Positions 1 through 60,111 of a stretch of DNA of 60,111 bases are shown here, one piece after another. The position numbers and the translations under genes were made by a program. The notes beneath the pieces were generated by a model. It had not been told where the DNA came from. It saw nothing but the letters and a program-made list of their open reading frames with translations, and ran no database searches. The stretch comes from Allosphingosinicella sp. GTDB taxonomy: Bacteria; Pseudomonadota; Alphaproteobacteria; Sphingomonadales; Sphingomonadaceae. The first letter of the stretch is position 1. Each line of letters starts with the position of its first letter. The stretch spans positions 1 through 60,111 of the forward strand of contig JBKJZJ010000214.1 in NCBI GenBank assembly GCA_046715355.1, given 5' to 3'.

Positions 1-186
1 CCAGCACGTAGCCCGGCAGGGCGGAGTGCCGATAGGGACTCGCGGGTTCGACCACCGGTTTGGGCGGGCTGGAGCGGGTAGCGGGAATCGAACCAGCACG
101 TAGCCCGGCAGGGCGGAGTGCCGATAGGGACTCGCGGGTTCGACCACCGGTTTGGGCGGGCTGGAGCGGGTAGCGGGAATCGAACC
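1..186. repeat. 92-bp tandem repeat, each unit containing the 3' 25 nt of tRNA-Gly (tRNA-linked repeat)
   Basis: 1-92 is identical to 93-184; each unit contains tggagcgggtagcgggaatcgaacc; the array may continue past the window edge. Confidence 0.9.
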
Positions 187-235
187 CGCGTCACAAGCTT
201 GGAAGGCTAGTGCTCTACCATTGAGCTATACCCGC
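162..235 (-). tRNA. tRNA-Gly(TCC)
   Basis: Reverse complement GCGGGTATAGCTCAATGGTAGAGC...CTTCCAA...GGTTCGATTCCCGCTACCCGCTCCA folds as a cloverleaf with anticodon TCC and an encoded CCA. Confidence 0.97.
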
Positions 236-285
236 TTAGGGCCGGCCCGGCCGCGGCTTTCCCTGCCAGAGCCGGCATCGCCGCG

Positions 286-738
286 TCAACCGAACGCGAT
301 CAGCGCCATCGCGGCGAGCGTGACCGCGAGGATCTTGAGCTCGGCGGGAAGCGCGCGCGGCGCGCAGAGCAGGAACAGGCGCGCCATCTGGCCGAGGCCG
401 AGCGCGCGGTGCAGGCGGCACCCCATCCGGTTGTCGTGCGACCAGCGCACGTCCGCGGTCACCGCGCCGACCAGGGGAATGCGCAGCCGGACCCGGCTTC
501 CGGCCCGGATATGCTCCGAGGTCAGCGCCATGAAGCCCGACCGCGAGACGTTCCGCAGCGACAGCGCCAGATCGGGCCGGCCCTCCCTTTCGAGATAGGC
601 CTTGCCGAAAGCCGGCAGCCGGTTCTGGGAGCGGACGATATGATGGGCGGCCGAGACCAGCCGGGTCGAAAGTGCGCGCACCGATAGCGTTCCTTGTGTC
701 GTGGCCCGGCTGACGGGCGCCGCACCGCGCCGATACAA
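286..738 (-). CDS. PilZ-domain protein with C-terminal membrane helix
   Basis: LRNVSRSGF and VRW...MGCRL PilZ-like motifs; start codon uncertain. Confidence 0.65.
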   Translation of the reverse strand: MYRRGAAPVSRATTQGTLSVRALSTRLVSAAHHIVRSQNRLPAFGKAYLEREGRPDLALSLRNVSRSGFMALTSEHIRAGSRVRLRIPLVGAVTADVRWSHDNRMGCRLHRALGLGQMARLFLLCAPRALPAELKILAVTLAAMALIAFG

Positions 739-865
739 AGCGACTGTCTAAAATCGGGTTAACCACGCAAAGGCGAGACATCGCCGTCGCTTTGGCCTCC
801 ATTGGGACAATGCGGCCCGGGCCGGCACTGGCGCGGGACTTCGCTTATTCTTCGCGCTATAGGCG

Positions 866-1441
866 GTGTGGGGCGACGATGAGGATTTGCGGGGGCATGA
901 CAGGGCTGGGGCATTGCCCGTGACGATTGCCGCGAGCGGCGGCGACGGCGCCGCGCCGCCGTTCGAGACCATCGTCGCTGATTACGGCCCGCTCATCTCG
1001 CGCATCGCCTCCTCCTACGAGGCCGATCCCAGCCTGCGCGAGGACCTCACCCAGCAGATCTTCCTGGCGGTCTGGCAGGCTTTGCCCTCCTGGCGCGCCG
1101 ACGCGTCGCTGAAGACCTTCATCGCCCGGGTGGCGCAGAACCGCTCGATCTCCTTCGTCACCAAGCAGGTTCGCCAGCCGCCGGTCGCCGAGCTTCCGGA
1201 GAAGCTGGAAGCCGAGGCGCCCAATCCCGAAGAGCATGCGATCGAATCGAATGAGCGTGAGATGCTAATGGAAGCGACCCGCAAGCTGCCTTTGCCGCAA
1301 CGGCAAGTCATCATCCTGGTTCTCGAAGGTTTTACTTACCCAGAGATTTCCGAAATGCTTGAGATCGCCCCCAATGCCCTGGCGCTCAGGCTGTCCCGTG
1401 CCAAAGCGGCACTCAAGTCGATGCTGGAGCGTGATGAATGA
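866..1441 (+). CDS. ECF-type RNA polymerase sigma-70 factor
   Basis: Region 2 EDLTQQIFLAVW...TFIARVAQN; region 4 LPLPQRQVIIL...EGFTYPEISEML. Confidence 0.93.
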   Translation: MWGDDEDLRGHDRAGALPVTIAASGGDGAAPPFETIVADYGPLISRIASSYEADPSLREDLTQQIFLAVWQALPSWRADASLKTFIARVAQNRSISFVTKQVRQPPVAELPEKLEAEAPNPEEHAIESNEREMLMEATRKLPLPQRQVIILVLEGFTYPEISEMLEIAPNALALRLSRAKAALKSMLERDE

Positions 1442-2055
1442 CCGACCTCGACCTTGACCGCCTCGGCGATGTCTGGCGCCAGCAGCCGGACCCGGCCGAG
1501 CTGGAGCGGCTGCAGCGCAGCGCGGCCGCGGTGAGCCGGCGCGCCCGGCGCTCGCGCGTCATCGACATGGTCGCGACGCTCGCGGTCGCGGCGGTCGTGA
1601 TCCTGCTCGTGCTGACCAATCCGAAGACCGAGACGTTCGTGATCGGCAGCGCGGCGATCCTCGTCCTGCTCGGCAGCAACATCCGCCTGCGCAAGCTCAG
1701 GCAGGTCGAATTGCGGAGCCTGACCGGGAGCACCGAGGACATGCTCGACCAGAGCATCGAGCGCATCGAAACCACCCTCAAGCACGACCGCCTGAGCCTC
1801 ATCGCCGGCGGTCCCTATCTGCTCATCGGCCTGGTGTTCGCGGCCTCCGCCGACAGTTCCGCCCTCGGCGACTTGTTCCCGACGCTGCAGGCGCTGAACC
1901 TGTCCCGCGCACTTTGGAGCGGGCTCGTCATTTTCGCGCTGGCGATCGCGGCCCTGTTCCTCGCCTTCAGGATGCGGCGGGGTCGCCGCGAGCTGGAGCG
2001 GCTGCGGACGATGCGCGAAGCCTATCGTCATGAGCATGAATCGACGACTCCGTGA
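1438..2055 (+). CDS. Putative membrane anti-sigma factor
   Basis: ATGA overlap with the sigma gene, LGDVWRQQ N-terminus, four hydrophobic segments. Confidence 0.75.
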   Translation: MTDLDLDRLGDVWRQQPDPAELERLQRSAAAVSRRARRSRVIDMVATLAVAAVVILLVLTNPKTETFVIGSAAILVLLGSNIRLRKLRQVELRSLTGSTEDMLDQSIERIETTLKHDRLSLIAGGPYLLIGLVFAASADSSALGDLFPTLQALNLSRALWSGLVIFALAIAALFLAFRMRRGRRELERLRTMREAYRHEHESTTP

Positions 2056-2162
2056 TTTGCGTTTTATTCTAGGTAAACGGAATCTGTTCGGCGGTTTAGC
2101 AAAGTTTCAACGCCTTTCCGCTACATGTCTCCCGTCGAAGCAAAATTAGGGAAGGCGAGACA

Positions 2163-2300
2163 ATGGACAAGATTCGGATGACGGTCGAGGAGCTCCCCGA
2201 GCTCGAGACCGAAGTCGCGGTTTCCGGCGCGGTCAAGCAGCAGGAGGTCGGGGGCTTCCTGTGCCTGTGCCTCGCGGCCGGCATCGCGCTGGGCCTTTAA
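2163..2300 (+). CDS. 45-aa putative RiPP precursor MDKIRMTVEELPELETEVAVSGAVKQQEVGGFLCLCLAAGIALGL
   Basis: Below the ORF-track size cutoff; purine-rich RBS agggaagg upstream; high-GC3 codon use; acidic leader, GG, hydrophobic CxC core; followed by a hairpin and two enzyme-like genes. Confidence 0.75.
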   Translation: MDKIRMTVEELPELETEVAVSGAVKQQEVGGFLCLCLAAGIALGL

Positions 2301-2319
2301 GCCAGTTCAACATGATCGC

Positions 2320-2362
2320 GGCCCGGCGCGCGAGACGGGTTGAAGCCCGCCGCCGCCGGGCC
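2320..2362 (+). terminator. GC-rich stem-loop after the precursor peptide gene
   Basis: ggcccggcg (2320-2328) pairs with cgccgggcc (2354-2362), with an inner cggg/cccg stem. Confidence 0.55.
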
Positions 2363-2391
2363 GGTTCGTTCCCGCGGCCGGTGGAACAATC

Positions 2392-3375
2392 ATGATCGTC
2401 GGTGAGGACCTCAAAGCCTGGCTCGCGGACCGCCCGCGCCAGCGCCGGACGCAGGCCGAGATCGACGCCTTCGGCCGCGACTGGGGCCTGAGCGCTGTGC
2501 ACCGGCGCTTCGACGAGGCCTTCTCGGCCATCGCCGCGCCGACCGCCGAGAAGGTCGCGGCCGCTGCTTCGGCACTGTTCGCCGACGATGGCTGGGTGGA
2601 AATCCTGGTCGAGAGCCTCGCCGCCAAGATGCGCGCCGACCCCTATTTCCATCCGCCCTTCCGGCCGTTGATGACGGACGTGCATAGCGGCCTGCTCGTT
2701 TACGAGCACGAAACCGTGTCGATCGCGATCGGCGTCAGCACCGCGGCGCAGCTCGCCGCCAAGAAGACGGCGCCGCGCCGCGGGCCGACCTCGGTCGGTT
2801 TCAACGGCCAGTATTGCGTGTTCAAGTTCGTCAAGGCGGGCGGCGCCCGTTTCTCGTTCTGGGAGGCGCCGCCGATCACCGCCGGCTTCACCGGCGCCGA
2901 AGCCGGGACCTGCGTGCGCACCGGCGAGCGCGACATCGATGACGGCGAGATCCTTGAGATCGACGGCCGCCGCCAATCCTATGTGATCGAGAAGCTGCGC
3001 GGCAACCTCTTCGTCCTGCAGGCCTCGATCGCGCTCGACCAGGCCCCGCTCGGCGTCGAATATGATTCGGCGAGCGGCGCATTCGTCGGCTGCAGCGCCG
3101 CCGACGACACCGCCTCGCGCATCCAGATGATCACCACGCTCCTCAGGAAGCTCGATTGCGACGCCGCTTTGCCGGCCATGGCCGAGCTGCTCGACCATCC
3201 GGACTTCTTCGTGCGCTGGCACGTCATGAAGGAGATGCTCGGGCTCGACGTCCAGCTGGCGCTGCCCCACCTCAGGCGAATGGCGGCGAGCGACCCGCAT
3301 CCCGATCCGCGCCGGGCCGCGCGCGCCGTGCTCGACCGGCTCGAAGCCCCCGCCGCCAAGCAGCGGGCCGCCTGA
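2392..3375 (+). CDS. Cupin-like protein with C-terminal HEAT repeats, no obvious His metal motif
   Basis: C-terminal LLDHPDFFVRWHVMKE and DPHPDPRRAARAVL HEAT-like repeats; beta-rich middle region. Confidence 0.7.
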   Translation: MIVGEDLKAWLADRPRQRRTQAEIDAFGRDWGLSAVHRRFDEAFSAIAAPTAEKVAAAASALFADDGWVEILVESLAAKMRADPYFHPPFRPLMTDVHSGLLVYEHETVSIAIGVSTAAQLAAKKTAPRRGPTSVGFNGQYCVFKFVKAGGARFSFWEAPPITAGFTGAEAGTCVRTGERDIDDGEILEIDGRRQSYVIEKLRGNLFVLQASIALDQAPLGVEYDSASGAFVGCSAADDTASRIQMITTLLRKLDCDAALPAMAELLDHPDFFVRWHVMKEMLGLDVQLALPHLRRMAASDPHPDPRRAARAVLDRLEAPAAKQRAA

Positions 3376-3376
3376 C

Positions 3377-4297
3377 ATGCCACGCATCATCCCCTGCCAG
3401 GTCGAGACCGCGATCGAGCTCGGCGAGCTCATCGAGGCGCTCAACGATCCGCGCTTCGATCCGCGCGACGAGGAGAGCTTCGTCGCCTTCGGCCCGCTCC
3501 TGAAGCAGCTCGCCAACAACCGCTCCTTCCTCGCCGACATCGCGCTTGCCGAGCTGAAGGACCGGTGTGGCCGGCAAAGCGCCGGCAATCGCTATTCGAG
3601 CCAGGTGATCATGCTGCACCGCGCCTCGGAGAAATACTTCATCCGCGCCAATTTCTGGCCCTCGCCCCGCGACAGCATCTTCAAGGCGAGCGGCACTTCG
3701 CCTTTCTTCTACCACGTGCCGCACGACCATAATTTCTCGTTCCTCACCGTCGGCTATCTCGGCCCCGGCTATTGGAGCGACTATTACGAATATGATTATA
3801 GCGGCGTCGTCGGCCTTCCGGGCGAGCAGGTCGACCTGCGCTTCGTCGAGAAGTCGCGGCTCGAGCCGGGCAAGGTGATGCTCTATCGCGCCCATAAGGA
3901 CGTGCACAACCAGCTCCCGGCCGACGAGCTCTCCATCTCGCTCAACATCATGGAGTCCTCGCCGAGCCTGCCCTTCCTCAGCCAGTATCGGTTCGACGTG
4001 GCGACCTGCACGATCGCGGGCATCCTCACCCGGACCGCGACCGAATCCCTGCTCGCGATCGCCGCCAATCATGGCGGCGGCAACGGCCGCGACCTGGTCG
4101 AGAGCGTCGCGGCGCGCCACCCCTGCGACCGCATCCAGTTCGCCGCGCTGCGCGAGCTCGCCGCCGCCGCGCCCGACCTCGACAGCGGCCTCGAGCTGCT
4201 CGCGCGCGGACGCGCCTCGCCCGACGCCTTCGTCGCGGGGATGAGCGCCCATGAAAGCGCGCGGATCGAGGCGTGCAGGGCGTGGATCGAACGTTGA
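3377..4297 (+). CDS. Cupin-fold (thiol dioxygenase-like) metalloenzyme with helical C-terminus
   Basis: RANFW...PHDHNFSFLTVGY...HKDVH gives an HxH...H metal triad; 1 nt from the upstream stop. Confidence 0.72.
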   Translation: MPRIIPCQVETAIELGELIEALNDPRFDPRDEESFVAFGPLLKQLANNRSFLADIALAELKDRCGRQSAGNRYSSQVIMLHRASEKYFIRANFWPSPRDSIFKASGTSPFFYHVPHDHNFSFLTVGYLGPGYWSDYYEYDYSGVVGLPGEQVDLRFVEKSRLEPGKVMLYRAHKDVHNQLPADELSISLNIMESSPSLPFLSQYRFDVATCTIAGILTRTATESLLAIAANHGGGNGRDLVESVAARHPCDRIQFAALRELAAAAPDLDSGLELLARGRASPDAFVAGMSAHESARIEACRAWIER

Positions 4298-4348
4298 ACC
4301 GGGGGCGGCGCCGCGAACGGCGTCAAGCGGTCGGGACGAAAGCGCCGC

Positions 4349-4558
4349 TCAGTTCCTGAGCCGCGAGGGCGCTTCCTCGGTTGCCTGTTCCTCGATCTTC
4401 CCCGGCACGGTCCATTTGATCCCCGACGCCTTCGAAACGTCCTTCACGGCCTGCTTGGCCCTGACGGCGTCTTTGGCGGCTTCGAGCTCGGTGTCGCGCC
4501 ATGGGCCGGTGAGAACGGAAGTGCGGTATCGGTAGCGGCGCACGGCATGCTCCTCCAC
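4349..4558 (-). CDS. Small hypothetical protein
   Basis: 69-aa ORF RYRYRTSVLTGPWR...WTVPGKIEE filling an intergenic gap. Confidence 0.6.
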   Translation of the reverse strand: MEEHAVRRYRYRTSVLTGPWRDTELEAAKDAVRAKQAVKDVSKASGIKWTVPGKIEEQATEEAPSRLRN

Positions 4559-4683
4559 CTTCGATAGTCTCTCGTTAACCGCAAATCTTTCGCCGATCCG
4601 GACCTCTTTCGGAAAGTCGTTGGCGAACAGCGCCTTGTCGCGAAAGATTACTTTTGCCCCGGGCCTGGGATAGAGCCGGGGCG

Positions 4684-5913
4684 ATGATCGGAAAACTTCC
4701 CCGCCGCGGCGTGCGCTCGGCGCTGCGCCGGTTTCTCGATGCCGAAGCGGCGGGCGGGCTCGTCCTGGTCGCCGCCTCGGCGCTCGCCTTGGTGGCGGCG
4801 AACAGCGCCTGGGGCGAGGCTTATCGCCACCTCCTCCATATCGAAACCGGTCCCGCCCTGTCGCCGCGGCTCGGGCCGATGACCGTCCACCTGTGGATCA
4901 ACGACGGCCTGATGGCCTTGTTCTTCCTGCTCGTCGGGCTGGAGATCAAGCGCGAGTTCGCCGACGGCGGGCTGGCGACCTGGGAGAAGAGGCGACTGCC
5001 GCTGATCGCCGCGGCCGCGGGCATGGTCCTGCCCGCAATCCTCTACCTCGCTTTGGCCGGCGGCGCGCCCGGGCTCGCGCGCGGCTGGGCGATCCCGGCC
5101 GCGACCGACATCGCCTTCGCCCTCGCCGTGCTCGCCTTGCTCGGCCCGCGCGTGCCGGCCTCCCTGAAGCTCCTCCTCGCCACGATCGCCATCGCCGACG
5201 ATCTCGGCGCGGTCGCGATCATCGCTTTGGCCTATACCGACAGGCTCGATTTGACGGCGCTGGCGGCGGCGGCGGCGATCCTGCTCGCCATGTACTTGAT
5301 GGGGCGAAGCGGCGTGGCGCGGCTCTGGCCCTATCTGATCGGCGCCGCCTTGCTCTGGTACCTTGTCCTGCTATCGGGCGTGCATGCCACCGTCGCAGGC
5401 GTGCTCGCCGCGGCATTCATCCCGGTCACCAGGAGCCCGGGCGCGCCCGATTCGCGGGATTCGGTCCTGCACCGCCTCGAACACGAGCTGACACCCTGGG
5501 TCGCCTTCCTGATCGTGCCCCTGTTCGGCTTCGCCAATGCCGGCGTCTCGCTGGCCGGCTTCGATCCCGCGTCCCTGCTCGCGCCGCTGCCGCTCGGCGT
5601 CGCCGCCGGCCTGTTCGTCGGCAAGCAATTGGGAATATTCGGCGCGATCCGGCTCGCGGTCCACTTCGGCCTCGCCCGCCCGCCGCAGGACGCGACCTGG
5701 CTCCAGCTCTATGCGATGGCGACGCTCTGCGGTATCGGCTTCACGATGAGCCTGTTCATCGGCGCGCTCGCCTTTCCGGACGACCCGGCCCTGGTCGAGC
5801 AGGCCAAGATCGGCACGTTGATCGGCTCTTTCGCCTCGGCTTTGGCGGGCTATGCCCTGCTCCGCCTGGCGCCGGCGCGGCGCCGCCCCGCCGTGCCCGG
5901 CGCAAGCGATTGA
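4684..5913 (+). CDS. nhaA: Na+/H+ antiporter NhaA
   Basis: WINDGLMALFFLLVGLEIKRE, ATDIAFA, AIADDLGA and CGIGFTMSLFI signature motifs. Confidence 0.97.
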   Translation: MIGKLPRRGVRSALRRFLDAEAAGGLVLVAASALALVAANSAWGEAYRHLLHIETGPALSPRLGPMTVHLWINDGLMALFFLLVGLEIKREFADGGLATWEKRRLPLIAAAAGMVLPAILYLALAGGAPGLARGWAIPAATDIAFALAVLALLGPRVPASLKLLLATIAIADDLGAVAIIALAYTDRLDLTALAAAAAILLAMYLMGRSGVARLWPYLIGAALLWYLVLLSGVHATVAGVLAAAFIPVTRSPGAPDSRDSVLHRLEHELTPWVAFLIVPLFGFANAGVSLAGFDPASLLAPLPLGVAAGLFVGKQLGIFGAIRLAVHFGLARPPQDATWLQLYAMATLCGIGFTMSLFIGALAFPDDPALVEQAKIGTLIGSFASALAGYALLRLAPARRRPAVPGASD

Positions 5914-5996
5914 CCTCGTTCACGAAAGCGCCAGCCCGAGAGGTTTAGCACTGGTATTGCGGCGCGGCGGCGACTACATCGCGCGGCTCGGCTTTA

Positions 5997-7421
5997 ATGT
6001 GGAGGATTGTGCGCGGCACCTTTCGATGTGCGGCTCTGGCTGGTCTGGCGGTGAGCGCGTCCGCGCTCGCCCAGACCACTGCGCCCGCGCCACAGGAGCT
6101 GCCGGCGCCGACCGGCACGCCGATGAGCATCGATTTCGAGGCCGATCCGGTGCTGCGCCTCAGCCGCACCCAGGCGCGCTTCGAGCCGTTCCGTGCCGCC
6201 ATCGCGCATGCGGTCGAAAACCACCCCGGCACGCTGGAGGCGGCGGCGGGCGAGGACGAGGCGCTCGGCGTGCTCGAGGAAGCGCGGCAGGCGGAGCTGC
6301 CCACGGTCGACCTCAACGTCACCTCCTACCGGGTGCTTTCGCGCGATTTCTCCAACGACGAGTTCAACATCATCGAGCGGTCGCGGCCCAGGCAGCGCAC
6401 CGACGTCCTGCTCAACGTCACCCAGACCCTGTTCGATTTCGGAGCGACCCAGCGGCGCATCCTCGCCGCCGGCGCACGGCTCCGGGCCGCCGGCGCCGAT
6501 CTCGAAACGCAGGCCGACCGGATCGCGCTGAATGCGATCGGCGCCTGGTACGACGTCTTCGCCTTTCGCGCGCTGGTCGCCGTGACCGAGGCCTTCGCCG
6601 CCAACCAGCGCGAGCTGCGCGCCGCGGTGGAGATGCGCATCCGCCAGGGCGTCTCGGCCGAAAGCGACCTCGCCCGCGTCGATTCCTACATTGCCCAGAC
6701 CGATACCCGCCTCGCCCGCTTCCGCCGCCAGCTGGCCAGCGCCGAGGCGCGCTTCACCGAGCTGACCGGCGCGGCCGTCCCCGCCGGCCTCGAGCGCGCG
6801 CCCGTCCCGGGCGGAATCGTGTCGAGCCGCGAGCAAGCCGTGCTCGCTGCCGGCGCGGCCCCCGCCGTGCGCAGCGCCCAGGCGAGCTCCGACGCCAGCG
6901 CCCAGGAGGCGCGCGCCGCCCGCGCCGACCGGCTGCCGGCGATCACCGCCGGCGTCGACGCCGGCCGCTACGGCATCATCGAGAATGACCGCGACTATGA
7001 CATTCGCGGCCGCATCGCGCTTCGCTACCGCATCTTCGGCGCCGCCGACGCCCGCTCCGAGCAATATGACGCCCGCGCCCGCGGCGCCGAGGCGCGCGCG
7101 CTGCGCATCCGCGTGGAGGCCGAGCGCGACGCCGCCATCGCCTGGTCGGACGTGCGCGCGCTGGAGCAGCAGCTGGCCGCGCTCGAGGCCTCCTATATCG
7201 CCAGCCGCCGCTCGCGCGACACCATCGTCGAGCGCTTCCGCGTCGCCCGCGGCACATTGTTCGACGTGGTTGCCGCCGAGGACGCTTATTTCGAGAGCGC
7301 CACCGCCTATATCCAGGCGGTGTCGGAATTGGACGCCGCGCGATACGTGCTGCTATCGCGCATGGGCCGGCTGCTCGACCTGCTCGAGGTCGACCCGGAC
7401 CGGCTCAGAGGTGAAGGGTGA
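5997..7421 (+). CDS. TolC-family outer membrane protein of a type I secretion system
   Basis: Signal peptide, two OEP repeats (QTLFDFG; ERFRVARGTLFDVV), operonic with ABC and HlyD genes. Confidence 0.9.
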   Translation: MWRIVRGTFRCAALAGLAVSASALAQTTAPAPQELPAPTGTPMSIDFEADPVLRLSRTQARFEPFRAAIAHAVENHPGTLEAAAGEDEALGVLEEARQAELPTVDLNVTSYRVLSRDFSNDEFNIIERSRPRQRTDVLLNVTQTLFDFGATQRRILAAGARLRAAGADLETQADRIALNAIGAWYDVFAFRALVAVTEAFAANQRELRAAVEMRIRQGVSAESDLARVDSYIAQTDTRLARFRRQLASAEARFTELTGAAVPAGLERAPVPGGIVSSREQAVLAAGAAPAVRSAQASSDASAQEARAARADRLPAITAGVDAGRYGIIENDRDYDIRGRIALRYRIFGAADARSEQYDARARGAEARALRIRVEAERDAAIAWSDVRALEQQLAALEASYIASRRSRDTIVERFRVARGTLFDVVAAEDAYFESATAYIQAVSELDAARYVLLSRMGRLLDLLEVDPDRLRGEG

Positions 7422-9145
7422 GCGAAGAAAATCTCATCAAGGTCCCCACGCCGCGCCTCGCCGCCTGGCTGATGGAGCCTATGAAGGCCAACAAGGCGAC
7501 CTATTGGAAGGTCGCGATGGCCGCGGTCTTCATCAACATCTTCGGCCTGCTGACCTCCTTGTTCACGATGACGGTCTACGACCGCGTCGTCCCCAACAAC
7601 GCCACCTCGTCGCTGATCGCGCTCACCATCGGCTTTTCCATCGTCATCATCTTCGATTTCGTGCTGAAGCTGCTCAGGGCCTATTTCGTCGACCATGCCG
7701 GCGCCCAGATCGACCGCGACATCGGCGATTCGGTGTTCGACCGCATGATCAGGATGCGGCTCGAATTGAAGAAGGGCTCGACCGGCGCGCTCGCCGGCCT
7801 GCTGCGCGAACTGGAGGCGCTGCGCGACTTCTTCGCCTCGGCGACCTTGACCGCGGTCGTCGACGTGCCCTTCATCATCCTCACCCTGTTCCTGGTCTGG
7901 ATGATCGGCGGCGCGGTGGTGATCGTCCCGGCGATCATGGTGCCCTTGGTCATCCTCGTCGGCTGGCTCACCCACCCCGCGCTGGAGCGGCTCTCCGCCC
8001 GCGCGATGGGCGAAGGCCTGCTCAAGCAATCGGTGCTGGTCGAAACCATCGGCGGCCTCGAGACGGTGAAGACGTCCGGCGCCTCGCCTTTGCTGACGCA
8101 GCGCTGGCACAAAGCGGTCGAGCAGCATTCGGACAGCTCGCTGCGCCAGCGCCTGGTCGGCGCGATCGGCGTCACCTTCGCGACCTCGGCCGGGACCATC
8201 TCCTATGCCGGCGTCGTCATCGTCGGGGTCGGCATGATCGCCGAGCGCGAGCTGACCATGGGCGGCCTCATCGCCTGCTCGATCCTCGCCGGCCGGGCGA
8301 TCGCGCCGCTCGCCCAGATCTCGCAATTGCTGTCGCGCCTCACCCAGACCCGCACCGCCTATCGCCAGATCAACGAGATGATGCAGATGCCGCCCGAGGG
8401 CCCCGAGGGCGAGGCGATCAAGCTGAGGAATGTCGAGGGCAAGATCGAGTTCCGCAATGTCGGCTTCCGCTATCCGGGCGCGCCCGAGCGCGCGCTGGAC
8501 GCACTGAGCTTCACCGTCAATCCGGGCGAGCATGTCGCCCTGCTCGGCCGGGTCGGCTCCGGCAAATCGACCATCGCTCGCCTGATCCTCGGCCTCTATC
8601 CGCCCGAGGAGGGGCTGATCATGGTCGACGGGTCCGACATCCGCCAGCTCGACCCCCCCGACCTTCGCGCCCATATCGGCGCGGCGATGCAGGAGAGCGT
8701 GCTGCTCACCGGCTCGGTGCGCGAGAATATCCAGCTCGGCCGCGCCGGGATCGACGACGAGGAGCTGGTCCGCGTCTCCCAGATTTCCGGCACCCACCAG
8801 TTCATGGGGCAGATCGCCAACGGCTACGACCTCAGGCTCGCCGACCGCGGCGAGGGCCTCAGCGGCGGCCAGCGCCAGTCGATCGCCGTCGCCCGAGCGC
8901 TCGCCGGCCGGCCGCCGATCATCCTGATGGACGAGCCGACCAGCGCGATGGACGCGCAGACCGAGGGCGCCCTGATCCAGCGGATGCAGGAGGAATTGAA
9001 GGGCCGCACGGTGATCCTGATCACCCATCGTCCGCCTTTGCTCCAGCTCGTCCAGCGCATCATCCTGCTCGACCAGGGCAAGATCGTCTCGGACGGCCCG
9101 CGCGACAATGTGCTGAAGCAGATCATGCGTCCGAAGGCCGCCTGA
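7418..9145 (+). CDS. Type I secretion ABC permease/ATPase without a C39 domain
   Basis: VYDRVVP, Walker A GRVGSGKST, LSGGQRQ, MDEPTS. Confidence 0.95.
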   Translation: MSEENLIKVPTPRLAAWLMEPMKANKATYWKVAMAAVFINIFGLLTSLFTMTVYDRVVPNNATSSLIALTIGFSIVIIFDFVLKLLRAYFVDHAGAQIDRDIGDSVFDRMIRMRLELKKGSTGALAGLLRELEALRDFFASATLTAVVDVPFIILTLFLVWMIGGAVVIVPAIMVPLVILVGWLTHPALERLSARAMGEGLLKQSVLVETIGGLETVKTSGASPLLTQRWHKAVEQHSDSSLRQRLVGAIGVTFATSAGTISYAGVVIVGVGMIAERELTMGGLIACSILAGRAIAPLAQISQLLSRLTQTRTAYRQINEMMQMPPEGPEGEAIKLRNVEGKIEFRNVGFRYPGAPERALDALSFTVNPGEHVALLGRVGSGKSTIARLILGLYPPEEGLIMVDGSDIRQLDPPDLRAHIGAAMQESVLLTGSVRENIQLGRAGIDDEELVRVSQISGTHQFMGQIANGYDLRLADRGEGLSGGQRQSIAVARALAGRPPIILMDEPTSAMDAQTEGALIQRMQEELKGRTVILITHRPPLLQLVQRIILLDQGKIVSDGPRDNVLKQIMRPKAA

Positions 9146-9146
9146 C

Positions 9147-18556: not shown

Positions 18557-20323
18557 ATGAGCCTATCGGTTTGGATTCAGCAGCTGCCGAACCACATGAC
18601 CGAAGCCTTTGGCAGCGCGCGGGGGCTCGTGAGCCGGCACGCCATGCGCAACCTCGGGCTGATAAGCGCCCTGATCCTCACCATGGTGGCGACGGCGCTC
18701 GGGCTCACCGACCTGATCGCGGCGTCCGAGGCCGGGGAGGTTGGCCCGATTGAGTCCGTGGTCGTTGGGGCCCTGGCGGGCACTGCCATCCTGACGATGT
18801 GGCTCGCGCTCGAATTTGCGATCGAAGCGCAAAGCTGGGGCCGCCGCGTGCTGGCGCTGCTCATCTATGTCATGCTGGTTCTTTGGTCGGTCGGCTTCGG
18901 CTTCGGCTTCTACTGGCGGCACCTGGCCTCGATTGGAATCGCGCAGGACGACACCACCGCCATGATGCGGCGGGTCGACGAAAGCCTCGACACGGCGGCG
19001 ACCAACCTGACGACCATTCGCATGCAACTCCGTGCCCTGTCCGAGGATACGCAGGCACGCGCGAGCCAGGAAGGAAGGCAGGGCGACGCCTGCGACGGAG
19101 TCGACACTGGCCGGGGCGAAGGCGACTATTGGAATCTTCGGACCCAGATGTCCAACGACGTCAACCTGCTCATTCGCGGGATGAGCATCTGGATCGGCGG
19201 CGGGGTGGAAATCCGTGAGGGCGTCAAGGATCCCCTGATCGCTCAAATCGAGGCACTCGACGTGCAAGCGACGAGGGATCAGGCGGAATTCGCCGCTGGA
19301 ACGCGTGATCCGGCCCTCATGCGCCGCAGGCTCGCCAATCTCGGCGACCAGGCGAGGAGCGTCCTCGGCCGCGCTAATGCGATCATCAACGGCAAGGATG
19401 CCTATATTGCAAGCCTTAGAGCGCTGTCGAGAAGGCTCAGGGCGGGCTATCTCGATGCGGCAGGCCATCGTTGCAAGGACAGCGCCCTCGCCGACAGCCT
19501 TGACCGCGCGGCAGGGCAGCTGGGCAGGCTGGCGCCGATTTCCCTGAATGAGGCCAACCTCGACCCGCAGCTCGGGGCGCGGGCGACGCAGTTCGCGTTC
19601 AACAGGCTCTGGAAGAACGCCTTTGCCATCCTCCCCGGAGACCAGGTCGAGCAGGGCGGTGGCCTGACCGACAGGGACCTCCAGGCGCTGGTCGCCGCGA
19701 TCGTCGTCGATATCGTCATCTTCTTCCTGACGGTCTTTGGCCGGCGGAGCGACCCGACGGGAAGCCTGGCCAGGCTGCTCCGCGGGGCGTCCGTCGATTC
19801 CGAGCTGCTGCGGCGGCTCCAGCGCCAGATCAACCCGCAGGGCGGCGCGCTGCGCGCCTTGTTCGACAGGTCCGTGGTTCGCTTTCGCGACCGCCTCTAT
19901 TTGGTGACCAGCGAGGATTTGCCGGCGCGCTACGATCCGATCCGACACCTGCAGACCGTGCTCCTGGCCGCGGGCGAGGTCGCCTTCGTTCCGCTGTCGG
20001 GCCCGAGAGGATGGACGCCGGACAGGGCGGCCACGCTGGCGGCGGTCCAGCGCCATTTGACCCAGGCCGGCGGCGGGCCCGGGGGCGACCCCGAACTGGC
20101 CGCGACGGCCGGCTTCGCTCCGGAGCGCGTGTCGGCGGTGCGGATGAGGGCGGAACTCGTGCTCGCGCTGCAGCGCCTGTTCTCGTACCGCCAGGACGAG
20201 GCGGAAAACGATCCTGTCACGGAGCCAGCTGGCGCCGGGAACGCGGGAGGGGGCGGGAGCGAGGCATCCTCACCTCGCGACGCTGGAGAAGGTCAAGGCG
20301 GGCCGGATGGGAGCCCCCGGTAG
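18557..20323 (+). CDS. Membrane protein with large extracytoplasmic helical domain
   Basis: Three N-terminal TMs, long helical region with a Cys pair, fourth TM ALVAAIVVDIVIFFL. Confidence 0.75.
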   Translation: MSLSVWIQQLPNHMTEAFGSARGLVSRHAMRNLGLISALILTMVATALGLTDLIAASEAGEVGPIESVVVGALAGTAILTMWLALEFAIEAQSWGRRVLALLIYVMLVLWSVGFGFGFYWRHLASIGIAQDDTTAMMRRVDESLDTAATNLTTIRMQLRALSEDTQARASQEGRQGDACDGVDTGRGEGDYWNLRTQMSNDVNLLIRGMSIWIGGGVEIREGVKDPLIAQIEALDVQATRDQAEFAAGTRDPALMRRRLANLGDQARSVLGRANAIINGKDAYIASLRALSRRLRAGYLDAAGHRCKDSALADSLDRAAGQLGRLAPISLNEANLDPQLGARATQFAFNRLWKNAFAILPGDQVEQGGGLTDRDLQALVAAIVVDIVIFFLTVFGRRSDPTGSLARLLRGASVDSELLRRLQRQINPQGGALRALFDRSVVRFRDRLYLVTSEDLPARYDPIRHLQTVLLAAGEVAFVPLSGPRGWTPDRAATLAAVQRHLTQAGGGPGGDPELAATAGFAPERVSAVRMRAELVLALQRLFSYRQDEAENDPVTEPAGAGNAGGGGSEASSPRDAGEGQGGPDGSPR

Positions 20324-20767
20324 ATGGCCGGGGTCAGCTATGAGAGCCTGCTGAAGAGCATCCGGGACGCTCCGGTCGCCTCGGCCCGGCCGGACGATCC
20401 GTCCCTCCAGCCCGCGCCGCCGCAGGGCCAGACCTTTGAGGAGATGTTCGGCACCCACGCAACGACCCAAGGCGACGGCGACGCGGTCGCCAGCGAGCCG
20501 GCGCCGCCGCTTTTCGATCTCCGGCACGCGCGGCTGGCGTCCGGATGGGGGGGCGTCGCGGGCTTGGTGGTGGGGGCGTTCGTGGGGGCGAAGGGGGGCA
20601 TGGGCTGGCTCGTCATCGGCGCCGCGACCGGCACGGTGCTCGGTTCGATCGTGGGCATCGCCGTCTTGAGCCTCTTCGCGGGCGCCGTCCAACGGCTCGG
20701 CGCGCTATGGGCCATGATCCTGGCGGCGATTGCCGTCGGCATTGGCGCCGCGGTGATGGGTCGATGA
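20324..20767 (+). CDS. Glycine-zipper membrane protein
   Basis: GGVAGLVVGAFVG...GAATGTVLGSIVG; start directly follows the upstream stop. Confidence 0.65.
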   Translation: MAGVSYESLLKSIRDAPVASARPDDPSLQPAPPQGQTFEEMFGTHATTQGDGDAVASEPAPPLFDLRHARLASGWGGVAGLVVGAFVGAKGGMGWLVIGAATGTVLGSIVGIAVLSLFAGAVQRLGALWAMILAAIAVGIGAAVMGR

Positions 20768-20779
20768 GGAGATGACCGG

Positions 20780-21967
20780 ATGAGCGGGGAAAAATGCGGC
20801 CAGTATCGCGTCAATCGCAACGCCGAGCGGGAAGCGAGACGCCTGCGCGAGGCCCAGGAAGCGGCCGCCGCCGCGCGCAAGCGGCTCGAGGCGGCGCTTG
20901 CGCGCGGGCCCACATTGGCGGCGGGGGAGCAACCGCCCAACGCGGCACCGGACGTCACGGCCGAGATGCTCGATGCCTATGTCGCTGCGGCCAATGCGTT
21001 CAGCGTGACGCTCGAGCACCGGATCGCCAATAGCGAGGCGCTGAAGCAACTCCGGTCGGAGTCGGGCGGAGGAGACGCCGGGACCTGGAGCGGCCCGGCG
21101 GCGGACGCGTCGCATTCGTCACAGGAAACGGCCGCCTCGCGGTCGCCGACCGGCACTCCGGCAGAGCGCGAGGCGCGGCACGCACTCGTTTCGCGCCTTC
21201 TCGGCCGGCTTAGGGAGGCGACGGCCGAGGAATCCGAGCGGGTCATGACTCTGGCGAAGGCGCTGCTGGACTGCGACGACACCGTGGTCGCGGACAGGGT
21301 GGAGAAAGAACTGCGCCATGCGCTTCAGGAAGCCAATGCCGCGGGGGATGCGAGGCGGGCCGACGCCGCACGCGCCGAAGCCCTGCTCAGCCGGATCAGG
21401 GGGCTTGAAGGCGAAGCAATCGCCGACCTGCGCGGACGGCTGGAGGAAAGCGCCGCTGGCGGTCGTGCGCTACCGGCGAAAATCGAGGCCGCCGTGGAAG
21501 GCGCACGTGATGAGGAGATAGCGCGGTCGGACCGGGACTATGTCGCGCGCGTCTTCCGGGAGGAACTCGAAAATTGCGACTATCTCGTCGCCGACGATAG
21601 CGTCGAGACCGCGTTCGCTCGGGGGGGCCAGATCGTCGCTGCGGACGAACGCAACCCAGGCTATGCAGTCGAGATCAACGCCGACCCGGAGACCAGGAAA
21701 TTTGAGATGAGGGTGGTTAGGCTGGACGATCCGGGTCCCTGGTCGCCGTTGCGCGATCAGCGCGACAGGGGGGTGGAGGATCGTTTTTGCGAAAGCCAGC
21801 AGCGGGTTCGCGATCGAATGCGCGAGGCCGGCATCGAAAGCTGGCTGACCGAGCACAAGCGCGCCGGTGAGGTCGCCGTGGCAACGCTCGTGCCGGCGGC
21901 CGGGCGCAAGGCGGACGTCGCCCCCAGGAAGAAGCAGCCGCGCGCCGCGCCGCTTCCGAGATCGTGA
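20780..21967 (+). CDS. Coiled-coil protein with C-terminal alpha/beta domain
   Basis: RBS gaggag; MSGEKC N-terminus; overlaps the AAA gene start. Confidence 0.8.
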   Translation: MSGEKCGQYRVNRNAEREARRLREAQEAAAAARKRLEAALARGPTLAAGEQPPNAAPDVTAEMLDAYVAAANAFSVTLEHRIANSEALKQLRSESGGGDAGTWSGPAADASHSSQETAASRSPTGTPAEREARHALVSRLLGRLREATAEESERVMTLAKALLDCDDTVVADRVEKELRHALQEANAAGDARRADAARAEALLSRIRGLEGEAIADLRGRLEESAAGGRALPAKIEAAVEGARDEEIARSDRDYVARVFREELENCDYLVADDSVETAFARGGQIVAADERNPGYAVEINADPETRKFEMRVVRLDDPGPWSPLRDQRDRGVEDRFCESQQRVRDRMREAGIESWLTEHKRAGEVAVATLVPAAGRKADVAPRKKQPRAAPLPRS

Positions 21968-23841
21968 TGGATGTCGGCGCCTCTCCCGATCCAGCTCCGG
22001 CGTCGCGCTGGCCGCGCTGGCTCGAGGAGATCGACCAGACCTTGTCGATCTGCCCGCAATTCTTGCTCTATGGAAACATCCGCGACAGGTACCTCATTCC
22101 GATCGATGACACGCAATTGGCCCAAGCCTCGCTGGTCGACGCGCTGTGGGCGCGGCTTCGGTCGCGCGGCTACGAGTTTCTGCTGCTGTACGATCCCACG
22201 CTCGGGCTTTCGATTCATCCCTCCAATGCTGCCGCGGCGGCGGCGCCGACGCTGTCTCTTGCCGCGGTGACTGCACGGGAGCGTTCGCCAGGCGGGGAGG
22301 GCGGCCACGATGTCGCGCCGGGCCAGATCGCCCGCCTGATCGAGGCAGTCTACAAGTCGGGCCGATGCGGCCTGGTCCTCCAGAACGCGTCCCGGTTGCT
22401 GCAGTCGGCGGCCGAGCTTTCGGCCGACAACCTGAACCTGTTTGCCGCGTGCGCGCAATATGCCCAGGCCGCCGTGCCGCGACAGGTCGCGCCTCCCCAG
22501 AAACAGCCCTTGTTCAATCCCGTCTTCTGGCTGGTGGACGCGATGCGCGACCTGCCGCCCTGGCTCGCCGCGGCTGGCGAACGGAGCCGCTCGATCTCGG
22601 TGGCGCATCCCGACACCGAGGCGCGCCAAGTCGCTGCGTTGCAGCTTGCGCGCTTGGTGGAGCCCAGGCTGGACGAACAGGAAGCCGCGCAGGCGGCAGA
22701 CCAGTTCGCCGCACGCACGGAAGGGCTGACCCTGAAGGAAATGGAGGCGGTCGCCTGCCTCGCGCGCGATCAGGGGGTGCCGATGGCGGGGATCGCCGAC
22801 GCGATCCGCTGCTACAAGGTCGGAGTAACCGACGATCCCTGGAGCAAGCCGTTTCTGCAGACCAAAATCGCCAATGGCGAAGAGGAGATTCGAAAGGACG
22901 TAAAGGGCCAGGAGGTCGCGGTCCGGCAGACTCTCGATATCCTCATCCGCTCGGTGATGGGACTGCACGGCGCCCAGGCATCGAGTTCGTCGAACCGTCC
23001 TCGCGGCGTGCTGTTCTTCGCCGGGCCGACCGGGGTCGGCAAGACCGAGCTGGCCAAAGCGGTCAGCAAGCTCGTCTTCGGAGACGTGGATGCTTGCCTG
23101 CGCTTCGACATGAGCGAATTCTCGTCCGAGCATAGCGACGCGCGCCTGATCGGCGCGCCGCCGGGCTATATCGGCTATGACGCCGGCGGTGAATTGGTGA
23201 ACGCGATCCGGCAGCGCCCGTTCAGCGTTGTCCTGTTCGACGAGATAGAGAAGGCGCATCCGCGCATTCTCGACAAGTTTCTCCAGATCCTGGAGGACGG
23301 CCGCCTGACCGACGGCCGCGGCGACACCGTCTATTTCTCCGAAGCGGTGCTGATCTTCACCTCGAACCTCGGCATCGTCGGCCTCGGCGACGACGAGGCC
23401 GCGCGCGCCCCGCTCCACCCCGACGTGCATTCCTATGAACAGGTCGAAAGCCGGGTGCGGCAAGGCATCGAACACCATTTCCGGAACGTGCTCGGGCGCC
23501 CCGAAATCCTCAATCGCCTCGGCGAGAACATTGTCGTGTTCGATTTCATCCGCGCTCCCATCCCCGAGGAGATTTTCGACAAAGCGGTGCACAACGTATT
23601 CGATCGAGTCGCGCGAACGCGCCAGCTCAGGCTGAGCTTCGCACCGGGCGTGCGTGAAAAGCTGCTCGGCGTCTGCACGGAAAGCCTCGACCATGGCGGC
23701 CGCGGCATCGGCAACAAGCTCGAGCAGGCACTGGTGAACCCGCTCGCGCGCGCTTTGTTCGCGCAACGGCCGCGCGGCCCCGACGTTCTCATCGCGGACT
23801 TCGTTCACGAAGGCGGCAAATATTCGGTGCGGCTGGCATGA
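21964..23841 (+). CDS. AAA+ ATPase with ClpA/ClpB D2-type module and degenerate N-terminal AAA-like region
   Basis: FAGPTGVGKTELAK, RFDMSEF, LIGAPPGYIGY, LFDEIEKAHP, LQILEDGRLTD. Confidence 0.92.
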   Translation: MMDVGASPDPAPASRWPRWLEEIDQTLSICPQFLLYGNIRDRYLIPIDDTQLAQASLVDALWARLRSRGYEFLLLYDPTLGLSIHPSNAAAAAAPTLSLAAVTARERSPGGEGGHDVAPGQIARLIEAVYKSGRCGLVLQNASRLLQSAAELSADNLNLFAACAQYAQAAVPRQVAPPQKQPLFNPVFWLVDAMRDLPPWLAAAGERSRSISVAHPDTEARQVAALQLARLVEPRLDEQEAAQAADQFAARTEGLTLKEMEAVACLARDQGVPMAGIADAIRCYKVGVTDDPWSKPFLQTKIANGEEEIRKDVKGQEVAVRQTLDILIRSVMGLHGAQASSSSNRPRGVLFFAGPTGVGKTELAKAVSKLVFGDVDACLRFDMSEFSSEHSDARLIGAPPGYIGYDAGGELVNAIRQRPFSVVLFDEIEKAHPRILDKFLQILEDGRLTDGRGDTVYFSEAVLIFTSNLGIVGLGDDEAARAPLHPDVHSYEQVESRVRQGIEHHFRNVLGRPEILNRLGENIVVFDFIRAPIPEEIFDKAVHNVFDRVARTRQLRLSFAPGVREKLLGVCTESLDHGGRGIGNKLEQALVNPLARALFAQRPRGPDVLIADFVHEGGKYSVRLA

Positions 23842-24488
23842 ATATCTCGATCAACCGCCTTCACTATCCGGTGACTGCGCTCGGGCCGGGACGTCGCATC
23901 GGCATCTGGGTGCAGGGCTGCTCGATCGGTTGCCGCGGCTGCGCGTCACGCGACACCTGGCCGGCTTCCGCGGAAACGCGGGTCGAAATCTCGGCTATCG
24001 TGCAATGGTGCCTCGCCAAAGGCGGGGAGGCCGATGGCGTCACCATCAGCGGCGGAGAGCCGTTCGAACAGCCAGAGGCGCTGGAGCAGCTCCTGCGCGC
24101 GCTCGATGCGTGGCGCCGCGACGAACAGCGCGACATCGACTTCCTTTGCTATAGCGGGTTGCCGGCGGCGAGGCTCCGTCGCGACTTCCCGTCCCTGCTG
24201 GACCAGCTCGACGCCATCGTCCCCGAGCCATTCGTCGAGCGCCTGCCCACCGACGCAGCCTGGCGGGGTTCGGCGAATCAGCCGCTCCTTCCCCTCTCTC
24301 CCTTGGGGCGTCGGCTTTACGGGGCCGACGGCGCCCTGGCTGGTGCGGCGGAAGGCCGGATGCAGGTCGCCGTCGCCGAGGGGCAGGTTTGGCTGATCGG
24401 CATCCCCAGGCGCGGCGATCTCGATCGCCTGCTGGAAGCCGGCGAACGGCGCGGCGTGACAATGGAGGCGGCATCGTGGCGCGCGTGA
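23838..24488 (+). CDS. NrdG-like radical SAM protein
   Basis: GPGRRIGIWVQGCSIGCRGC (CxxxCxxC), GVTISGGEPFEQ, WRGSANQ. Confidence 0.92.
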   Translation: MNISINRLHYPVTALGPGRRIGIWVQGCSIGCRGCASRDTWPASAETRVEISAIVQWCLAKGGEADGVTISGGEPFEQPEALEQLLRALDAWRRDEQRDIDFLCYSGLPAARLRRDFPSLLDQLDAIVPEPFVERLPTDAAWRGSANQPLLPLSPLGRRLYGADGALAGAAEGRMQVAVAEGQVWLIGIPRRGDLDRLLEAGERRGVTMEAASWRA

Positions 24489-24931
24489 AAATCTGTCCGG
24501 TCTGCAAGCACCACAATGGGGAGCTGGAGGATCAATGTCAGAACTGCCCGGCCTTTCTGATTGGCGTCATTGCCAGGGAACCATCCGAAATCGGCCTCGA
24601 GGAGACGATCACGCCGACCGAAGCGCCGACCGAGCCACCCGTCCTGGTTCTCATATTCCCTTGGGGTGAGGAGACGATCGGGGAGGAGACGCTGCTTGGC
24701 GTCGACAATCCCCGCTTTGGCGCGCGCATCGACGGCGCCGCCAATGGCGACCGCGTGTCCGGCGCCCATGCAATGGTTTGGTGCCGCGACAACCGGTTCT
24801 TCATCCGCCACCTCAGCACGACCAACCTCACATTTCTGGACGACGAGGAAGTCGAGGAGGAAGCGGAGCTGCGCGACGGCCAGAGGCTCTCTTTGTCCCG
24901 CCATTTTCATCTCACCGTGCGGATCCGATAG
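24476..24931 (+). CDS. Zinc-ribbon plus FHA domain protein
   Basis: GTG start after ggaggcgg; CPVC-x9-CQNC; VSGAHA...HLSTTNLT. Confidence 0.82.
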   Translation: MARVKICPVCKHHNGELEDQCQNCPAFLIGVIAREPSEIGLEETITPTEAPTEPPVLVLIFPWGEETIGEETLLGVDNPRFGARIDGAANGDRVSGAHAMVWCRDNRFFIRHLSTTNLTFLDDEEVEEEAELRDGQRLSLSRHFHLTVRIR

Positions 24932-24935
24932 CGCC

Positions 24936-25715
24936 ATGGTCTTGCGCGCCTCGATCACCGCCTTCACGCATCCCGGGCTGGACCGCGGCCAGAACGAGGA
25001 CGCGGTCGCAGTCGGCGCCTGGGTTGGCGAGGGAACGCTTTGGCGGCCCTGGCGCGCACGGCTCATCGTCGACCGGCCGCAGCTCTGCGTCATCGCGGAC
25101 GGGATGGGCGGTCATGCCGGCGGCGCGGTCGCCAGCGCCGCCGTTGTCCGCCATCTCGCGGAGGCAAGCGGACGGATGTTGAACGCCGCGGCCGTCGATC
25201 GCGTCATCGATGGCGCCGATCGCCTGCTTCACGACCGGGCCGGGCGCGACCCGGCGCTGGCCGGCATGGGCACGACGGTCGTCGGCCTGGTGCTGGCGCC
25301 TGAACGGCTGATCTGGTTCAATGTAGGCGACAGCCGGCTCTATCGGTATCGCGAAGGCTTCCTGCGCCAGCTCAGCATCGACGACGTGCCCGGTGGCGGG
25401 TTCCAGCAGCGCGAGGGGCCGCGGCAATCGCATCTCCTGTCGGCGTCGCTGGGCGGCCGCGAGCGCGGGCGGCCCGATCCCCATATCGGAGTCGAGGAGC
25501 CGCCGCCCGCCGTCTCGCGCTGGCTGCTGTGCAGCGACGGGGTCACCGACATGATGAGCCCCGCCGAGATGGAAGAGGCGATGGCTGCGGACGATCTTGA
25601 CGCCTGGACGGGCTTGTTTGCAGGCGTGATGGAGGCCGGCGCCACCGACAATTTCTCGATCCTGCTCGTCACGCTCGATGAAATCCCGGCGGGGGAGGCA
25701 CGGAATGGCACGTAG
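24936..25715 (+). CDS. PP2C-family Ser/Thr phosphatase
   Basis: RGQNED, IADGMGGHAGG, NVGDSRLY, LCSDG and DN motifs. Confidence 0.93.
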   Translation: MVLRASITAFTHPGLDRGQNEDAVAVGAWVGEGTLWRPWRARLIVDRPQLCVIADGMGGHAGGAVASAAVVRHLAEASGRMLNAAAVDRVIDGADRLLHDRAGRDPALAGMGTTVVGLVLAPERLIWFNVGDSRLYRYREGFLRQLSIDDVPGGGFQQREGPRQSHLLSASLGGRERGRPDPHIGVEEPPPAVSRWLLCSDGVTDMMSPAEMEEAMAADDLDAWTGLFAGVMEAGATDNFSILLVTLDEIPAGEARNGT

Positions 25716-27537
25716 GACACGCCGCGATGACGAGCCGGAAGAGCCGGCTGCCGGTGGCGGCAGGCGCAGGACCCGGCGCGACGAGGAGGATGGCTGGACC
25801 GCCAGCCCCGGCGGCGACGCCGACGATGACGACCCGATGTTCAAATGGCCGGAAGACCTCCGGCGCAACTGGCAACTTATCCGACGGCTGAAGTCGGGCG
25901 GTGAATCCGCATTGTTCCTCGTGCGAGGCCTGAACCCCGACAATCAGGGCGAGAGGGTCATCAAGATCTACGATCTGCGCATAAGGCCCTCGGCGGCGGT
26001 GGTCGACCGCGTCGCGCGCTTCGATCCGGCGCACGTGGTGCGGATGTACGAGCATTTTGCGCTCGGGCCGCGATGGATCGAAATTCTCGAATATCTCGAG
26101 CATGGATCGCTGGAAGACCTGGCGCTGTCGGAGGCGCTGCCGCACAGCCCGGAGCGGATCAGGGCCGTGATCGAGGAGCTTCACGGCGCCTTGGCTCACA
26201 TCCACGCGGCCGAGATCGTCCATCGCGACATCAAGCCGGGGAACATCCTCATCCGCGGCCTGGAGCCGCTCGACCTGGTTCTCACCGACTTTGGCATCGC
26301 CTCCTATCTCGATGGCTTCAGCGAGCACGTCACCAGTGAGAACAGGACCGAGGCCTATGCCTCGCCGGAGGCCCAGGACGGTACGGTCCAGCCGCTCAGC
26401 GATTGGTGGTCGGTCGGAATCTTGCTGGTCGAGATGCTCACCGGCCGCCACCCGTTCGCCGCGGCGCAGGAAGGGCGGCGGTTCATTTCGGGCGTCCAGA
26501 TCAGGGAACGGCTGGTGAACCAGGATGTCGAACAGCTGGTGGCCGGCGTTCCGGAGGCCTTCCTGCTGCTTTGTCGCGGCCTGCTCCGGCGGCACACACG
26601 CAACCGTTGGGGCGCGAAACAGGTTCGCCAGTGGCTCGACGGAGGCCCCGATCCGAACGTCGAAGCCGAAGCCCCGCCCGGCCGCCCGGCCTTCGTGTTC
26701 GCCGGCACCGGGCGCGAGCATTATGCGCTCCGGGACGTCGCTCGCGCCCTGTCCGAACATTGGTCCCAGGGCGTGACGAGCTACGGTCGCGGCGAGCTTC
26801 AGGCCTGGCTCTACCAGGCCTGCGACGGGGCCATGCTGGCGTCCGTCCGCCAGATCGACGAGGAATCGCGACGCGGGGACTATCCGTTCAACGATGCGCT
26901 GTATCGCACCATCATCGCAATCGATCCCGCGATCACTCCAAGCTATCGCGGCTACACGCTGAATGAAACGGGGCTGACCCGGCTGTCCCGGGAGGCGCTC
27001 GAGGGCGGCGCGCAGGCGCTGGACGTCTTGCGCGAGATATTCGAGTTCGGCTGCATGTCCACTTACTCCGCCATGCGCGGAGCGGCCTGGCACATACAAA
27101 CGGAGGAGCTCTGGCAGAGCCAGGTTCGAGGCTATGTGCGGCTCGCCCCGCTTGTCCCAGTCGATCACCGCGGCATTCTTGAGCGGACCCTGCCGATGGC
27201 GGTCGCGGCCGGGTTGCGGGCCTCGTTGGCGGGCGAGGCCGGCTGGGCGCGGATGCTCCGCGACCAGACGCTGGCCGGCAGGCTGGTCGGACGGTACACG
27301 CCGCCATGGTACGAGCAGCTGCAATCGAGCATCCCGGTGCTGTCGAGCGCGGCTTTGGTCGGCCTTCGGGCGCTTCAGCCAGCGGCGAGGGAGGAAGCGA
27401 GCCTCGAGGAGCAAAGGCGGCGCGATGCCCGAGCCGTGGCGCTCGGGCGCGCGATGACAGCCTCGCGGGTGATCGGCATGCTCGCCATCGCCGCCTTGGC
27501 CGTGCTCGGCGTCGCGGCATTGCTCGGCTATGTTTGA
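25705..27537 (+). CDS. Hanks-type Ser/Thr kinase with C-terminal membrane anchor
   Basis: SGGES loop, VIKIY, HRDIKPGN, DFG, YASPE, DWWSVG; terminal TM. Confidence 0.95.
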   Translation: MARRTRRDDEPEEPAAGGGRRRTRRDEEDGWTASPGGDADDDDPMFKWPEDLRRNWQLIRRLKSGGESALFLVRGLNPDNQGERVIKIYDLRIRPSAAVVDRVARFDPAHVVRMYEHFALGPRWIEILEYLEHGSLEDLALSEALPHSPERIRAVIEELHGALAHIHAAEIVHRDIKPGNILIRGLEPLDLVLTDFGIASYLDGFSEHVTSENRTEAYASPEAQDGTVQPLSDWWSVGILLVEMLTGRHPFAAAQEGRRFISGVQIRERLVNQDVEQLVAGVPEAFLLLCRGLLRRHTRNRWGAKQVRQWLDGGPDPNVEAEAPPGRPAFVFAGTGREHYALRDVARALSEHWSQGVTSYGRGELQAWLYQACDGAMLASVRQIDEESRRGDYPFNDALYRTIIAIDPAITPSYRGYTLNETGLTRLSREALEGGAQALDVLREIFEFGCMSTYSAMRGAAWHIQTEELWQSQVRGYVRLAPLVPVDHRGILERTLPMAVAAGLRASLAGEAGWARMLRDQTLAGRLVGRYTPPWYEQLQSSIPVLSSAALVGLRALQPAAREEASLEEQRRRDARAVALGRAMTASRVIGMLAIAALAVLGVAALLGYV

Positions 27538-27571
27538 CGACTCCTCACGGCGTTGAGGAGATGAGGTTGGG

Positions 27572-27769
27572 TCAGCGCCGGTCGACCCAGGCCTTTGCGA
27601 TTTCAAACGCGGTCACCCGATCATTGGGTCTTTCGTAAAAGTCGTGATGACCGCCGAAGAGACCGCTCTGGGTCACGAACATTTTATGACTGCGCTCGTC
27701 CCACTTGATGGTCCATCCTCGATAATCGCCAAGGCGTAGAAAGGGCACTATGTCTTCCAGTTTCGTCAA
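27572..27769 (-). CDS. Small hypothetical protein (65 aa, lower GC)
   Basis: Protein-like composition YRGWTIKWD...AFEIAKAWVD; weak start. Confidence 0.5.
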   Translation of the reverse strand: MTKLEDIVPFLRLGDYRGWTIKWDERSHKMFVTQSGLFGGHHDFYERPNDRVTAFEIAKAWVDRR

Positions 27770-28351
27770 TCTAGATGGCAGATAAACCTGAATTGGAGTG
27801 CACGTAAAGGGGGAGCATAGCTGTCTTGGCTTTAGCGCGACTTCTATCGATACGCACGAGGCATCTCAACAATTGATATTGGCGAACATAGAGGCTGACG
27901 GAGGCCCTTTCCCGGACTCGCGCATTGGACGTCCAGCGGCGCACATGTAGGTGCAAATGAGGGAACGCCGGCGACTCTTCCACCAAATCTCTTGTGATAG
28001 CATCGGATAATGCGACTAGGACGCGGACGATATGTCCTCTCAATCAAGAAGTATCGACCAATCGCGGCGGTTTGCCCATCGCGAAGGAGGGGGCCTCGGG
28101 CCTTCCAGAGCTGCAACTTGGAGATCGCCGCGAAACATGAAAGCGCATGTGGTAGGAGATGTGGGAGAACGCACTACCATCCAACAGAAAGTCGCACGGT
28201 ACCATAAATCTGACGGTGGGGTTTCGACGGAGGATTCCTCCGCCAATCTCGTCGGCCGCGACCGACGCTCGTAAGCTGCAACGCTGACAGACCAGGTTTC
28301 CGCGGTTGCGGGTACCCGACCAGTTGGCCTAGCCTCAAGCCGCAAGGATCG

Positions 28352-31300
28352 GTGACGACAGTGGCTGGCAGTTTCTACGAACAACCGATCCTCAATTCTC
28401 CATATAAGATTCCGACTCTGCACCACCCTCTGGATGATCACGGCCAGCCGATCGATGAGCCGCCGGTTCAGGGGCGCCGTCCCTCGAAGTTCGTCGTCCC
28501 GGTCCCGAAGTCGCGAAAAAAGGCGTCCGCCGCTCAGGGCCTGCTGGACCTGGAGAGCTACACCGAAAACGCCCTGATCAACGAGATCCGATCCTATGTC
28601 GGCGCCTGGCGCGACATCCCCAATGCCGCGGACTGGGGAGTGACGCCGCCCACCGCCCGCCTCCTCGATTATTGGCGCAACCACGATTTCTCAAACGTCC
28701 GCCCCTTCTTTTGCCAGGTTGAGGCGGTCGAAACGATCATCTGGCTCACCGAGGTGGCGCCGAAGCGCGCCGCGACGAAGCAGCTGATCGATCAACTCCA
28801 GCAGGCGAATAAGGAGGCCAATCCCGAGTTGTTCCGGCTGGCCCTGAAGATGGCGACCGGGTCGGGCAAGACGACGGTCATGGCGATGCTGATTGCCTGG
28901 CAGACGGTGAATGCGGTCAGGAAGCCGGATTCCGGCCAGTTCAGCCGCGCCTTCCTCATCATCACGCCGGGCATCACTATCAAGGATCGCCTCAGGGTGC
29001 TGATGCCGGAAGACCCCGATAATTATTACGTAACGCGCGAGCTCGTTCCGCCGGAAGTGATCGGCGAAGTGCGCAAGGCCGAAATCGTCATCACCAATTA
29101 CCACGCCTTCCAACACCGGGAGACGCTCCAGGCGCCTAAGGTCGCCAAGGGCCTCCTCCAAGGCAACGACCCGGAGCCTATCAAAACGACGGAGAGTGAC
29201 GGCGAGATGCTCCAGCGCGCATGCGGGAAGCTGCTCAGCTTCCGCAACGTCAACGTCATCAGCGACGAGGCCCATCACTGCTATCGCCACAAGATCGGCG
29301 GCGATGAAGAGGCGATCGCGGCGGAGGAGCGCGAGGAGGCGAAGGAAAATGAAGAGGCTGCCCGGCTCTGGATCAGCGGCATCGAAGCGCTGAAGCGCAA
29401 AGCCGGCGTCCGGGGCGTCTACGATTTGTCAGCGACGCCCTTCTTCCTGCGCGGCTCCGGCTATCCGGAAGGCTATCTGTTCCCCTGGGTGGTTTCAGAC
29501 TTCAGCCTGATGGACGCGATCGAATGCGGGATCGTGAAGCTCCCCCGCGTCCCGGTCGCGGACAATCTCCCGAACCGAGAGGATCTGGTCTATCGCCACC
29601 TCTGGAAGCATGTCGGCAAGGACATGCCGAAGACCGCTGCGGCGGCCGGCAAGCTCAGCCCGTTCGATCTCCCCAACGAGCTGCAGACCGCGCTCTACGC
29701 CCTCTACAGCCATTACGAGAAGACCTTCGAGCTATGGCGCTCGGAAGGGATCGGCGTGCCGCCGGTATTCATCGTCGTCTGCCAGAACACCGCGATCTCG
29801 CGCCTCATCTTCGAATGGATCTCCGGCTTCGAACGCGAGCCCGGCGAGAAAGGTGATGAGCGCGCGGCCTTCCACACCGGCCACCTCGAGCTGTTCCGCA
29901 ATTATGACGAGCATGGCGGCCGGCTGCCAAGGCCGCGGACACTCCTGATCGACTCTCGTCAGATCGAGGCCGGCGACGCGCTCGATGCGAGGTTCCGCGA
30001 GATGGCGGGCCCGGAGATCGAGCAGTTCAAGCGCGAGCTGGCGCAGCGGGGCGGCGCCGGCAGCGTCGGCCAGATGATCAGCGACGAAGAATTGCTTCGC
30101 GAGGTCATGAACACAGTCGGCCGCGAGGGCCGGCTCGGCGAGCAGGTCCGCTGCGTCGTCTCGGTATCCATGCTGACCGAGGGCTGGGACGCGAACACCG
30201 TCACCCACATTCTCGGCGTGCGCGCGTTCGGCACGCAGCTGCTGTGCGAGCAGGTGGTCGGCCGCGGCCTCCGCCGCCAGTCCTACGAGCTCAACGAGGA
30301 TGGCCTGTTCGACGTCGAATATGCCGACGTCATGGGCATTCCGTTCGACTTCACCGGCAAGCCGCAGGTGGCGCGGCCGACCAAACCGAAGCCTGTGACC
30401 CGAGTTCACGCGATCCGCGAGCGCTCCGAGCTTGAGATCGCCTTCCCGCGCGTCACCGGCTATCGCCGCGATCTGCCCGAGGAGCGGCTGACGGCCGAGT
30501 TCAGCAAAGATTCGACGCTGGAGATCACGCCGGAAGACATCGGCCCCACCAAGGTCTTCATGGAGGGCATCGTCGGCGAGAGCGTGGTGATCACGCCGGA
30601 GGTACTCGAAGGCCTGCGCCCATCGACGATCAGCTTCAACCTTGCCAAGCACCTCCTCTACACCTGCTTCAAGGATGAGGACGGCGTACCTAAGCAGCAT
30701 CTCTTCCCGCAAATCCAGCGCATCGCCCGCCGCTGGATCGACGAAGGCTATCTGGTCACCAAGGGGGTGCCGGCCGGCGCGATCCTCTATCTCGACCAGC
30801 TCTCCCGCGCGGCGGAGCGGATCGACATGGCCTGCAACCGCGGCGCCGGCGAGCGTGCGCAGATCAAGGCGATCCTCGATCCCTACAATCCGCGAGGCTC
30901 GACCCGCCACGTCAACTTCATCACCTCCAAGGCGTGTCAGGCGACCGGCGCGACCCCGCCCAAGAGCCAAATCAGCCACGTCGTGCTCGACAGCGGCTGG
31001 GAGGGGCAGATGGCGAACGTGTTCGAAACCCATCCGCGCGTGATCGCTTATGCAAAGAATCAGGGCATGGGTTTCGAAGTGCCCTATCAGGACGGCGGCC
31101 TCTCGCGCCGCTACGCGCCGGACTTTATCGTACGCCTAGACGACGGCGGCGCCGAGCCGCTCAACCTCGTCCTCGAGGTCAAAGGCTTCCGCGGCGAGAA
31201 CGCCAAGGCCAAGGCCGAGACGATGCGCGAGTTCTGGGTGAAGGGCGTCAACGCGCTCGGCAGCTTCGGCCGCTGGGATTTCGCGGAGTTCAGCGACTGG

Positions 31301-31357
31301 GCGCTGATGGACGAGGATTTCGCGAAGCTGGTCGAGAGGTTGGTGGGAGAGAAATGA
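28352..31357 (+). CDS. res: Type III restriction enzyme Res subunit (SF2 helicase plus nuclease)
   Basis: KMATGSGKT, DEAHH, SATP, MLTEGWD, QVVGRGLRR, C-terminal PDFIV...LEVKG. Confidence 0.93.
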   Translation: MTTVAGSFYEQPILNSPYKIPTLHHPLDDHGQPIDEPPVQGRRPSKFVVPVPKSRKKASAAQGLLDLESYTENALINEIRSYVGAWRDIPNAADWGVTPPTARLLDYWRNHDFSNVRPFFCQVEAVETIIWLTEVAPKRAATKQLIDQLQQANKEANPELFRLALKMATGSGKTTVMAMLIAWQTVNAVRKPDSGQFSRAFLIITPGITIKDRLRVLMPEDPDNYYVTRELVPPEVIGEVRKAEIVITNYHAFQHRETLQAPKVAKGLLQGNDPEPIKTTESDGEMLQRACGKLLSFRNVNVISDEAHHCYRHKIGGDEEAIAAEEREEAKENEEAARLWISGIEALKRKAGVRGVYDLSATPFFLRGSGYPEGYLFPWVVSDFSLMDAIECGIVKLPRVPVADNLPNREDLVYRHLWKHVGKDMPKTAAAAGKLSPFDLPNELQTALYALYSHYEKTFELWRSEGIGVPPVFIVVCQNTAISRLIFEWISGFEREPGEKGDERAAFHTGHLELFRNYDEHGGRLPRPRTLLIDSRQIEAGDALDARFREMAGPEIEQFKRELAQRGGAGSVGQMISDEELLREVMNTVGREGRLGEQVRCVVSVSMLTEGWDANTVTHILGVRAFGTQLLCEQVVGRGLRRQSYELNEDGLFDVEYADVMGIPFDFTGKPQVARPTKPKPVTRVHAIRERSELEIAFPRVTGYRRDLPEERLTAEFSKDSTLEITPEDIGPTKVFMEGIVGESVVITPEVLEGLRPSTISFNLAKHLLYTCFKDEDGVPKQHLFPQIQRIARRWIDEGYLVTKGVPAGAILYLDQLSRAAERIDMACNRGAGERAQIKAILDPYNPRGSTRHVNFITSKACQATGATPPKSQISHVVLDSGWEGQMANVFETHPRVIAYAKNQGMGFEVPYQDGGLSRRYAPDFIVRLDDGGAEPLNLVLEVKGFRGENAKAKAETMREFWVKGVNALGSFGRWDFAEFSDWALMDEDFAKLVERLVGEK

Positions 31358-32271
31358 TGGCGAAGCGGGCGAGATATTCTGCCACCGACGAAAACCTGCT
31401 CAACCACGCGCTGGAACCGGCGATGCGATGGTTGATTGCGGTTGCCTTGGACGGGTCGACGATCACCTACGGCGACGTGAAGGAGAAACTGGAGACGGAG
31501 GAGAGCTTCTCGACGGTCTTCGCGACGCGGATCGGATTGGTGGCGGGCGAACTGATGCACAAGATCCAGTCGGTCGAGCCAAACGCGCCCTTGATCAACG
31601 TTCTGGTCGTCAATCAGGAGGATCGCCAGCCGAGCAAAGGCGCGGGATCGTTCATGGCAAACCGGTTTGGCAACGAACGGCTCCGCGCGAAATCGGCCAA
31701 GAAGCGCTATCCCAAGCTGTGGAGGCGTAGCTTCGAGCGCGCCGCCGGGGAGGCCTACAAATATAACGAGAAGGACTGGGCGGATCTGTATCGGCGCGTT
31801 TTCAAGCGCCGTCTGACCATCGACAAGATCGAGCACGAGCGGAAGGAACGGCAGCAAGGTCGTGAAAAGGACGGGATCCAATATGGCCGCGGCGGGGGTG
31901 AGGGTCCGTTCCACAAGGCCCTGAGGCTCTGGGTCAAGGACAATCCGCAAGCGGTGCGCCGCGGCTTCGCCAGCGCGCGCGCCGAAACCGAGGTCGATCT
32001 GGATTCCGGCGACCGCATTGACGCCGTCTATTATTGCGCCGACCGCACGGTCGTCCTTGAGGTAAAATCACGCATTTCCAACGAGGTGGATTTGAAGCGC
32101 GGCGTATATCAGTGCATCAAATATCGCGCCGTCAAGAAGGCCATGGACGTTCGGGACGATGCCGTCGTCGAAGCCTATCTCGTGACCGAGGATGACATTC
32201 CGGGCGAGATTGCCGCCCTATTGAAACGCCACAAGATCAGGCATTACCAGGCCGCCCAAGTGAGAAAATAA
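31354..32271 (+). CDS. Putative PD-(D/E)xK nuclease with N-terminal HTH-like domain
   Basis: ITYGDV N-terminus; E-x6-DRIDAV...VLEVKS...RGVYQCIKY. Confidence 0.72.
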   Translation: MMAKRARYSATDENLLNHALEPAMRWLIAVALDGSTITYGDVKEKLETEESFSTVFATRIGLVAGELMHKIQSVEPNAPLINVLVVNQEDRQPSKGAGSFMANRFGNERLRAKSAKKRYPKLWRRSFERAAGEAYKYNEKDWADLYRRVFKRRLTIDKIEHERKERQQGREKDGIQYGRGGGEGPFHKALRLWVKDNPQAVRRGFASARAETEVDLDSGDRIDAVYYCADRTVVLEVKSRISNEVDLKRGVYQCIKYRAVKKAMDVRDDAVVEAYLVTEDDIPGEIAALLKRHKIRHYQAAQVRK

Positions 32272-32274
32272 CGA

Positions 32275-35217
32275 ATGGCCCGCACCCCCAAAGGCCCGAA
32301 GAAGGTCGGCACGCTGACGCATGAGAAGGCGCGGCGGCTCAATATTCCGACCGCGGAGATGGAGAGCTTCTTCCTGCGTCAGGAGGACGTCTCGCCGCGC
32401 GAACCCGCCCGCTACGAACGCGCCCGGCCGCTGGCGCAGGGCGAGACGCGCGACCGCGATGAGAGCCTCGATCCGCAGATCGTCTGGAACGGCGCCCGCA
32501 TCCGCCTGACCAAGGCGCAGGTCGCGCAACTCGCCGATAAGGGCGAGGTCGAGATCGGCGACGCGCAGCTCGTTTGGCGCGGCAAGGACGCGCAGGATTG
32601 GTCCGACCTCATCGTCCAGGTGCCGCCGCTCTACATCCAGGAGAAGGTCCACCCCAAGGCGATCATCGACGACCTCAAGCGCCGCAGCGACAGCGCGCGC
32701 GAGGCGGCGACCGACGCGCCCGACATGTTCGCCGATTTCAACGGCCTGCCCAAGGACTGGATGGAGGAAGGCTTCTACCAGCACGACCAGAATTGGTCGA
32801 ACCGGATGATCCTCGGCGACAGCCTGCAGGTGATGGCGAGCCTCGCGGAGCGCGAGGCGCTGCGCGGCAAGGTCCAGTGCATCTATTTCGATCCGCCCTA
32901 CGGGATCAAATTCGCCTCCAACTGGCAGGTCTCGACCCAGAACCGCGGCGTTAGGGACGGCAAGCAGGCCGACATCTCGCGCGAGCCCGAGCAAGTGAAG
33001 GCCTTCCGCGACACCTGGAAGGACGGCGTCCACTCCTACCTCACCTATCTGCGCGACCGGCTGACGGCGATGCGGGATTTGCTGACCGAGAGCGGATCGA
33101 TCTTTGTGCAGATTAGCGACGAAAACGTCCATCGCGTTCGCTCGCTTTTGGACGAGATATATGGCGAAAAGAACTTCGCCGGCCTTATTTACTTTCTAAA
33201 GACGACAGGAAAAGGAAGTAAATTTGTTGATGCCTCGGGCGATTATATTGTTTGGTATGCCAAGAATGCCCAAGCCGCCAAGGTACGGGCACTCTATAAA
33301 ACACGATCAGCCCAAACCATCGAAGATCAGTACAACATGGCTTCGATCGGCAATTTGACGTATCGTCGACTGTCGAAAGATGAAATTGGTAATCCGAATG
33401 ATTTGGATCCGTCGTTGCGTCGATTCATGCCATCGTCTGTGTATTCTGACAGCGGGGGGCAAACGACGAGCTTCGAATATGAGCTGGAGGGGAGGACCTT
33501 TCGTTCGCTTCCGGGATATTTCTGGAGGACGCCGACGGGAGGAATGGACCGCCTAAAGAAGGCCAGCCGCCTCGCGGTCGTAGGCAACTACATCCGGTAT
33601 CGCATGTATGCGGATGATTATCCGATCGTGAAAGTCACGAACTACTGGGATGATGTGCGGGCGGGCGGGTTCGGCGATTCCAAGATTTATGTTGTCCAGA
33701 CCGCCTCGGACGTAATTCAGCGCTGCCTGCTGATGGCCACAGACCCTGGCGATCTAGTCTTCGATCCCACATGCGGTTCGGGCACAACTGCCTTCGTCGC
33801 TGAACAATGGGGCCGGCGCTGGATCACGATCGACACCAGCCGGGTGGCGCTGGCGCTGGCGCGGACTCGGCTGATGGCAGCGCGCTATCCCTGGTATCTG
33901 CTCGCCGACAGCCGGGAAGGCGCTGCCAAGGAAGGCGAACTCACTGGCCGCGCGCCTGAAGATCGGACCTTCGCGAACGATATTCGCCAAGGCTTCGTCT
34001 ATGATCGCGTCCCGCACATTACACTGAGATCGATCGTCAACAACGGTCGGATCGACGACATTTGGGAGGAATGGCAGGTGACCCTCGAGCCGCTGCAGGC
34101 GGCGGTCAACACTGCGCTCGGCGAGAGCTGGGAGGAATGGCAGATTCCGCGCAAGGCGGATGAGGCTTGGCCAGCATCTGCTAAGGCCGACCACGCCGCC
34201 TGGTGGGGGGCGCGCATCGCCCGCCAGAATGAGATTGATTCTGTAGTCGCTCAGGCTGCCAAGGCAGATGCTGAATATCTCTACGACAAGCCCTATCCCG
34301 ATCCGAACCGCGTCCGCGTTGCCGGGCCGTTCACGGTCGAGAGCCTTTCGCCGCACCGGGTCATGCCGGCGAGCGAGGCCGAGCTGATCGAGGAGGTCGA
34401 TGCGGCTGCGGGCAAGCGCGTCCGCGAGGCGGGGCCGGAATCCGATTTCGCCCAGATCGTAATCGAGCATCTCAAGACCGCCGGCGTCCACCAGCACGAG
34501 AAAGGCGACCGGATCGCCTTCGAAAGCGTCGCGCCCTGGCCCGGCAACTGGATCGGCGCCGAGGCGACCTTCCTCGAAGGGCCCGAAGGCGCGCAGGTCG
34601 AGCGCCGCGCCGCGATCTTCATCGGCCCGGAGTTCGGCACCGTCGGCCGCTCCGATCTCGTCGCCGCCGCGCGCGAGGCGGTCGACGCGCGCTTCGACCT
34701 CGTCATCGCCTGCGCGTTCAATTTCGACGCCCATTCGTCCGAGCTCGGCGGGCTCGGTGCGCTCCGCATCGTCAAGGCGCGGATCAACCCCGACATGCAC
34801 ATGGCCGGCGAACTCAAGAATACCGGCAAGGGCAATATGTTCGTCGTCTTCGGCGAGCCCGACATCGACATATTGGACGAGGGCGGCGAGACCATCCAGG
34901 TCCGCGTCAACGGCGTCGACGTGTTCGATCCCAATACCGGCGAGATCCGCTCCAACGACACCAAGGGCGTCGCCGCCTGGTTCGTCGATACCGACTATAA
35001 CGAAGAGAGCTTCTTCGTCCGCCACGCTTACTTCCTCGGCGCCAACGACCCCTACAAGAACCTCAAGACCGCGCTCCGCGCCGAGATCGACGAGGAAGCA
35101 TGGAGCACGCTCTACAGCGACACCTCACGGCCGTTCGCGCGGCCGGACGGGGGTCGGATCGCGGTCAAGGTGATCAATCACTTCGGCGATGAGGTGATGA
35201 AGGTGTTCGCAGTTTAG
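32275..35217 (+). CDS. mod: Type III R-M DNA methyltransferase Mod subunit
   Basis: GDSLQVM, YFDPPYG, FDPTCGSGTT; beta-class motif order. Confidence 0.93.
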   Translation: MARTPKGPKKVGTLTHEKARRLNIPTAEMESFFLRQEDVSPREPARYERARPLAQGETRDRDESLDPQIVWNGARIRLTKAQVAQLADKGEVEIGDAQLVWRGKDAQDWSDLIVQVPPLYIQEKVHPKAIIDDLKRRSDSAREAATDAPDMFADFNGLPKDWMEEGFYQHDQNWSNRMILGDSLQVMASLAEREALRGKVQCIYFDPPYGIKFASNWQVSTQNRGVRDGKQADISREPEQVKAFRDTWKDGVHSYLTYLRDRLTAMRDLLTESGSIFVQISDENVHRVRSLLDEIYGEKNFAGLIYFLKTTGKGSKFVDASGDYIVWYAKNAQAAKVRALYKTRSAQTIEDQYNMASIGNLTYRRLSKDEIGNPNDLDPSLRRFMPSSVYSDSGGQTTSFEYELEGRTFRSLPGYFWRTPTGGMDRLKKASRLAVVGNYIRYRMYADDYPIVKVTNYWDDVRAGGFGDSKIYVVQTASDVIQRCLLMATDPGDLVFDPTCGSGTTAFVAEQWGRRWITIDTSRVALALARTRLMAARYPWYLLADSREGAAKEGELTGRAPEDRTFANDIRQGFVYDRVPHITLRSIVNNGRIDDIWEEWQVTLEPLQAAVNTALGESWEEWQIPRKADEAWPASAKADHAAWWGARIARQNEIDSVVAQAAKADAEYLYDKPYPDPNRVRVAGPFTVESLSPHRVMPASEAELIEEVDAAAGKRVREAGPESDFAQIVIEHLKTAGVHQHEKGDRIAFESVAPWPGNWIGAEATFLEGPEGAQVERRAAIFIGPEFGTVGRSDLVAAAREAVDARFDLVIACAFNFDAHSSELGGLGALRIVKARINPDMHMAGELKNTGKGNMFVVFGEPDIDILDEGGETIQVRVNGVDVFDPNTGEIRSNDTKGVAAWFVDTDYNEESFFVRHAYFLGANDPYKNLKTALRAEIDEEAWSTLYSDTSRPFARPDGGRIAVKVINHFGDEVMKVFAV

Positions 35218-35228
35218 GGAATACGAGA

Positions 35229-36140
35229 TTGTTCAATCTTATCATAAGCGGAGCAGCGGACGCCTGGGAGGGAGAACCTTACCAGCTCCCCAGAAGCCGC
35301 ATATTTGAATATACAGATGAAGCGATCTCGGCGCGATTCAAAGAACTTACAGCCGAGCAACTTGCACATCTCTATGAGTTGCCAACTCTGTTCGCCTATG
35401 AACGCGGCAGGGAACGGCCGGCTCGCGTGGGCAATGTCAGAAGAGTCCGGATCAGGCAGCGTGAAGTCCAGATAGAATATCAATTCCGCGACGATCTGCC
35501 AGAGATCCCGCATGAGACGATCGAGGCTCTAAAGTGGCAGCTCGATATTGAGGATTTTGAGTTCTACCGGACGCACTGGGCGGTCAAGGATGTCGATCTC
35601 CTCGAGGCCTTGGGCGAGGGCGGGGTTGATGTCGGGCAGGTGGCACGTGAGCCCGAAAATGAGGAGGAGGTGGCCGATCTTCCTCGGGCTGTCGCGATAC
35701 CCGTGCAGCCAAAGGTCTTCCGGGTTCCGGATGATCCGATCGATCCCACTCTGGTAGCCGTCATGGGTCCCTTCGACGCCAGTTTCGATGCGATGTTTGC
35801 AGCCGTGGAGCGAGCAGCAGCGGATGTTGGATTGCACAGTCTCAATGCGCGGCAGGTCTGGGATGCAGAGGAGCTGATCCAGGACATATTTGCGCTAATC
35901 TATCGCTCCAGAATGGTTGTCTGCGATTTCTCAGGCCAGAACGCGAATGTGTTCTACGAAGCGGGTATCGCGCATACGATGGGCAAGGTCGTTATTCCAA
36001 TTGCACAAGCGATAGGGGACTTGCCCTTCGATCTTCGCCATCATCGCGCGCTGATCTATCGAAATGATCCCGCAGGCCTTGAGGAGCTTGTCCGTATCGT
36101 CGGCAGGCGGATGCGGAAAGTGGCCGAAGCGCCTCTATGA
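35229..36140 (+). CDS. Protein with C-terminal nucleoside 2-deoxyribosyltransferase/TIR-like domain
   Basis: VMGPF...VCDFSGQNANVFYEAGIAH...LPFDLRH. Confidence 0.78.
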   Translation: MFNLIISGAADAWEGEPYQLPRSRIFEYTDEAISARFKELTAEQLAHLYELPTLFAYERGRERPARVGNVRRVRIRQREVQIEYQFRDDLPEIPHETIEALKWQLDIEDFEFYRTHWAVKDVDLLEALGEGGVDVGQVAREPENEEEVADLPRAVAIPVQPKVFRVPDDPIDPTLVAVMGPFDASFDAMFAAVERAAADVGLHSLNARQVWDAEELIQDIFALIYRSRMVVCDFSGQNANVFYEAGIAHTMGKVVIPIAQAIGDLPFDLRHHRALIYRNDPAGLEELVRIVGRRMRKVAEAPL

Positions 36141-38179
36141 ACCTCCTCCTCGCCGACACCTTCACCGCCGCGCTCGCGAAGCTGCCGGCGCAGGAGGCCA
36201 AGGCGGTGAAGACGACGGTGTTCGACCTCCAGCTCGACCCGACCGGCAAAGGCCATTCCTTCCACCGGATAGAACGCTCCAAGGACCCCAATTTCTGGTC
36301 CGTCCGCGTCAATCGCGACCTTCGGCTGATCGTCCACAAGACCGGCGACAGCCTGCTCGTCGCCTATGTCGGGCATCACGATCCCGCTTATGCCTGGGCC
36401 GAGCGGCGCCGGATCGAGGCGCATCCCAAGACCGGTGCGATCCAGATCGTCGAGGTGCGCGAACTGGTCGAGGAGGTGGCGGCGCCGGGGGCTCCAACGC
36501 TAGATTTGGCCGAGGCCCCTCAAGCCCCCCAGCCGATCTTCGCTGCGCTCGATGACGAATCACTGCTAGCGGTCGGTGTCCCTGCGGATTGGCTCGGCGA
36601 TGTCCGCCGTGCCTGCGAGGACGAGTTCTTCGCGCTCGCCGCGCATCTTCCCGGCGAGGCTGCCGAGGCGTTGCTGGAATATGCCGCGAGTGGGCAATTG
36701 CCGGTCCCGCCCGCCATGGCCCACGCCGACCCCTATCGGCATCCGGACGCGCTCCGCCGGATCCGGCCGATCGCCGACCAGGAGGAGCTCGAGCAGGCTT
36801 TGTCGTTCCCTTGGGAGAAATGGGGGGTCTTCCTACATCCCGCGCAGCGTGGGGCGGTCGACCAGGATCACACGGGGCCGGCGCGCGTCGCCGGTTCGGC
36901 CGGGACGGGCAAGACTGTCGTCGCGCTTCACCGCGCGGTCCGCCTTGCCCGAGCGAACCCGCGCGCCCGCCTCCTGCTCGCCACCTTTTCCGATCCACTC
37001 GCCGACGCGCTTCGCAAGAAGCTCGGCGTACTGGCACCCGAGACCGGAGGGGTCGTCCAGCGGATCACGGTCGCATCCTTCCGTGGCATCGCCGAGCAGC
37101 TCTTCCAGCTCACCCACGGACGACGGCCGCGGATCGCGCCCGAAACGCTGTTGCGTCCACTGCTGTGCCGGTTCGCCGAGGAAGTCGGCGTGCGCGGTTT
37201 CTCGGAGCGCTTCCTGCTGTCCGAATGGACGCACGTGATCGATGCCTGGGAAATCCGCAGCGGCGAAGCTTATGCACAGGTGCAGCGCATGGGCCGTAAG
37301 AGCCGGCTCGGCCCCAGTCAGCGCGCGCGACTATGGCCCGTGTTCGATTCCGTGCGACGCGAGATCGATGGCCAGGGGCACACAAGCTGGGCGCGAGTGT
37401 TCACTGAGCTGGCGGAGTCCTATGCCGAGAAGACCGAAAAGCCATTCGATCACATCCTTATCGACGAGGCGCAGGATCTCGGACCGGCCGAGCTTCGCTT
37501 CTTTGCCGCGATCGCGCCCAGTGGCGACAACGGCTTGTTCTTCTCGGGCGACCTGGGGCAGCGCATCTTCCAACATCCTTATTCCTGGAAGAGTCTCGGC
37601 GTAGACGTGCGCGGCCGATCGTCGACCTTGAAGGTCTGTTACCGGACGTCTCAGCAGATCCGGGCGGCCAGCGACCGCCTCCTCCCACCACGCTTGCGCG
37701 ACGTGGACGGACTGGAGGACGAGCGGCTCGGGACGATCTCGGTCTTCGACGGCCCGCCGCCCCAGGTAGAGCTTTGCGCCGACGAGGCAGCTGAAACGCA
37801 AGTTGTCGCCGCCTTCCTCAAGTCGGTTTGCGACGACGGGGTCGCAGCCGAGGAGACCGGGGTTTTCGTTCGCACGCCACAGCAGGTTGAGCGGGCGAAG
37901 GCGGCAATCGCATGTGCCGGCCTGGAGGAGGCTCCTGCGATCAGCGTCATGCATTTGGCCAAGGGGCTCGAGTTCAGAGCCGTGGCAGTGATGGCTTGCG
38001 ACGAGGGCGTGCTTCCGCTCGACGAGCGGGTCGCCGACGCCGCGGACGAGGCAGAGCTGGACGACATCTACGAAACGGAGCGCCGGCTCCTGTACGTGGC
38101 CTGCACACGGGCTCGCGATCGGCTCCTGGTTTGTGGCGTGAAACCAGGATCTGAGTTTCTAAGAGACCTGAGGGGATAA
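36137..38179 (+). CDS. UvrD-like SF1 helicase with N-terminal RelE-like domain
   Basis: N-terminal FWSVRVNRDLRLIV...YVGHHD; GSAGTGKT, IDEAQD, AKGLEF, LLYVACTRAR. Confidence 0.9.
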   Translation: MNLLLADTFTAALAKLPAQEAKAVKTTVFDLQLDPTGKGHSFHRIERSKDPNFWSVRVNRDLRLIVHKTGDSLLVAYVGHHDPAYAWAERRRIEAHPKTGAIQIVEVRELVEEVAAPGAPTLDLAEAPQAPQPIFAALDDESLLAVGVPADWLGDVRRACEDEFFALAAHLPGEAAEALLEYAASGQLPVPPAMAHADPYRHPDALRRIRPIADQEELEQALSFPWEKWGVFLHPAQRGAVDQDHTGPARVAGSAGTGKTVVALHRAVRLARANPRARLLLATFSDPLADALRKKLGVLAPETGGVVQRITVASFRGIAEQLFQLTHGRRPRIAPETLLRPLLCRFAEEVGVRGFSERFLLSEWTHVIDAWEIRSGEAYAQVQRMGRKSRLGPSQRARLWPVFDSVRREIDGQGHTSWARVFTELAESYAEKTEKPFDHILIDEAQDLGPAELRFFAAIAPSGDNGLFFSGDLGQRIFQHPYSWKSLGVDVRGRSSTLKVCYRTSQQIRAASDRLLPPRLRDVDGLEDERLGTISVFDGPPPQVELCADEAAETQVVAAFLKSVCDDGVAAEETGVFVRTPQQVERAKAAIACAGLEEAPAISVMHLAKGLEFRAVAVMACDEGVLPLDERVADAADEAELDDIYETERRLLYVACTRARDRLLVCGVKPGSEFLRDLRG

Positions 38180-38513
38180 ACGGGCGCCGATGGCGGGTGA
38201 GGAGGCGTTAGTCGGTATCAAGCCAAGTGGGTCGTGGGTTAGAATGTGGGATTGAATGCCAGACCGAACCGATATGTCCTGTAACCTCATGGAGCTAAGC
38301 CAATTCGTCAGGTGGATGATATATCCACCGGACGGGGGACCGGTGTCCAGACGAAGGTCGCACGAATGACCGCAATTGGCCGATAGCGGAACGGCAGCTT
38401 TGGGGCGGCGTCAACGGAACACAGACGTTATCATGCGGCCAGCGCCAGTGGCCGCTTGGCGGAAACCCACGCTTAAGGAATTTGGGCTAACACCCCGACA
38501 AGGGAGGCCGGTC

Positions 38514-38789
38514 GTGCGACTAGTCGTAATGAGAAAGGGCGGCGGCGGCAAGGTCGCGGTTAATCCGGAGCTGGTGACATATGTTCGCTCAGCCAACGGC
38601 GCCTTCACCGACATCTTCTTCGACGGCCAGCAGGTGGCGGTTGAGGGCACGTTTGAGGAGGTGGTGCGTCAGCTCGCTATCCCGGAGCGGCGGGAGGCCC
38701 CGCTTCCGGACCTTCGCGCAAGCGACAACAGCTCGGTTGTCCTCCGCATCGGGCCAGAAGGGCGGGGCCAGCCATTGTCCGGTCGATAG
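38514..38789 (+). CDS. Small FlbD-like protein
   Basis: RBS agggagg; GKVAVNPELVTYV...AVEGTFEEVVRQL resembles the FlbD pattern. Confidence 0.55.
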   Translation: MRLVVMRKGGGGKVAVNPELVTYVRSANGAFTDIFFDGQQVAVEGTFEEVVRQLAIPERREAPLPDLRASDNSSVVLRIGPEGRGQPLSGR

Positions 38790-38878
38790 TCCTGACAGAT
38801 GATGATGGCTCACTCCCGCCAGCCATACCCTTATCAACACCGCCACGAGCTGCACGCAAGCACCGGGTGGGCCCCGCT

Positions 38879-40306
38879 CTAGCTCGAAGCGCCCGAGCGC
38901 GAGCTGTTGGCTAACGGATTCCCGCCCATCGCCTTGAAAAGGTCAATGGCAGCTTCAAGCCGCTCCTGAAGCGCCACGGCCCTTGCATCCTCCGCTTCGA
39001 CAAGCCGTTGCTCAGCATCGAACAGGCGCTGCAGATCCGCTTCACCTTCAATATATTGCAGCCGGGCAAGCCGAGCTGTCAGTCGCGCCTCCTCCAGGAC
39101 CTCGATTAGCAAAATCTCTCTGGCTCGCGATCGGTCGACAGCCGTCAGTGCGTTTTCAACTTCGGCAAGCGAGGTCAGCAACACTTGCCGATAAAGTTCG
39201 ACACTCTCCACCTGGCGTGCCGCCGAGAGCTCGAGATTCGCCCGCAGCCGCCCGCGGTTGAAGATCGGCGCAAGCAGGTCGGCGCCGATCGCAAAGGTGC
39301 TGCTCAACGGCCCGGACAGGCTGGCCGCCTGCCCGAGCGCGCTCGCGTTCAGCCGGATGCGCGGAAAGAAAGCGGCGCGTGCTTGTTGGACGTCGCCGCC
39401 CGCGGCGTCGATCCGCGCTTCGGCGGCGCGAATGTCTGGCCGACGTATGATGAGCTCGCTCGGCTGGAGTGTCGCGAGGGTCGGCGGCGTCAGGGAGTCG
39501 AGCGAGGCCGGGGATAGCTGGAAGCGCGGCGCTTCCTCGCCGACGAGGATCGCCAGAGCGGTTCGCGTCCGGTCGAGCGACTGATCGAGGCGCAGCCTCT
39601 CGGTCTGCAGCTGGCGCACCTGGATCGTCTGCAGGCCGAGATCCACGCGCGTCGCGTCGCCGGCGTTCAGCCGGGCACGAATGATCCGCTCAAGCTCGAG
39701 CGCTTGTTCGACGTTCCGGTCCAGGAGGGCGATCCGCGCCGCCAGCGTGGCGCGCTGGACGTAGACGCGCGCGACGTCGGACTGGACGACGAGCAAGGTG
39801 GCGTCGCGGTCGAACTCGGCGGCACGCAGCCGATGCCGGGCCGCGCGGCGCTCGGCGCGGCCGGCTCCGAACAGATCGATGTCGAATGAAATATCTATCC
39901 CGCCGAAGGCATCGCTGAAGTCGAATGGATCGCCGGTGCGCTGGGTTCGCGTGCCGCTGAGGCCGGCGGAGCTGGTGACGACGGGAAGCATGGTGCCGCG
40001 CGCGGCACCAAAGAGGGCACGGGCCTGGCGGATACGCGCCTGGGTGATGCCGATGTCGGTATTGGCGGTCGACGCGCGCGCGAGCAGGCCTTCGAGCTCG
40101 GCCGAGCCGAGCGCCGCTCCGAGATTGGGGGCGCGTGATGCGGAAACCAGGTCGGGCGCGGCCGACGTCACTCCCTCCGCGCGGCTCCATTGGGTCGACA
40201 GTAATTCGGGCGCGACCTCCAGTCGGGCGTGCGGAACGCAGCCGGCCGCGACCAGCGGCACGAGGAAGCGCATGGCAGCGCGGCGGCTTTCGATCATCTT
40301 GCCCAT
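38879..40306 (-). CDS. Outer membrane factor lipoprotein (NodT/OprM family)
   Basis: Lipobox AAGC, FDIDLFG, RRPDIRAAE, APIFNRG. Confidence 0.93.
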   Translation of the reverse strand: MGKMIESRRAAMRFLVPLVAAGCVPHARLEVAPELLSTQWSRAEGVTSAAPDLVSASRAPNLGAALGSAELEGLLARASTANTDIGITQARIRQARALFGAARGTMLPVVTSSAGLSGTRTQRTGDPFDFSDAFGGIDISFDIDLFGAGRAERRAARHRLRAAEFDRDATLLVVQSDVARVYVQRATLAARIALLDRNVEQALELERIIRARLNAGDATRVDLGLQTIQVRQLQTERLRLDQSLDRTRTALAILVGEEAPRFQLSPASLDSLTPPTLATLQPSELIIRRPDIRAAEARIDAAGGDVQQARAAFFPRIRLNASALGQAASLSGPLSSTFAIGADLLAPIFNRGRLRANLELSAARQVESVELYRQVLLTSLAEVENALTAVDRSRAREILLIEVLEEARLTARLARLQYIEGEADLQRLFDAEQRLVEAEDARAVALQERLEAAIDLFKAMGGNPLANSSRSGASS

Positions 40307-40455
40307 CGGCCCCGAACTAGCGGCGTTCGGTTAATTTTGGCTAAGCCATCCCGCCCGGCCCGAATCGCCGCACCCAATGGTTCGGATGCGATTAACCGGC
40401 TTTTTATGTCTCGCCGCTACCTGCCGATGCTCACTGATCGAACGTGTTGCGGGGC

Positions 40456-41688
40456 ATGAACAAACAGCTTTTCCGAATGGAAGTGATCGATGCGGGCCGC
40501 GAGCGGCTGGCCGGCACCGTGGTTGCGGCGGTGCCACCGTCGTCCCGTCTCTACACAGGACTGCTGCTCGGCGTCGCCGCGATAATCGTCGCCATCCTGA
40601 TCTTCGGCAGCTACGCGACCAGCGCACGGGTGCGGGGAATCGTCGCCTATGACACTGGGATCGCGCGCGTATATCCCTCGACGCCCGCGGAGATCCGGCA
40701 GATTCACGTTCGCAACGGGGAAATAGTGCCTGCGGGCGCGCCGCTCGTTACTCTCTCTCTCGCCCAGGGTATGAACGGCGTCTCCGGTCAGCTGGCTCAG
40801 CTCGACAATCAGGACGCGGAACTGGCCCGCCAGATCGATCTAGCCGCCGACATCGGAACTGCCGAGGGTCAAAGGCTTGCACAGCAACGCACAAGCCTCG
40901 CCGCAGCGCTCTCGTCCCTGGAACGCCAGCGCGGCATTGCCGCCGGCCAAATCAGACTTGCCGAATCCGCGACGCGGCGTGCGGTGCAACTGGCGAGACA
41001 AGGGGCCGGCACGCAGCGCCAGGTCGAGGACAGCCGCTCGGCGCTCCTGGCGCGCCGCGCCGAGGTGGAGTCGCTCACCGAGCGGCTGATCACCCAGCGC
41101 GAGGCCCTGGCAACGACCGAGGCCCAAATTGCGCAGCGAACGCTGGAGACCAGCCGCACGCGCTCCGTTCTGCTCGCCCAGCGCGCGGCGCTGGCCGAGC
41201 AACGCGCCGAGCTCTTGCGCACCGATCGGCTGGTGCTGACCGCGCCGATCGCCGGCGAGGTCGGCGATGTCAGCGTCGAGGTCGGTCAGCGCGCCAGGCC
41301 GGATCAGTCGCTGGTCACGATCGTTCCACGCGATAGCCGCCTCGAAGTCTGGCTTTACGCGCCGTCGAGCGCTGTCGGTTTCGCACGACCAGGTCAGCAG
41401 GTGCGCCTCCTGTTCGATGCATTCCCCTACCAGAAATACGGCGCCGGGCGGGGCACCGTGACCGCGGTCTCTCGGGTGTCTACCGAGCCCAGCAACCTCG
41501 ATACGAACCTCGGCATAGAAGAACCGGTCTTCCGTATCCGAGTCCGCATCGACGAGATGGCGCCGCGCGTCCCGGCCGACCAGCGCGCGATGCGGCCGGG
41601 CATGACGCTCAACGCCCATCTCGTGCAAGAGCGGCGCAGCCTGTGGCAGGTGCTGTTTGGGCCGGTAATGGGGGCGCTGAGCTCGTGA
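40456..41688 (+). CDS. HlyD/CvaA/RaxA-type membrane fusion protein
   Basis: LFRMEV N-terminus, DAFPYQKYG, RPGMTL...ERRSLWQVLF. Confidence 0.93.
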   Translation: MNKQLFRMEVIDAGRERLAGTVVAAVPPSSRLYTGLLLGVAAIIVAILIFGSYATSARVRGIVAYDTGIARVYPSTPAEIRQIHVRNGEIVPAGAPLVTLSLAQGMNGVSGQLAQLDNQDAELARQIDLAADIGTAEGQRLAQQRTSLAAALSSLERQRGIAAGQIRLAESATRRAVQLARQGAGTQRQVEDSRSALLARRAEVESLTERLITQREALATTEAQIAQRTLETSRTRSVLLAQRAALAEQRAELLRTDRLVLTAPIAGEVGDVSVEVGQRARPDQSLVTIVPRDSRLEVWLYAPSSAVGFARPGQQVRLLFDAFPYQKYGAGRGTVTAVSRVSTEPSNLDTNLGIEEPVFRIRVRIDEMAPRVPADQRAMRPGMTLNAHLVQERRSLWQVLFGPVMGALSS

Positions 41689-43829
41689 GCGCGATCCAGT
41701 GGCCCTGGTCGCAGCGCATGCGTCCGCTGCTCCAAACCGAGGCGGCGGAATGCGGCCTGGCGTCGGTCGCTATGATCGCCCTCCATTACGGCCACCGCGT
41801 CAACCTGTCCGGCCTGCGCCAGCGCTACCCCACTTCTATCAAGGGCACCACGCTCGAACAGCTCATGGCGGTCGCCTCGGACCTGGAGCTGGCGCCGAGG
41901 GCCGTTCGGCTCGAGATCGACGAGCTCGGCAAGTTGCGGAAACCCGCGATCCTCCACTGGGATCTCAACCACTTCGTGGTGCTCGAAAGCGCCGGCCCCA
42001 AGGATGTGGTGATCCTCGATCCCGCGGTCGGCCGCCGAAGGATCTCGCTTGCCAAGTTTGGCCGCCACTTTACCGGTGTGGCTCTCGAGCTGACGCCGAC
42101 CTCGGATTTCCGGCCGATCGAGGCGCGCACGCGTACCCGGCTGAAGGATCTGTGGAGCCGGCTCACCAATTATCGTGGCGCGCTCATCCAGATTCTGTCG
42201 CTGTCGCTGCTGCTTCAGCTCACCGCGCTCATCGCGCCCCTCTATCTCCAACTGGTCGTCGACGAGGCGATCGGCCAGGGCAATGGCGGCCTGCTGCTCA
42301 TCCTGCTGATCGGGTTCGGCGTCGTCTACCTTCTGGGGGCGATCACCCGCGCCTTGCGAGAATGGGTGGTGCTGACGCTCGGCGAATCGCTGACCTTCCA
42401 AATGGGCGGGAATGTCGTCCGCCATCTCGTCCGCCTGCCGCTCGCCTATTTCGAGCGGCGCCACGTCGGGGATCTCCTGTCGCGGGTCGATTCGATCAAG
42501 CCGATTCAGTCGCTGCTTACCCAGGGCCTCGTCAACGTCCTGATCGATTCCGCCCTGATGCTCACGACCTTGTTCGTGATGGCGATGATCAGCCCGCTGC
42601 TGGCTCTCCTCGTCCTTGGTCTCACCGTCCTTTATCTGGTCTTCAGCCTGCTCCTCTATCCAGGCTTGCGGCGGCGCACCGAAGAGGAAATCATGGCGCG
42701 CGCCAACGAAGAAACCTATTTGATGGAGACGATACGCGCGATCCGCGCCATCAAGCTCCACGGCCACGAGGCGACGCGTGAGAGCGGCTGGCGCAACCGT
42801 TACGCCGAAGTCATTTCCGCCGCCTACCGCTCGCGAATCTACGACATCCAGCTCACCCTCGCCGAGAACTTGCTTTTCGGTCTGCAATTGTTGCTGATTG
42901 TCTACCTGGGCGCATTGGCCGTTCTCGACCAGCGCCTTACCGTCGGCCTGCTTCTCGCCTTCCTCGCCTACCGGAGCAGCTTCACCGGGAGCGCCGCGTC
43001 CTTGGTCCGGCAGCTGCAGAAATGGCGTCTTCTCAGTGTCCATCTGGAGCGCCTCTCCGACATTGTCGGGGAAAAGCGCGAGGATGTGCGCGTCAGTCCA
43101 CGTCAAGCGCTCCTTCCCGGGCCGGCCTTGCGGATCGAGGAGCTGACCTTCGCCTACGGCCCCTCGGAGGCGCCGATCTTCGAGAAGCTGAGTTTCGAGA
43201 TACCGTCGGGCGCGATGGTCGCCATCGTCGGTCCGTCGGGCGCCGGCAAGACAACCCTGATGCGCGTCCTGCTCGGCCTGCTGCCGCCAAGCTCGGGAAA
43301 GGTTCTGATCGACGGCGTTCCGCTCGGGCCGGCGACGATGGCCGCCTGGCGCGGTAGGATCGCGGCAGTGATGCAGGACGATTACCTCCTGACCGGGACG
43401 TTCGCCGACAATATCGCCTTCTTCGATCCGCAGCTCGACGATCGGCAGATCGAGCAATCGGCGCGGCTGGCCTGGATCCACAGCGACATCCTCCAGATGC
43501 CGATGGGCTACCAGAGCCTGGTCAGCGACATGGGGGTGGCGCTTTCGTCGGGTCAACGGCAGCGGATCTTGCTGGCGCGCGCCCTCTATCGCGACCCCGA
43601 CGCCCTCTTTCTCGACGAGGGAACGGCAAATCTGGACGAGGAGACCGAGGCCAGGATCGTACACATGATCGCGGCGCTGCCGTCGACCCGCGTGGTGATC
43701 GCGCACCGGCCGGCGATGATCGAGCGCGCCGATATCGTCCTGCGCCTCGACCAGGGCCGGCTGGTCGCCCAAGCGCGGCCGGCGAATGCCCTGCCAGCGG
43801 GGCGAGCAATCGTGCCGGATGGAGCATAA
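41685..43829 (+). CDS. Peptidase C39-containing ABC transporter (PCAT, CvaB/RaxB-like)
   Basis: QTEAAECGLA (Cys), HWDLNHFVV (His), ILDPA (Asp); GPSGAGKTT, LSSGQRQR, LDEGT. Confidence 0.96.
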   Translation: MSAIQWPWSQRMRPLLQTEAAECGLASVAMIALHYGHRVNLSGLRQRYPTSIKGTTLEQLMAVASDLELAPRAVRLEIDELGKLRKPAILHWDLNHFVVLESAGPKDVVILDPAVGRRRISLAKFGRHFTGVALELTPTSDFRPIEARTRTRLKDLWSRLTNYRGALIQILSLSLLLQLTALIAPLYLQLVVDEAIGQGNGGLLLILLIGFGVVYLLGAITRALREWVVLTLGESLTFQMGGNVVRHLVRLPLAYFERRHVGDLLSRVDSIKPIQSLLTQGLVNVLIDSALMLTTLFVMAMISPLLALLVLGLTVLYLVFSLLLYPGLRRRTEEEIMARANEETYLMETIRAIRAIKLHGHEATRESGWRNRYAEVISAAYRSRIYDIQLTLAENLLFGLQLLLIVYLGALAVLDQRLTVGLLLAFLAYRSSFTGSAASLVRQLQKWRLLSVHLERLSDIVGEKREDVRVSPRQALLPGPALRIEELTFAYGPSEAPIFEKLSFEIPSGAMVAIVGPSGAGKTTLMRVLLGLLPPSSGKVLIDGVPLGPATMAAWRGRIAAVMQDDYLLTGTFADNIAFFDPQLDDRQIEQSARLAWIHSDILQMPMGYQSLVSDMGVALSSGQRQRILLARALYRDPDALFLDEGTANLDEETEARIVHMIAALPSTRVVIAHRPAMIERADIVLRLDQGRLVAQARPANALPAGRAIVPDGA

Positions 43830-43833
43830 GAGA

Positions 43834-44799
43834 ATGAACGCGCAACCGATTCCAAGCCGCCGCCATGCGCGGGACATTCCGCAGCATGAGGAAATCTGGC
43901 TTCTGGGCCAGCCGCCGCTGCAGGGCTATCTCGAGTTCGTGGAGGAAATGGCGATCGCCGACGGGTCGGTCGCCCGTGCTACCCTCGTAGACGAATGGCG
44001 CGCGGCAAACGATTATTACGGGGAGCTCGAAGAGACCGAGGCCGGCATCGCGGACGAAGTGGAGATATTCGACATCGATCCAGCCCTTCAGCCGCTGGCG
44101 GACGCGGTCGCGGCCGATCCTCGATTCCGCCGCGCATTCGACACCCTGCCGACCCGCTTCGCGATGGTCGAGATCGACCGGCTGGTGGTCGGTCATCCGT
44201 ATGTCAGCCGGGATCATATCGACAGGATATGCACTGGGATCGGTTCCGCGCCGACCCCGGAGGCACTGTTTCATTTCTGCCAGCCGCTCGACCGCGTCGA
44301 GGCTCCGGTGCAGGTCCGCAAGACGGGGGCCCATTCTTATATGTTCTGGTCGGCGTCCAGCGACTTCCGCTACCAGGAGACCGAGCTCCTGCGCGCGGCG
44401 CAGATTGCCGGATACGAACCGCTCGGGCCTCTCGGCGGAATGGTCGGCGTTATGGTCGGATTCGGCTCCAACTTCGTGAACGCCATCCAGTCCGACGACC
44501 GGCTGCTTTTGCACAACGGCCACCATCGGGTTTGCGCGCTGCGCGCGCTCGGTATCACCCACGCGCCCTGCATCGTGCAGAGCGTGACCCGGCTCGACGA
44601 GCTCAGACTCGTTGCCTCACGCTCGGTTCTGGACGATCCCGCTTTCTATTTTCGGTCGAAACGCCCGCCGCTCCTGAAGGATTTTTTCGACCCCAGGATC
44701 CGCAAGATCGTGCCGGTTCGCAGCATGGCGAACGTGGTCGAGGTCTCGATCGAGGTCAAAGAGCTAAAGAAGACGAGGGACTTCGGCGGCACGGATTGA
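43834..44799 (+). CDS. ParB/sulfiredoxin-fold protein without HTH
   Basis: LLLHNGHHRVCALRALGITHAPCIV matches the ParB/Srx GxHR motif; 4 nt after the PCAT stop. Confidence 0.7.
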   Translation: MNAQPIPSRRHARDIPQHEEIWLLGQPPLQGYLEFVEEMAIADGSVARATLVDEWRAANDYYGELEETEAGIADEVEIFDIDPALQPLADAVAADPRFRRAFDTLPTRFAMVEIDRLVVGHPYVSRDHIDRICTGIGSAPTPEALFHFCQPLDRVEAPVQVRKTGAHSYMFWSASSDFRYQETELLRAAQIAGYEPLGPLGGMVGVMVGFGSNFVNAIQSDDRLLLHNGHHRVCALRALGITHAPCIVQSVTRLDELRLVASRSVLDDPAFYFRSKRPPLLKDFFDPRIRKIVPVRSMANVVEVSIEVKELKKTRDFGGTD

Positions 44800-44887
44800 T
44801 TCACCGAAAAGCGCGGGCCCCGCGCAGGCTTGCGCGGAGCCGCTACCGGCGACCCCGCGCATAACCCAGAGCAATGGTGGATCGGCC

Positions 44888-45061
44888 TTAGCTGCTGCCA
44901 CCCCGGCCGCGACCGCGGCTGCCGCTGCTGCCGCCACGGCGGCCGCTGCCGCTACCGCTGCGGCCCTTGCACTTGTTCTTGCGCTTGGGAGGCCGGGGGG
45001 ACTTGCCCTTGCCGCCGGCGCCATAGACCTGGGTCAGTTCCTCTTTGAAAAGATCGCGCAT
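44888..45061 (-). CDS. 57-aa GA-leader precursor peptide A with cationic G/S/R/K core
   Basis: RBS acaggagat; MRDLFKEELTQVYGA|GGKGKSPRPPKRKNKCKGRSGSGSGRRGGSSGSRGRGRGGSS. Confidence 0.85.
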   Translation of the reverse strand: MRDLFKEELTQVYGAGGKGKSPRPPKRKNKCKGRSGSGSGRRGGSSGSRGRGRGGSS

Positions 45062-45330
45062 TTCGCATCTCCTGTTTACGACGACTCGCGGCGCGGATGA
45101 GCGAACGAGAGCGCCGACACTCGACCATCTCGAATTGCGCGGGCCTTGGCCAGTGGCGAAAAAGACCCAGTCCCGGATTGGTACACCGCCTGCTCCAAAA
45201 GTTGTTGAAGTCACATTTGCCAGCGCGCGGAAGCCTTTAACCAAGCCGAAAAGGATGCTGACCTAAAGAAGGCGATCAGGGCCCCCGCCTTCCGCGCAGA
45301 ACGAATGCGCGAGCCACCGAAGGGACGAGC

Positions 45331-46062
45331 GTGATCGAGTTTCGTATCAACCCCAATCTCGACCTGGAATCTCTCGCGCGTGCCTATGCGGCGGATGGTC
45401 GTGTCCGCGTCTATAGCCTGCTCGCCAATGACGATGTCGCCGCGCTGCTCGATGATCTGGCCGCCAGGGACGATTGGTGGCATTTGATCAATACGCCCGA
45501 CGGCATGATCGAGCTCGATCGCGCCGCCCGCGCCAGGATGAGCGCGAAGCGCCTGGCAGCACTCGACAGCGAAGTTCACGCCCGCGCCCGCACCGGGTTC
45601 CAATACCGTTATGAGGCGCTCCGCGTGCCCGACGACGAGGACGAAGAGGCGGAGGGCGAGGACGCGTTGTCCGACTTCGCGGAGCTGATGTCGTCCGAGC
45701 CGATGCTCGATGTGCTGCGGGCGATCACCGCTTGCACCGACCTCACCTTCACCGACGGGCATGCGACCGCTTACGGCCCGGGCGATTTCCTGACCTGCCA
45801 TGACGACGATGTCGCCGGCAAGAATCGGCGGGCCGCCTACGTGTTCGGCCTGACCCGGAATTGGCGGCCGGAATGGGGTGGGCTGTTACTGTTCCACGAC
45901 GACAAGGACAGGACGGTGGCGGGCCAGGTGCCCGGATTCAACACTCTCGACCTGTTCGCGGTGCCGCGGCGCCACAGCGTGTCGATCGTGACCCCGGCCG
46001 CGCCCGCTCGCCGCTACGCCGTCACGGGCTGGCTTCGCGCGGGCGCGCCTGGGGCGCGGTAG
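45331..46062 (+). CDS. 2OG-Fe(II) oxygenase, prolyl hydroxylase-like
   Basis: FLTCHDD (HxD), WGGLL, RHSVS (His), RYAVTGW (Arg). Confidence 0.9.
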   Translation: MIEFRINPNLDLESLARAYAADGRVRVYSLLANDDVAALLDDLAARDDWWHLINTPDGMIELDRAARARMSAKRLAALDSEVHARARTGFQYRYEALRVPDDEDEEAEGEDALSDFAELMSSEPMLDVLRAITACTDLTFTDGHATAYGPGDFLTCHDDDVAGKNRRAAYVFGLTRNWRPEWGGLLLFHDDKDRTVAGQVPGFNTLDLFAVPRRHSVSIVTPAAPARRYAVTGWLRAGAPGAR

Positions 46063-46215
46063 GGTCTGATCATCGCTCCGCGTGATTGCGGGCGCGGTAG
46101 TGATCATGCTGACTGGCTGGCAGTGGGTGGACGCAAGCGCGGCCATTCTCCAACGGGGTGTTTCAAAATGAGATGCGGTCTTCACCCGAATTTCACGGCG
46201 GCAGCGTAAGCGCCC

Positions 46216-46608
46216 TTGGTGGAAAATCTGCGTCCAATCCCTGCGGTGTTGATCAGCATCGAACCTGGCGCGAATGCCCAGTTCCGGCGCAGGTTGATTC
46301 TTGGCCAGGGCATAGCTGGCGCGACCGAGAGCGCGGTCCGTGTTATCGATATAACGCCGAACTTCTCCGTTATTGTGGGGTTTGGGAAGCCGCCAAGCCA
46401 AGCTGCCCAGGTGTGGTTGAAACTACCCGGACGGGAGCCCTTGAAGGTATTGGCATTCGCGGAATCAGAAGGCTGCTTGACGTGCCAATTTCTGCAGCCG
46501 TTGCGCGATGGTGAATTCGTAGCAATAGTCGGCAGTCCCCCAGCACAGGGTGCGGGCGGCCCGCGGGTCCACCCACGATGCACTATTCTTCGACCGTCGG
46601 ATGGTTAG
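46216..46608 (+). CDS. Possible degenerate PilZ-like protein
   Basis: VRVIDITPN...VWLKLPG...CQFLQPL weakly PilZ-like. Confidence 0.35.
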   Translation: MVENLRPIPAVLISIEPGANAQFRRRLILGQGIAGATESAVRVIDITPNFSVIVGFGKPPSQAAQVWLKLPGREPLKVLAFAESEGCLTCQFLQPLRDGEFVAIVGSPPAQGAGGPRVHPRCTILRPSDG

Positions 46609-47118
46609 GAGGAGGCGCGGCGCGCATTGCCAACGTGCGACTGTATCGGACGGCCCGCGCCGCGGCGGCTGCCAGTCGGGGGCGCAACCTGACCGGAGGC
46701 TGCCATTCCCGCCGAAATGATCGCCAACCGCGTGCCAGGTTATGAGAAGGCCCTAAATCACCCTGACTGCCGCCCGCTGAACGTTCGCACATGGCGTGCA
46801 CGAAGATTGCCGATTCAATGCCCTTCGGCGAGTAGCTGGCGCACCAGATGCTCGCGCCCCGCGATCTGGCCGGCGAGGCGCCCGGCCCAATATGACACGC
46901 GCCGAATGGTTCGCCGCCCGACGGTCGTGGATGGAACAACGTGATGCATCGAGGCGGCAACATGGCCGTCGTGGCCACTAACACCTAAGCGATCACCCCC
47001 GCGGAAATGGCCTTCTTCAGGTCTTCGACGGGGACCTTGTGATAGCTCGGGAGGCGGTCAAGAGTCGCCTTTGATCCTGCAACCGTTCGCAGTTGATGGC
47101 GCCGGCGCACTGCCGCGC

Positions 47119-47487
47119 CTATCGATTCAGAAACTCAGCCCAATGGCGTTCCAGCTGCCGAGAAAGCTTCTTGACCGGCTTGTGCAAGGGTGTCGCGGCG
47201 GACCCGGCGGAAGTCTGGCCTGGTGTTCGGAACTCATGGAGATTCAACGGGTCGACAAATTCGATGCCGATCCTTCCGTCATCGGCCCAAGCTATCCGCG
47301 CTGATACGCTGAGATCGCCGCGAGAGATCTGGACTTCGGTGCCTGGCGCGACGAACCCGGGATATTCAGCACACGCTCCCAGGCTGGACAGGTTCGTGAG
47401 CTTCACCTCGACGTCGCCGCAATCCCAACTCAGCATAGCGGTCAGAAAGACACGGTCGCGCTTGTCTCGCCGGTGCTCGACATTCAT
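47119..47487 (-). CDS. PilZ-domain protein
   Basis: RRDKRDRV (RxxxR), NLSSLGA (D/NxSxxG), ARIAW...IGIEF. Confidence 0.85.
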   Translation of the reverse strand: MNVEHRRDKRDRVFLTAMLSWDCGDVEVKLTNLSSLGACAEYPGFVAPGTEVQISRGDLSVSARIAWADDGRIGIEFVDPLNLHEFRTPGQTSAGSAATPLHKPVKKLSRQLERHWAEFLNR

Positions 47488-47844
47488 GGTGCGAAACCTT
47501 CAGCTCATTCCTTGGCGAACGCTCGCCTTAAGCGGAAAAACCTGTGTTTCGATTAACGGCTCAGCGCCGCCGCGCCACAGCGCCGTTTCGGCGTCAGTTG
47601 GTCCATCGCTCTCTCTCGATCCCCCTCAGACGGGGCGGGACCCTTTGCCGAAAATGCCCCCTTCATCTCCCCGCGTCCTAGCTGGCAGACGGGCCATGGC
47701 GCAAGGCCCCCACATGTCGGAAGGGGATAGGCGTCGAAGGTTTGCGTGCCGGCGAGCCCACGGAAGCGCCTAGATCAGCAATGATCGAGGCGTTTCCTGA
47801 TACGCGGCTTGCGCCGGCTCACGTGACTGGAAATACCGCGCTGA

Positions 47845-48027
47845 TCAGCGAGGGCCCCTGGGCCCGGAGTTCCAAGTCGTCAATTGAGGGTTGTGGGCGC
47901 CGGAATTGCCGGGAGGCGGACCCGATTCAGCACCGTTGCCATAGCCATTATTGTTCTTGCTGCGTGTGCAGGACGAGGAGCCGGCTCCGCTGACGAGCTT
48001 GAGCTCGAAGTCGTGAAGATCGCGCAT
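47845..48027 (-). CDS. 60-aa GA-leader precursor peptide B with N/G/P/S-rich core
   Basis: RBS acaggagat; MRDLHDFELKLVSGA|GSSSCTRSKNNNGYGNGAESGPPPGNSGAHNPQLTTWNSGPRGPR. Confidence 0.85.
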   Translation of the reverse strand: MRDLHDFELKLVSGAGSSSCTRSKNNNGYGNGAESGPPPGNSGAHNPQLTTWNSGPRGPR

Positions 48028-48326
48028 TGGAATCTCCTGTTGGGGAGCTTTTTTCAACTCCCATCGACCGCCATCTCCGGCGGCACGCGCCTGACTGACA
48101 GCGGAAATCGAGTTCAACAAACGCAATTATTCGGGCGTCCCCGTTCGGCACATTCGATGTCCTGTTCATGTCCGACTTGGGCGCAAATCAGACGTTCGCA
48201 GCGGGTGACCAATCTCCTCTGTGGGTCATAGTGTGGGAGAGGCTGACAAACCAGCATAACATTTCATCGACTATCAACTGGTTAGGCTCAGCCATGCTGT
48301 GGATGATGTGTCCGCCGAACCGGGAA

Positions 48327-48745
48327 TCAGGAAGCCACAGACTCATGGCTAAGTAGCGCTTCGATGCGGGCTAGTCGTTCCTCGGTTGTCGGAGCGCGCG
48401 CTTGCTCAGCTGCGGGGAACGACCTCATGATCTCGCCCTGGCGATATGTCTCGACCTCTCCGTAATTTAAAAAGGTCGTCGACGGCTGCTCGTGGCCCAA
48501 ATTCTGGCTCCATGCCTTGAACTCTTCCGGCGTCCGGCAAATCCGCTCACCCAGGCGGGCAAGCGTTATTCGGAAGCTGTGCGGGTTGAAGGAGGGCTGG
48601 ACGGCCGCTGCAAAGGCGCGACGGAAGATTTTCCTGATCGGGTCCGCGTTGGCCCAAATGGTGCGTTTCAGACCAACCGCGGCGAAGCGCCGCTCGGCGT
48701 CCAGCGCCACTTCGGTCGCAGGGAAGAGCGGATCGTCATCGCCCT
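48327..48745 (-). pseudogene. Tyrosine recombinase C-terminal fragment
   Basis: DPLFPAT, NPHSFR, QNLGHE...NYG motifs; N-terminal half absent. Confidence 0.8.
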
Positions 48746-49350
48746 AGGTAGAGTGCGCGAGTCGCCGAGTCGCCGACCTAGCGACTCGACCAGTTAACCG
48801 ACCGATTGGTCACTTTTGTGAACATTTAACTGAGGTACCACGGCCTCGGAATGCAAAAAAGCTATGTTACACAACGAGCTAGCCTGTGGAAAAACGACTC
48901 GGATTCTATTGACGAATGCGGTAAATACGGGATTAGGGATTCTGGTCTCAGAAATGCGAATGCACTTCGAGCACATGTAAGAATTCCGAAAGAACGGCTT
49001 CTACGCTTCGCGCGGTAGATTTGCAAGGGGATACACCATGGCACACCAAATCGGGCTTTCTGAAAGGCGCACCTTCGGCCTCATCGGAGACTCAAGTGAA
49101 CGCGGTCCCCCTGCCTAATCAGTCTCAAAGCGTTCGTCGCCTCGCGCAGGCGACTCACGTGACGGGTGGAATCTGTGCCTTGAAGGGTCGCTGGAGAAAT
49201 CCGCGACCTTTGTTTTTGAAGGGGGATTGAACGGGGGATTTTGGCCCGGGCCGTGTTGCCCTCCGAGGCCAAAAACAAAAGGGGCGAAGAGCATTAGCAG
49301 TGCTCTCCGCCCCAGAGCGGCGACCCCACTACCTCCCGAGGGAGGACGCC

Positions 49351-49836
49351 ATGGGTAGACGTCGAGGGTCACCGCGTTCCAAAGCTGTTTGGCAGGCCGT
49401 CTGGTGGACAATCTCCGCTGCGGCTGTGGCTGTCTATCTTACACGAATCCTGCACGAACTGTCGATGGCGAATGTTTCCGTGGATTGCATGAGAGACGCG
49501 TCATCGTGTCAGGTGATGGCAGGCCAGTTCTTCGGCTCTTTCGCGCTGCAGCTGCTCGAGAAGCTGATCACCGATCCCCTCGGCGACCTCCTTTTGCTCA
49601 ACATTGGACGAGAGACGTATCGGGTCGTCCGCGAAGGTCGGCGCCACCTTCGATTGCGGCGCCATCGGCGCGAGCGCTCCGGCGCCTTGGCAACGGAACG
49701 CATTGTGCCAGAGCGAAACACCTACATACCCCCAGGTTCCCGCCCTCCTCTATCATTAGACCGAATTCTCCCCCACGCGGTCAATGACGGCCCTGTGGAC
49801 AGGCTGACGGCGCACGTTGATGGCGGCGGCATCTAG
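49351..49836 (+). CDS. Hypothetical membrane protein
   Basis: RBS gggagg, N-terminal hydrophobic helix. Confidence 0.4.
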   Translation: MGRRRGSPRSKAVWQAVWWTISAAAVAVYLTRILHELSMANVSVDCMRDASSCQVMAGQFFGSFALQLLEKLITDPLGDLLLLNIGRETYRVVREGRRHLRLRRHRRERSGALATERIVPERNTYIPPGSRPPLSLDRILPHAVNDGPVDRLTAHVDGGGI

Positions 49837-50115
49837 GCTGGTCCTGATGTGGAGGCGTAGAAGTTCTCGATCATCTCGACGCTCGTCCGGCAGTTCTTGG
49901 CGATCTAGTAGATGTCGGCACCCGCTATGAGGCGCATTCAGATGTAGGTGTGCCGGAGGCTGTAGGCGGTGCGCCGCTGTCCCTCTCGATCGAACTTGAG
50001 GCCCTCCTCATCGAGCACTTTGTTGAAGAGGTCGAGGTGCGTGTGCGGAAAGAGACGGTCGGAGGGCTTTGCCGGCTTCTCGTTCGTCGCGCCCGCCAAC
50101 CGCCTTTTGTTTAGG
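49800..50115 (-). pseudogene. Integrase C-terminal remnant next to tRNA-Tyr
   Basis: Manual translation RTAYSLRHTYI*MRL..GADIY*IAKNCRTSVEMIENFY shows two in-frame stops and an apparent frameshift. Confidence 0.85.
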
Positions 50116-50136
50116 CGTTCAAAAGTGAGTTATAAG

Positions 50137-50159
50137 ATATCGCGCTGGTGGACAGGGCT
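50137..50159. repeat. att site direct repeat, tRNA-proximal copy
   Basis: Identical to 16463-16485. Confidence 0.92.
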
Positions 50160-50232
50160 GGATTCGAACCAGCGTACGGGAAACCCGGGCAGATTTACAG
50201 TCTGCTGCCTTTAACCACTCGGCCACCTGTCC
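50146..50232 (-). tRNA. tRNA-Tyr(GTA)
   Basis: GGACAGGTGGCCGAGTGGTTAAAGGCAGCAGACTGTAAATCTGC...GGTTCGAATCCAGCCCTGTCCACCA with long variable arm. Confidence 0.97.
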
Positions 50233-50326
50233 AGTGGAGCGCGATAGAGGAAGGCGGCTCCAATGGCGAAAGCGGGGGAGGCTGTCAACGCTTGCCACCG
50301 CGTCTGCCGGCGGCCATTGAGCGGCC

Positions 50327-51064
50327 ATGCGACGCAAGGCCCGCCAGGCTTCCAAGCCCGAGAACAGGCCCCGTTTCTGGGGCCGCCACGCCGTCGCCGC
50401 CGCGCTCGCCAATCCCGAGCGGCGGATCCACCGCATCTGGGCGACGCGCGAGGCGGCCGCCGCCTATCAGATCGACGCGTCGATCCCGGTCACCTTCGCC
50501 GACGTCGCCGATCTGGGCCGGCTGGTGCCCGGCGACGCGCCGCACCAGGGCATCGTCGCCGAGGTCGAGCGGCTCGAGGATCTGCTGCTCGCCGACCTGC
50601 TCGACCGGGCCGAGGACCACCGTCCCCTGCTCGTGCTCGACCAGGTCACCGATCCCCACAATGTCGGCGCGATCCTGCGCTCGGCGGCCGCCTTCGGCGC
50701 GCTCGGCGTGGTGACGCAGGACCGCCACGCCCCGCCCGAATCCGGCGCGCTCGCCAAGGCCGCCAGCGGCGCGCTCGAGACGATGCCCTGGGTCCGCGTC
50801 GTCAACCTCGCACGCGCGCTCGACGACATCGCCGAAGCGGGCTTCTGGCGGATCGGCCTCGCCGGCGAGGCCGGGATGACGCTCGCCGAGGCGCTGGGAC
50901 CCGCCCGCGTCGCGCTGGTGCTGGGCGCCGAGGGCGAGGGCATGCGCCACAACACGCAAAGCCATTGCGACGCTCTTGCGCGCCTGCCGATCGCCGGCAT
51001 CGAAAGCCTCAACGTCTCCAACGCCGCGGCGGTGGCGCTCTATGCGGCGAGCGTCGCCGCCTGA
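50327..51064 (+). CDS. rlmB: TrmH/SpoU-family rRNA methyltransferase RlmB
   Basis: HQGIVA, DPHNVGAILRSA, LGAEGEG, ESLNVSNAAA. Confidence 0.92.
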   Translation: MRRKARQASKPENRPRFWGRHAVAAALANPERRIHRIWATREAAAAYQIDASIPVTFADVADLGRLVPGDAPHQGIVAEVERLEDLLLADLLDRAEDHRPLLVLDQVTDPHNVGAILRSAAAFGALGVVTQDRHAPPESGALAKAASGALETMPWVRVVNLARALDDIAEAGFWRIGLAGEAGMTLAEALGPARVALVLGAEGEGMRHNTQSHCDALARLPIAGIESLNVSNAAAVALYAASVAA

Positions 51065-51105
51065 TCGCAGGCGTCGCCGCGGGAGGCGCGGGCTTGCTCA
51101 CCATC

Positions 51106-51198
51106 CGTCATCCTGACGAAAGTCAGGATCCATGAACACGGAGGGCGAGAGCCTGCGTCTTCCGTGTTCATGGATCCCGGATCAAGTCCGGGATGACG
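51106..51198. repeat. REP/RPE-like palindromic element
   Basis: cgtcatcc...ggatccatgaacacgga / tccgtgttcatggatcc...ggatgacg nested inverted repeats between convergent genes. Confidence 0.8.
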
Positions 51199-51215
51199 TT
51201 GTTGGAGTGCCCCGC

Positions 51216-51533
51216 CTAATCCTCCGGCGCGATGGCGACCCTGAGGCCGTCCAGCTCCTCGCTGAACAGGATCTGGCAGGAGAGGCGGCTGGTTTCGAGC
51301 TTGTGATCGGAAGTGTCGAGCAGATCCTCCTCGTCCTCGCCGCGGGGCTTGAGCCTGCTGATCCAGTCCGGGTCGACATGGACGTGGCAGGTCGCGCAGG
51401 AGCAGCAGCCGCCGCAAAGCGCGAGCAATTCGTCGAAGCCGTTGTCGCGGATATTCTCCATCACGCTCCAGCCCGCGCGCGCCTCCACGGTCCGCTCGGT
51501 GCCGTCGCGGGTGACGATGGTGAGGCTCGGCAT
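51216..51533 (-). CDS. 2Fe-2S ferredoxin, adrenodoxin type
   Basis: CGGCCSCATCH...SRLSCQ. Confidence 0.95.
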   Translation of the reverse strand: MPSLTIVTRDGTERTVEARAGWSVMENIRDNGFDELLALCGGCCSCATCHVHVDPDWISRLKPRGEDEEDLLDTSDHKLETSRLSCQILFSEELDGLRVAIAPED

Positions 51534-51616
51534 GGGCATCCTTGGGAGCAAGAAACGGGAGGCGTCCGCCGCGCCCTATGCTAGGCGCCCGGCCTGACGC
51601 AAGACGGGAGCGGACA

Positions 51617-52240
51617 TTGGGCATCACGAGCGAAGACCTGGCGGCATCCCTGAAGGCGCTGGGCGAGATCGAGCCGGCCTTCGCCGCGGCGCTCGCCCGC
51701 GCCGGCCTGCCCGAGCCGCGCACCGGCGAGCGCGGCTACGTCACCTTGTTGCGCGCGATCATCGGCCAGCAGGTCTCGGTCGCCTCGGCCAATGCGATCT
51801 GGACCAGGCTCGACGCGGCGACCGGCGGCGCCGCCGATCCCGCCAACATGGCCAGGACGAGCGACGAGGCGCTGCGCGGCGCCGGCCTCTCCCGCCAGAA
51901 GATGAGCTATGCGCGCAGCCTTTCCGAAGAGGTGCTCTCCGGCCGGCTCGATTTCGACAGGCTCCCCGCCGACGACGAGCAGGCGATCGCGCATCTCACG
52001 GCGGTCAAGGGCATCGGCCGCTGGACCGCCGAAATCTACCTTCTCTTCGCCGAAGGCCGCACGGACATCTTCCCCGCCGGTGACCTCGCCGTCCAGATCG
52101 AGATCGGCGTGATCCTGGGCCTCGACGGCAAGCCGACGGAGAAGGCGATCCGGGCGCTCGCCGAACCCTGGCGCCCGCACCGCGGCGCGGCGGCCGTGTT
52201 CGCCTGGCATCACAGGCGCGCCGGGAGCTCTGCAATCTGA
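51617..52240 (+). CDS. DNA-3-methyladenine glycosylase II (AlkA/HhH-GPD family)
   Basis: IIGQQVS, VKGIGRWTA, FPAGDL, WRPHRG; start uncertain. Confidence 0.9.
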   Translation: MGITSEDLAASLKALGEIEPAFAAALARAGLPEPRTGERGYVTLLRAIIGQQVSVASANAIWTRLDAATGGAADPANMARTSDEALRGAGLSRQKMSYARSLSEEVLSGRLDFDRLPADDEQAIAHLTAVKGIGRWTAEIYLLFAEGRTDIFPAGDLAVQIEIGVILGLDGKPTEKAIRALAEPWRPHRGAAAVFAWHHRRAGSSAI

Positions 52241-52474
52241 GCAATTGAATGTCCGCTTTCGACCCATTTGCGGACGTTGCCTGCGGCCGGATGGAATGCG
52301 AAAAAGTCTCAAATGCTTGGAATTTCGGAAGCTTGATGCTGAGATGGGCATTCGTGAACGGACAATCCCCGCCGCGCTCGGCGTAGTAATGACCCTTGTC
52401 ATGATTGCGGCGGTTTACGTCGGGTGTCGGGCCTTTGAGCGGCGCGGGCCAAAGATGACATCAGTTGGCAGTAG

Positions 52475-53113
52475 CTAGAAACGGGCACGCAGCGAAGCGA
52501 CGATGCGGTGCCGGTAGATTTCGCCGAAACTGCTGCGCGATGTATCGTAATAACGGACGTCGGCGGAAAATTCGCGGTTGAGGGCGTATGTGAGACCGGT
52601 GTTGAATGCCATGTAGTCGGAGCCCCCAGCACGTTCGCGCCACCCGAAATTGGCACTCGCCGTTAGGGCCGATCGCAAACTGACCGTACTGCTCACCTCG
52701 ACAAACAGGGACCGTTCAGTCGCCCCGACGTCATCGTGGCTGTAGGTAAGGGAAAGACGCGGAGTGATCCTGCCGAAGGTCCTGCTTACCGTGGCGGCAA
52801 TTTCAATCGCATCCCGGTCAGACCGCAACGCTGCGCTGGTGTTCCGCTTGTAGGCAATTGAAGCGCGCAGATCGAGCACGCCAAAGTTCCCTCTAACGCC
52901 TCCGAACAGATTGGCCTCCCCATCCGCTGTCGGTGAAGTGACGTTCTTGTATGACGCGCCGCCAAAAATAGCGCCAACATCGGCCTCCGCCCGCGCTGAC
53001 ACTTGCACGCCCTCGGTCTGTCGCAGTCCCTTCGAAATACCCTGACTGGCGATAGCGATTTCGATGGTCGGATCGATTGGCAGTAACCACGCCGCCAGAC
53101 CGAGCCTGATCAT
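52475..53113 (-). CDS. TorF-like outer membrane beta-barrel
   Basis: SKGLRQT, ADVRYYDT, C-terminal Phe. Confidence 0.75.
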   Translation of the reverse strand: MIRLGLAAWLLPIDPTIEIAIASQGISKGLRQTEGVQVSARAEADVGAIFGGASYKNVTSPTADGEANLFGGVRGNFGVLDLRASIAYKRNTSAALRSDRDAIEIAATVSRTFGRITPRLSLTYSHDDVGATERSLFVEVSSTVSLRSALTASANFGWRERAGGSDYMAFNTGLTYALNREFSADVRYYDTSRSSFGEIYRHRIVASLRARF

Positions 53114-54099
53114 CCGACACCGGCCACTGCTGGTCGGCCTGCGCGGGTCTTCCACAGCGACCAGCCGACGCCAGCTGTCAGGATTGCGAAGGTGATCGAC
53201 AGCGACAGCGCTGGCGGTATCTTCGCCAGCCCCAACGCATCGGCGACGAGAATCTTGGAGCCGATGAACACAAGCAGCACGGCCAGCGCATATTTGAGAT
53301 AATGGAAGCGGTGAACCATCGCCGCCAGCGCGAAATAGAGCGCGCGCAGGCCGAGGATCGCGAAGATGTTCGACGTATAGACGATGAACGGATCGGTCGT
53401 GATCGCGAAGATGGCCGGAACGCTATCTACCGCGAACACTACATCGACGATCTCGACCATCACCAACGCAAGGAACAGCGGCGTCACGAACAGCGCGGGC
53501 TTTCCCGATTTTTCGTCCGGCTGCCGCACGAAGAAGCGGTCGCCATGAAGCTTTTCCGTGACAGGAAGGTGCTTGCGTATGAAGCTGAGCGCGCCGCTAG
53601 ACCCGACATCATACTCCTTGTCGGCGGTCCTCCACATCTTGACGCCGGTCAAAATCAGGAAGGCGGCGAAGATGTACAGCACCCAGCCGAACTGCTCGAC
53701 CAGGGTTGATCCGATGCCGATCATGACCGCGCGCAGCACGATCACGCCGAGTATGCCCCAGAACAGAACTCGGTGCTGGTAGCGGCGGGGGACGGCAAAA
53801 TAGGTGAAAACCATGGCGATGACGAACACATTGTCCATTGCCAGGCTTTTCTCGATGACGAAGCCGGTGACAAACTGAAGTCCCGCCGTTTCACCGAGAT
53901 ACCACCACACCCAGCCCCCGAAGGCGAGGCCCAGGCTTATATACCCGGCCGACAACACCAAACTTTCGGTCACACCGATCTCGCGCTGCTTCTTATGCAG
54001 CACGCCAAGATCGAGGGCGAGGAGCGTTATCACGATGGCGAGAAAACCCAGCCACATCCAAGCCGGCTTGCCGAGGAAATCGAGAAACAGAAAATCCAT
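53110..54099 (-). CDS. TerC/Alx-family membrane protein
   Basis: EKSLAMDNVFV, DVVFAVDSVPA, SNIFAILGLRALYF. Confidence 0.95.
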   Translation of the reverse strand: MDFLFLDFLGKPAWMWLGFLAIVITLLALDLGVLHKKQREIGVTESLVLSAGYISLGLAFGGWVWWYLGETAGLQFVTGFVIEKSLAMDNVFVIAMVFTYFAVPRRYQHRVLFWGILGVIVLRAVMIGIGSTLVEQFGWVLYIFAAFLILTGVKMWRTADKEYDVGSSGALSFIRKHLPVTEKLHGDRFFVRQPDEKSGKPALFVTPLFLALVMVEIVDVVFAVDSVPAIFAITTDPFIVYTSNIFAILGLRALYFALAAMVHRFHYLKYALAVLLVFIGSKILVADALGLAKIPPALSLSITFAILTAGVGWSLWKTRAGRPAVAGVG

Positions 54100-54146
54100 G
54101 TGTCAGATCCGATCAAAAGCGTCGCTTATGCGAGCGGTTTCCTCTT

Positions 54147-54194
54147 GATCCGACATCGCGGCCGATTGCTCGGCTGCCAGAGGGGCCCGGATCC
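54147..54194 (-). ncRNA. Putative cis-regulatory RNA copy 1, likely terC RNA motif
   Basis: GGATCCGGGCCCCTCTGGC-hairpin-GATGTCGGATC in the TerC leader, repeated at 54813-54875. Confidence 0.6.
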
Positions 54195-54245
54195 CTTGCT
54201 GTGCGCGTCAAGCCACCGCCGGCCTTGTGCCGACGGCGGTCGCTG

Positions 54246-54548
54246 TCAGTCGAAAAACCCCGACAGGAAGGACTCCTTCCGATGCCGGCGCCCATGATGG
54301 CGATGATCGTCGTCATCATCATCGTGGCCGCGCCCCCCCGTCCAGGAGTCCCTTTGCCCCGGCGCCGGGCGGGCGGCTGTCGCGCCTTCGGTGCCACGCT
54401 CGATGATCTTGTCGAGTTCGCCGCGGTCGAGCCAAACGCCACGGCAGGTCGGACACCAGTCGATCTCGACGCCTTGGCGCTCTGACATTGTCAGGCTCGT
54501 TTTGCAGACCGGGCAGGGCATCACCGCGACGGCTTGTTCGCTGCGCAC
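54246..54548 (-). CDS. zf-TFIIB zinc-ribbon protein
   Basis: CPVC...GVEIDWCPTCRGVWLDRGELDKII, C-terminal SFLSGFFD. Confidence 0.9.
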   Translation of the reverse strand: MRSEQAVAVMPCPVCKTSLTMSERQGVEIDWCPTCRGVWLDRGELDKIIERGTEGATAARPAPGQRDSWTGGRGHDDDDDDHRHHGRRHRKESFLSGFFD

Positions 54549-54551
54549 CGC

Positions 54552-54731
54552 TTAATTCCTGACGCGCTTGGGGAAGCGGACGAGTGTATGCAGGCGGTCC
54601 TTCACCGCCAGCCTCAGCTTCTTCAGCCGCACCAGCCGGAAGCCGTCCGGAAACCGCAGCTTGAGTTCGCGGCGGATTTCGTCGTCCAGTCTGCGATGAA
54701 CGACGGTCAATTTATACATCAATGCACTCAT
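54552..54731 (-). CDS. DUF465/YdcH-like coiled-coil protein
   Basis: HRRLDDEI...LKKLRLAVKDRL. Confidence 0.8.
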   Translation of the reverse strand: MSALMYKLTVVHRRLDDEIRRELKLRFPDGFRLVRLKKLRLAVKDRLHTLVRFPKRVRN

Positions 54732-54812
54732 AACCACTCTCCAGATCGATGGTTTCACCGATCGGGCCAGCTGCGAAGCAGCACAAAGGCCTGTGCCTGC
54801 ATCGAGCCAACC

Positions 54813-54875
54813 CGATGCGGTCCGACATCACCGTCGTTGGGGAGAACAACCGCCAGAGGAGCCCGGTCCGCATCG
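54813..54875 (-). ncRNA. Putative cis-regulatory RNA copy 2, likely terC RNA motif
   Basis: GATGCGGACCGGGCTCCTCTGGC-hairpin-GATGTCGGACCGCATC in the operon leader. Confidence 0.6.
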
Positions 54876-54950
54876 CCAATCTAACCGTGCCGCTGACTAT
54901 GGCCAAATCTAAAAGAGAGGCTCCTCACGATAGACAACGTCTATCGCTAG

Positions 54951-55853
54951 TCAGTCGGTAAGGCGGCGCGCCTCTCGCTGGATGCGACCCGCTATGGTCA
55001 GGTAAGCCTCGGCATAGGCGGCGCCGGAGCGCCATGCTGCGGCGATGCCGCGCTTCTCGGACCAGCCCGACACATCGAGCACCCGGATGCCCGCGCTGCC
55101 GCCGACTTCGGAGCGGACGTAAAATTCCGGAAGGACCGCGAGTCCGAGCCCGGAAGCGGCCATTTGACGCAGGCTATCGAGGCTCGTCCCCTCATAGTCT
55201 CGAAGCAATATCATCCCGTGACGTTCGCAAGCGGAGACGACCTGCCGGTGGAGGTGGTGCCGCGGGTCGAGGCTGAGGACCTCCGCCCCCTGAAGGTCTG
55301 CGCAGGTGAGACGAGGCTTCGTGGCTAGCGGGTGCTCGGGCGGGGCGACGAGAAACAGTCGCTCGCGGAACAGCGGTTCGACCGTCAATGCGTCGCCGTG
55401 AATCGGCAACGGACCCAGCAACATGTCGAGCCGGCCCCGGGACAGGTCGAGCGCTTGATCATCCGGTATGCCTTCCCGAATATAGAGTTTGAGATCTGGT
55501 TGCTCTCGGTGAAGCGCGGCGATGATCCCCGGCATGAGATACGGTCCCAACGTCGGCGTTACGCCGAAGCGTATTGTGCCCGCGAGGCCTTCGCCGGCAC
55601 GCTTGGCCAAGTCGCGGATATCCTTTACGCCAACCAGCAATCGCCGAGCGCGATCAGCGACCTCGCGTCCGATCGGCGTCAACTCGACGCCAGACAGGCG
55701 CCGCTCCACAAGGGCGACGCCTAACCGCCCCTCCAAAGCGCGCAGCTGCTGACTAAGCGTCGGCTGCGAGGCGTTACTTGCCTGCGCCGCGCGTCCGAAA
55801 TGCTTGAAGTCAGCAACCGCCACCAGATATTCGAGCTGTCGAAGGGTCGGCAT
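54951..55853 (-). CDS. LysR-family regulator, OxyR-like
   Basis: MPTLRQLEYLVAVA...SQPTLSQQ, PTLGPYLMP; the peroxidatic Cys is not evident (RHHLHRQ). Confidence 0.9.
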   Translation of the reverse strand: MPTLRQLEYLVAVADFKHFGRAAQASNASQPTLSQQLRALEGRLGVALVERRLSGVELTPIGREVADRARRLLVGVKDIRDLAKRAGEGLAGTIRFGVTPTLGPYLMPGIIAALHREQPDLKLYIREGIPDDQALDLSRGRLDMLLGPLPIHGDALTVEPLFRERLFLVAPPEHPLATKPRLTCADLQGAEVLSLDPRHHLHRQVVSACERHGMILLRDYEGTSLDSLRQMAASGLGLAVLPEFYVRSEVGGSAGIRVLDVSGWSEKRGIAAAWRSGAAYAEAYLTIAGRIQREARRLTD

Positions 55854-56439
55854 CCCTAGCCCCTAGACCACATTTACCGATGCCGGGAGGCCATTTGGCG
55901 GGATGATCGATTCAGTCCCTTTATGCACTGTACATACCGATGAGCTGGTCGGCCCCGGGCGATGTTACCGTGGGTCGCGAATGTCCAGATTTCCACATCG
56001 AGTTGGCCGGGCCGGCGGGCTGGCTTCGGCCAGATGCGGCCGCTGAGCTGATCGGCCCGAGTGTCAGTTTTCCACCCATAGAGGACGGTCCGCTCTCGAC
56101 CCCTTGCGGACGTTCGGACGACTTTGCGCCCATGGCGGACGCAGATCGAAGCCGGATGTCTTCCAAGAACCGGACCTTCGGCGAGAGGTTCGAACCATGA
56201 CCCCCTCCTCTATTTCGAACCATGACCTCCTCCTCTATCTTGATGTCATGGCGCGCCCACCGAGCCTGTGTCCCGTCGCGTCGACCAGCATTCTGATTGC
56301 GAGCATGATCGCCGCACTCGTGGCGGAGCACACGACTGGCACGGAAGCAGGCGAGCAATCATCATGCTGCTGTAACGAAGGATTAATCTGGACCAGCCGT
56401 TTATTGAGCATATAGCTAGTCATAGCATCGAGAGTTCGA

Positions 56440-59394
56440 ATGGACGGGACCGCCCAGTTTTCCAATTCCGTCGGCAATGTTGACAGCCTTCCTGCATGTC
56501 GCAGGCGAACGCGGGAAGCCGCCAATTGGTCGGTCGACGACCAACTTTGGATGGGGCGAGATTTCCCCGCCATCGATACCGGCGCGGCGGCGGCTCGTCC
56601 GGTCTCCGGCCACAAAGCGGCCGACCCTGCGGCCGCTGCCCCACCCGGCCAGGCTGCGGGTGCCCCGGTCGCAAACCCGTTACCGGATCAGACGTTCCTT
56701 GAGGACGAGGCCTGGAGCTTCCAGCTCCCGGTGGACGCTTTCACCGACCCTGATGGAGACCCGCTAACCCTCACTGCGACATTGTCGACGGGCGACCCAC
56801 TGCCCGACTGGCTGACCTTCGACGCCAGTTCCCGCACCTTCACAGGGGTGCCGCCGAGAGATTTCAACGGCCAGCTTTCGATCCTCGTGACGGCCAGCGA
56901 CGGCGAGAGCGCGGTTTCGAGCGGCTTTTCGCTGTCGGTCCTACCGGTCAATGACGCCCCGGTGGCCAATTCGTTGCCGGATCGGGCATCCCCCGAGGAC
57001 CAGGCCTGCAGCTTCCAGCTCCCGAAGGACGCGTTCACCGATCCCGACGGCGATCCGCTGATTGTTACCGCCACGCTGGCGAACGGGGATGCGCTGCCGG
57101 ACTGGCTGACCTTCGACGCCGGCACCCGCACCTTCACCGGCACGCCGCCACGGGACTTCAACGGCGCGCTCTCGATCCTCGTGACGGCCAGCGACGGCGA
57201 AAGCGCGACCTCGAGCCCCTTTTCGCTGTCGATCACCCCGGTCAACGACGGCCCGGTCGTAACCCTGGCCCCGATCTATGCGAGCGATTTCGAAAGCCCC
57301 GACGAGGCGCTGTGGTTCACCACGATCGGCGGCGACTCGCCCATCCCGCTCCCGCATGAAGATGACGGGACCGGTAACATGACCCTGGTTTCAGCGGGCC
57401 CATGGTGGACCGACCTCAACCACGTCACTCCGGGCACCGGACAGCTGCATCTTCCGTCGACGCTGTACGTCAATGGCAGCAACGGCGGCATCGTGATCGA
57501 TGACTTCCGGGATCTGACGTTCAGTTTCGATATCAAGGCGGAAGGGCTGCAGATACCGGAAGGCGCTCACATCTACCTCTGGTTCCAGGCAATGGACCCG
57601 ACCCTGCCCTGGGGTGTCGGCCAATATGTGAATTATGTTAACGTCAGCGTCCCGGTCGAGGAATTGCTGATCGACGGCGAGTTTGCGCATGTCAGCATTA
57701 CCCTGTCGCAGGTCGAGGCCGACTGGCTGGCGCTGGGTTCGAGCCTGGACCGCGAGGGCGTCTATTCCCAATCCAGCTCGATCGTCACAGCCCTTTCCGG
57801 GATTCCTGTCGGTCTGGGCCTGGTCATCTTCATGGGCAACGAACCGTCGGGTCCTCCCGCCTCGGGCCTGATCCGGCTCGATAATGTCGTATTGTCACAT
57901 GGCGATGTGATCAGACTGAAATTCGCTCCCGAGGCGCTGGCCGGAGGGTTGCAGCCCCTGCATCTCGATGTGGCGGTAACGGACCCGGACAGCTCCACGT
58001 TCGAGAATTATCGCCTGTCCGTCGGCTATCAGGGGGTGGGTCTCTCCGGCGAAGAGCTCGGCCTGGCATTTCCGGGGGGCGGCGATCTTACGACTGTCGA
58101 CGGGATCCTTTATCTGGGTGCAGAGCAGATCGGGACCGTCGCGGGCGGGTCTAACGGCAGCGCGCTACTGATCGAGATCACCGCGCCGGTGGATTCGGCG
58201 GTCATCAGCGACGTCATCAACGCTATCGCCTACGGGAATAATGACGCGGGGGCCGGCGCGACGCGGGATCTCGTCGTCACGCTTGACGACGAGCCGGGTA
58301 GGACGGCCTCCTTTGCCGTCGAGGTTAGTGCGCGACTTCCGCTCGACGACGGCTCGGGGAACGACCACCTGATCGGGACCGGCGCGAACGAGGCGCTGAA
58401 CGGCGGTCTCGGGACGGACAGGCTGGAGGGCGCCGCCGGCGATGACCGCCTTGATGGTGGTACGGGCGATGACATCCTCCATGGCGGAAGCGGGGACGAT
58501 TGGTTCCACGTGGACAGCGTCGGCGATATCGTGAGCGAGAGCATCGGAGAGGGTTCGCAGGACCGCATCTTCGCGAGCGTCAGCTACGTGCTGGCCGCCG
58601 GCGCGGAGGTCGAAATCCTGACCACCATATTCAACGCGGGGCTGGAACCGATAGATTTGACCGGCAACGAGCTCGCCAACACCATCTACGGCAATGCCGG
58701 TGCCAACCGGCTTGAAGGCGGCGCGGGCAAAGACGCGCTGATCGGCAATGAAGACGACGACATTCTCGACGGCGGCACCGGCAACGACATTCTCGACGGC
58801 GGCACAGGCAGCGACATTCTCCGTGGCGGGATCGGCGACGACTGGCACTTCGTCGATAGTGCCGGTGACATCTTGATCGAAGCAGTTGGCGAGGGAACGC
58901 TGGACCGGGTGTTCGCCAGCGCGAGCTACACGCTGTCGGCCGGCGCCGAGATCGAGTTGATGTCGACGACCCTCCACATCGGACTCGATGCGATCAATTT
59001 GATCGGCAACGAGCTCGCCAACGCGATCTACGGCAATGCCGGCGCCAACCGGCTTGAAGGCGGCGCGGGCAACGACGCGCTGATCGGCAATGAAGGCGAC
59101 GACATTCTCGACGGCGGCACCGGCAACGACATTCTCCGTGGCGGGATCGGCCGCGACACGTTCCTGTTCTCGCAAGACACGGGCACCGATCGCATCATGG
59201 ACTTTTCCGTCGCCGGGTCCGACCATGATCTGATCGCCTTGCCGGGTCTGAGAACCGGGACCCTCGCGGCGTTTATTACCGAACATGTCAGCCAGATTGG
59301 CGCAGATACCATGATCTCCTGGAACGGCGCGGAGCTGATCCTGGTCAATGTGAACGCCTCGACTCTGCTGCCCGACCACTTCGTCCTGGGGTAG
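56440..59394 (+). CDS. Secreted RTX protein with two Ig/cadherin-like repeats
   Basis: Two FTDPDGDPL...LPDWLTFD repeats; many GGxGxD nonapeptides; T1SS-type C-terminus; true start may be 56551. Confidence 0.92.
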
Positions 59395-59655
59395 GGCGCG
59401 GCCGAAAATCGACACTTTATGCGCCTGTTGCCGAAAGCGGCCCGTCCGCTTGCGGCCAATCGCGGTCCTGCATTCGATCGGTGCGGATGTCCGCTTTCCA
59501 CCCCTAGCAGACTTTGCCCAAGGCAAATGCGACGCGCCGTTTCGCCCGAAAACCGCAGATTTCTGCGTTACACAGCCTATACGGCGGTGGCACCATCGGC
59601 GGGCCGCAGCGCCGGCGGTTCAGCAAGCCGTCATGCGCGGCATCCCGGCCGCGTC

Positions 59656-59946
59656 CTAGTTCGAATTCCGCCGTGCCTCGCTGAAGCACCCGCCGACCAG
59701 GTCCCCCGCCTGCTCGCGAGTCATCTCGGCGCGGGGGTTGCGCGCCCGAAAAGCCGCCCTGCCCGCCCGGATGCACTCTTCCCTGAGCGCGAGCTCCCTG
59801 TCACGCCGCTCTCCCGCGCGCGGGTCGCTCGCCAGATAGTACATGCCGCCGGCGACAAGCAGAAGCGCGAGGCACCCGACAGTGTAATTCCGATCCTCGC
59901 TTGCCGTCATGTCGCGCCCCTGGCGGAAGGCTTGGGTGGGCCGCAT
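59656..59946 (-). CDS. Small hypothetical membrane protein
   Basis: TM GCLALLLVAGGMYYL plus a Cys pair. Confidence 0.45.
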   Translation of the reverse strand: MRPTQAFRQGRDMTASEDRNYTVGCLALLLVAGGMYYLASDPRAGERRDRELALREECIRAGRAAFRARNPRAEMTREQAGDLVGGCFSEARRNSN

Positions 59947-60111
59947 CTTACAGGGGCCGCCCGGATATGGAACGTCCGCTTTCCACTGCCGATTCAGCCG
60001 GTCGTCGCAACACAGGCATTAAATCGCTCAGCGGGGGTTTCGTAGTCCAGAGTTTTTCTTGGCCGCTGGTTCATTTCTCTGGCTACCTCGTTGAGCCTCT
60101 CCTGGCTGTGC

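Follow-up and report, generated by a model that had tools for sequence, protein, structure and literature searches.

The locus lies within the window (the whole stretch of DNA analysed, 60,111 nucleotides) and comprises a gene for a short peptide, an RNA hairpin and two tightly linked larger genes, preceded by a probable regulatory gene pair. The features, all on the forward strand, are as follows.

866 to 1441, forward strand: ECF sigma factor (Pfam Sigma70_r2/r4_2, TIGR02937)
1438 to 2055, forward strand: membrane protein, likely an anti-sigma factor judged from its position and hydrophobic segments, with no family above cut-off
2096 to 2110, forward strand: conserved upstream element TTAGCAAAGT(T/C)TCAA, present in close relatives at the place where others carry CATTAC-N6-TTAA
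2148 to 2155, forward strand: ribosome-binding site AGGGAAGG, read in the sequence and kept in relatives
2163 to 2300, forward strand: 45-aa peptide open reading frame, with leader-like residues 1-23, a linker (24-33) and a hydrophobic tail from C34
2319 to 2363, forward strand: G+C-rich RNA hairpin 3' of the peptide stop, with no U-run
2392 to 3375, forward strand: protein A, a cupin-HEAT protein lacking metal ligands and the predicted leader-binding subunit (HEAT_2 match, fold model, paralogy to B)
3377 to 4297, forward strand: protein B, a three-His cupin-HEAT protein beginning one base past the stop of A and a predicted Fe(II)/O2 enzyme (fold model, conserved triad)

The peptide gene, which the earlier note had proposed as a precursor with an acidic leader, is genuine as indicated by its ribosome-binding site, its recurrence in relatives and the selection acting on it. 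The N-terminal half of the product is acidic and the sequence contains both VGG and FLCLCLAAGIALGL. The pN/pS ratio was 0.33 overall for 159 pairs of 70 to <100% identity, pairs that are not independent and were not corrected, a pattern indicating that the open reading frame is translated. The ratio was 0.25 in the leader and linker versus 0.58 from Cys34 onward, showing that purifying selection is strongest on the leader.

The three genes travel together. Relatives of B numbered 2603 among 7998 scored candidates, and representatives at 50% identity numbered 912. They occurred in 52 of the 150 genomes sampled from the family to which the window belongs, in 12 of 401 across the phylum (own genome counted), and as two full-length matches among 400 from another class. 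Among the best 80 of 257 loci, 79 have an A-like gene immediately 5' of B, the remaining one being truncated. The earlier note had recommended scanning upstream of B homologues for small open reading frames, and the scan recovered a related peptide with a conserved leader in 80 of 82 close stretches by profile, the two misses being contig ends; the 82 comprise the 80 loci, the window and a second complete copy of the unit in the same genome (contig C38) that has a one-Cys peptide. A pattern search alone found 74 peptides in 73 of the 82. Since the close loci are kin these counts are not independent; in a broader, less biased set the peptide was present at 58 of 61 loci. None turned up at L127 or L147, nor at L095 on a Vibrio plasmid, and L151 had an opposite-strand candidate with no peptide on the same strand. 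Duplicate short loci (L081, L084, L087, L089-L092, L097, L099 and L107) and a HEAT-only match (L098) were dropped, and some tallies also omit L154, which closely duplicates L144. No phage match was obtained, plasmid matches numbered two, and a metagenome scan returned one short locus. The layout put forward previously, a precursor followed by a hairpin, a non-catalytic partner and a three-His cupin, is thus a conserved unit. The literature searched, which left most subscription papers and supplements outside its scope, yielded no description of the A/B pair, and no curated family was found for it, in agreement with the earlier view that no pathway with this pair has been characterised.

The hairpin that follows the peptide gene was also upheld. 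None of 200 shuffled sequences was as stable (z -3.0), and among 73 relatives 53 had z below -2, a level reached by 6 of the 73 stretches within A that were used as controls (block shuffle, 40 each). No terminator-like site was detected at the hairpin, nor any match to a sigma-70 promoter or terminator. In RiPP operons a hairpin after the precursor gene fits a peptide made in excess, and this one suggests an excess of peptide.

The peptides of the family, 38-62 residues long (n = 127, a set that leaves out approximately 15 found by profile search only), are built alike: the leader takes up 22-23 residues and closes with G-[SA], the linker after it varies, and the tail is hydrophobic and beta-branched. 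Of the leader positions, P12 is shared by 118, L14 by 120 and G22 by 119 of the 127, and T16 and V18 are also conserved. No single core residue is common to all peptides in the column counts. The first cysteine, C34, persists in 72 of the 74 close peptides with variable residues around it, conservation that is limited to one clade, and two near kin (L049, L060) have Val in its place. Broader relatives mostly have no Cys, their tails being of the type DDRIVVIMVYIYE, GDxVF or Ile/Val runs led by DP or NP. Searches of Pfam and NCBIfam returned no family for the peptide, and no NCBIfam leader model matched the window peptide or 14 others.

These comparisons bear directly on the reading originally offered for the locus, in which a CxC core, set free at VGG, is oxidised or cross-linked by a heterodimer. 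Both motifs do occur in this copy, yet CxC is private to it (1 of 74 close peptides and 1 of 127 overall), the peptides of the four closest relatives have no second Cys, and VGG, present in 65 of the 127, occurs in only 5 of 53 from the broader set. The conserved motif ends instead at Gly22-Ala/Ser23. Neither CxC as the modified core nor VGG as the leader end is borne out, and the original reading is now very improbable.

The description of VGG as a double-glycine leader site fared no better. The consensus for such leaders is a G-[GAS] site with hydrophobic residues at -4, -7 and -12. At VGG the -4 and -7 residues are Glu and Lys, neither hydrophobic, and at G22-A23 only -4 fits. Two canonical double-glycine precursors elsewhere in the window (open reading frames 44888-45061 and 47845-48027) were used for comparison of the spacing. 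An acidic leader ending in G-[AS] is shared with double-glycine/C39 leaders, and one relative (L126) has its unit beside a C39 transporter; unlike those leaders, the window peptide is without the hydrophobic -7/-12 spacing and has no C39 transporter at its locus. The only C39 transporter of the genome is 37 kb away with double-glycine precursors of its own, and the type I secretion ABC protein located after nhaA in the window contains no C39 domain.

Protein A matched Pfam HEAT_2 at residues 237-314, and the homologue alignment revealed no conserved His within its cupin barrel. The best-kept residues are in the HEAT part, with W276 in 115 of 115 and R275 in 113 of 115. The predicted structure (pLDDT 90.8) matched the thiol-dioxygenase fold with Z 11.1 and rmsd 3.4 over 148 aligned residues. 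Profile comparison related A to B across 253 columns (hhalign 96%, E 4e-9); direct BLAST of A against B gave no match, and profiles of narrow scope indicated the relation weakly (10%) whereas the wider ones gave it clearly. On these alignments A is a metal-less paralog of B. It had been described as a protein without a triad that, as distinct from B, ends in HEAT repeats; the first part holds and HEAT repeats are present, but they are not specific to A since B also ends in HEAT-like repeats, making both cupin-HEAT proteins.

Protein B contains H116-x-H118...H177, and all three His are present in 149 of 149 aligned B sequences, confirming the complete triad reported before. The closest structural match to the predicted fold (pLDDT 89.1) was mercaptosuccinate dioxygenase with Z 13.7 and rmsd 3.6 over 170 aligned residues, followed by 3-mercaptopropionate dioxygenase (13.1), CDO (12.5), PCO (11.1) and ADO (10.8). 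Other cupins scored at most 9.1, and Foldseek agreed on the thiol dioxygenases. The triad is also in register with that of bacterial CDO_I proteins (hhalign 72%, E 3e-5; the comparison set consisted of five bacterial CDO_I-family proteins, from 7 loci). No Pfam or NCBIfam family scored above cut-off for B, including CDO_I (PF05995), and a sequence search of solved structures returned HEAT-repeat matches only. The relatives of B have no database name or are called transposase, and atlas searches gave only unnamed clusters or that same label, which was rejected for want of any transposase domain or fold.

The fold and three-His site are shared in register with the thiol dioxygenases (CDO, the 3-mercaptopropionate and mercaptosuccinate enzymes, PCO/ADO and ergothioneine dioxygenase; Z 13.7 to 10.5), so that B by inference works like a three-His cupin oxygenase in which the His would bind iron. 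In the thiol dioxygenases a Ser and a His belong to a Ser-His-Tyr outer-sphere motif. The S-x-H-x-Y sequence aligned to S188-x-N190-x-M192 of B in a profile alignment of low probability, replacing the motif His with Asn190 and the Tyr with a variable aliphatic residue (M, L or V at 192). In CDO, Tyr157 accompanies the triad His86/88/140 as described in the available text of PMC10989515. As judged from this alignment, B is outside the thiol dioxygenases on the Ser-His-Tyr feature, and further differs from them by its added HEAT repeats, dead paralog partner and associated peptide gene, as well as the missing PF05995 match. The likeness to thiol dioxygenases that had been noted therefore stands for the fold and the three His, and does not extend to the His-Tyr pair.

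The distribution of cysteine argues along the same line. Of 123 loci scored, from which two-peptide loci were excluded, 78 have a core Cys and 45 do not, and the 23 putative pocket positions of B are nearly identical between the two groups; the columns that best separate them are mostly outside the listed pocket positions. The Cys state switches at least three times on a 78-row tree. Since the same pocket occurs in 45 of 123 loci without a core Cys, cysteine chemistry, assumed at the outset, is unsupported as the reaction of the family. A narrower alternative is that B is a peptide thiol oxidase in this clade, converting Cys34 to a sulfinate or a sulfur cross-link, with the Cys-free clades doing otherwise. 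The best fold matches include enzymes that act on peptide cysteine (PCO and ADO), the conservation of C34 among close peptides is in accord, and the proposal overlaps the explanation preferred below as a special case of it. It is nevertheless rather improbable in view of the common pocket, the absent His-Tyr pair, the near kin with Val for Cys and the single enzyme pair of L094, which adjoins one Cys and one Cys-free peptide.

The three-chain structure prediction recommended in the earlier note was carried out with each chain supplied as an alignment. The model of the peptide with A and B scored 0.90 versus 0.01 for the best of three controls, one of which replaced A; the score mark applied is reached by 116 of 157 solved versus 2 of 215 mismatched pairs and is only a rough guide for a three-chain job. 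The runs agreed in at least 71% of contacts with a peptide pLDDT of 62-65. In the model, peptide residues 3-9 and 11-28 contact A at 272-288 and 305-313 in the HEAT repeats, including W276, with further contacts at A 232-239 and on the rim of B at 74-76 and 98-109. Residues 29-45, comprising VGG and both Cys, have no confident placement. The prediction supports a putative role for A in binding the leader and pointing the rest of the peptide at B.

The tail retains hydrophobicity more than residue identity, a property open to more than one explanation. The window peptide has a nonpolar run of 17 residues, and tails of the Cys clade could reside in a membrane (19-residue hydropathy of at least 1.6 in 54 of 80). 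The peptide might accordingly be a structural subunit, bound to A through its leader and tethering A-B to the inner membrane or regulating it by its tail, while B oxidises a lipid or other small molecule. That only the leader is confidently placed in the complex model would fit such an arrangement, as would the genes of the acyl-thioesterase type (4HBT) that neighbour 28 of 146 loci and the lack of a protease or exporter at most loci. However, the nonpolar run in 47 Cys-free peptides has a median of 10 and reaches 15 in only one, which is not enough for Cys-free tails to cross a membrane; the hairpin suggests an excess of peptide, and some loci have two different peptides per enzyme pair, or peptide exporters. 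A tethering or regulatory subunit is therefore considered unlikely, although it deserves more weight than the thiol oxidase.

No protease or exporter was generally conserved beside the unit among 146 loci, both being usual in RiPP systems but not obligatory. Transporters adjoin approximately 7 of the 146. At L126 a C39-peptidase ABC transporter and HlyD are divergent from the peptide gene and approximately 290 bases from it; at L094, on an Alteromonas stellipolaris plasmid, the two peptides lie between MacAB-type and ABC-2 transporters; at L037, L038 and L069 a second pair is accompanied by two peptides and by an ABC transporter; and efflux genes are near L152 and L125. Cultured carriers of the unit include Sphingosinicella terrae (L014, L051) and Sphingomonas gei (L038). 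The loci listed, and L151, where a JmjC gene is next door, look like full clusters from their gene content.

Two features expected of RiPP systems were found, a precursor co-conserved with the enzyme and a conserved leader joined to a variable core. Taken together with the folds and conserved residues, the results favour, with somewhat better than even confidence, an undescribed RiPP-type oxidase system whose site of action is where the hydrophobic tail begins. In the mechanism proposed, the HEAT repeats of A would clamp the leader and A would pass the remainder to B, where iron held by the three His would use O2 to oxidise the beginning of the tail. The likeliest reaction would be oxidation at carbon, namely hydroxylation or desaturation of side chains of the Val/Ile type; oxidation of the backbone C-alpha, possibly also cutting the chain, is an alternative. 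A CxC cross-link is not expected. In the clade of the window the single conserved Cys34 would be located at the point of oxidation, where it may serve either as the target or as a ligand of iron, and its retention in the close peptides keeps a role for sulfur possible in that clade.

Known RiPP systems with related features differ in their components. The MNIO (DUF692) systems with a partner protein, such as the bufferins, likewise have precursor, iron enzyme and partner in one operon. Unlike those systems, B is a mononuclear cupin with no DUF692 match in Pfam, the partner A is not DUF2063/RRE-like but paralogous to the enzyme and equipped with HEAT repeats, and the precursor lacks a Sec signal and in many cases also Cys. 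The bufferin loci are under ECF sigma/anti-sigma control and respond to metal stress, as stated in the accessible text of 10.1101/2024.03.18.585515. Cupins that hydroxylate unactivated Ile and Orn in RiPPs are also described, in the portions available of 10.64898/2026.01.07.698260 and PMC12257519, these being TcaO (thiocupinamide) and PbsQ (biphenomycin-like peptides). They are JmjC-related or PF08007 tailoring enzymes of larger clusters and represent another cupin type; unlike them, B matches neither family and is the sole enzyme of its unit.

The neighbouring regulatory genes raise the question of a signalling role. Besides A, the recurring neighbours are the sigma gene (53 of 146 loci) and the anti-sigma-like gene (55 of 146), both confined to the close clade. 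Of the broader loci, 33 (L125-L157) had upstream DNA long enough to judge, and the pair was absent from all of them; the flanks of L082-L124 were too short. An OmpR-type (Trans_reg_C) gene is directly downstream of B and in the same direction in 10 loci, and its product is a candidate promoter binder. Among 49 broader peptide genes, 26 are preceded by the motif CATTAC-N6-TTAA with at most one mismatch, and none of 286 control upstream regions contains it, in a post hoc test on loci that are kin; the pattern was noticed first and matched to the consensus afterwards. Other spacers between CATTAC and TTAA gave 3, 1 and 0 matches, and sites with up to two mismatches were 61-115 bases before the peptide start. 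The close loci are mostly without the motif (0 of 51 and 2 of 22). It corresponds to the site of Caulobacter UzcR, a regulator of envelope genes responsive to Zn, Cu and U, as reported in the accessible text of PMC8963506; the consensus is not given in the available portion of PMC12864828. All 3 genomes scanned had one exact copy of the motif, located at the peptide gene, and no wider UzcR-like regulon was apparent, with 32 and 18 one-mismatch matches versus 62 and 65 for the reversed control. The window itself carries TTAGCAAAGTTTCAA at 2096-2110, which has no second site in the genome when up to 2 mismatches are allowed, and with 4 mismatches to the UzcR consensus it is no match. Control of the CtrA type was rejected, TTAA-N7-TTAA (at most one mismatch) being unenriched at 0 of 27, 3 of 51, 6 of 22 and 5 of 20 versus 27 of 286. 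Of the 22 loci of the second-paralog type, 11 have a TAACCAT half-site, which is a lead.

These associations, together with a single record (P0139) in which B is fused to TPR-S/cyclase domains, are what would be expected if the peptide, A and B formed a sensor of oxygen, metal or envelope stress feeding the sigma/anti-sigma pair or the OmpR-type regulator, with no released product. The regulators, however, change from clade to clade and most broader loci have none, with the three-gene core still in place, and regulators that adjoin an operon more simply control that operon. A signalling device is for these reasons a distinctly poor candidate, ranking below the thiol oxidase, and an oxidase modifying the peptide is the reading retained.

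A more ambitious form of the oxidase proposal is speculative and on balance doubtful: that the unit represents a new RiPP class occurring in approximately one third of sampled Sphingomonadaceae-family genomes, in which an enzyme type that peptide pathways are not known to use, an iron enzyme of thiol-dioxygenase fold with its dead twin and with leader binding by HEAT repeats, would oxidise or cut Val/Ile-rich tails regardless of sequence, yielding a membrane-active product of its own without a protease, under metal- or envelope-stress control. If the oxidase reading is correct, an enzyme with a pseudo-enzyme twin and HEAT repeats as leader clamp would be a new architecture for ribosomal peptides, probably bringing new chemistry to their biosynthesis; a thiol-dioxygenase fold would be working on thiol-free substrates, and a function would be at hand for a large family whose present labels are transposase or hypothetical.

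Eight matches to longer proteins were obtained. Seven of them join A and B, most looking frameshifted or internally deleted; one record (P0285) reads as a clean A-B fusion, and one other (P0139) as the fusion of B to TPR-S/cyclase domains.

The genome harbors a second complete copy of the module on another contig (C38:9948-12126; loci L093 and L159), comprising the peptide, protein A and protein B genes without the sigma/anti-sigma pair, and adjoining a TPR gene and a superoxide dismutase gene. A TAACCAT element was found upstream in 11 of the 22 loci of this second-copy type versus 0 of 286 control upstream regions. A gene encoding an OmpR-type regulator is located immediately 3' of B at loci L049, L080, L086, L088, L114, L120, L136, L142, L149 and L157, and TTACA-N4-TGTAA, a palindromic version of the upstream motif, is present at several of these ten loci.

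The yidC gene, encoding a membrane insertase, adjoins the module in two genomes (L145 and L150); at L145 the module is flanked by the yidC-like gene on one side and a gene for a YihA/EngB-type GTPase on the other. At L153 (G860:C3) B was matched as two pieces in different frames, a result suggesting that this copy is broken or mis-assembled.

The window also contains a peptide cluster (38879-48027) distinct from the peptide-A-B module, with the following features:

38879-48027 (within), TolC and HlyD genes
41685-43829, C39-peptidase ABC transporter, the sole one in this genome
43819-44799, 326-aa protein with no Pfam match
44888-45061, minus strand, ORF with canonical double-glycine leader and basic, Gly/Ser/Arg-rich core
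45331-46062, 2OG-Fe(II) oxygenase
47845-48027, minus strand, ORF with canonical double-glycine leader and Asn/Gly-rich core

Consecutive genes at 10663-16223 encode a Crp-type regulator, a TPR-S protein, a pNTSase1-like protein and a TIR-domain protein, suggesting a nucleotide-signalling or defence module. TPR-S is also found in P0139, a B homolog from elsewhere that is fused with TPR-S and cyclase domains. Genes for AAA ATPase, 4Fe-4S, FHA, PP2C phosphatase and Ser/Thr kinase proteins are clustered at 20324-27537, followed by type III restriction-modification and UvrD-like helicase genes (28361-38179). At the window start (1-235), inspection by eye alone shows a minus-strand tRNA-like sequence; ahead of it lies a partial tandem repeat of its end and flanking sequence.

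Follow-up and report, generated by a model that had tools for sequence, protein, structure and literature searches.

To date, the roles established for the ParB/sulfiredoxin (Srx) fold are those of a CTP clamp, a kinase of free serine and a repair enzyme for peroxiredoxin. For SerK, SbnI and Srx, members that do not act on DNA, the fold is described as a unit that binds nucleotides for phosphoryl transfer (PMC12704722; PMC5120207), which in Srx is directed onto a protein side chain (PMC12704722). As stated in these sources, nucleotide binding and its specificity within the fold are not predictable from sequence or co-folding (PMC12704722), and SerK is inactive on Ser inside peptides (PMC5120207). 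Among peptide export systems, the locus reported here resembles RaxX/RaxST-RaxA-RaxB-RaxC of Xanthomonas, for which the account in 10.1101/442517 gives a short precursor, a GG-type leader with hydrophobic residues at −4, −7 and −12, one tailoring enzyme, a periplasmic adaptor, a C39 peptidase-containing ABC transporter (PCAT) with a Cys-His-Asp/Asn triad and an oxyanion Gln, and an outer-membrane factor that is often unlinked. The tailoring enzyme differs, a ParB/Srx-fold protein here and a sulfotransferase in Rax. So do the peptides, with a 15-aa leader and a variable Ser/Lys/Gly repeat core here, whereas RaxX is described as a conserved Tyr-sulfated mimic (10.1101/442517).

A probable peptide export locus with two precursor classes

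The window, the whole 60,111-nucleotide stretch of Allosphingosinicella sp. DNA that was analysed, carries the following features.

16463..16485, no strand: 23-bp direct repeat matching the 3' end of tRNA-Tyr, probably marking the far edge of the island in which the cluster lies
38879..40306, minus: outer-membrane factor (OMF), NodT/TolC type (Pfam OEP, E=2e-38; TIGR01845 above cut-off)
40456..41688, plus: membrane fusion protein (MFP), HlyD type (Pfam HlyD_3, E=6e-17)
41685..43829, plus: PCAT with C39 domain; Q17, C23, H96, D112 (Pfam C39, E=2e-32)
43834..44799, plus: ParB/Srx-fold protein from a family with no annotation, predicted to be the tailoring enzyme that defines the class; N228-G-H-H-R232 as P motif
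44811..44825, minus: terminator-like hairpin after peptide 1, weak (chance alone would give 6.2 such sites, and 5 were found)
44888..45061, minus: class-1 precursor (peptide 1), 15-aa leader ending VYGA and 42-aa Gly/Ser/Lys/Arg-rich core with SPRPP
45067..45075, minus: ribosome-binding site (RBS) ACAGGAGAT of peptide 1
45331..46062, plus: 2OG-Fe(II) oxygenase, OGFOD1/PHD prolyl-hydroxylase type, in the precursor-linked clade; H157, D159, H215, R228
46216..46608, plus: 130-aa ORF of a family without a name (two relatives have homologues, at 37-39%, next to a class-1 precursor; a PilZ likeness is seen by eye only)
47119..47487, minus: PilZ-domain protein, probably incidental (Pfam PilZ, E=6e-5)
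47845..48027, minus: class-2 precursor (peptide 2), leader ending VSGA and 45-aa core with NNNGYGNG...PGNS, no SPxPP
48032..48040, minus: RBS ACAGGAGAT of peptide 2
50137..50159, no strand: second copy of the 23-bp repeat, sharing bases with the tRNA-Tyr 3' end
50146..50232, minus: tRNA-Tyr

The initial annotation had read the exporter as an OMF, an MFP and a PCAT with a Cys-His-Asp triad, and the Pfam matches and an alignment bear this out. The PCAT combines Peptidase_C39, ABC_membrane and ABC_tran domains; its Gln, Cys, His and Asp (Q17/C23/H96/D112) are intact and align with those of the LahT, ComA and PCAT1 protease domains, and it is the sole C39 match of the whole 3.03-Mb assembly. The two short ORFs proposed as precursors are likewise real. 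In both, ACAGGAGAT, which occurs nine times genome-wide, precedes the ATG by 4-5 nt, and both open with a 15-aa MRDLxxxELxxVxGA leader. Across six frames of the 306 contigs the strict leader pattern returned peptides 1 and 2 only, and a loose pattern added two ORFs, both without a ACAGGAGAT-like RBS. Leader positions L4, L9, V12, G14 and A15, the double-glycine features (G[GA] at −2/−1, hydrophobic −4, −7 and −12), are present in both peptides and conserved in 145 + 26 homologues, as the collecting pattern itself requires. Leader positions and intact C39 residues thus fit the earlier view of a double-glycine leader exported by the PCAT; we consider it very likely that the C39 transporter would cleave behind the GA leader, as predicted, and pass the core out via the MFP and OMF. 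No sigma-70 promoter was found in a search for one, and the 130-aa ORF had no Pfam, NCBIfam or PHROG match. As the position of the 23-bp repeats suggests, the cluster is likely carried on a mobile island bounded by them; contigs from four DNA runs match separate parts of the region, none bridging it whole, and so contribute little here.

Leader and core divide the homologues into two classes. Tyr13 is found in 140/145 class-1 leaders and 0/26 class-2 leaders, the exceptions being five of the 145 and, in addition, the Blastomonas class-1 precursor. Class-1 cores are Gly/Ser/Lys/Arg-rich repeats with at least three Ser/Thr in 145/145 (median 11, up to 21), Gly and Lys/Arg being as universal as Ser/Thr. 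Pro is absent from 84 of the 145; Cys is absent from 34 and present in 111, within the last four residues in 78. Hydrophilic and nearly free of aliphatic residues, the cores have a median net charge of +11. They share low-complexity His/Ser/Lys repeats with His-Xaa-Ser (HxsA) peptides, and one matches NF038313 (E 3e-7); however, that match reaches 31 bits against a cut-off of 55, and the radical SAM enzymes that we take to be partners of the His-Xaa-Ser system do not recur in these loci. The hallmark of class-2 cores is NNG[FY]GNG. Peptide 2 carries neither SPxPP nor Tyr13. It represents a second precursor class that shares the leader and probably the exporter of class 1, and the two peptides, belonging to different classes, probably do not receive the same modifications.

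A ParB/Srx-fold enzyme linked to class-1 precursors

The initial annotation had named two enzymes, one of ParB/Srx fold and one a 2OG oxygenase of the prolyl-hydroxylase type, and both identities were confirmed. The ParB/Srx-fold enzyme has no Pfam match, including none to ParB or HTH domains, and the family has no model in Pfam, NCBIfam, PHROG or PADLOC; it comprises at least 353 clusters at 50% identity (E<=1e-30), its RefSeq name is 'hypothetical', and cluster look-ups returned almost only 'hypothetical protein'. The top eight VIA structural matches to its AF2 model (pLDDT 90) are all ParB/Srx (Atu1540: Z 6.8, rmsd 3.9, 107 aligned), as are the top 33 solved-structure matches (Z<=7.0), with Srx at Z 6.9 (rmsd 2.8, 97 aligned), SerK at 5.6 and ParB at 5.1. 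Foldseek gave no match at E<=0.001, and an Atlas search gave unnamed clusters only, the nearest named being ParB-CE at 0.75. The modelled ParB/Srx core fold is confirmed, though all Z values stay below 8, a moderate level, and likeness of fold does not by itself reveal function. The enzyme is unlike a canonical ParB CTPase clamp, which has HTH and dimerisation domains and a ParA partner: Pfam gave no ParB or HTH match, and no ParA cluster recurs nearby. A defence role was dropped because PADLOC and PHROG gave no match.

The enzyme resembles SerK and SbnI in its ParB/Srx core without HTH, its GxxR motif, and weak sequence (E 0.005; 19 bits to NCBIfam SerK NF053625 against a cut-off of 380) and structure (Z 5.6 and 4.5) matches. 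The motif is kept as NGxHR, with G229 and R232 at 98% and G229-x-H231-R232 at 94-98% in 120 sequences. W55, D177, R179, N213, R223, R277, P278 and D283 are also invariant, and the polar, catalytic-type residues stay invariant down to ~30% identity. In contrast to SerK and SbnI, which are described as acting on free Ser only (PMC5120207, PMC12704722), the family does not keep Glu30 or the DGHHR Asp. It further has a helical region at the N-terminus and, at about residues 137-210, a beta insertion. The counterpart of SerK Glu30, which we take to be the base and which is mutated in the E30Q/E30A structures, is Gln121 in the family and His in this protein (register by eye), and DGHHR becomes NGxHR with Asn228 replacing Asp, so that a SerK-type mechanism does not carry over. 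Srx is among the best structural matches; unlike Srx, whose catalytic Cys presumably sits at the GxxR position corresponding to 230, the family has S/T/Y/H there and no Cys in the motif, and its context is peptide export rather than peroxiredoxin repair. The acidic helix at 51-85, with a median charge of −7 in the close family versus −3 in distant relatives, fits a polybasic substrate. No PqqD-like/RRE fold was among the VIA matches listed, the N-terminal part and insertion being compared only within the whole protein. The insertion has a weak likeness to alpha-crystallin domains (Z 2.1-2.3), a lead only, and a complex prediction of the enzyme with ATP/Mg and precursor residues 1-34 scored 0.00 and, run without controls, is evidence neither way.

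Co-occurrence elsewhere had been set beforehand as a refuting test of the proposed system; enzyme, precursor and PCAT occur together widely, across about six phyla. The class-1 precursor (MRxLxxxELxxVYG[GA]) lies just upstream (<=900 nt) of the enzyme in 105/115 loci; five loci in which 700 nt or more precede the enzyme gave no precursor. Where at least 4.5 kb of downstream sequence was available, a C39 transporter and an MFP homologue each occurred in 79/82 enzyme loci. Of 150 relatives, 23 genomes have the enzyme, and every one of these also has the Tyr-leader DNA pattern; outside them the pattern was met in a single genome, which is 63% complete, at a contig end. A reversed control pattern gave 0 matches. 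In the enzyme tree, 78 leaves are confirmed as precursor-linked, not counting the truncated leaf L035, which has no confirmed precursor. This one-to-one linkage of enzyme and class-1 precursor is directly observed, as are the genes, folds and leader consensus.

The recurring neighbours are exporter and precursor, with no recurrent ParA cluster beside the enzyme. Accessory genes in 160 enzyme loci comprise FemAB (24), a prolyl-hydroxylase-like oxygenase (4) and another 2OG oxygenase (9); no other enzyme is common to these loci, and no lyase or cyclase gene recurs in them. Nor did an immunity gene recur among neighbours of at least 120 aa, the size range clustered. The earlier observation that lanthipeptide, YcaO, radical SAM and sulfotransferase genes are missing held for the 11 ORFs scanned in and around the cluster; the window ORFs and the 32 recurring neighbours scanned gave no match to LanB/C/M/KC or a tyrosylprotein sulfotransferase, and the scanned recurring neighbours none to radical SAM. 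Distant homologues occur in other contexts. One adjoins a lasso-peptide cluster whose core ends Thr-Thr-Ser-Pro, a single event in one genus (2/201 genomes), and two others (L267, L282), in two further contexts, have neither precursor nor PCAT nearby. Distant subfamily contexts were met in 2/400 genomes of the home phylum, one viral contig and 0/250 further genomes in another phylum; fusions to methyltransferase-like or GT25 domains (2/13 scanned) were not informative.

The ParB/Srx protein is the predicted class-defining gene, paired with Ser/Lys-rich cores. Every class-1 core offers at least three Ser/Thr and 84 of the cores lack Pro, which makes Ser/Thr the likely target; we place action of the enzyme on these residues slightly above even odds, and the modification would probably be phosphorylation, though the SerK catalytic residues are not kept. 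Whether leader Tyr13 has a role in recognition by the enzyme we judge evenly balanced.

The oxygenase and the SPxPP motif

The oxygenase keeps the HxD...H...R residues of OGFOD1/Tpa1, PHD (EGLN) and Pseudomonas P4H; these make up nearly all of its top structure matches, and all 35 solved-structure (PDB) sequence matches are prolyl hydroxylases. Unlike those enzymes, it belongs to a sphingomonad precursor-linked clade (21 members, support 0.997, with 16 other oxygenases outside) whose occurrence goes with SPxPP in short peptides of the secreted type. In counts drawn from related sphingomonads, and so not independent, S-P-x-P-P occurs in 22/23 oxygenase-adjacent precursors versus 9/158 others: near the oxygenase in 5/5 class-1 and 17/18 class-2 precursors, elsewhere in 9/143 and 0/15. 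The initial annotation had correctly noted PRPP in peptide 1 and PPP and GPRGPR in peptide 2, but its reading of the latter two as hydroxylation sites finds no support, since among class-2 precursors both are rarer beside the oxygenase (PPP-type 2/18, GPRGPR 3/18) than without an adjacent one (12/15 each). Because the oxygenase tracks SPxPP rather than these motifs, only peptide 1 (SPRPP) is its predicted substrate in the window, and peptide 2, given the missing SPxPP, may leave the cell unhydroxylated. Hydroxylation of Pro at SPxPP by the oxygenase appears fairly likely on these grounds. An H5/F7 leader signature was considered as an oxygenase guide and rejected; oxygenase-adjacent class-1 precursors mostly lack it.

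With four occurrences in 160 enzyme loci, the oxygenase is an accessory of the system. The earlier proposal of a new RiPP candidate stands as regards a PCAT-exported, RiPP-like system with double-glycine leaders, and falls as regards hydroxyproline as its core chemistry, given the rarity of the oxygenase and the many class-1 cores without Pro.

A proposed pathway and its alternatives

Taken together, a model for the locus emerges, to which as a whole we assign a probability of about 0.52. The ParB/Srx-fold protein, with a nucleotide as phosphate donor, would phosphorylate many Ser/Thr of the basic class-1 precursor; the accessory 2OG oxygenase would hydroxylate one proline in its S-P-x-P-P; the C39 transporter would cut after the GA leader, and the core would leave through the MFP and OMF. 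Peptide 2 would use the same exporter as a separate class. Such processing would yield a zwitterionic polyelectrolyte of phospho-Ser and Lys, for which a role as extracellular material or in adhesion or metal/mineral binding is a guess. Native diatom silaffins, as described in PMC3806462, carry phospho-Ser and hydroxylated or alkylated Lys, modifications that parallel the predicted kinase and the FemAB/2OG accessories, on similarly Ser/Lys/Gly-rich repeats; the likeness is by composition only, no homology is claimed, and the eukaryotic polyprotein origin of silaffins differs.

The class-defining enzyme could instead perform other nucleotide-dependent chemistry, such as phosphorylation and a subsequent elimination that leaves dehydroalanine, to which Cys may or may not add, Ser/Thr nucleotidylation, or backbone or Lys activation. 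The replaced SerK base and Mg-site acidic residues point this way, the additional invariant residues suggest a remodelled site, and Cys is frequent in the cores, often near the C-terminus; we nonetheless hold this distinctly less probable, as about a quarter of the cores (34/145) lack Cys, no lyase or cyclase gene recurs, and up to 21 Ser/Thr in low-complexity repeats suit repeated simple addition better than defined rings. That the protein leaves the peptide unmodified, as a nucleotide-switched chaperone shielding polycationic cargo until export or as an activator of accessory oxygenases, would accord with its acidic helix, the strongly positive cores and the ParB homologue described as activating a 2OG dioxygenase (PMC13229309). 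It is improbable, however: an oxygenase of either type is present in only 13/160 loci, Ser/Thr in every core would be needless for a chaperone, and its polar, catalytic-type residues stay invariant.

Two further accounts fare worse than phosphorylation by the ParB/Srx enzyme. Like processing of both peptides, as initially proposed, with hydroxylation at PRPP, PPP and GPRGPR and a second modification, could draw on the Pro motifs in both, their common leader and RBS, and Blastomonas sp. RAC04, in which both precursors and both enzymes lie in one gene run; the depletion of PPP-type and GPRGPR motifs beside the oxygenase, the lack of SPxPP and Tyr13 in peptide 2, and the many class-2 genes that lack such an enzyme within 1.5 kb make it very unlikely. 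Hardly credible is a reading of the peptides as class II bacteriocins or microcins that stay unmodified, with the enzymes as passengers: double-glycine leaders, PCAT/MFP/OMF export, cationic cores and a mobile-island location would agree, but the one-to-one enzyme-precursor linkage, the hydrophilic cores nearly free of aliphatic residues and the absence of a recurring immunity gene among neighbours of at least 120 aa argue otherwise.

No description of this system was found in Pfam, NCBIfam or the literature searched, and it likely constitutes a new RiPP class with predicted chemistry. What sets a new RiPP class apart is a new enzyme; this enzyme family has no models, and yet its close clade brings an evident substrate, a 15-residue leader and an exporter of its own. 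More tentatively, and with the odds against it, the system may be a multi-phylum RiPP class built on the first leader-guided ParB/Srx peptide kinase, yielding densely phosphorylated zwitterionic peptides elaborated by accessories that can replace one another (FemAB for aminoacyl transfer to Lys, and 2OG hydroxylases of two kinds) into a secreted bacterial counterpart of silaffins, an adhesive, matrix or mineral-templating material. Cultured hosts make the system directly testable, among them Blastomonas sp. RAC04, whose plasmid pBSY18_3 carries all seven genes, Methylobacterium nodulans ORS 2060, with the FemAB variant, and isolates of Massilia, Microvirga and Noviherbaspirillum. The SPxPP rule provides a testable bacterial peptidyl prolyl hydroxylase. 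If the model is true, peptide modification would be added to the repertoire of the ParB/Srx fold, and an enzyme able to accept hypervariable cores, and perhaps to place many phosphoserines in them, would be of practical use in engineering phosphopeptides and biomaterials.

Export genes, short ORFs and island

All elements listed in the initial annotation, namely the exporter genes, two short ORFs and their shared leader, were found in the window. The OMF, MFP and C39-PCAT genes were identified by Pfam and NCBIfam matches, and the PCAT protease residues Q17, C23, H96 and D112 align with those of LahT, ComA and PCAT1. Both short ORFs have ACAGGAGAT and a 15-residue leader in common; they are the sole matches to a strict leader pattern across six frames of the 3.03-Mb assembly, in which the PCAT is the sole C39 match.

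44888-45061, minus strand: short ORF for peptide 1, ACAGGAGAT and 15-residue leader
47845-48027, minus strand: short ORF for peptide 2, ACAGGAGAT and 15-residue leader

Between the two peptides lie a PilZ gene (47119-47487) and, by eye, a PilZ-like ORF (46216-46608); homologues of the PilZ-like ORF adjoin a class-1 precursor in genomes G029 and G082.

The cluster lies within a likely island some 34 kb long, at whose ends sit two copies of a 23-bp stretch from the 3' end of tRNA-Tyr (16463-16485 and 50137-50159); an integrase remnant and type III restriction genes accompany it there. The gene content of this interval (16463-50159) includes the type III RM genes, a TIR-like effector, a UvrD helicase, a Ser/Thr kinase, a ClpB-like AAA protein and an M48 peptidase. 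A TIR-domain protein is encoded immediately beyond the boundary (14658-16223), and a 984-aa RTX/Ig/cadherin-like protein at 56440-59391. Two relatives have transport genes with 72-84% identity to the window's, and a ParB/Srx-fold enzyme that shares only 46-47% identity with the window enzyme and lies in the opposite orientation; in a FastTree tree the window enzyme clusters with non-sphingomonad sequences (support 0.996). Enzyme replacement, as we infer from these sequences, would account for the odd gene order, an arrangement also present at locus L081.

The ParB/Srx-fold protein and class-1 precursors

The 321-aa protein (43834..44799, plus strand) matched nothing in Pfam, PHROG or PADLOC, and in NCBIfam only SerK, below threshold. 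Its relatives number 830 at 90% clustering, and a profile search related it to 353 clusters (50% identity, E<=1e-30). Its predicted structure is confident (pLDDT 90); Foldseek returned no significant match for this model, and the best 8 of 48,161 VIA comparisons were ParB/Srx proteins throughout. A second structural comparison ranked Atu1540 (Z 7.0) and sulfiredoxin (6.9) over SerK (5.6) and ParB CTPases (5.1). The ParB/Srx assignment rests on the agreement among these moderate Z values and on the GxxR motif, present as N228-G-x-H-R232 (120 sequences, median 32% identity). W55, Q121, D177, R179, N213, R223, R277, P278 and D283 are also near-invariant, position 121 being His in the window protein's subgroup. 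A Massilia locus (L021:6853-8882) carries the gene in two tandem copies, and distant members P0189 and P0197 are fused to methyltransferase-like and glycosyltransferase-25 domains.

Class-1 cores (145 unique) contain 27% Gly, 23% Ser, 18% Lys, 8% Arg and 6% His in short repeats (GSK, SKS, STKK, NSNS, HSH), with a median net charge of +11. Every core has at least three Ser/Thr (median 11), while 84 lack Pro and 34 lack Cys. Leader position 13, unconstrained in the pattern used for collecting precursors, is Tyr in 140/145 class-1 and 0/26 class-2 leaders, which suggests that Tyr13 may help the enzyme to recognise its precursors; the class-1 precursor of Blastomonas does not follow this pattern. 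A second precursor in a Defluviicoccus locus (L014:6559), with an Asp/Cys/Gly-rich acidic core and non-Tyr leader, possibly represents a third class.

Among the sampled loci (80/215 from genomes, 80/369 from metagenomes), the common order is precursor, enzyme, MFP, PCAT. A precursor lies at most 900 nt upstream of the enzyme in 105 of the 115 loci where 700 nt or more of sequence was available on that side; of the remaining ten, four have one elsewhere in the locus, one is truncated where the contig begins, and in five none was seen. Where the sequence extends 4.5 kb or more downstream, 79/82 loci have a C39 PCAT. The FastTree tree, built on 107 sequences, places all 78 confirmed precursor-linked enzymes in a single 86-member clade (support 0.81), from which the lasso-linked, context-free and 17 distant sequences are absent. 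Hosts include alpha-, beta- and gammaproteobacteria, Polyangiaceae, Gemmatimonadaceae, Planctomycetota, Eisenbacteria and Dormiibacterota (by record titles, many of MAGs whose labels may err). The spread is patchy: 2/400 genomes from the organism's own phylum match, both with distant homologues. Among 150 related genomes, which are kin and not independent, the enzyme occurs in 23, plus one 28% homologue (the unpublished G069 and G080 counted as negatives, with no conclusion resting on either); an independent DNA pattern found the Tyr-leader in 24, including all 23, and its reversed control in 0 of 150. The one additional genome has 63% completeness, and its match falls at a contig end.

No second enzyme recurs in all loci: FemAB/GNAT genes, which may aminoacylate core Lys, occur in 24/160 loci, the window-type oxygenase in 4/160 and a different 2OG oxygenase in 9/160. 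The last is Pfam-negative (Atlas score 0.95-0.96; L024:13347-14237, L004, L007, L020, L027, L035, L044, L091, L092) and is a candidate Lys or Asn hydroxylase; the cores beside it are mostly Pro-free. Methylobacterium nodulans ORS 2060 pMNOD02 (L283, 5686-11812) encodes precursor, enzyme, HlyD and PCAT, then a FemA/FemB-family gene.

The oxygenase and class-2 precursors

All 35 solved relatives of the window oxygenase (45331..46062, plus strand) are prolyl hydroxylases. Its presence tracks an S-P-x-P-P motif near the core start, and not PPP-type or GPRGPR motifs (table; one Asp-rich precursor was removed by a composition filter from the S-P-x-P-P counts, and G069 was excluded from motif counts).

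Motif occurrence in precursors by oxygenase context
Motif, class: with oxygenase; other
S-P-x-P-P, class 2: 17/18 (adjoining); 0/15
S-P-x-P-P, class 1: 5/5 (near); 9/143
PPP-type, class 2: 2/18 (adjacent); 12/15
GPRGPR, class 2: 3/18 (adjacent); 12/15

For three of the nine class-1 precursors that carry S-P-x-P-P without an oxygenase nearby, the oxygenase lies more distantly in the cluster or elsewhere in the genome. The 21 oxygenases linked to a precursor group in a single clade (support 0.997), separate from 16 without a precursor, and a class-2 precursor lies directly downstream in 14/20 best-match regions fetched from relatives. In the window, SPRPP is found in peptide 1, whose start lies 270 nt from the oxygenase; peptide 2, 1.8 kb away, has no SPxPP.

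Class-2 cores share an invariant NNG[FY]GNG...PG.S. Their precursors occur in 19/23 enzyme-positive relatives, yet often stand alone; at L270 one lies beside an exporter in a relative in which no ParB-fold gene was found. Because NNGFGNG...PGNS is also tandemly repeated in longer proteins (P0123-P0126, P0129), two with RTX calcium-binding repeats, it probably serves as a secreted, mobile module and not as a target of these enzymes. We found no family model or paper for it.

Proposed chemistry, role and novelty

We put the probability that this is a RiPP system at about 0.9. The odds lean slightly towards Ser/Thr kinase chemistry, in which the enzyme would phosphorylate multiple Ser/Thr of the class-1 precursor, since every class-1 core offers hydroxyl residues as plausible acceptors and non-DNA members of the fold transfer phosphate (PMC12704722; PMC5120207). 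The enzyme's acidic segment suits a polybasic substrate. We also count towards phosphorylation a distant homologue (33%) transcribed divergently to a lasso peptide A-B-C cluster that has an ABC transporter and TonB receptor (L287:8921-12845 and L288:8791-12696, genomes G511 and G301), one event in 2/201 genomes; the lasso core ends Thr-Thr-Ser-Pro, and lasso kinases modify a C-terminal Ser. Against a kinase, the SerK Glu30 position is Gln/His and the SerK Asp is Asn (register by eye), Gly and Lys/Arg are as universal in class-1 cores as Ser/Thr, and SerK ignores peptidyl Ser (PMC5120207). A further point against is that a ParB homologue is able to work as a non-catalytic activator (PMC13229309).

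As for the products, the cores are of low complexity and change fast, and no receptor or immunity gene recurs among neighbours of 120 aa or more at the enzyme loci; both features would fit an extracellular polyelectrolyte better than a signal or toxin; by analogy, the cores resemble silaffins in composition and predicted modifications (PMC3806462). Two-component genes adjoin 8-12 loci, making a signalling role possible.

The window system shares its architecture with that of RaxX (10.1101/442517). RefSeq labels enzyme and precursors in four plasmids hypothetical, and the survey in PMC12704722 defines its ParB set by PF02195, which the 321-aa protein did not match in a Pfam scan. No ParB/Srx-fold RiPP enzyme class was described in the literature searched, outside subscription journals; as far as we found, the class is new to RiPPs, and the system is likely a new RiPP class. 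Blastomonas sp. RAC04 plasmid pBSY18_3 (L286, 1334-8704) carries, collinearly, class-1 precursor, ParB-fold enzyme, oxygenase and class-2 precursor, then PCAT/MFP/OMF, and makes all seven genes available in a cultured model.
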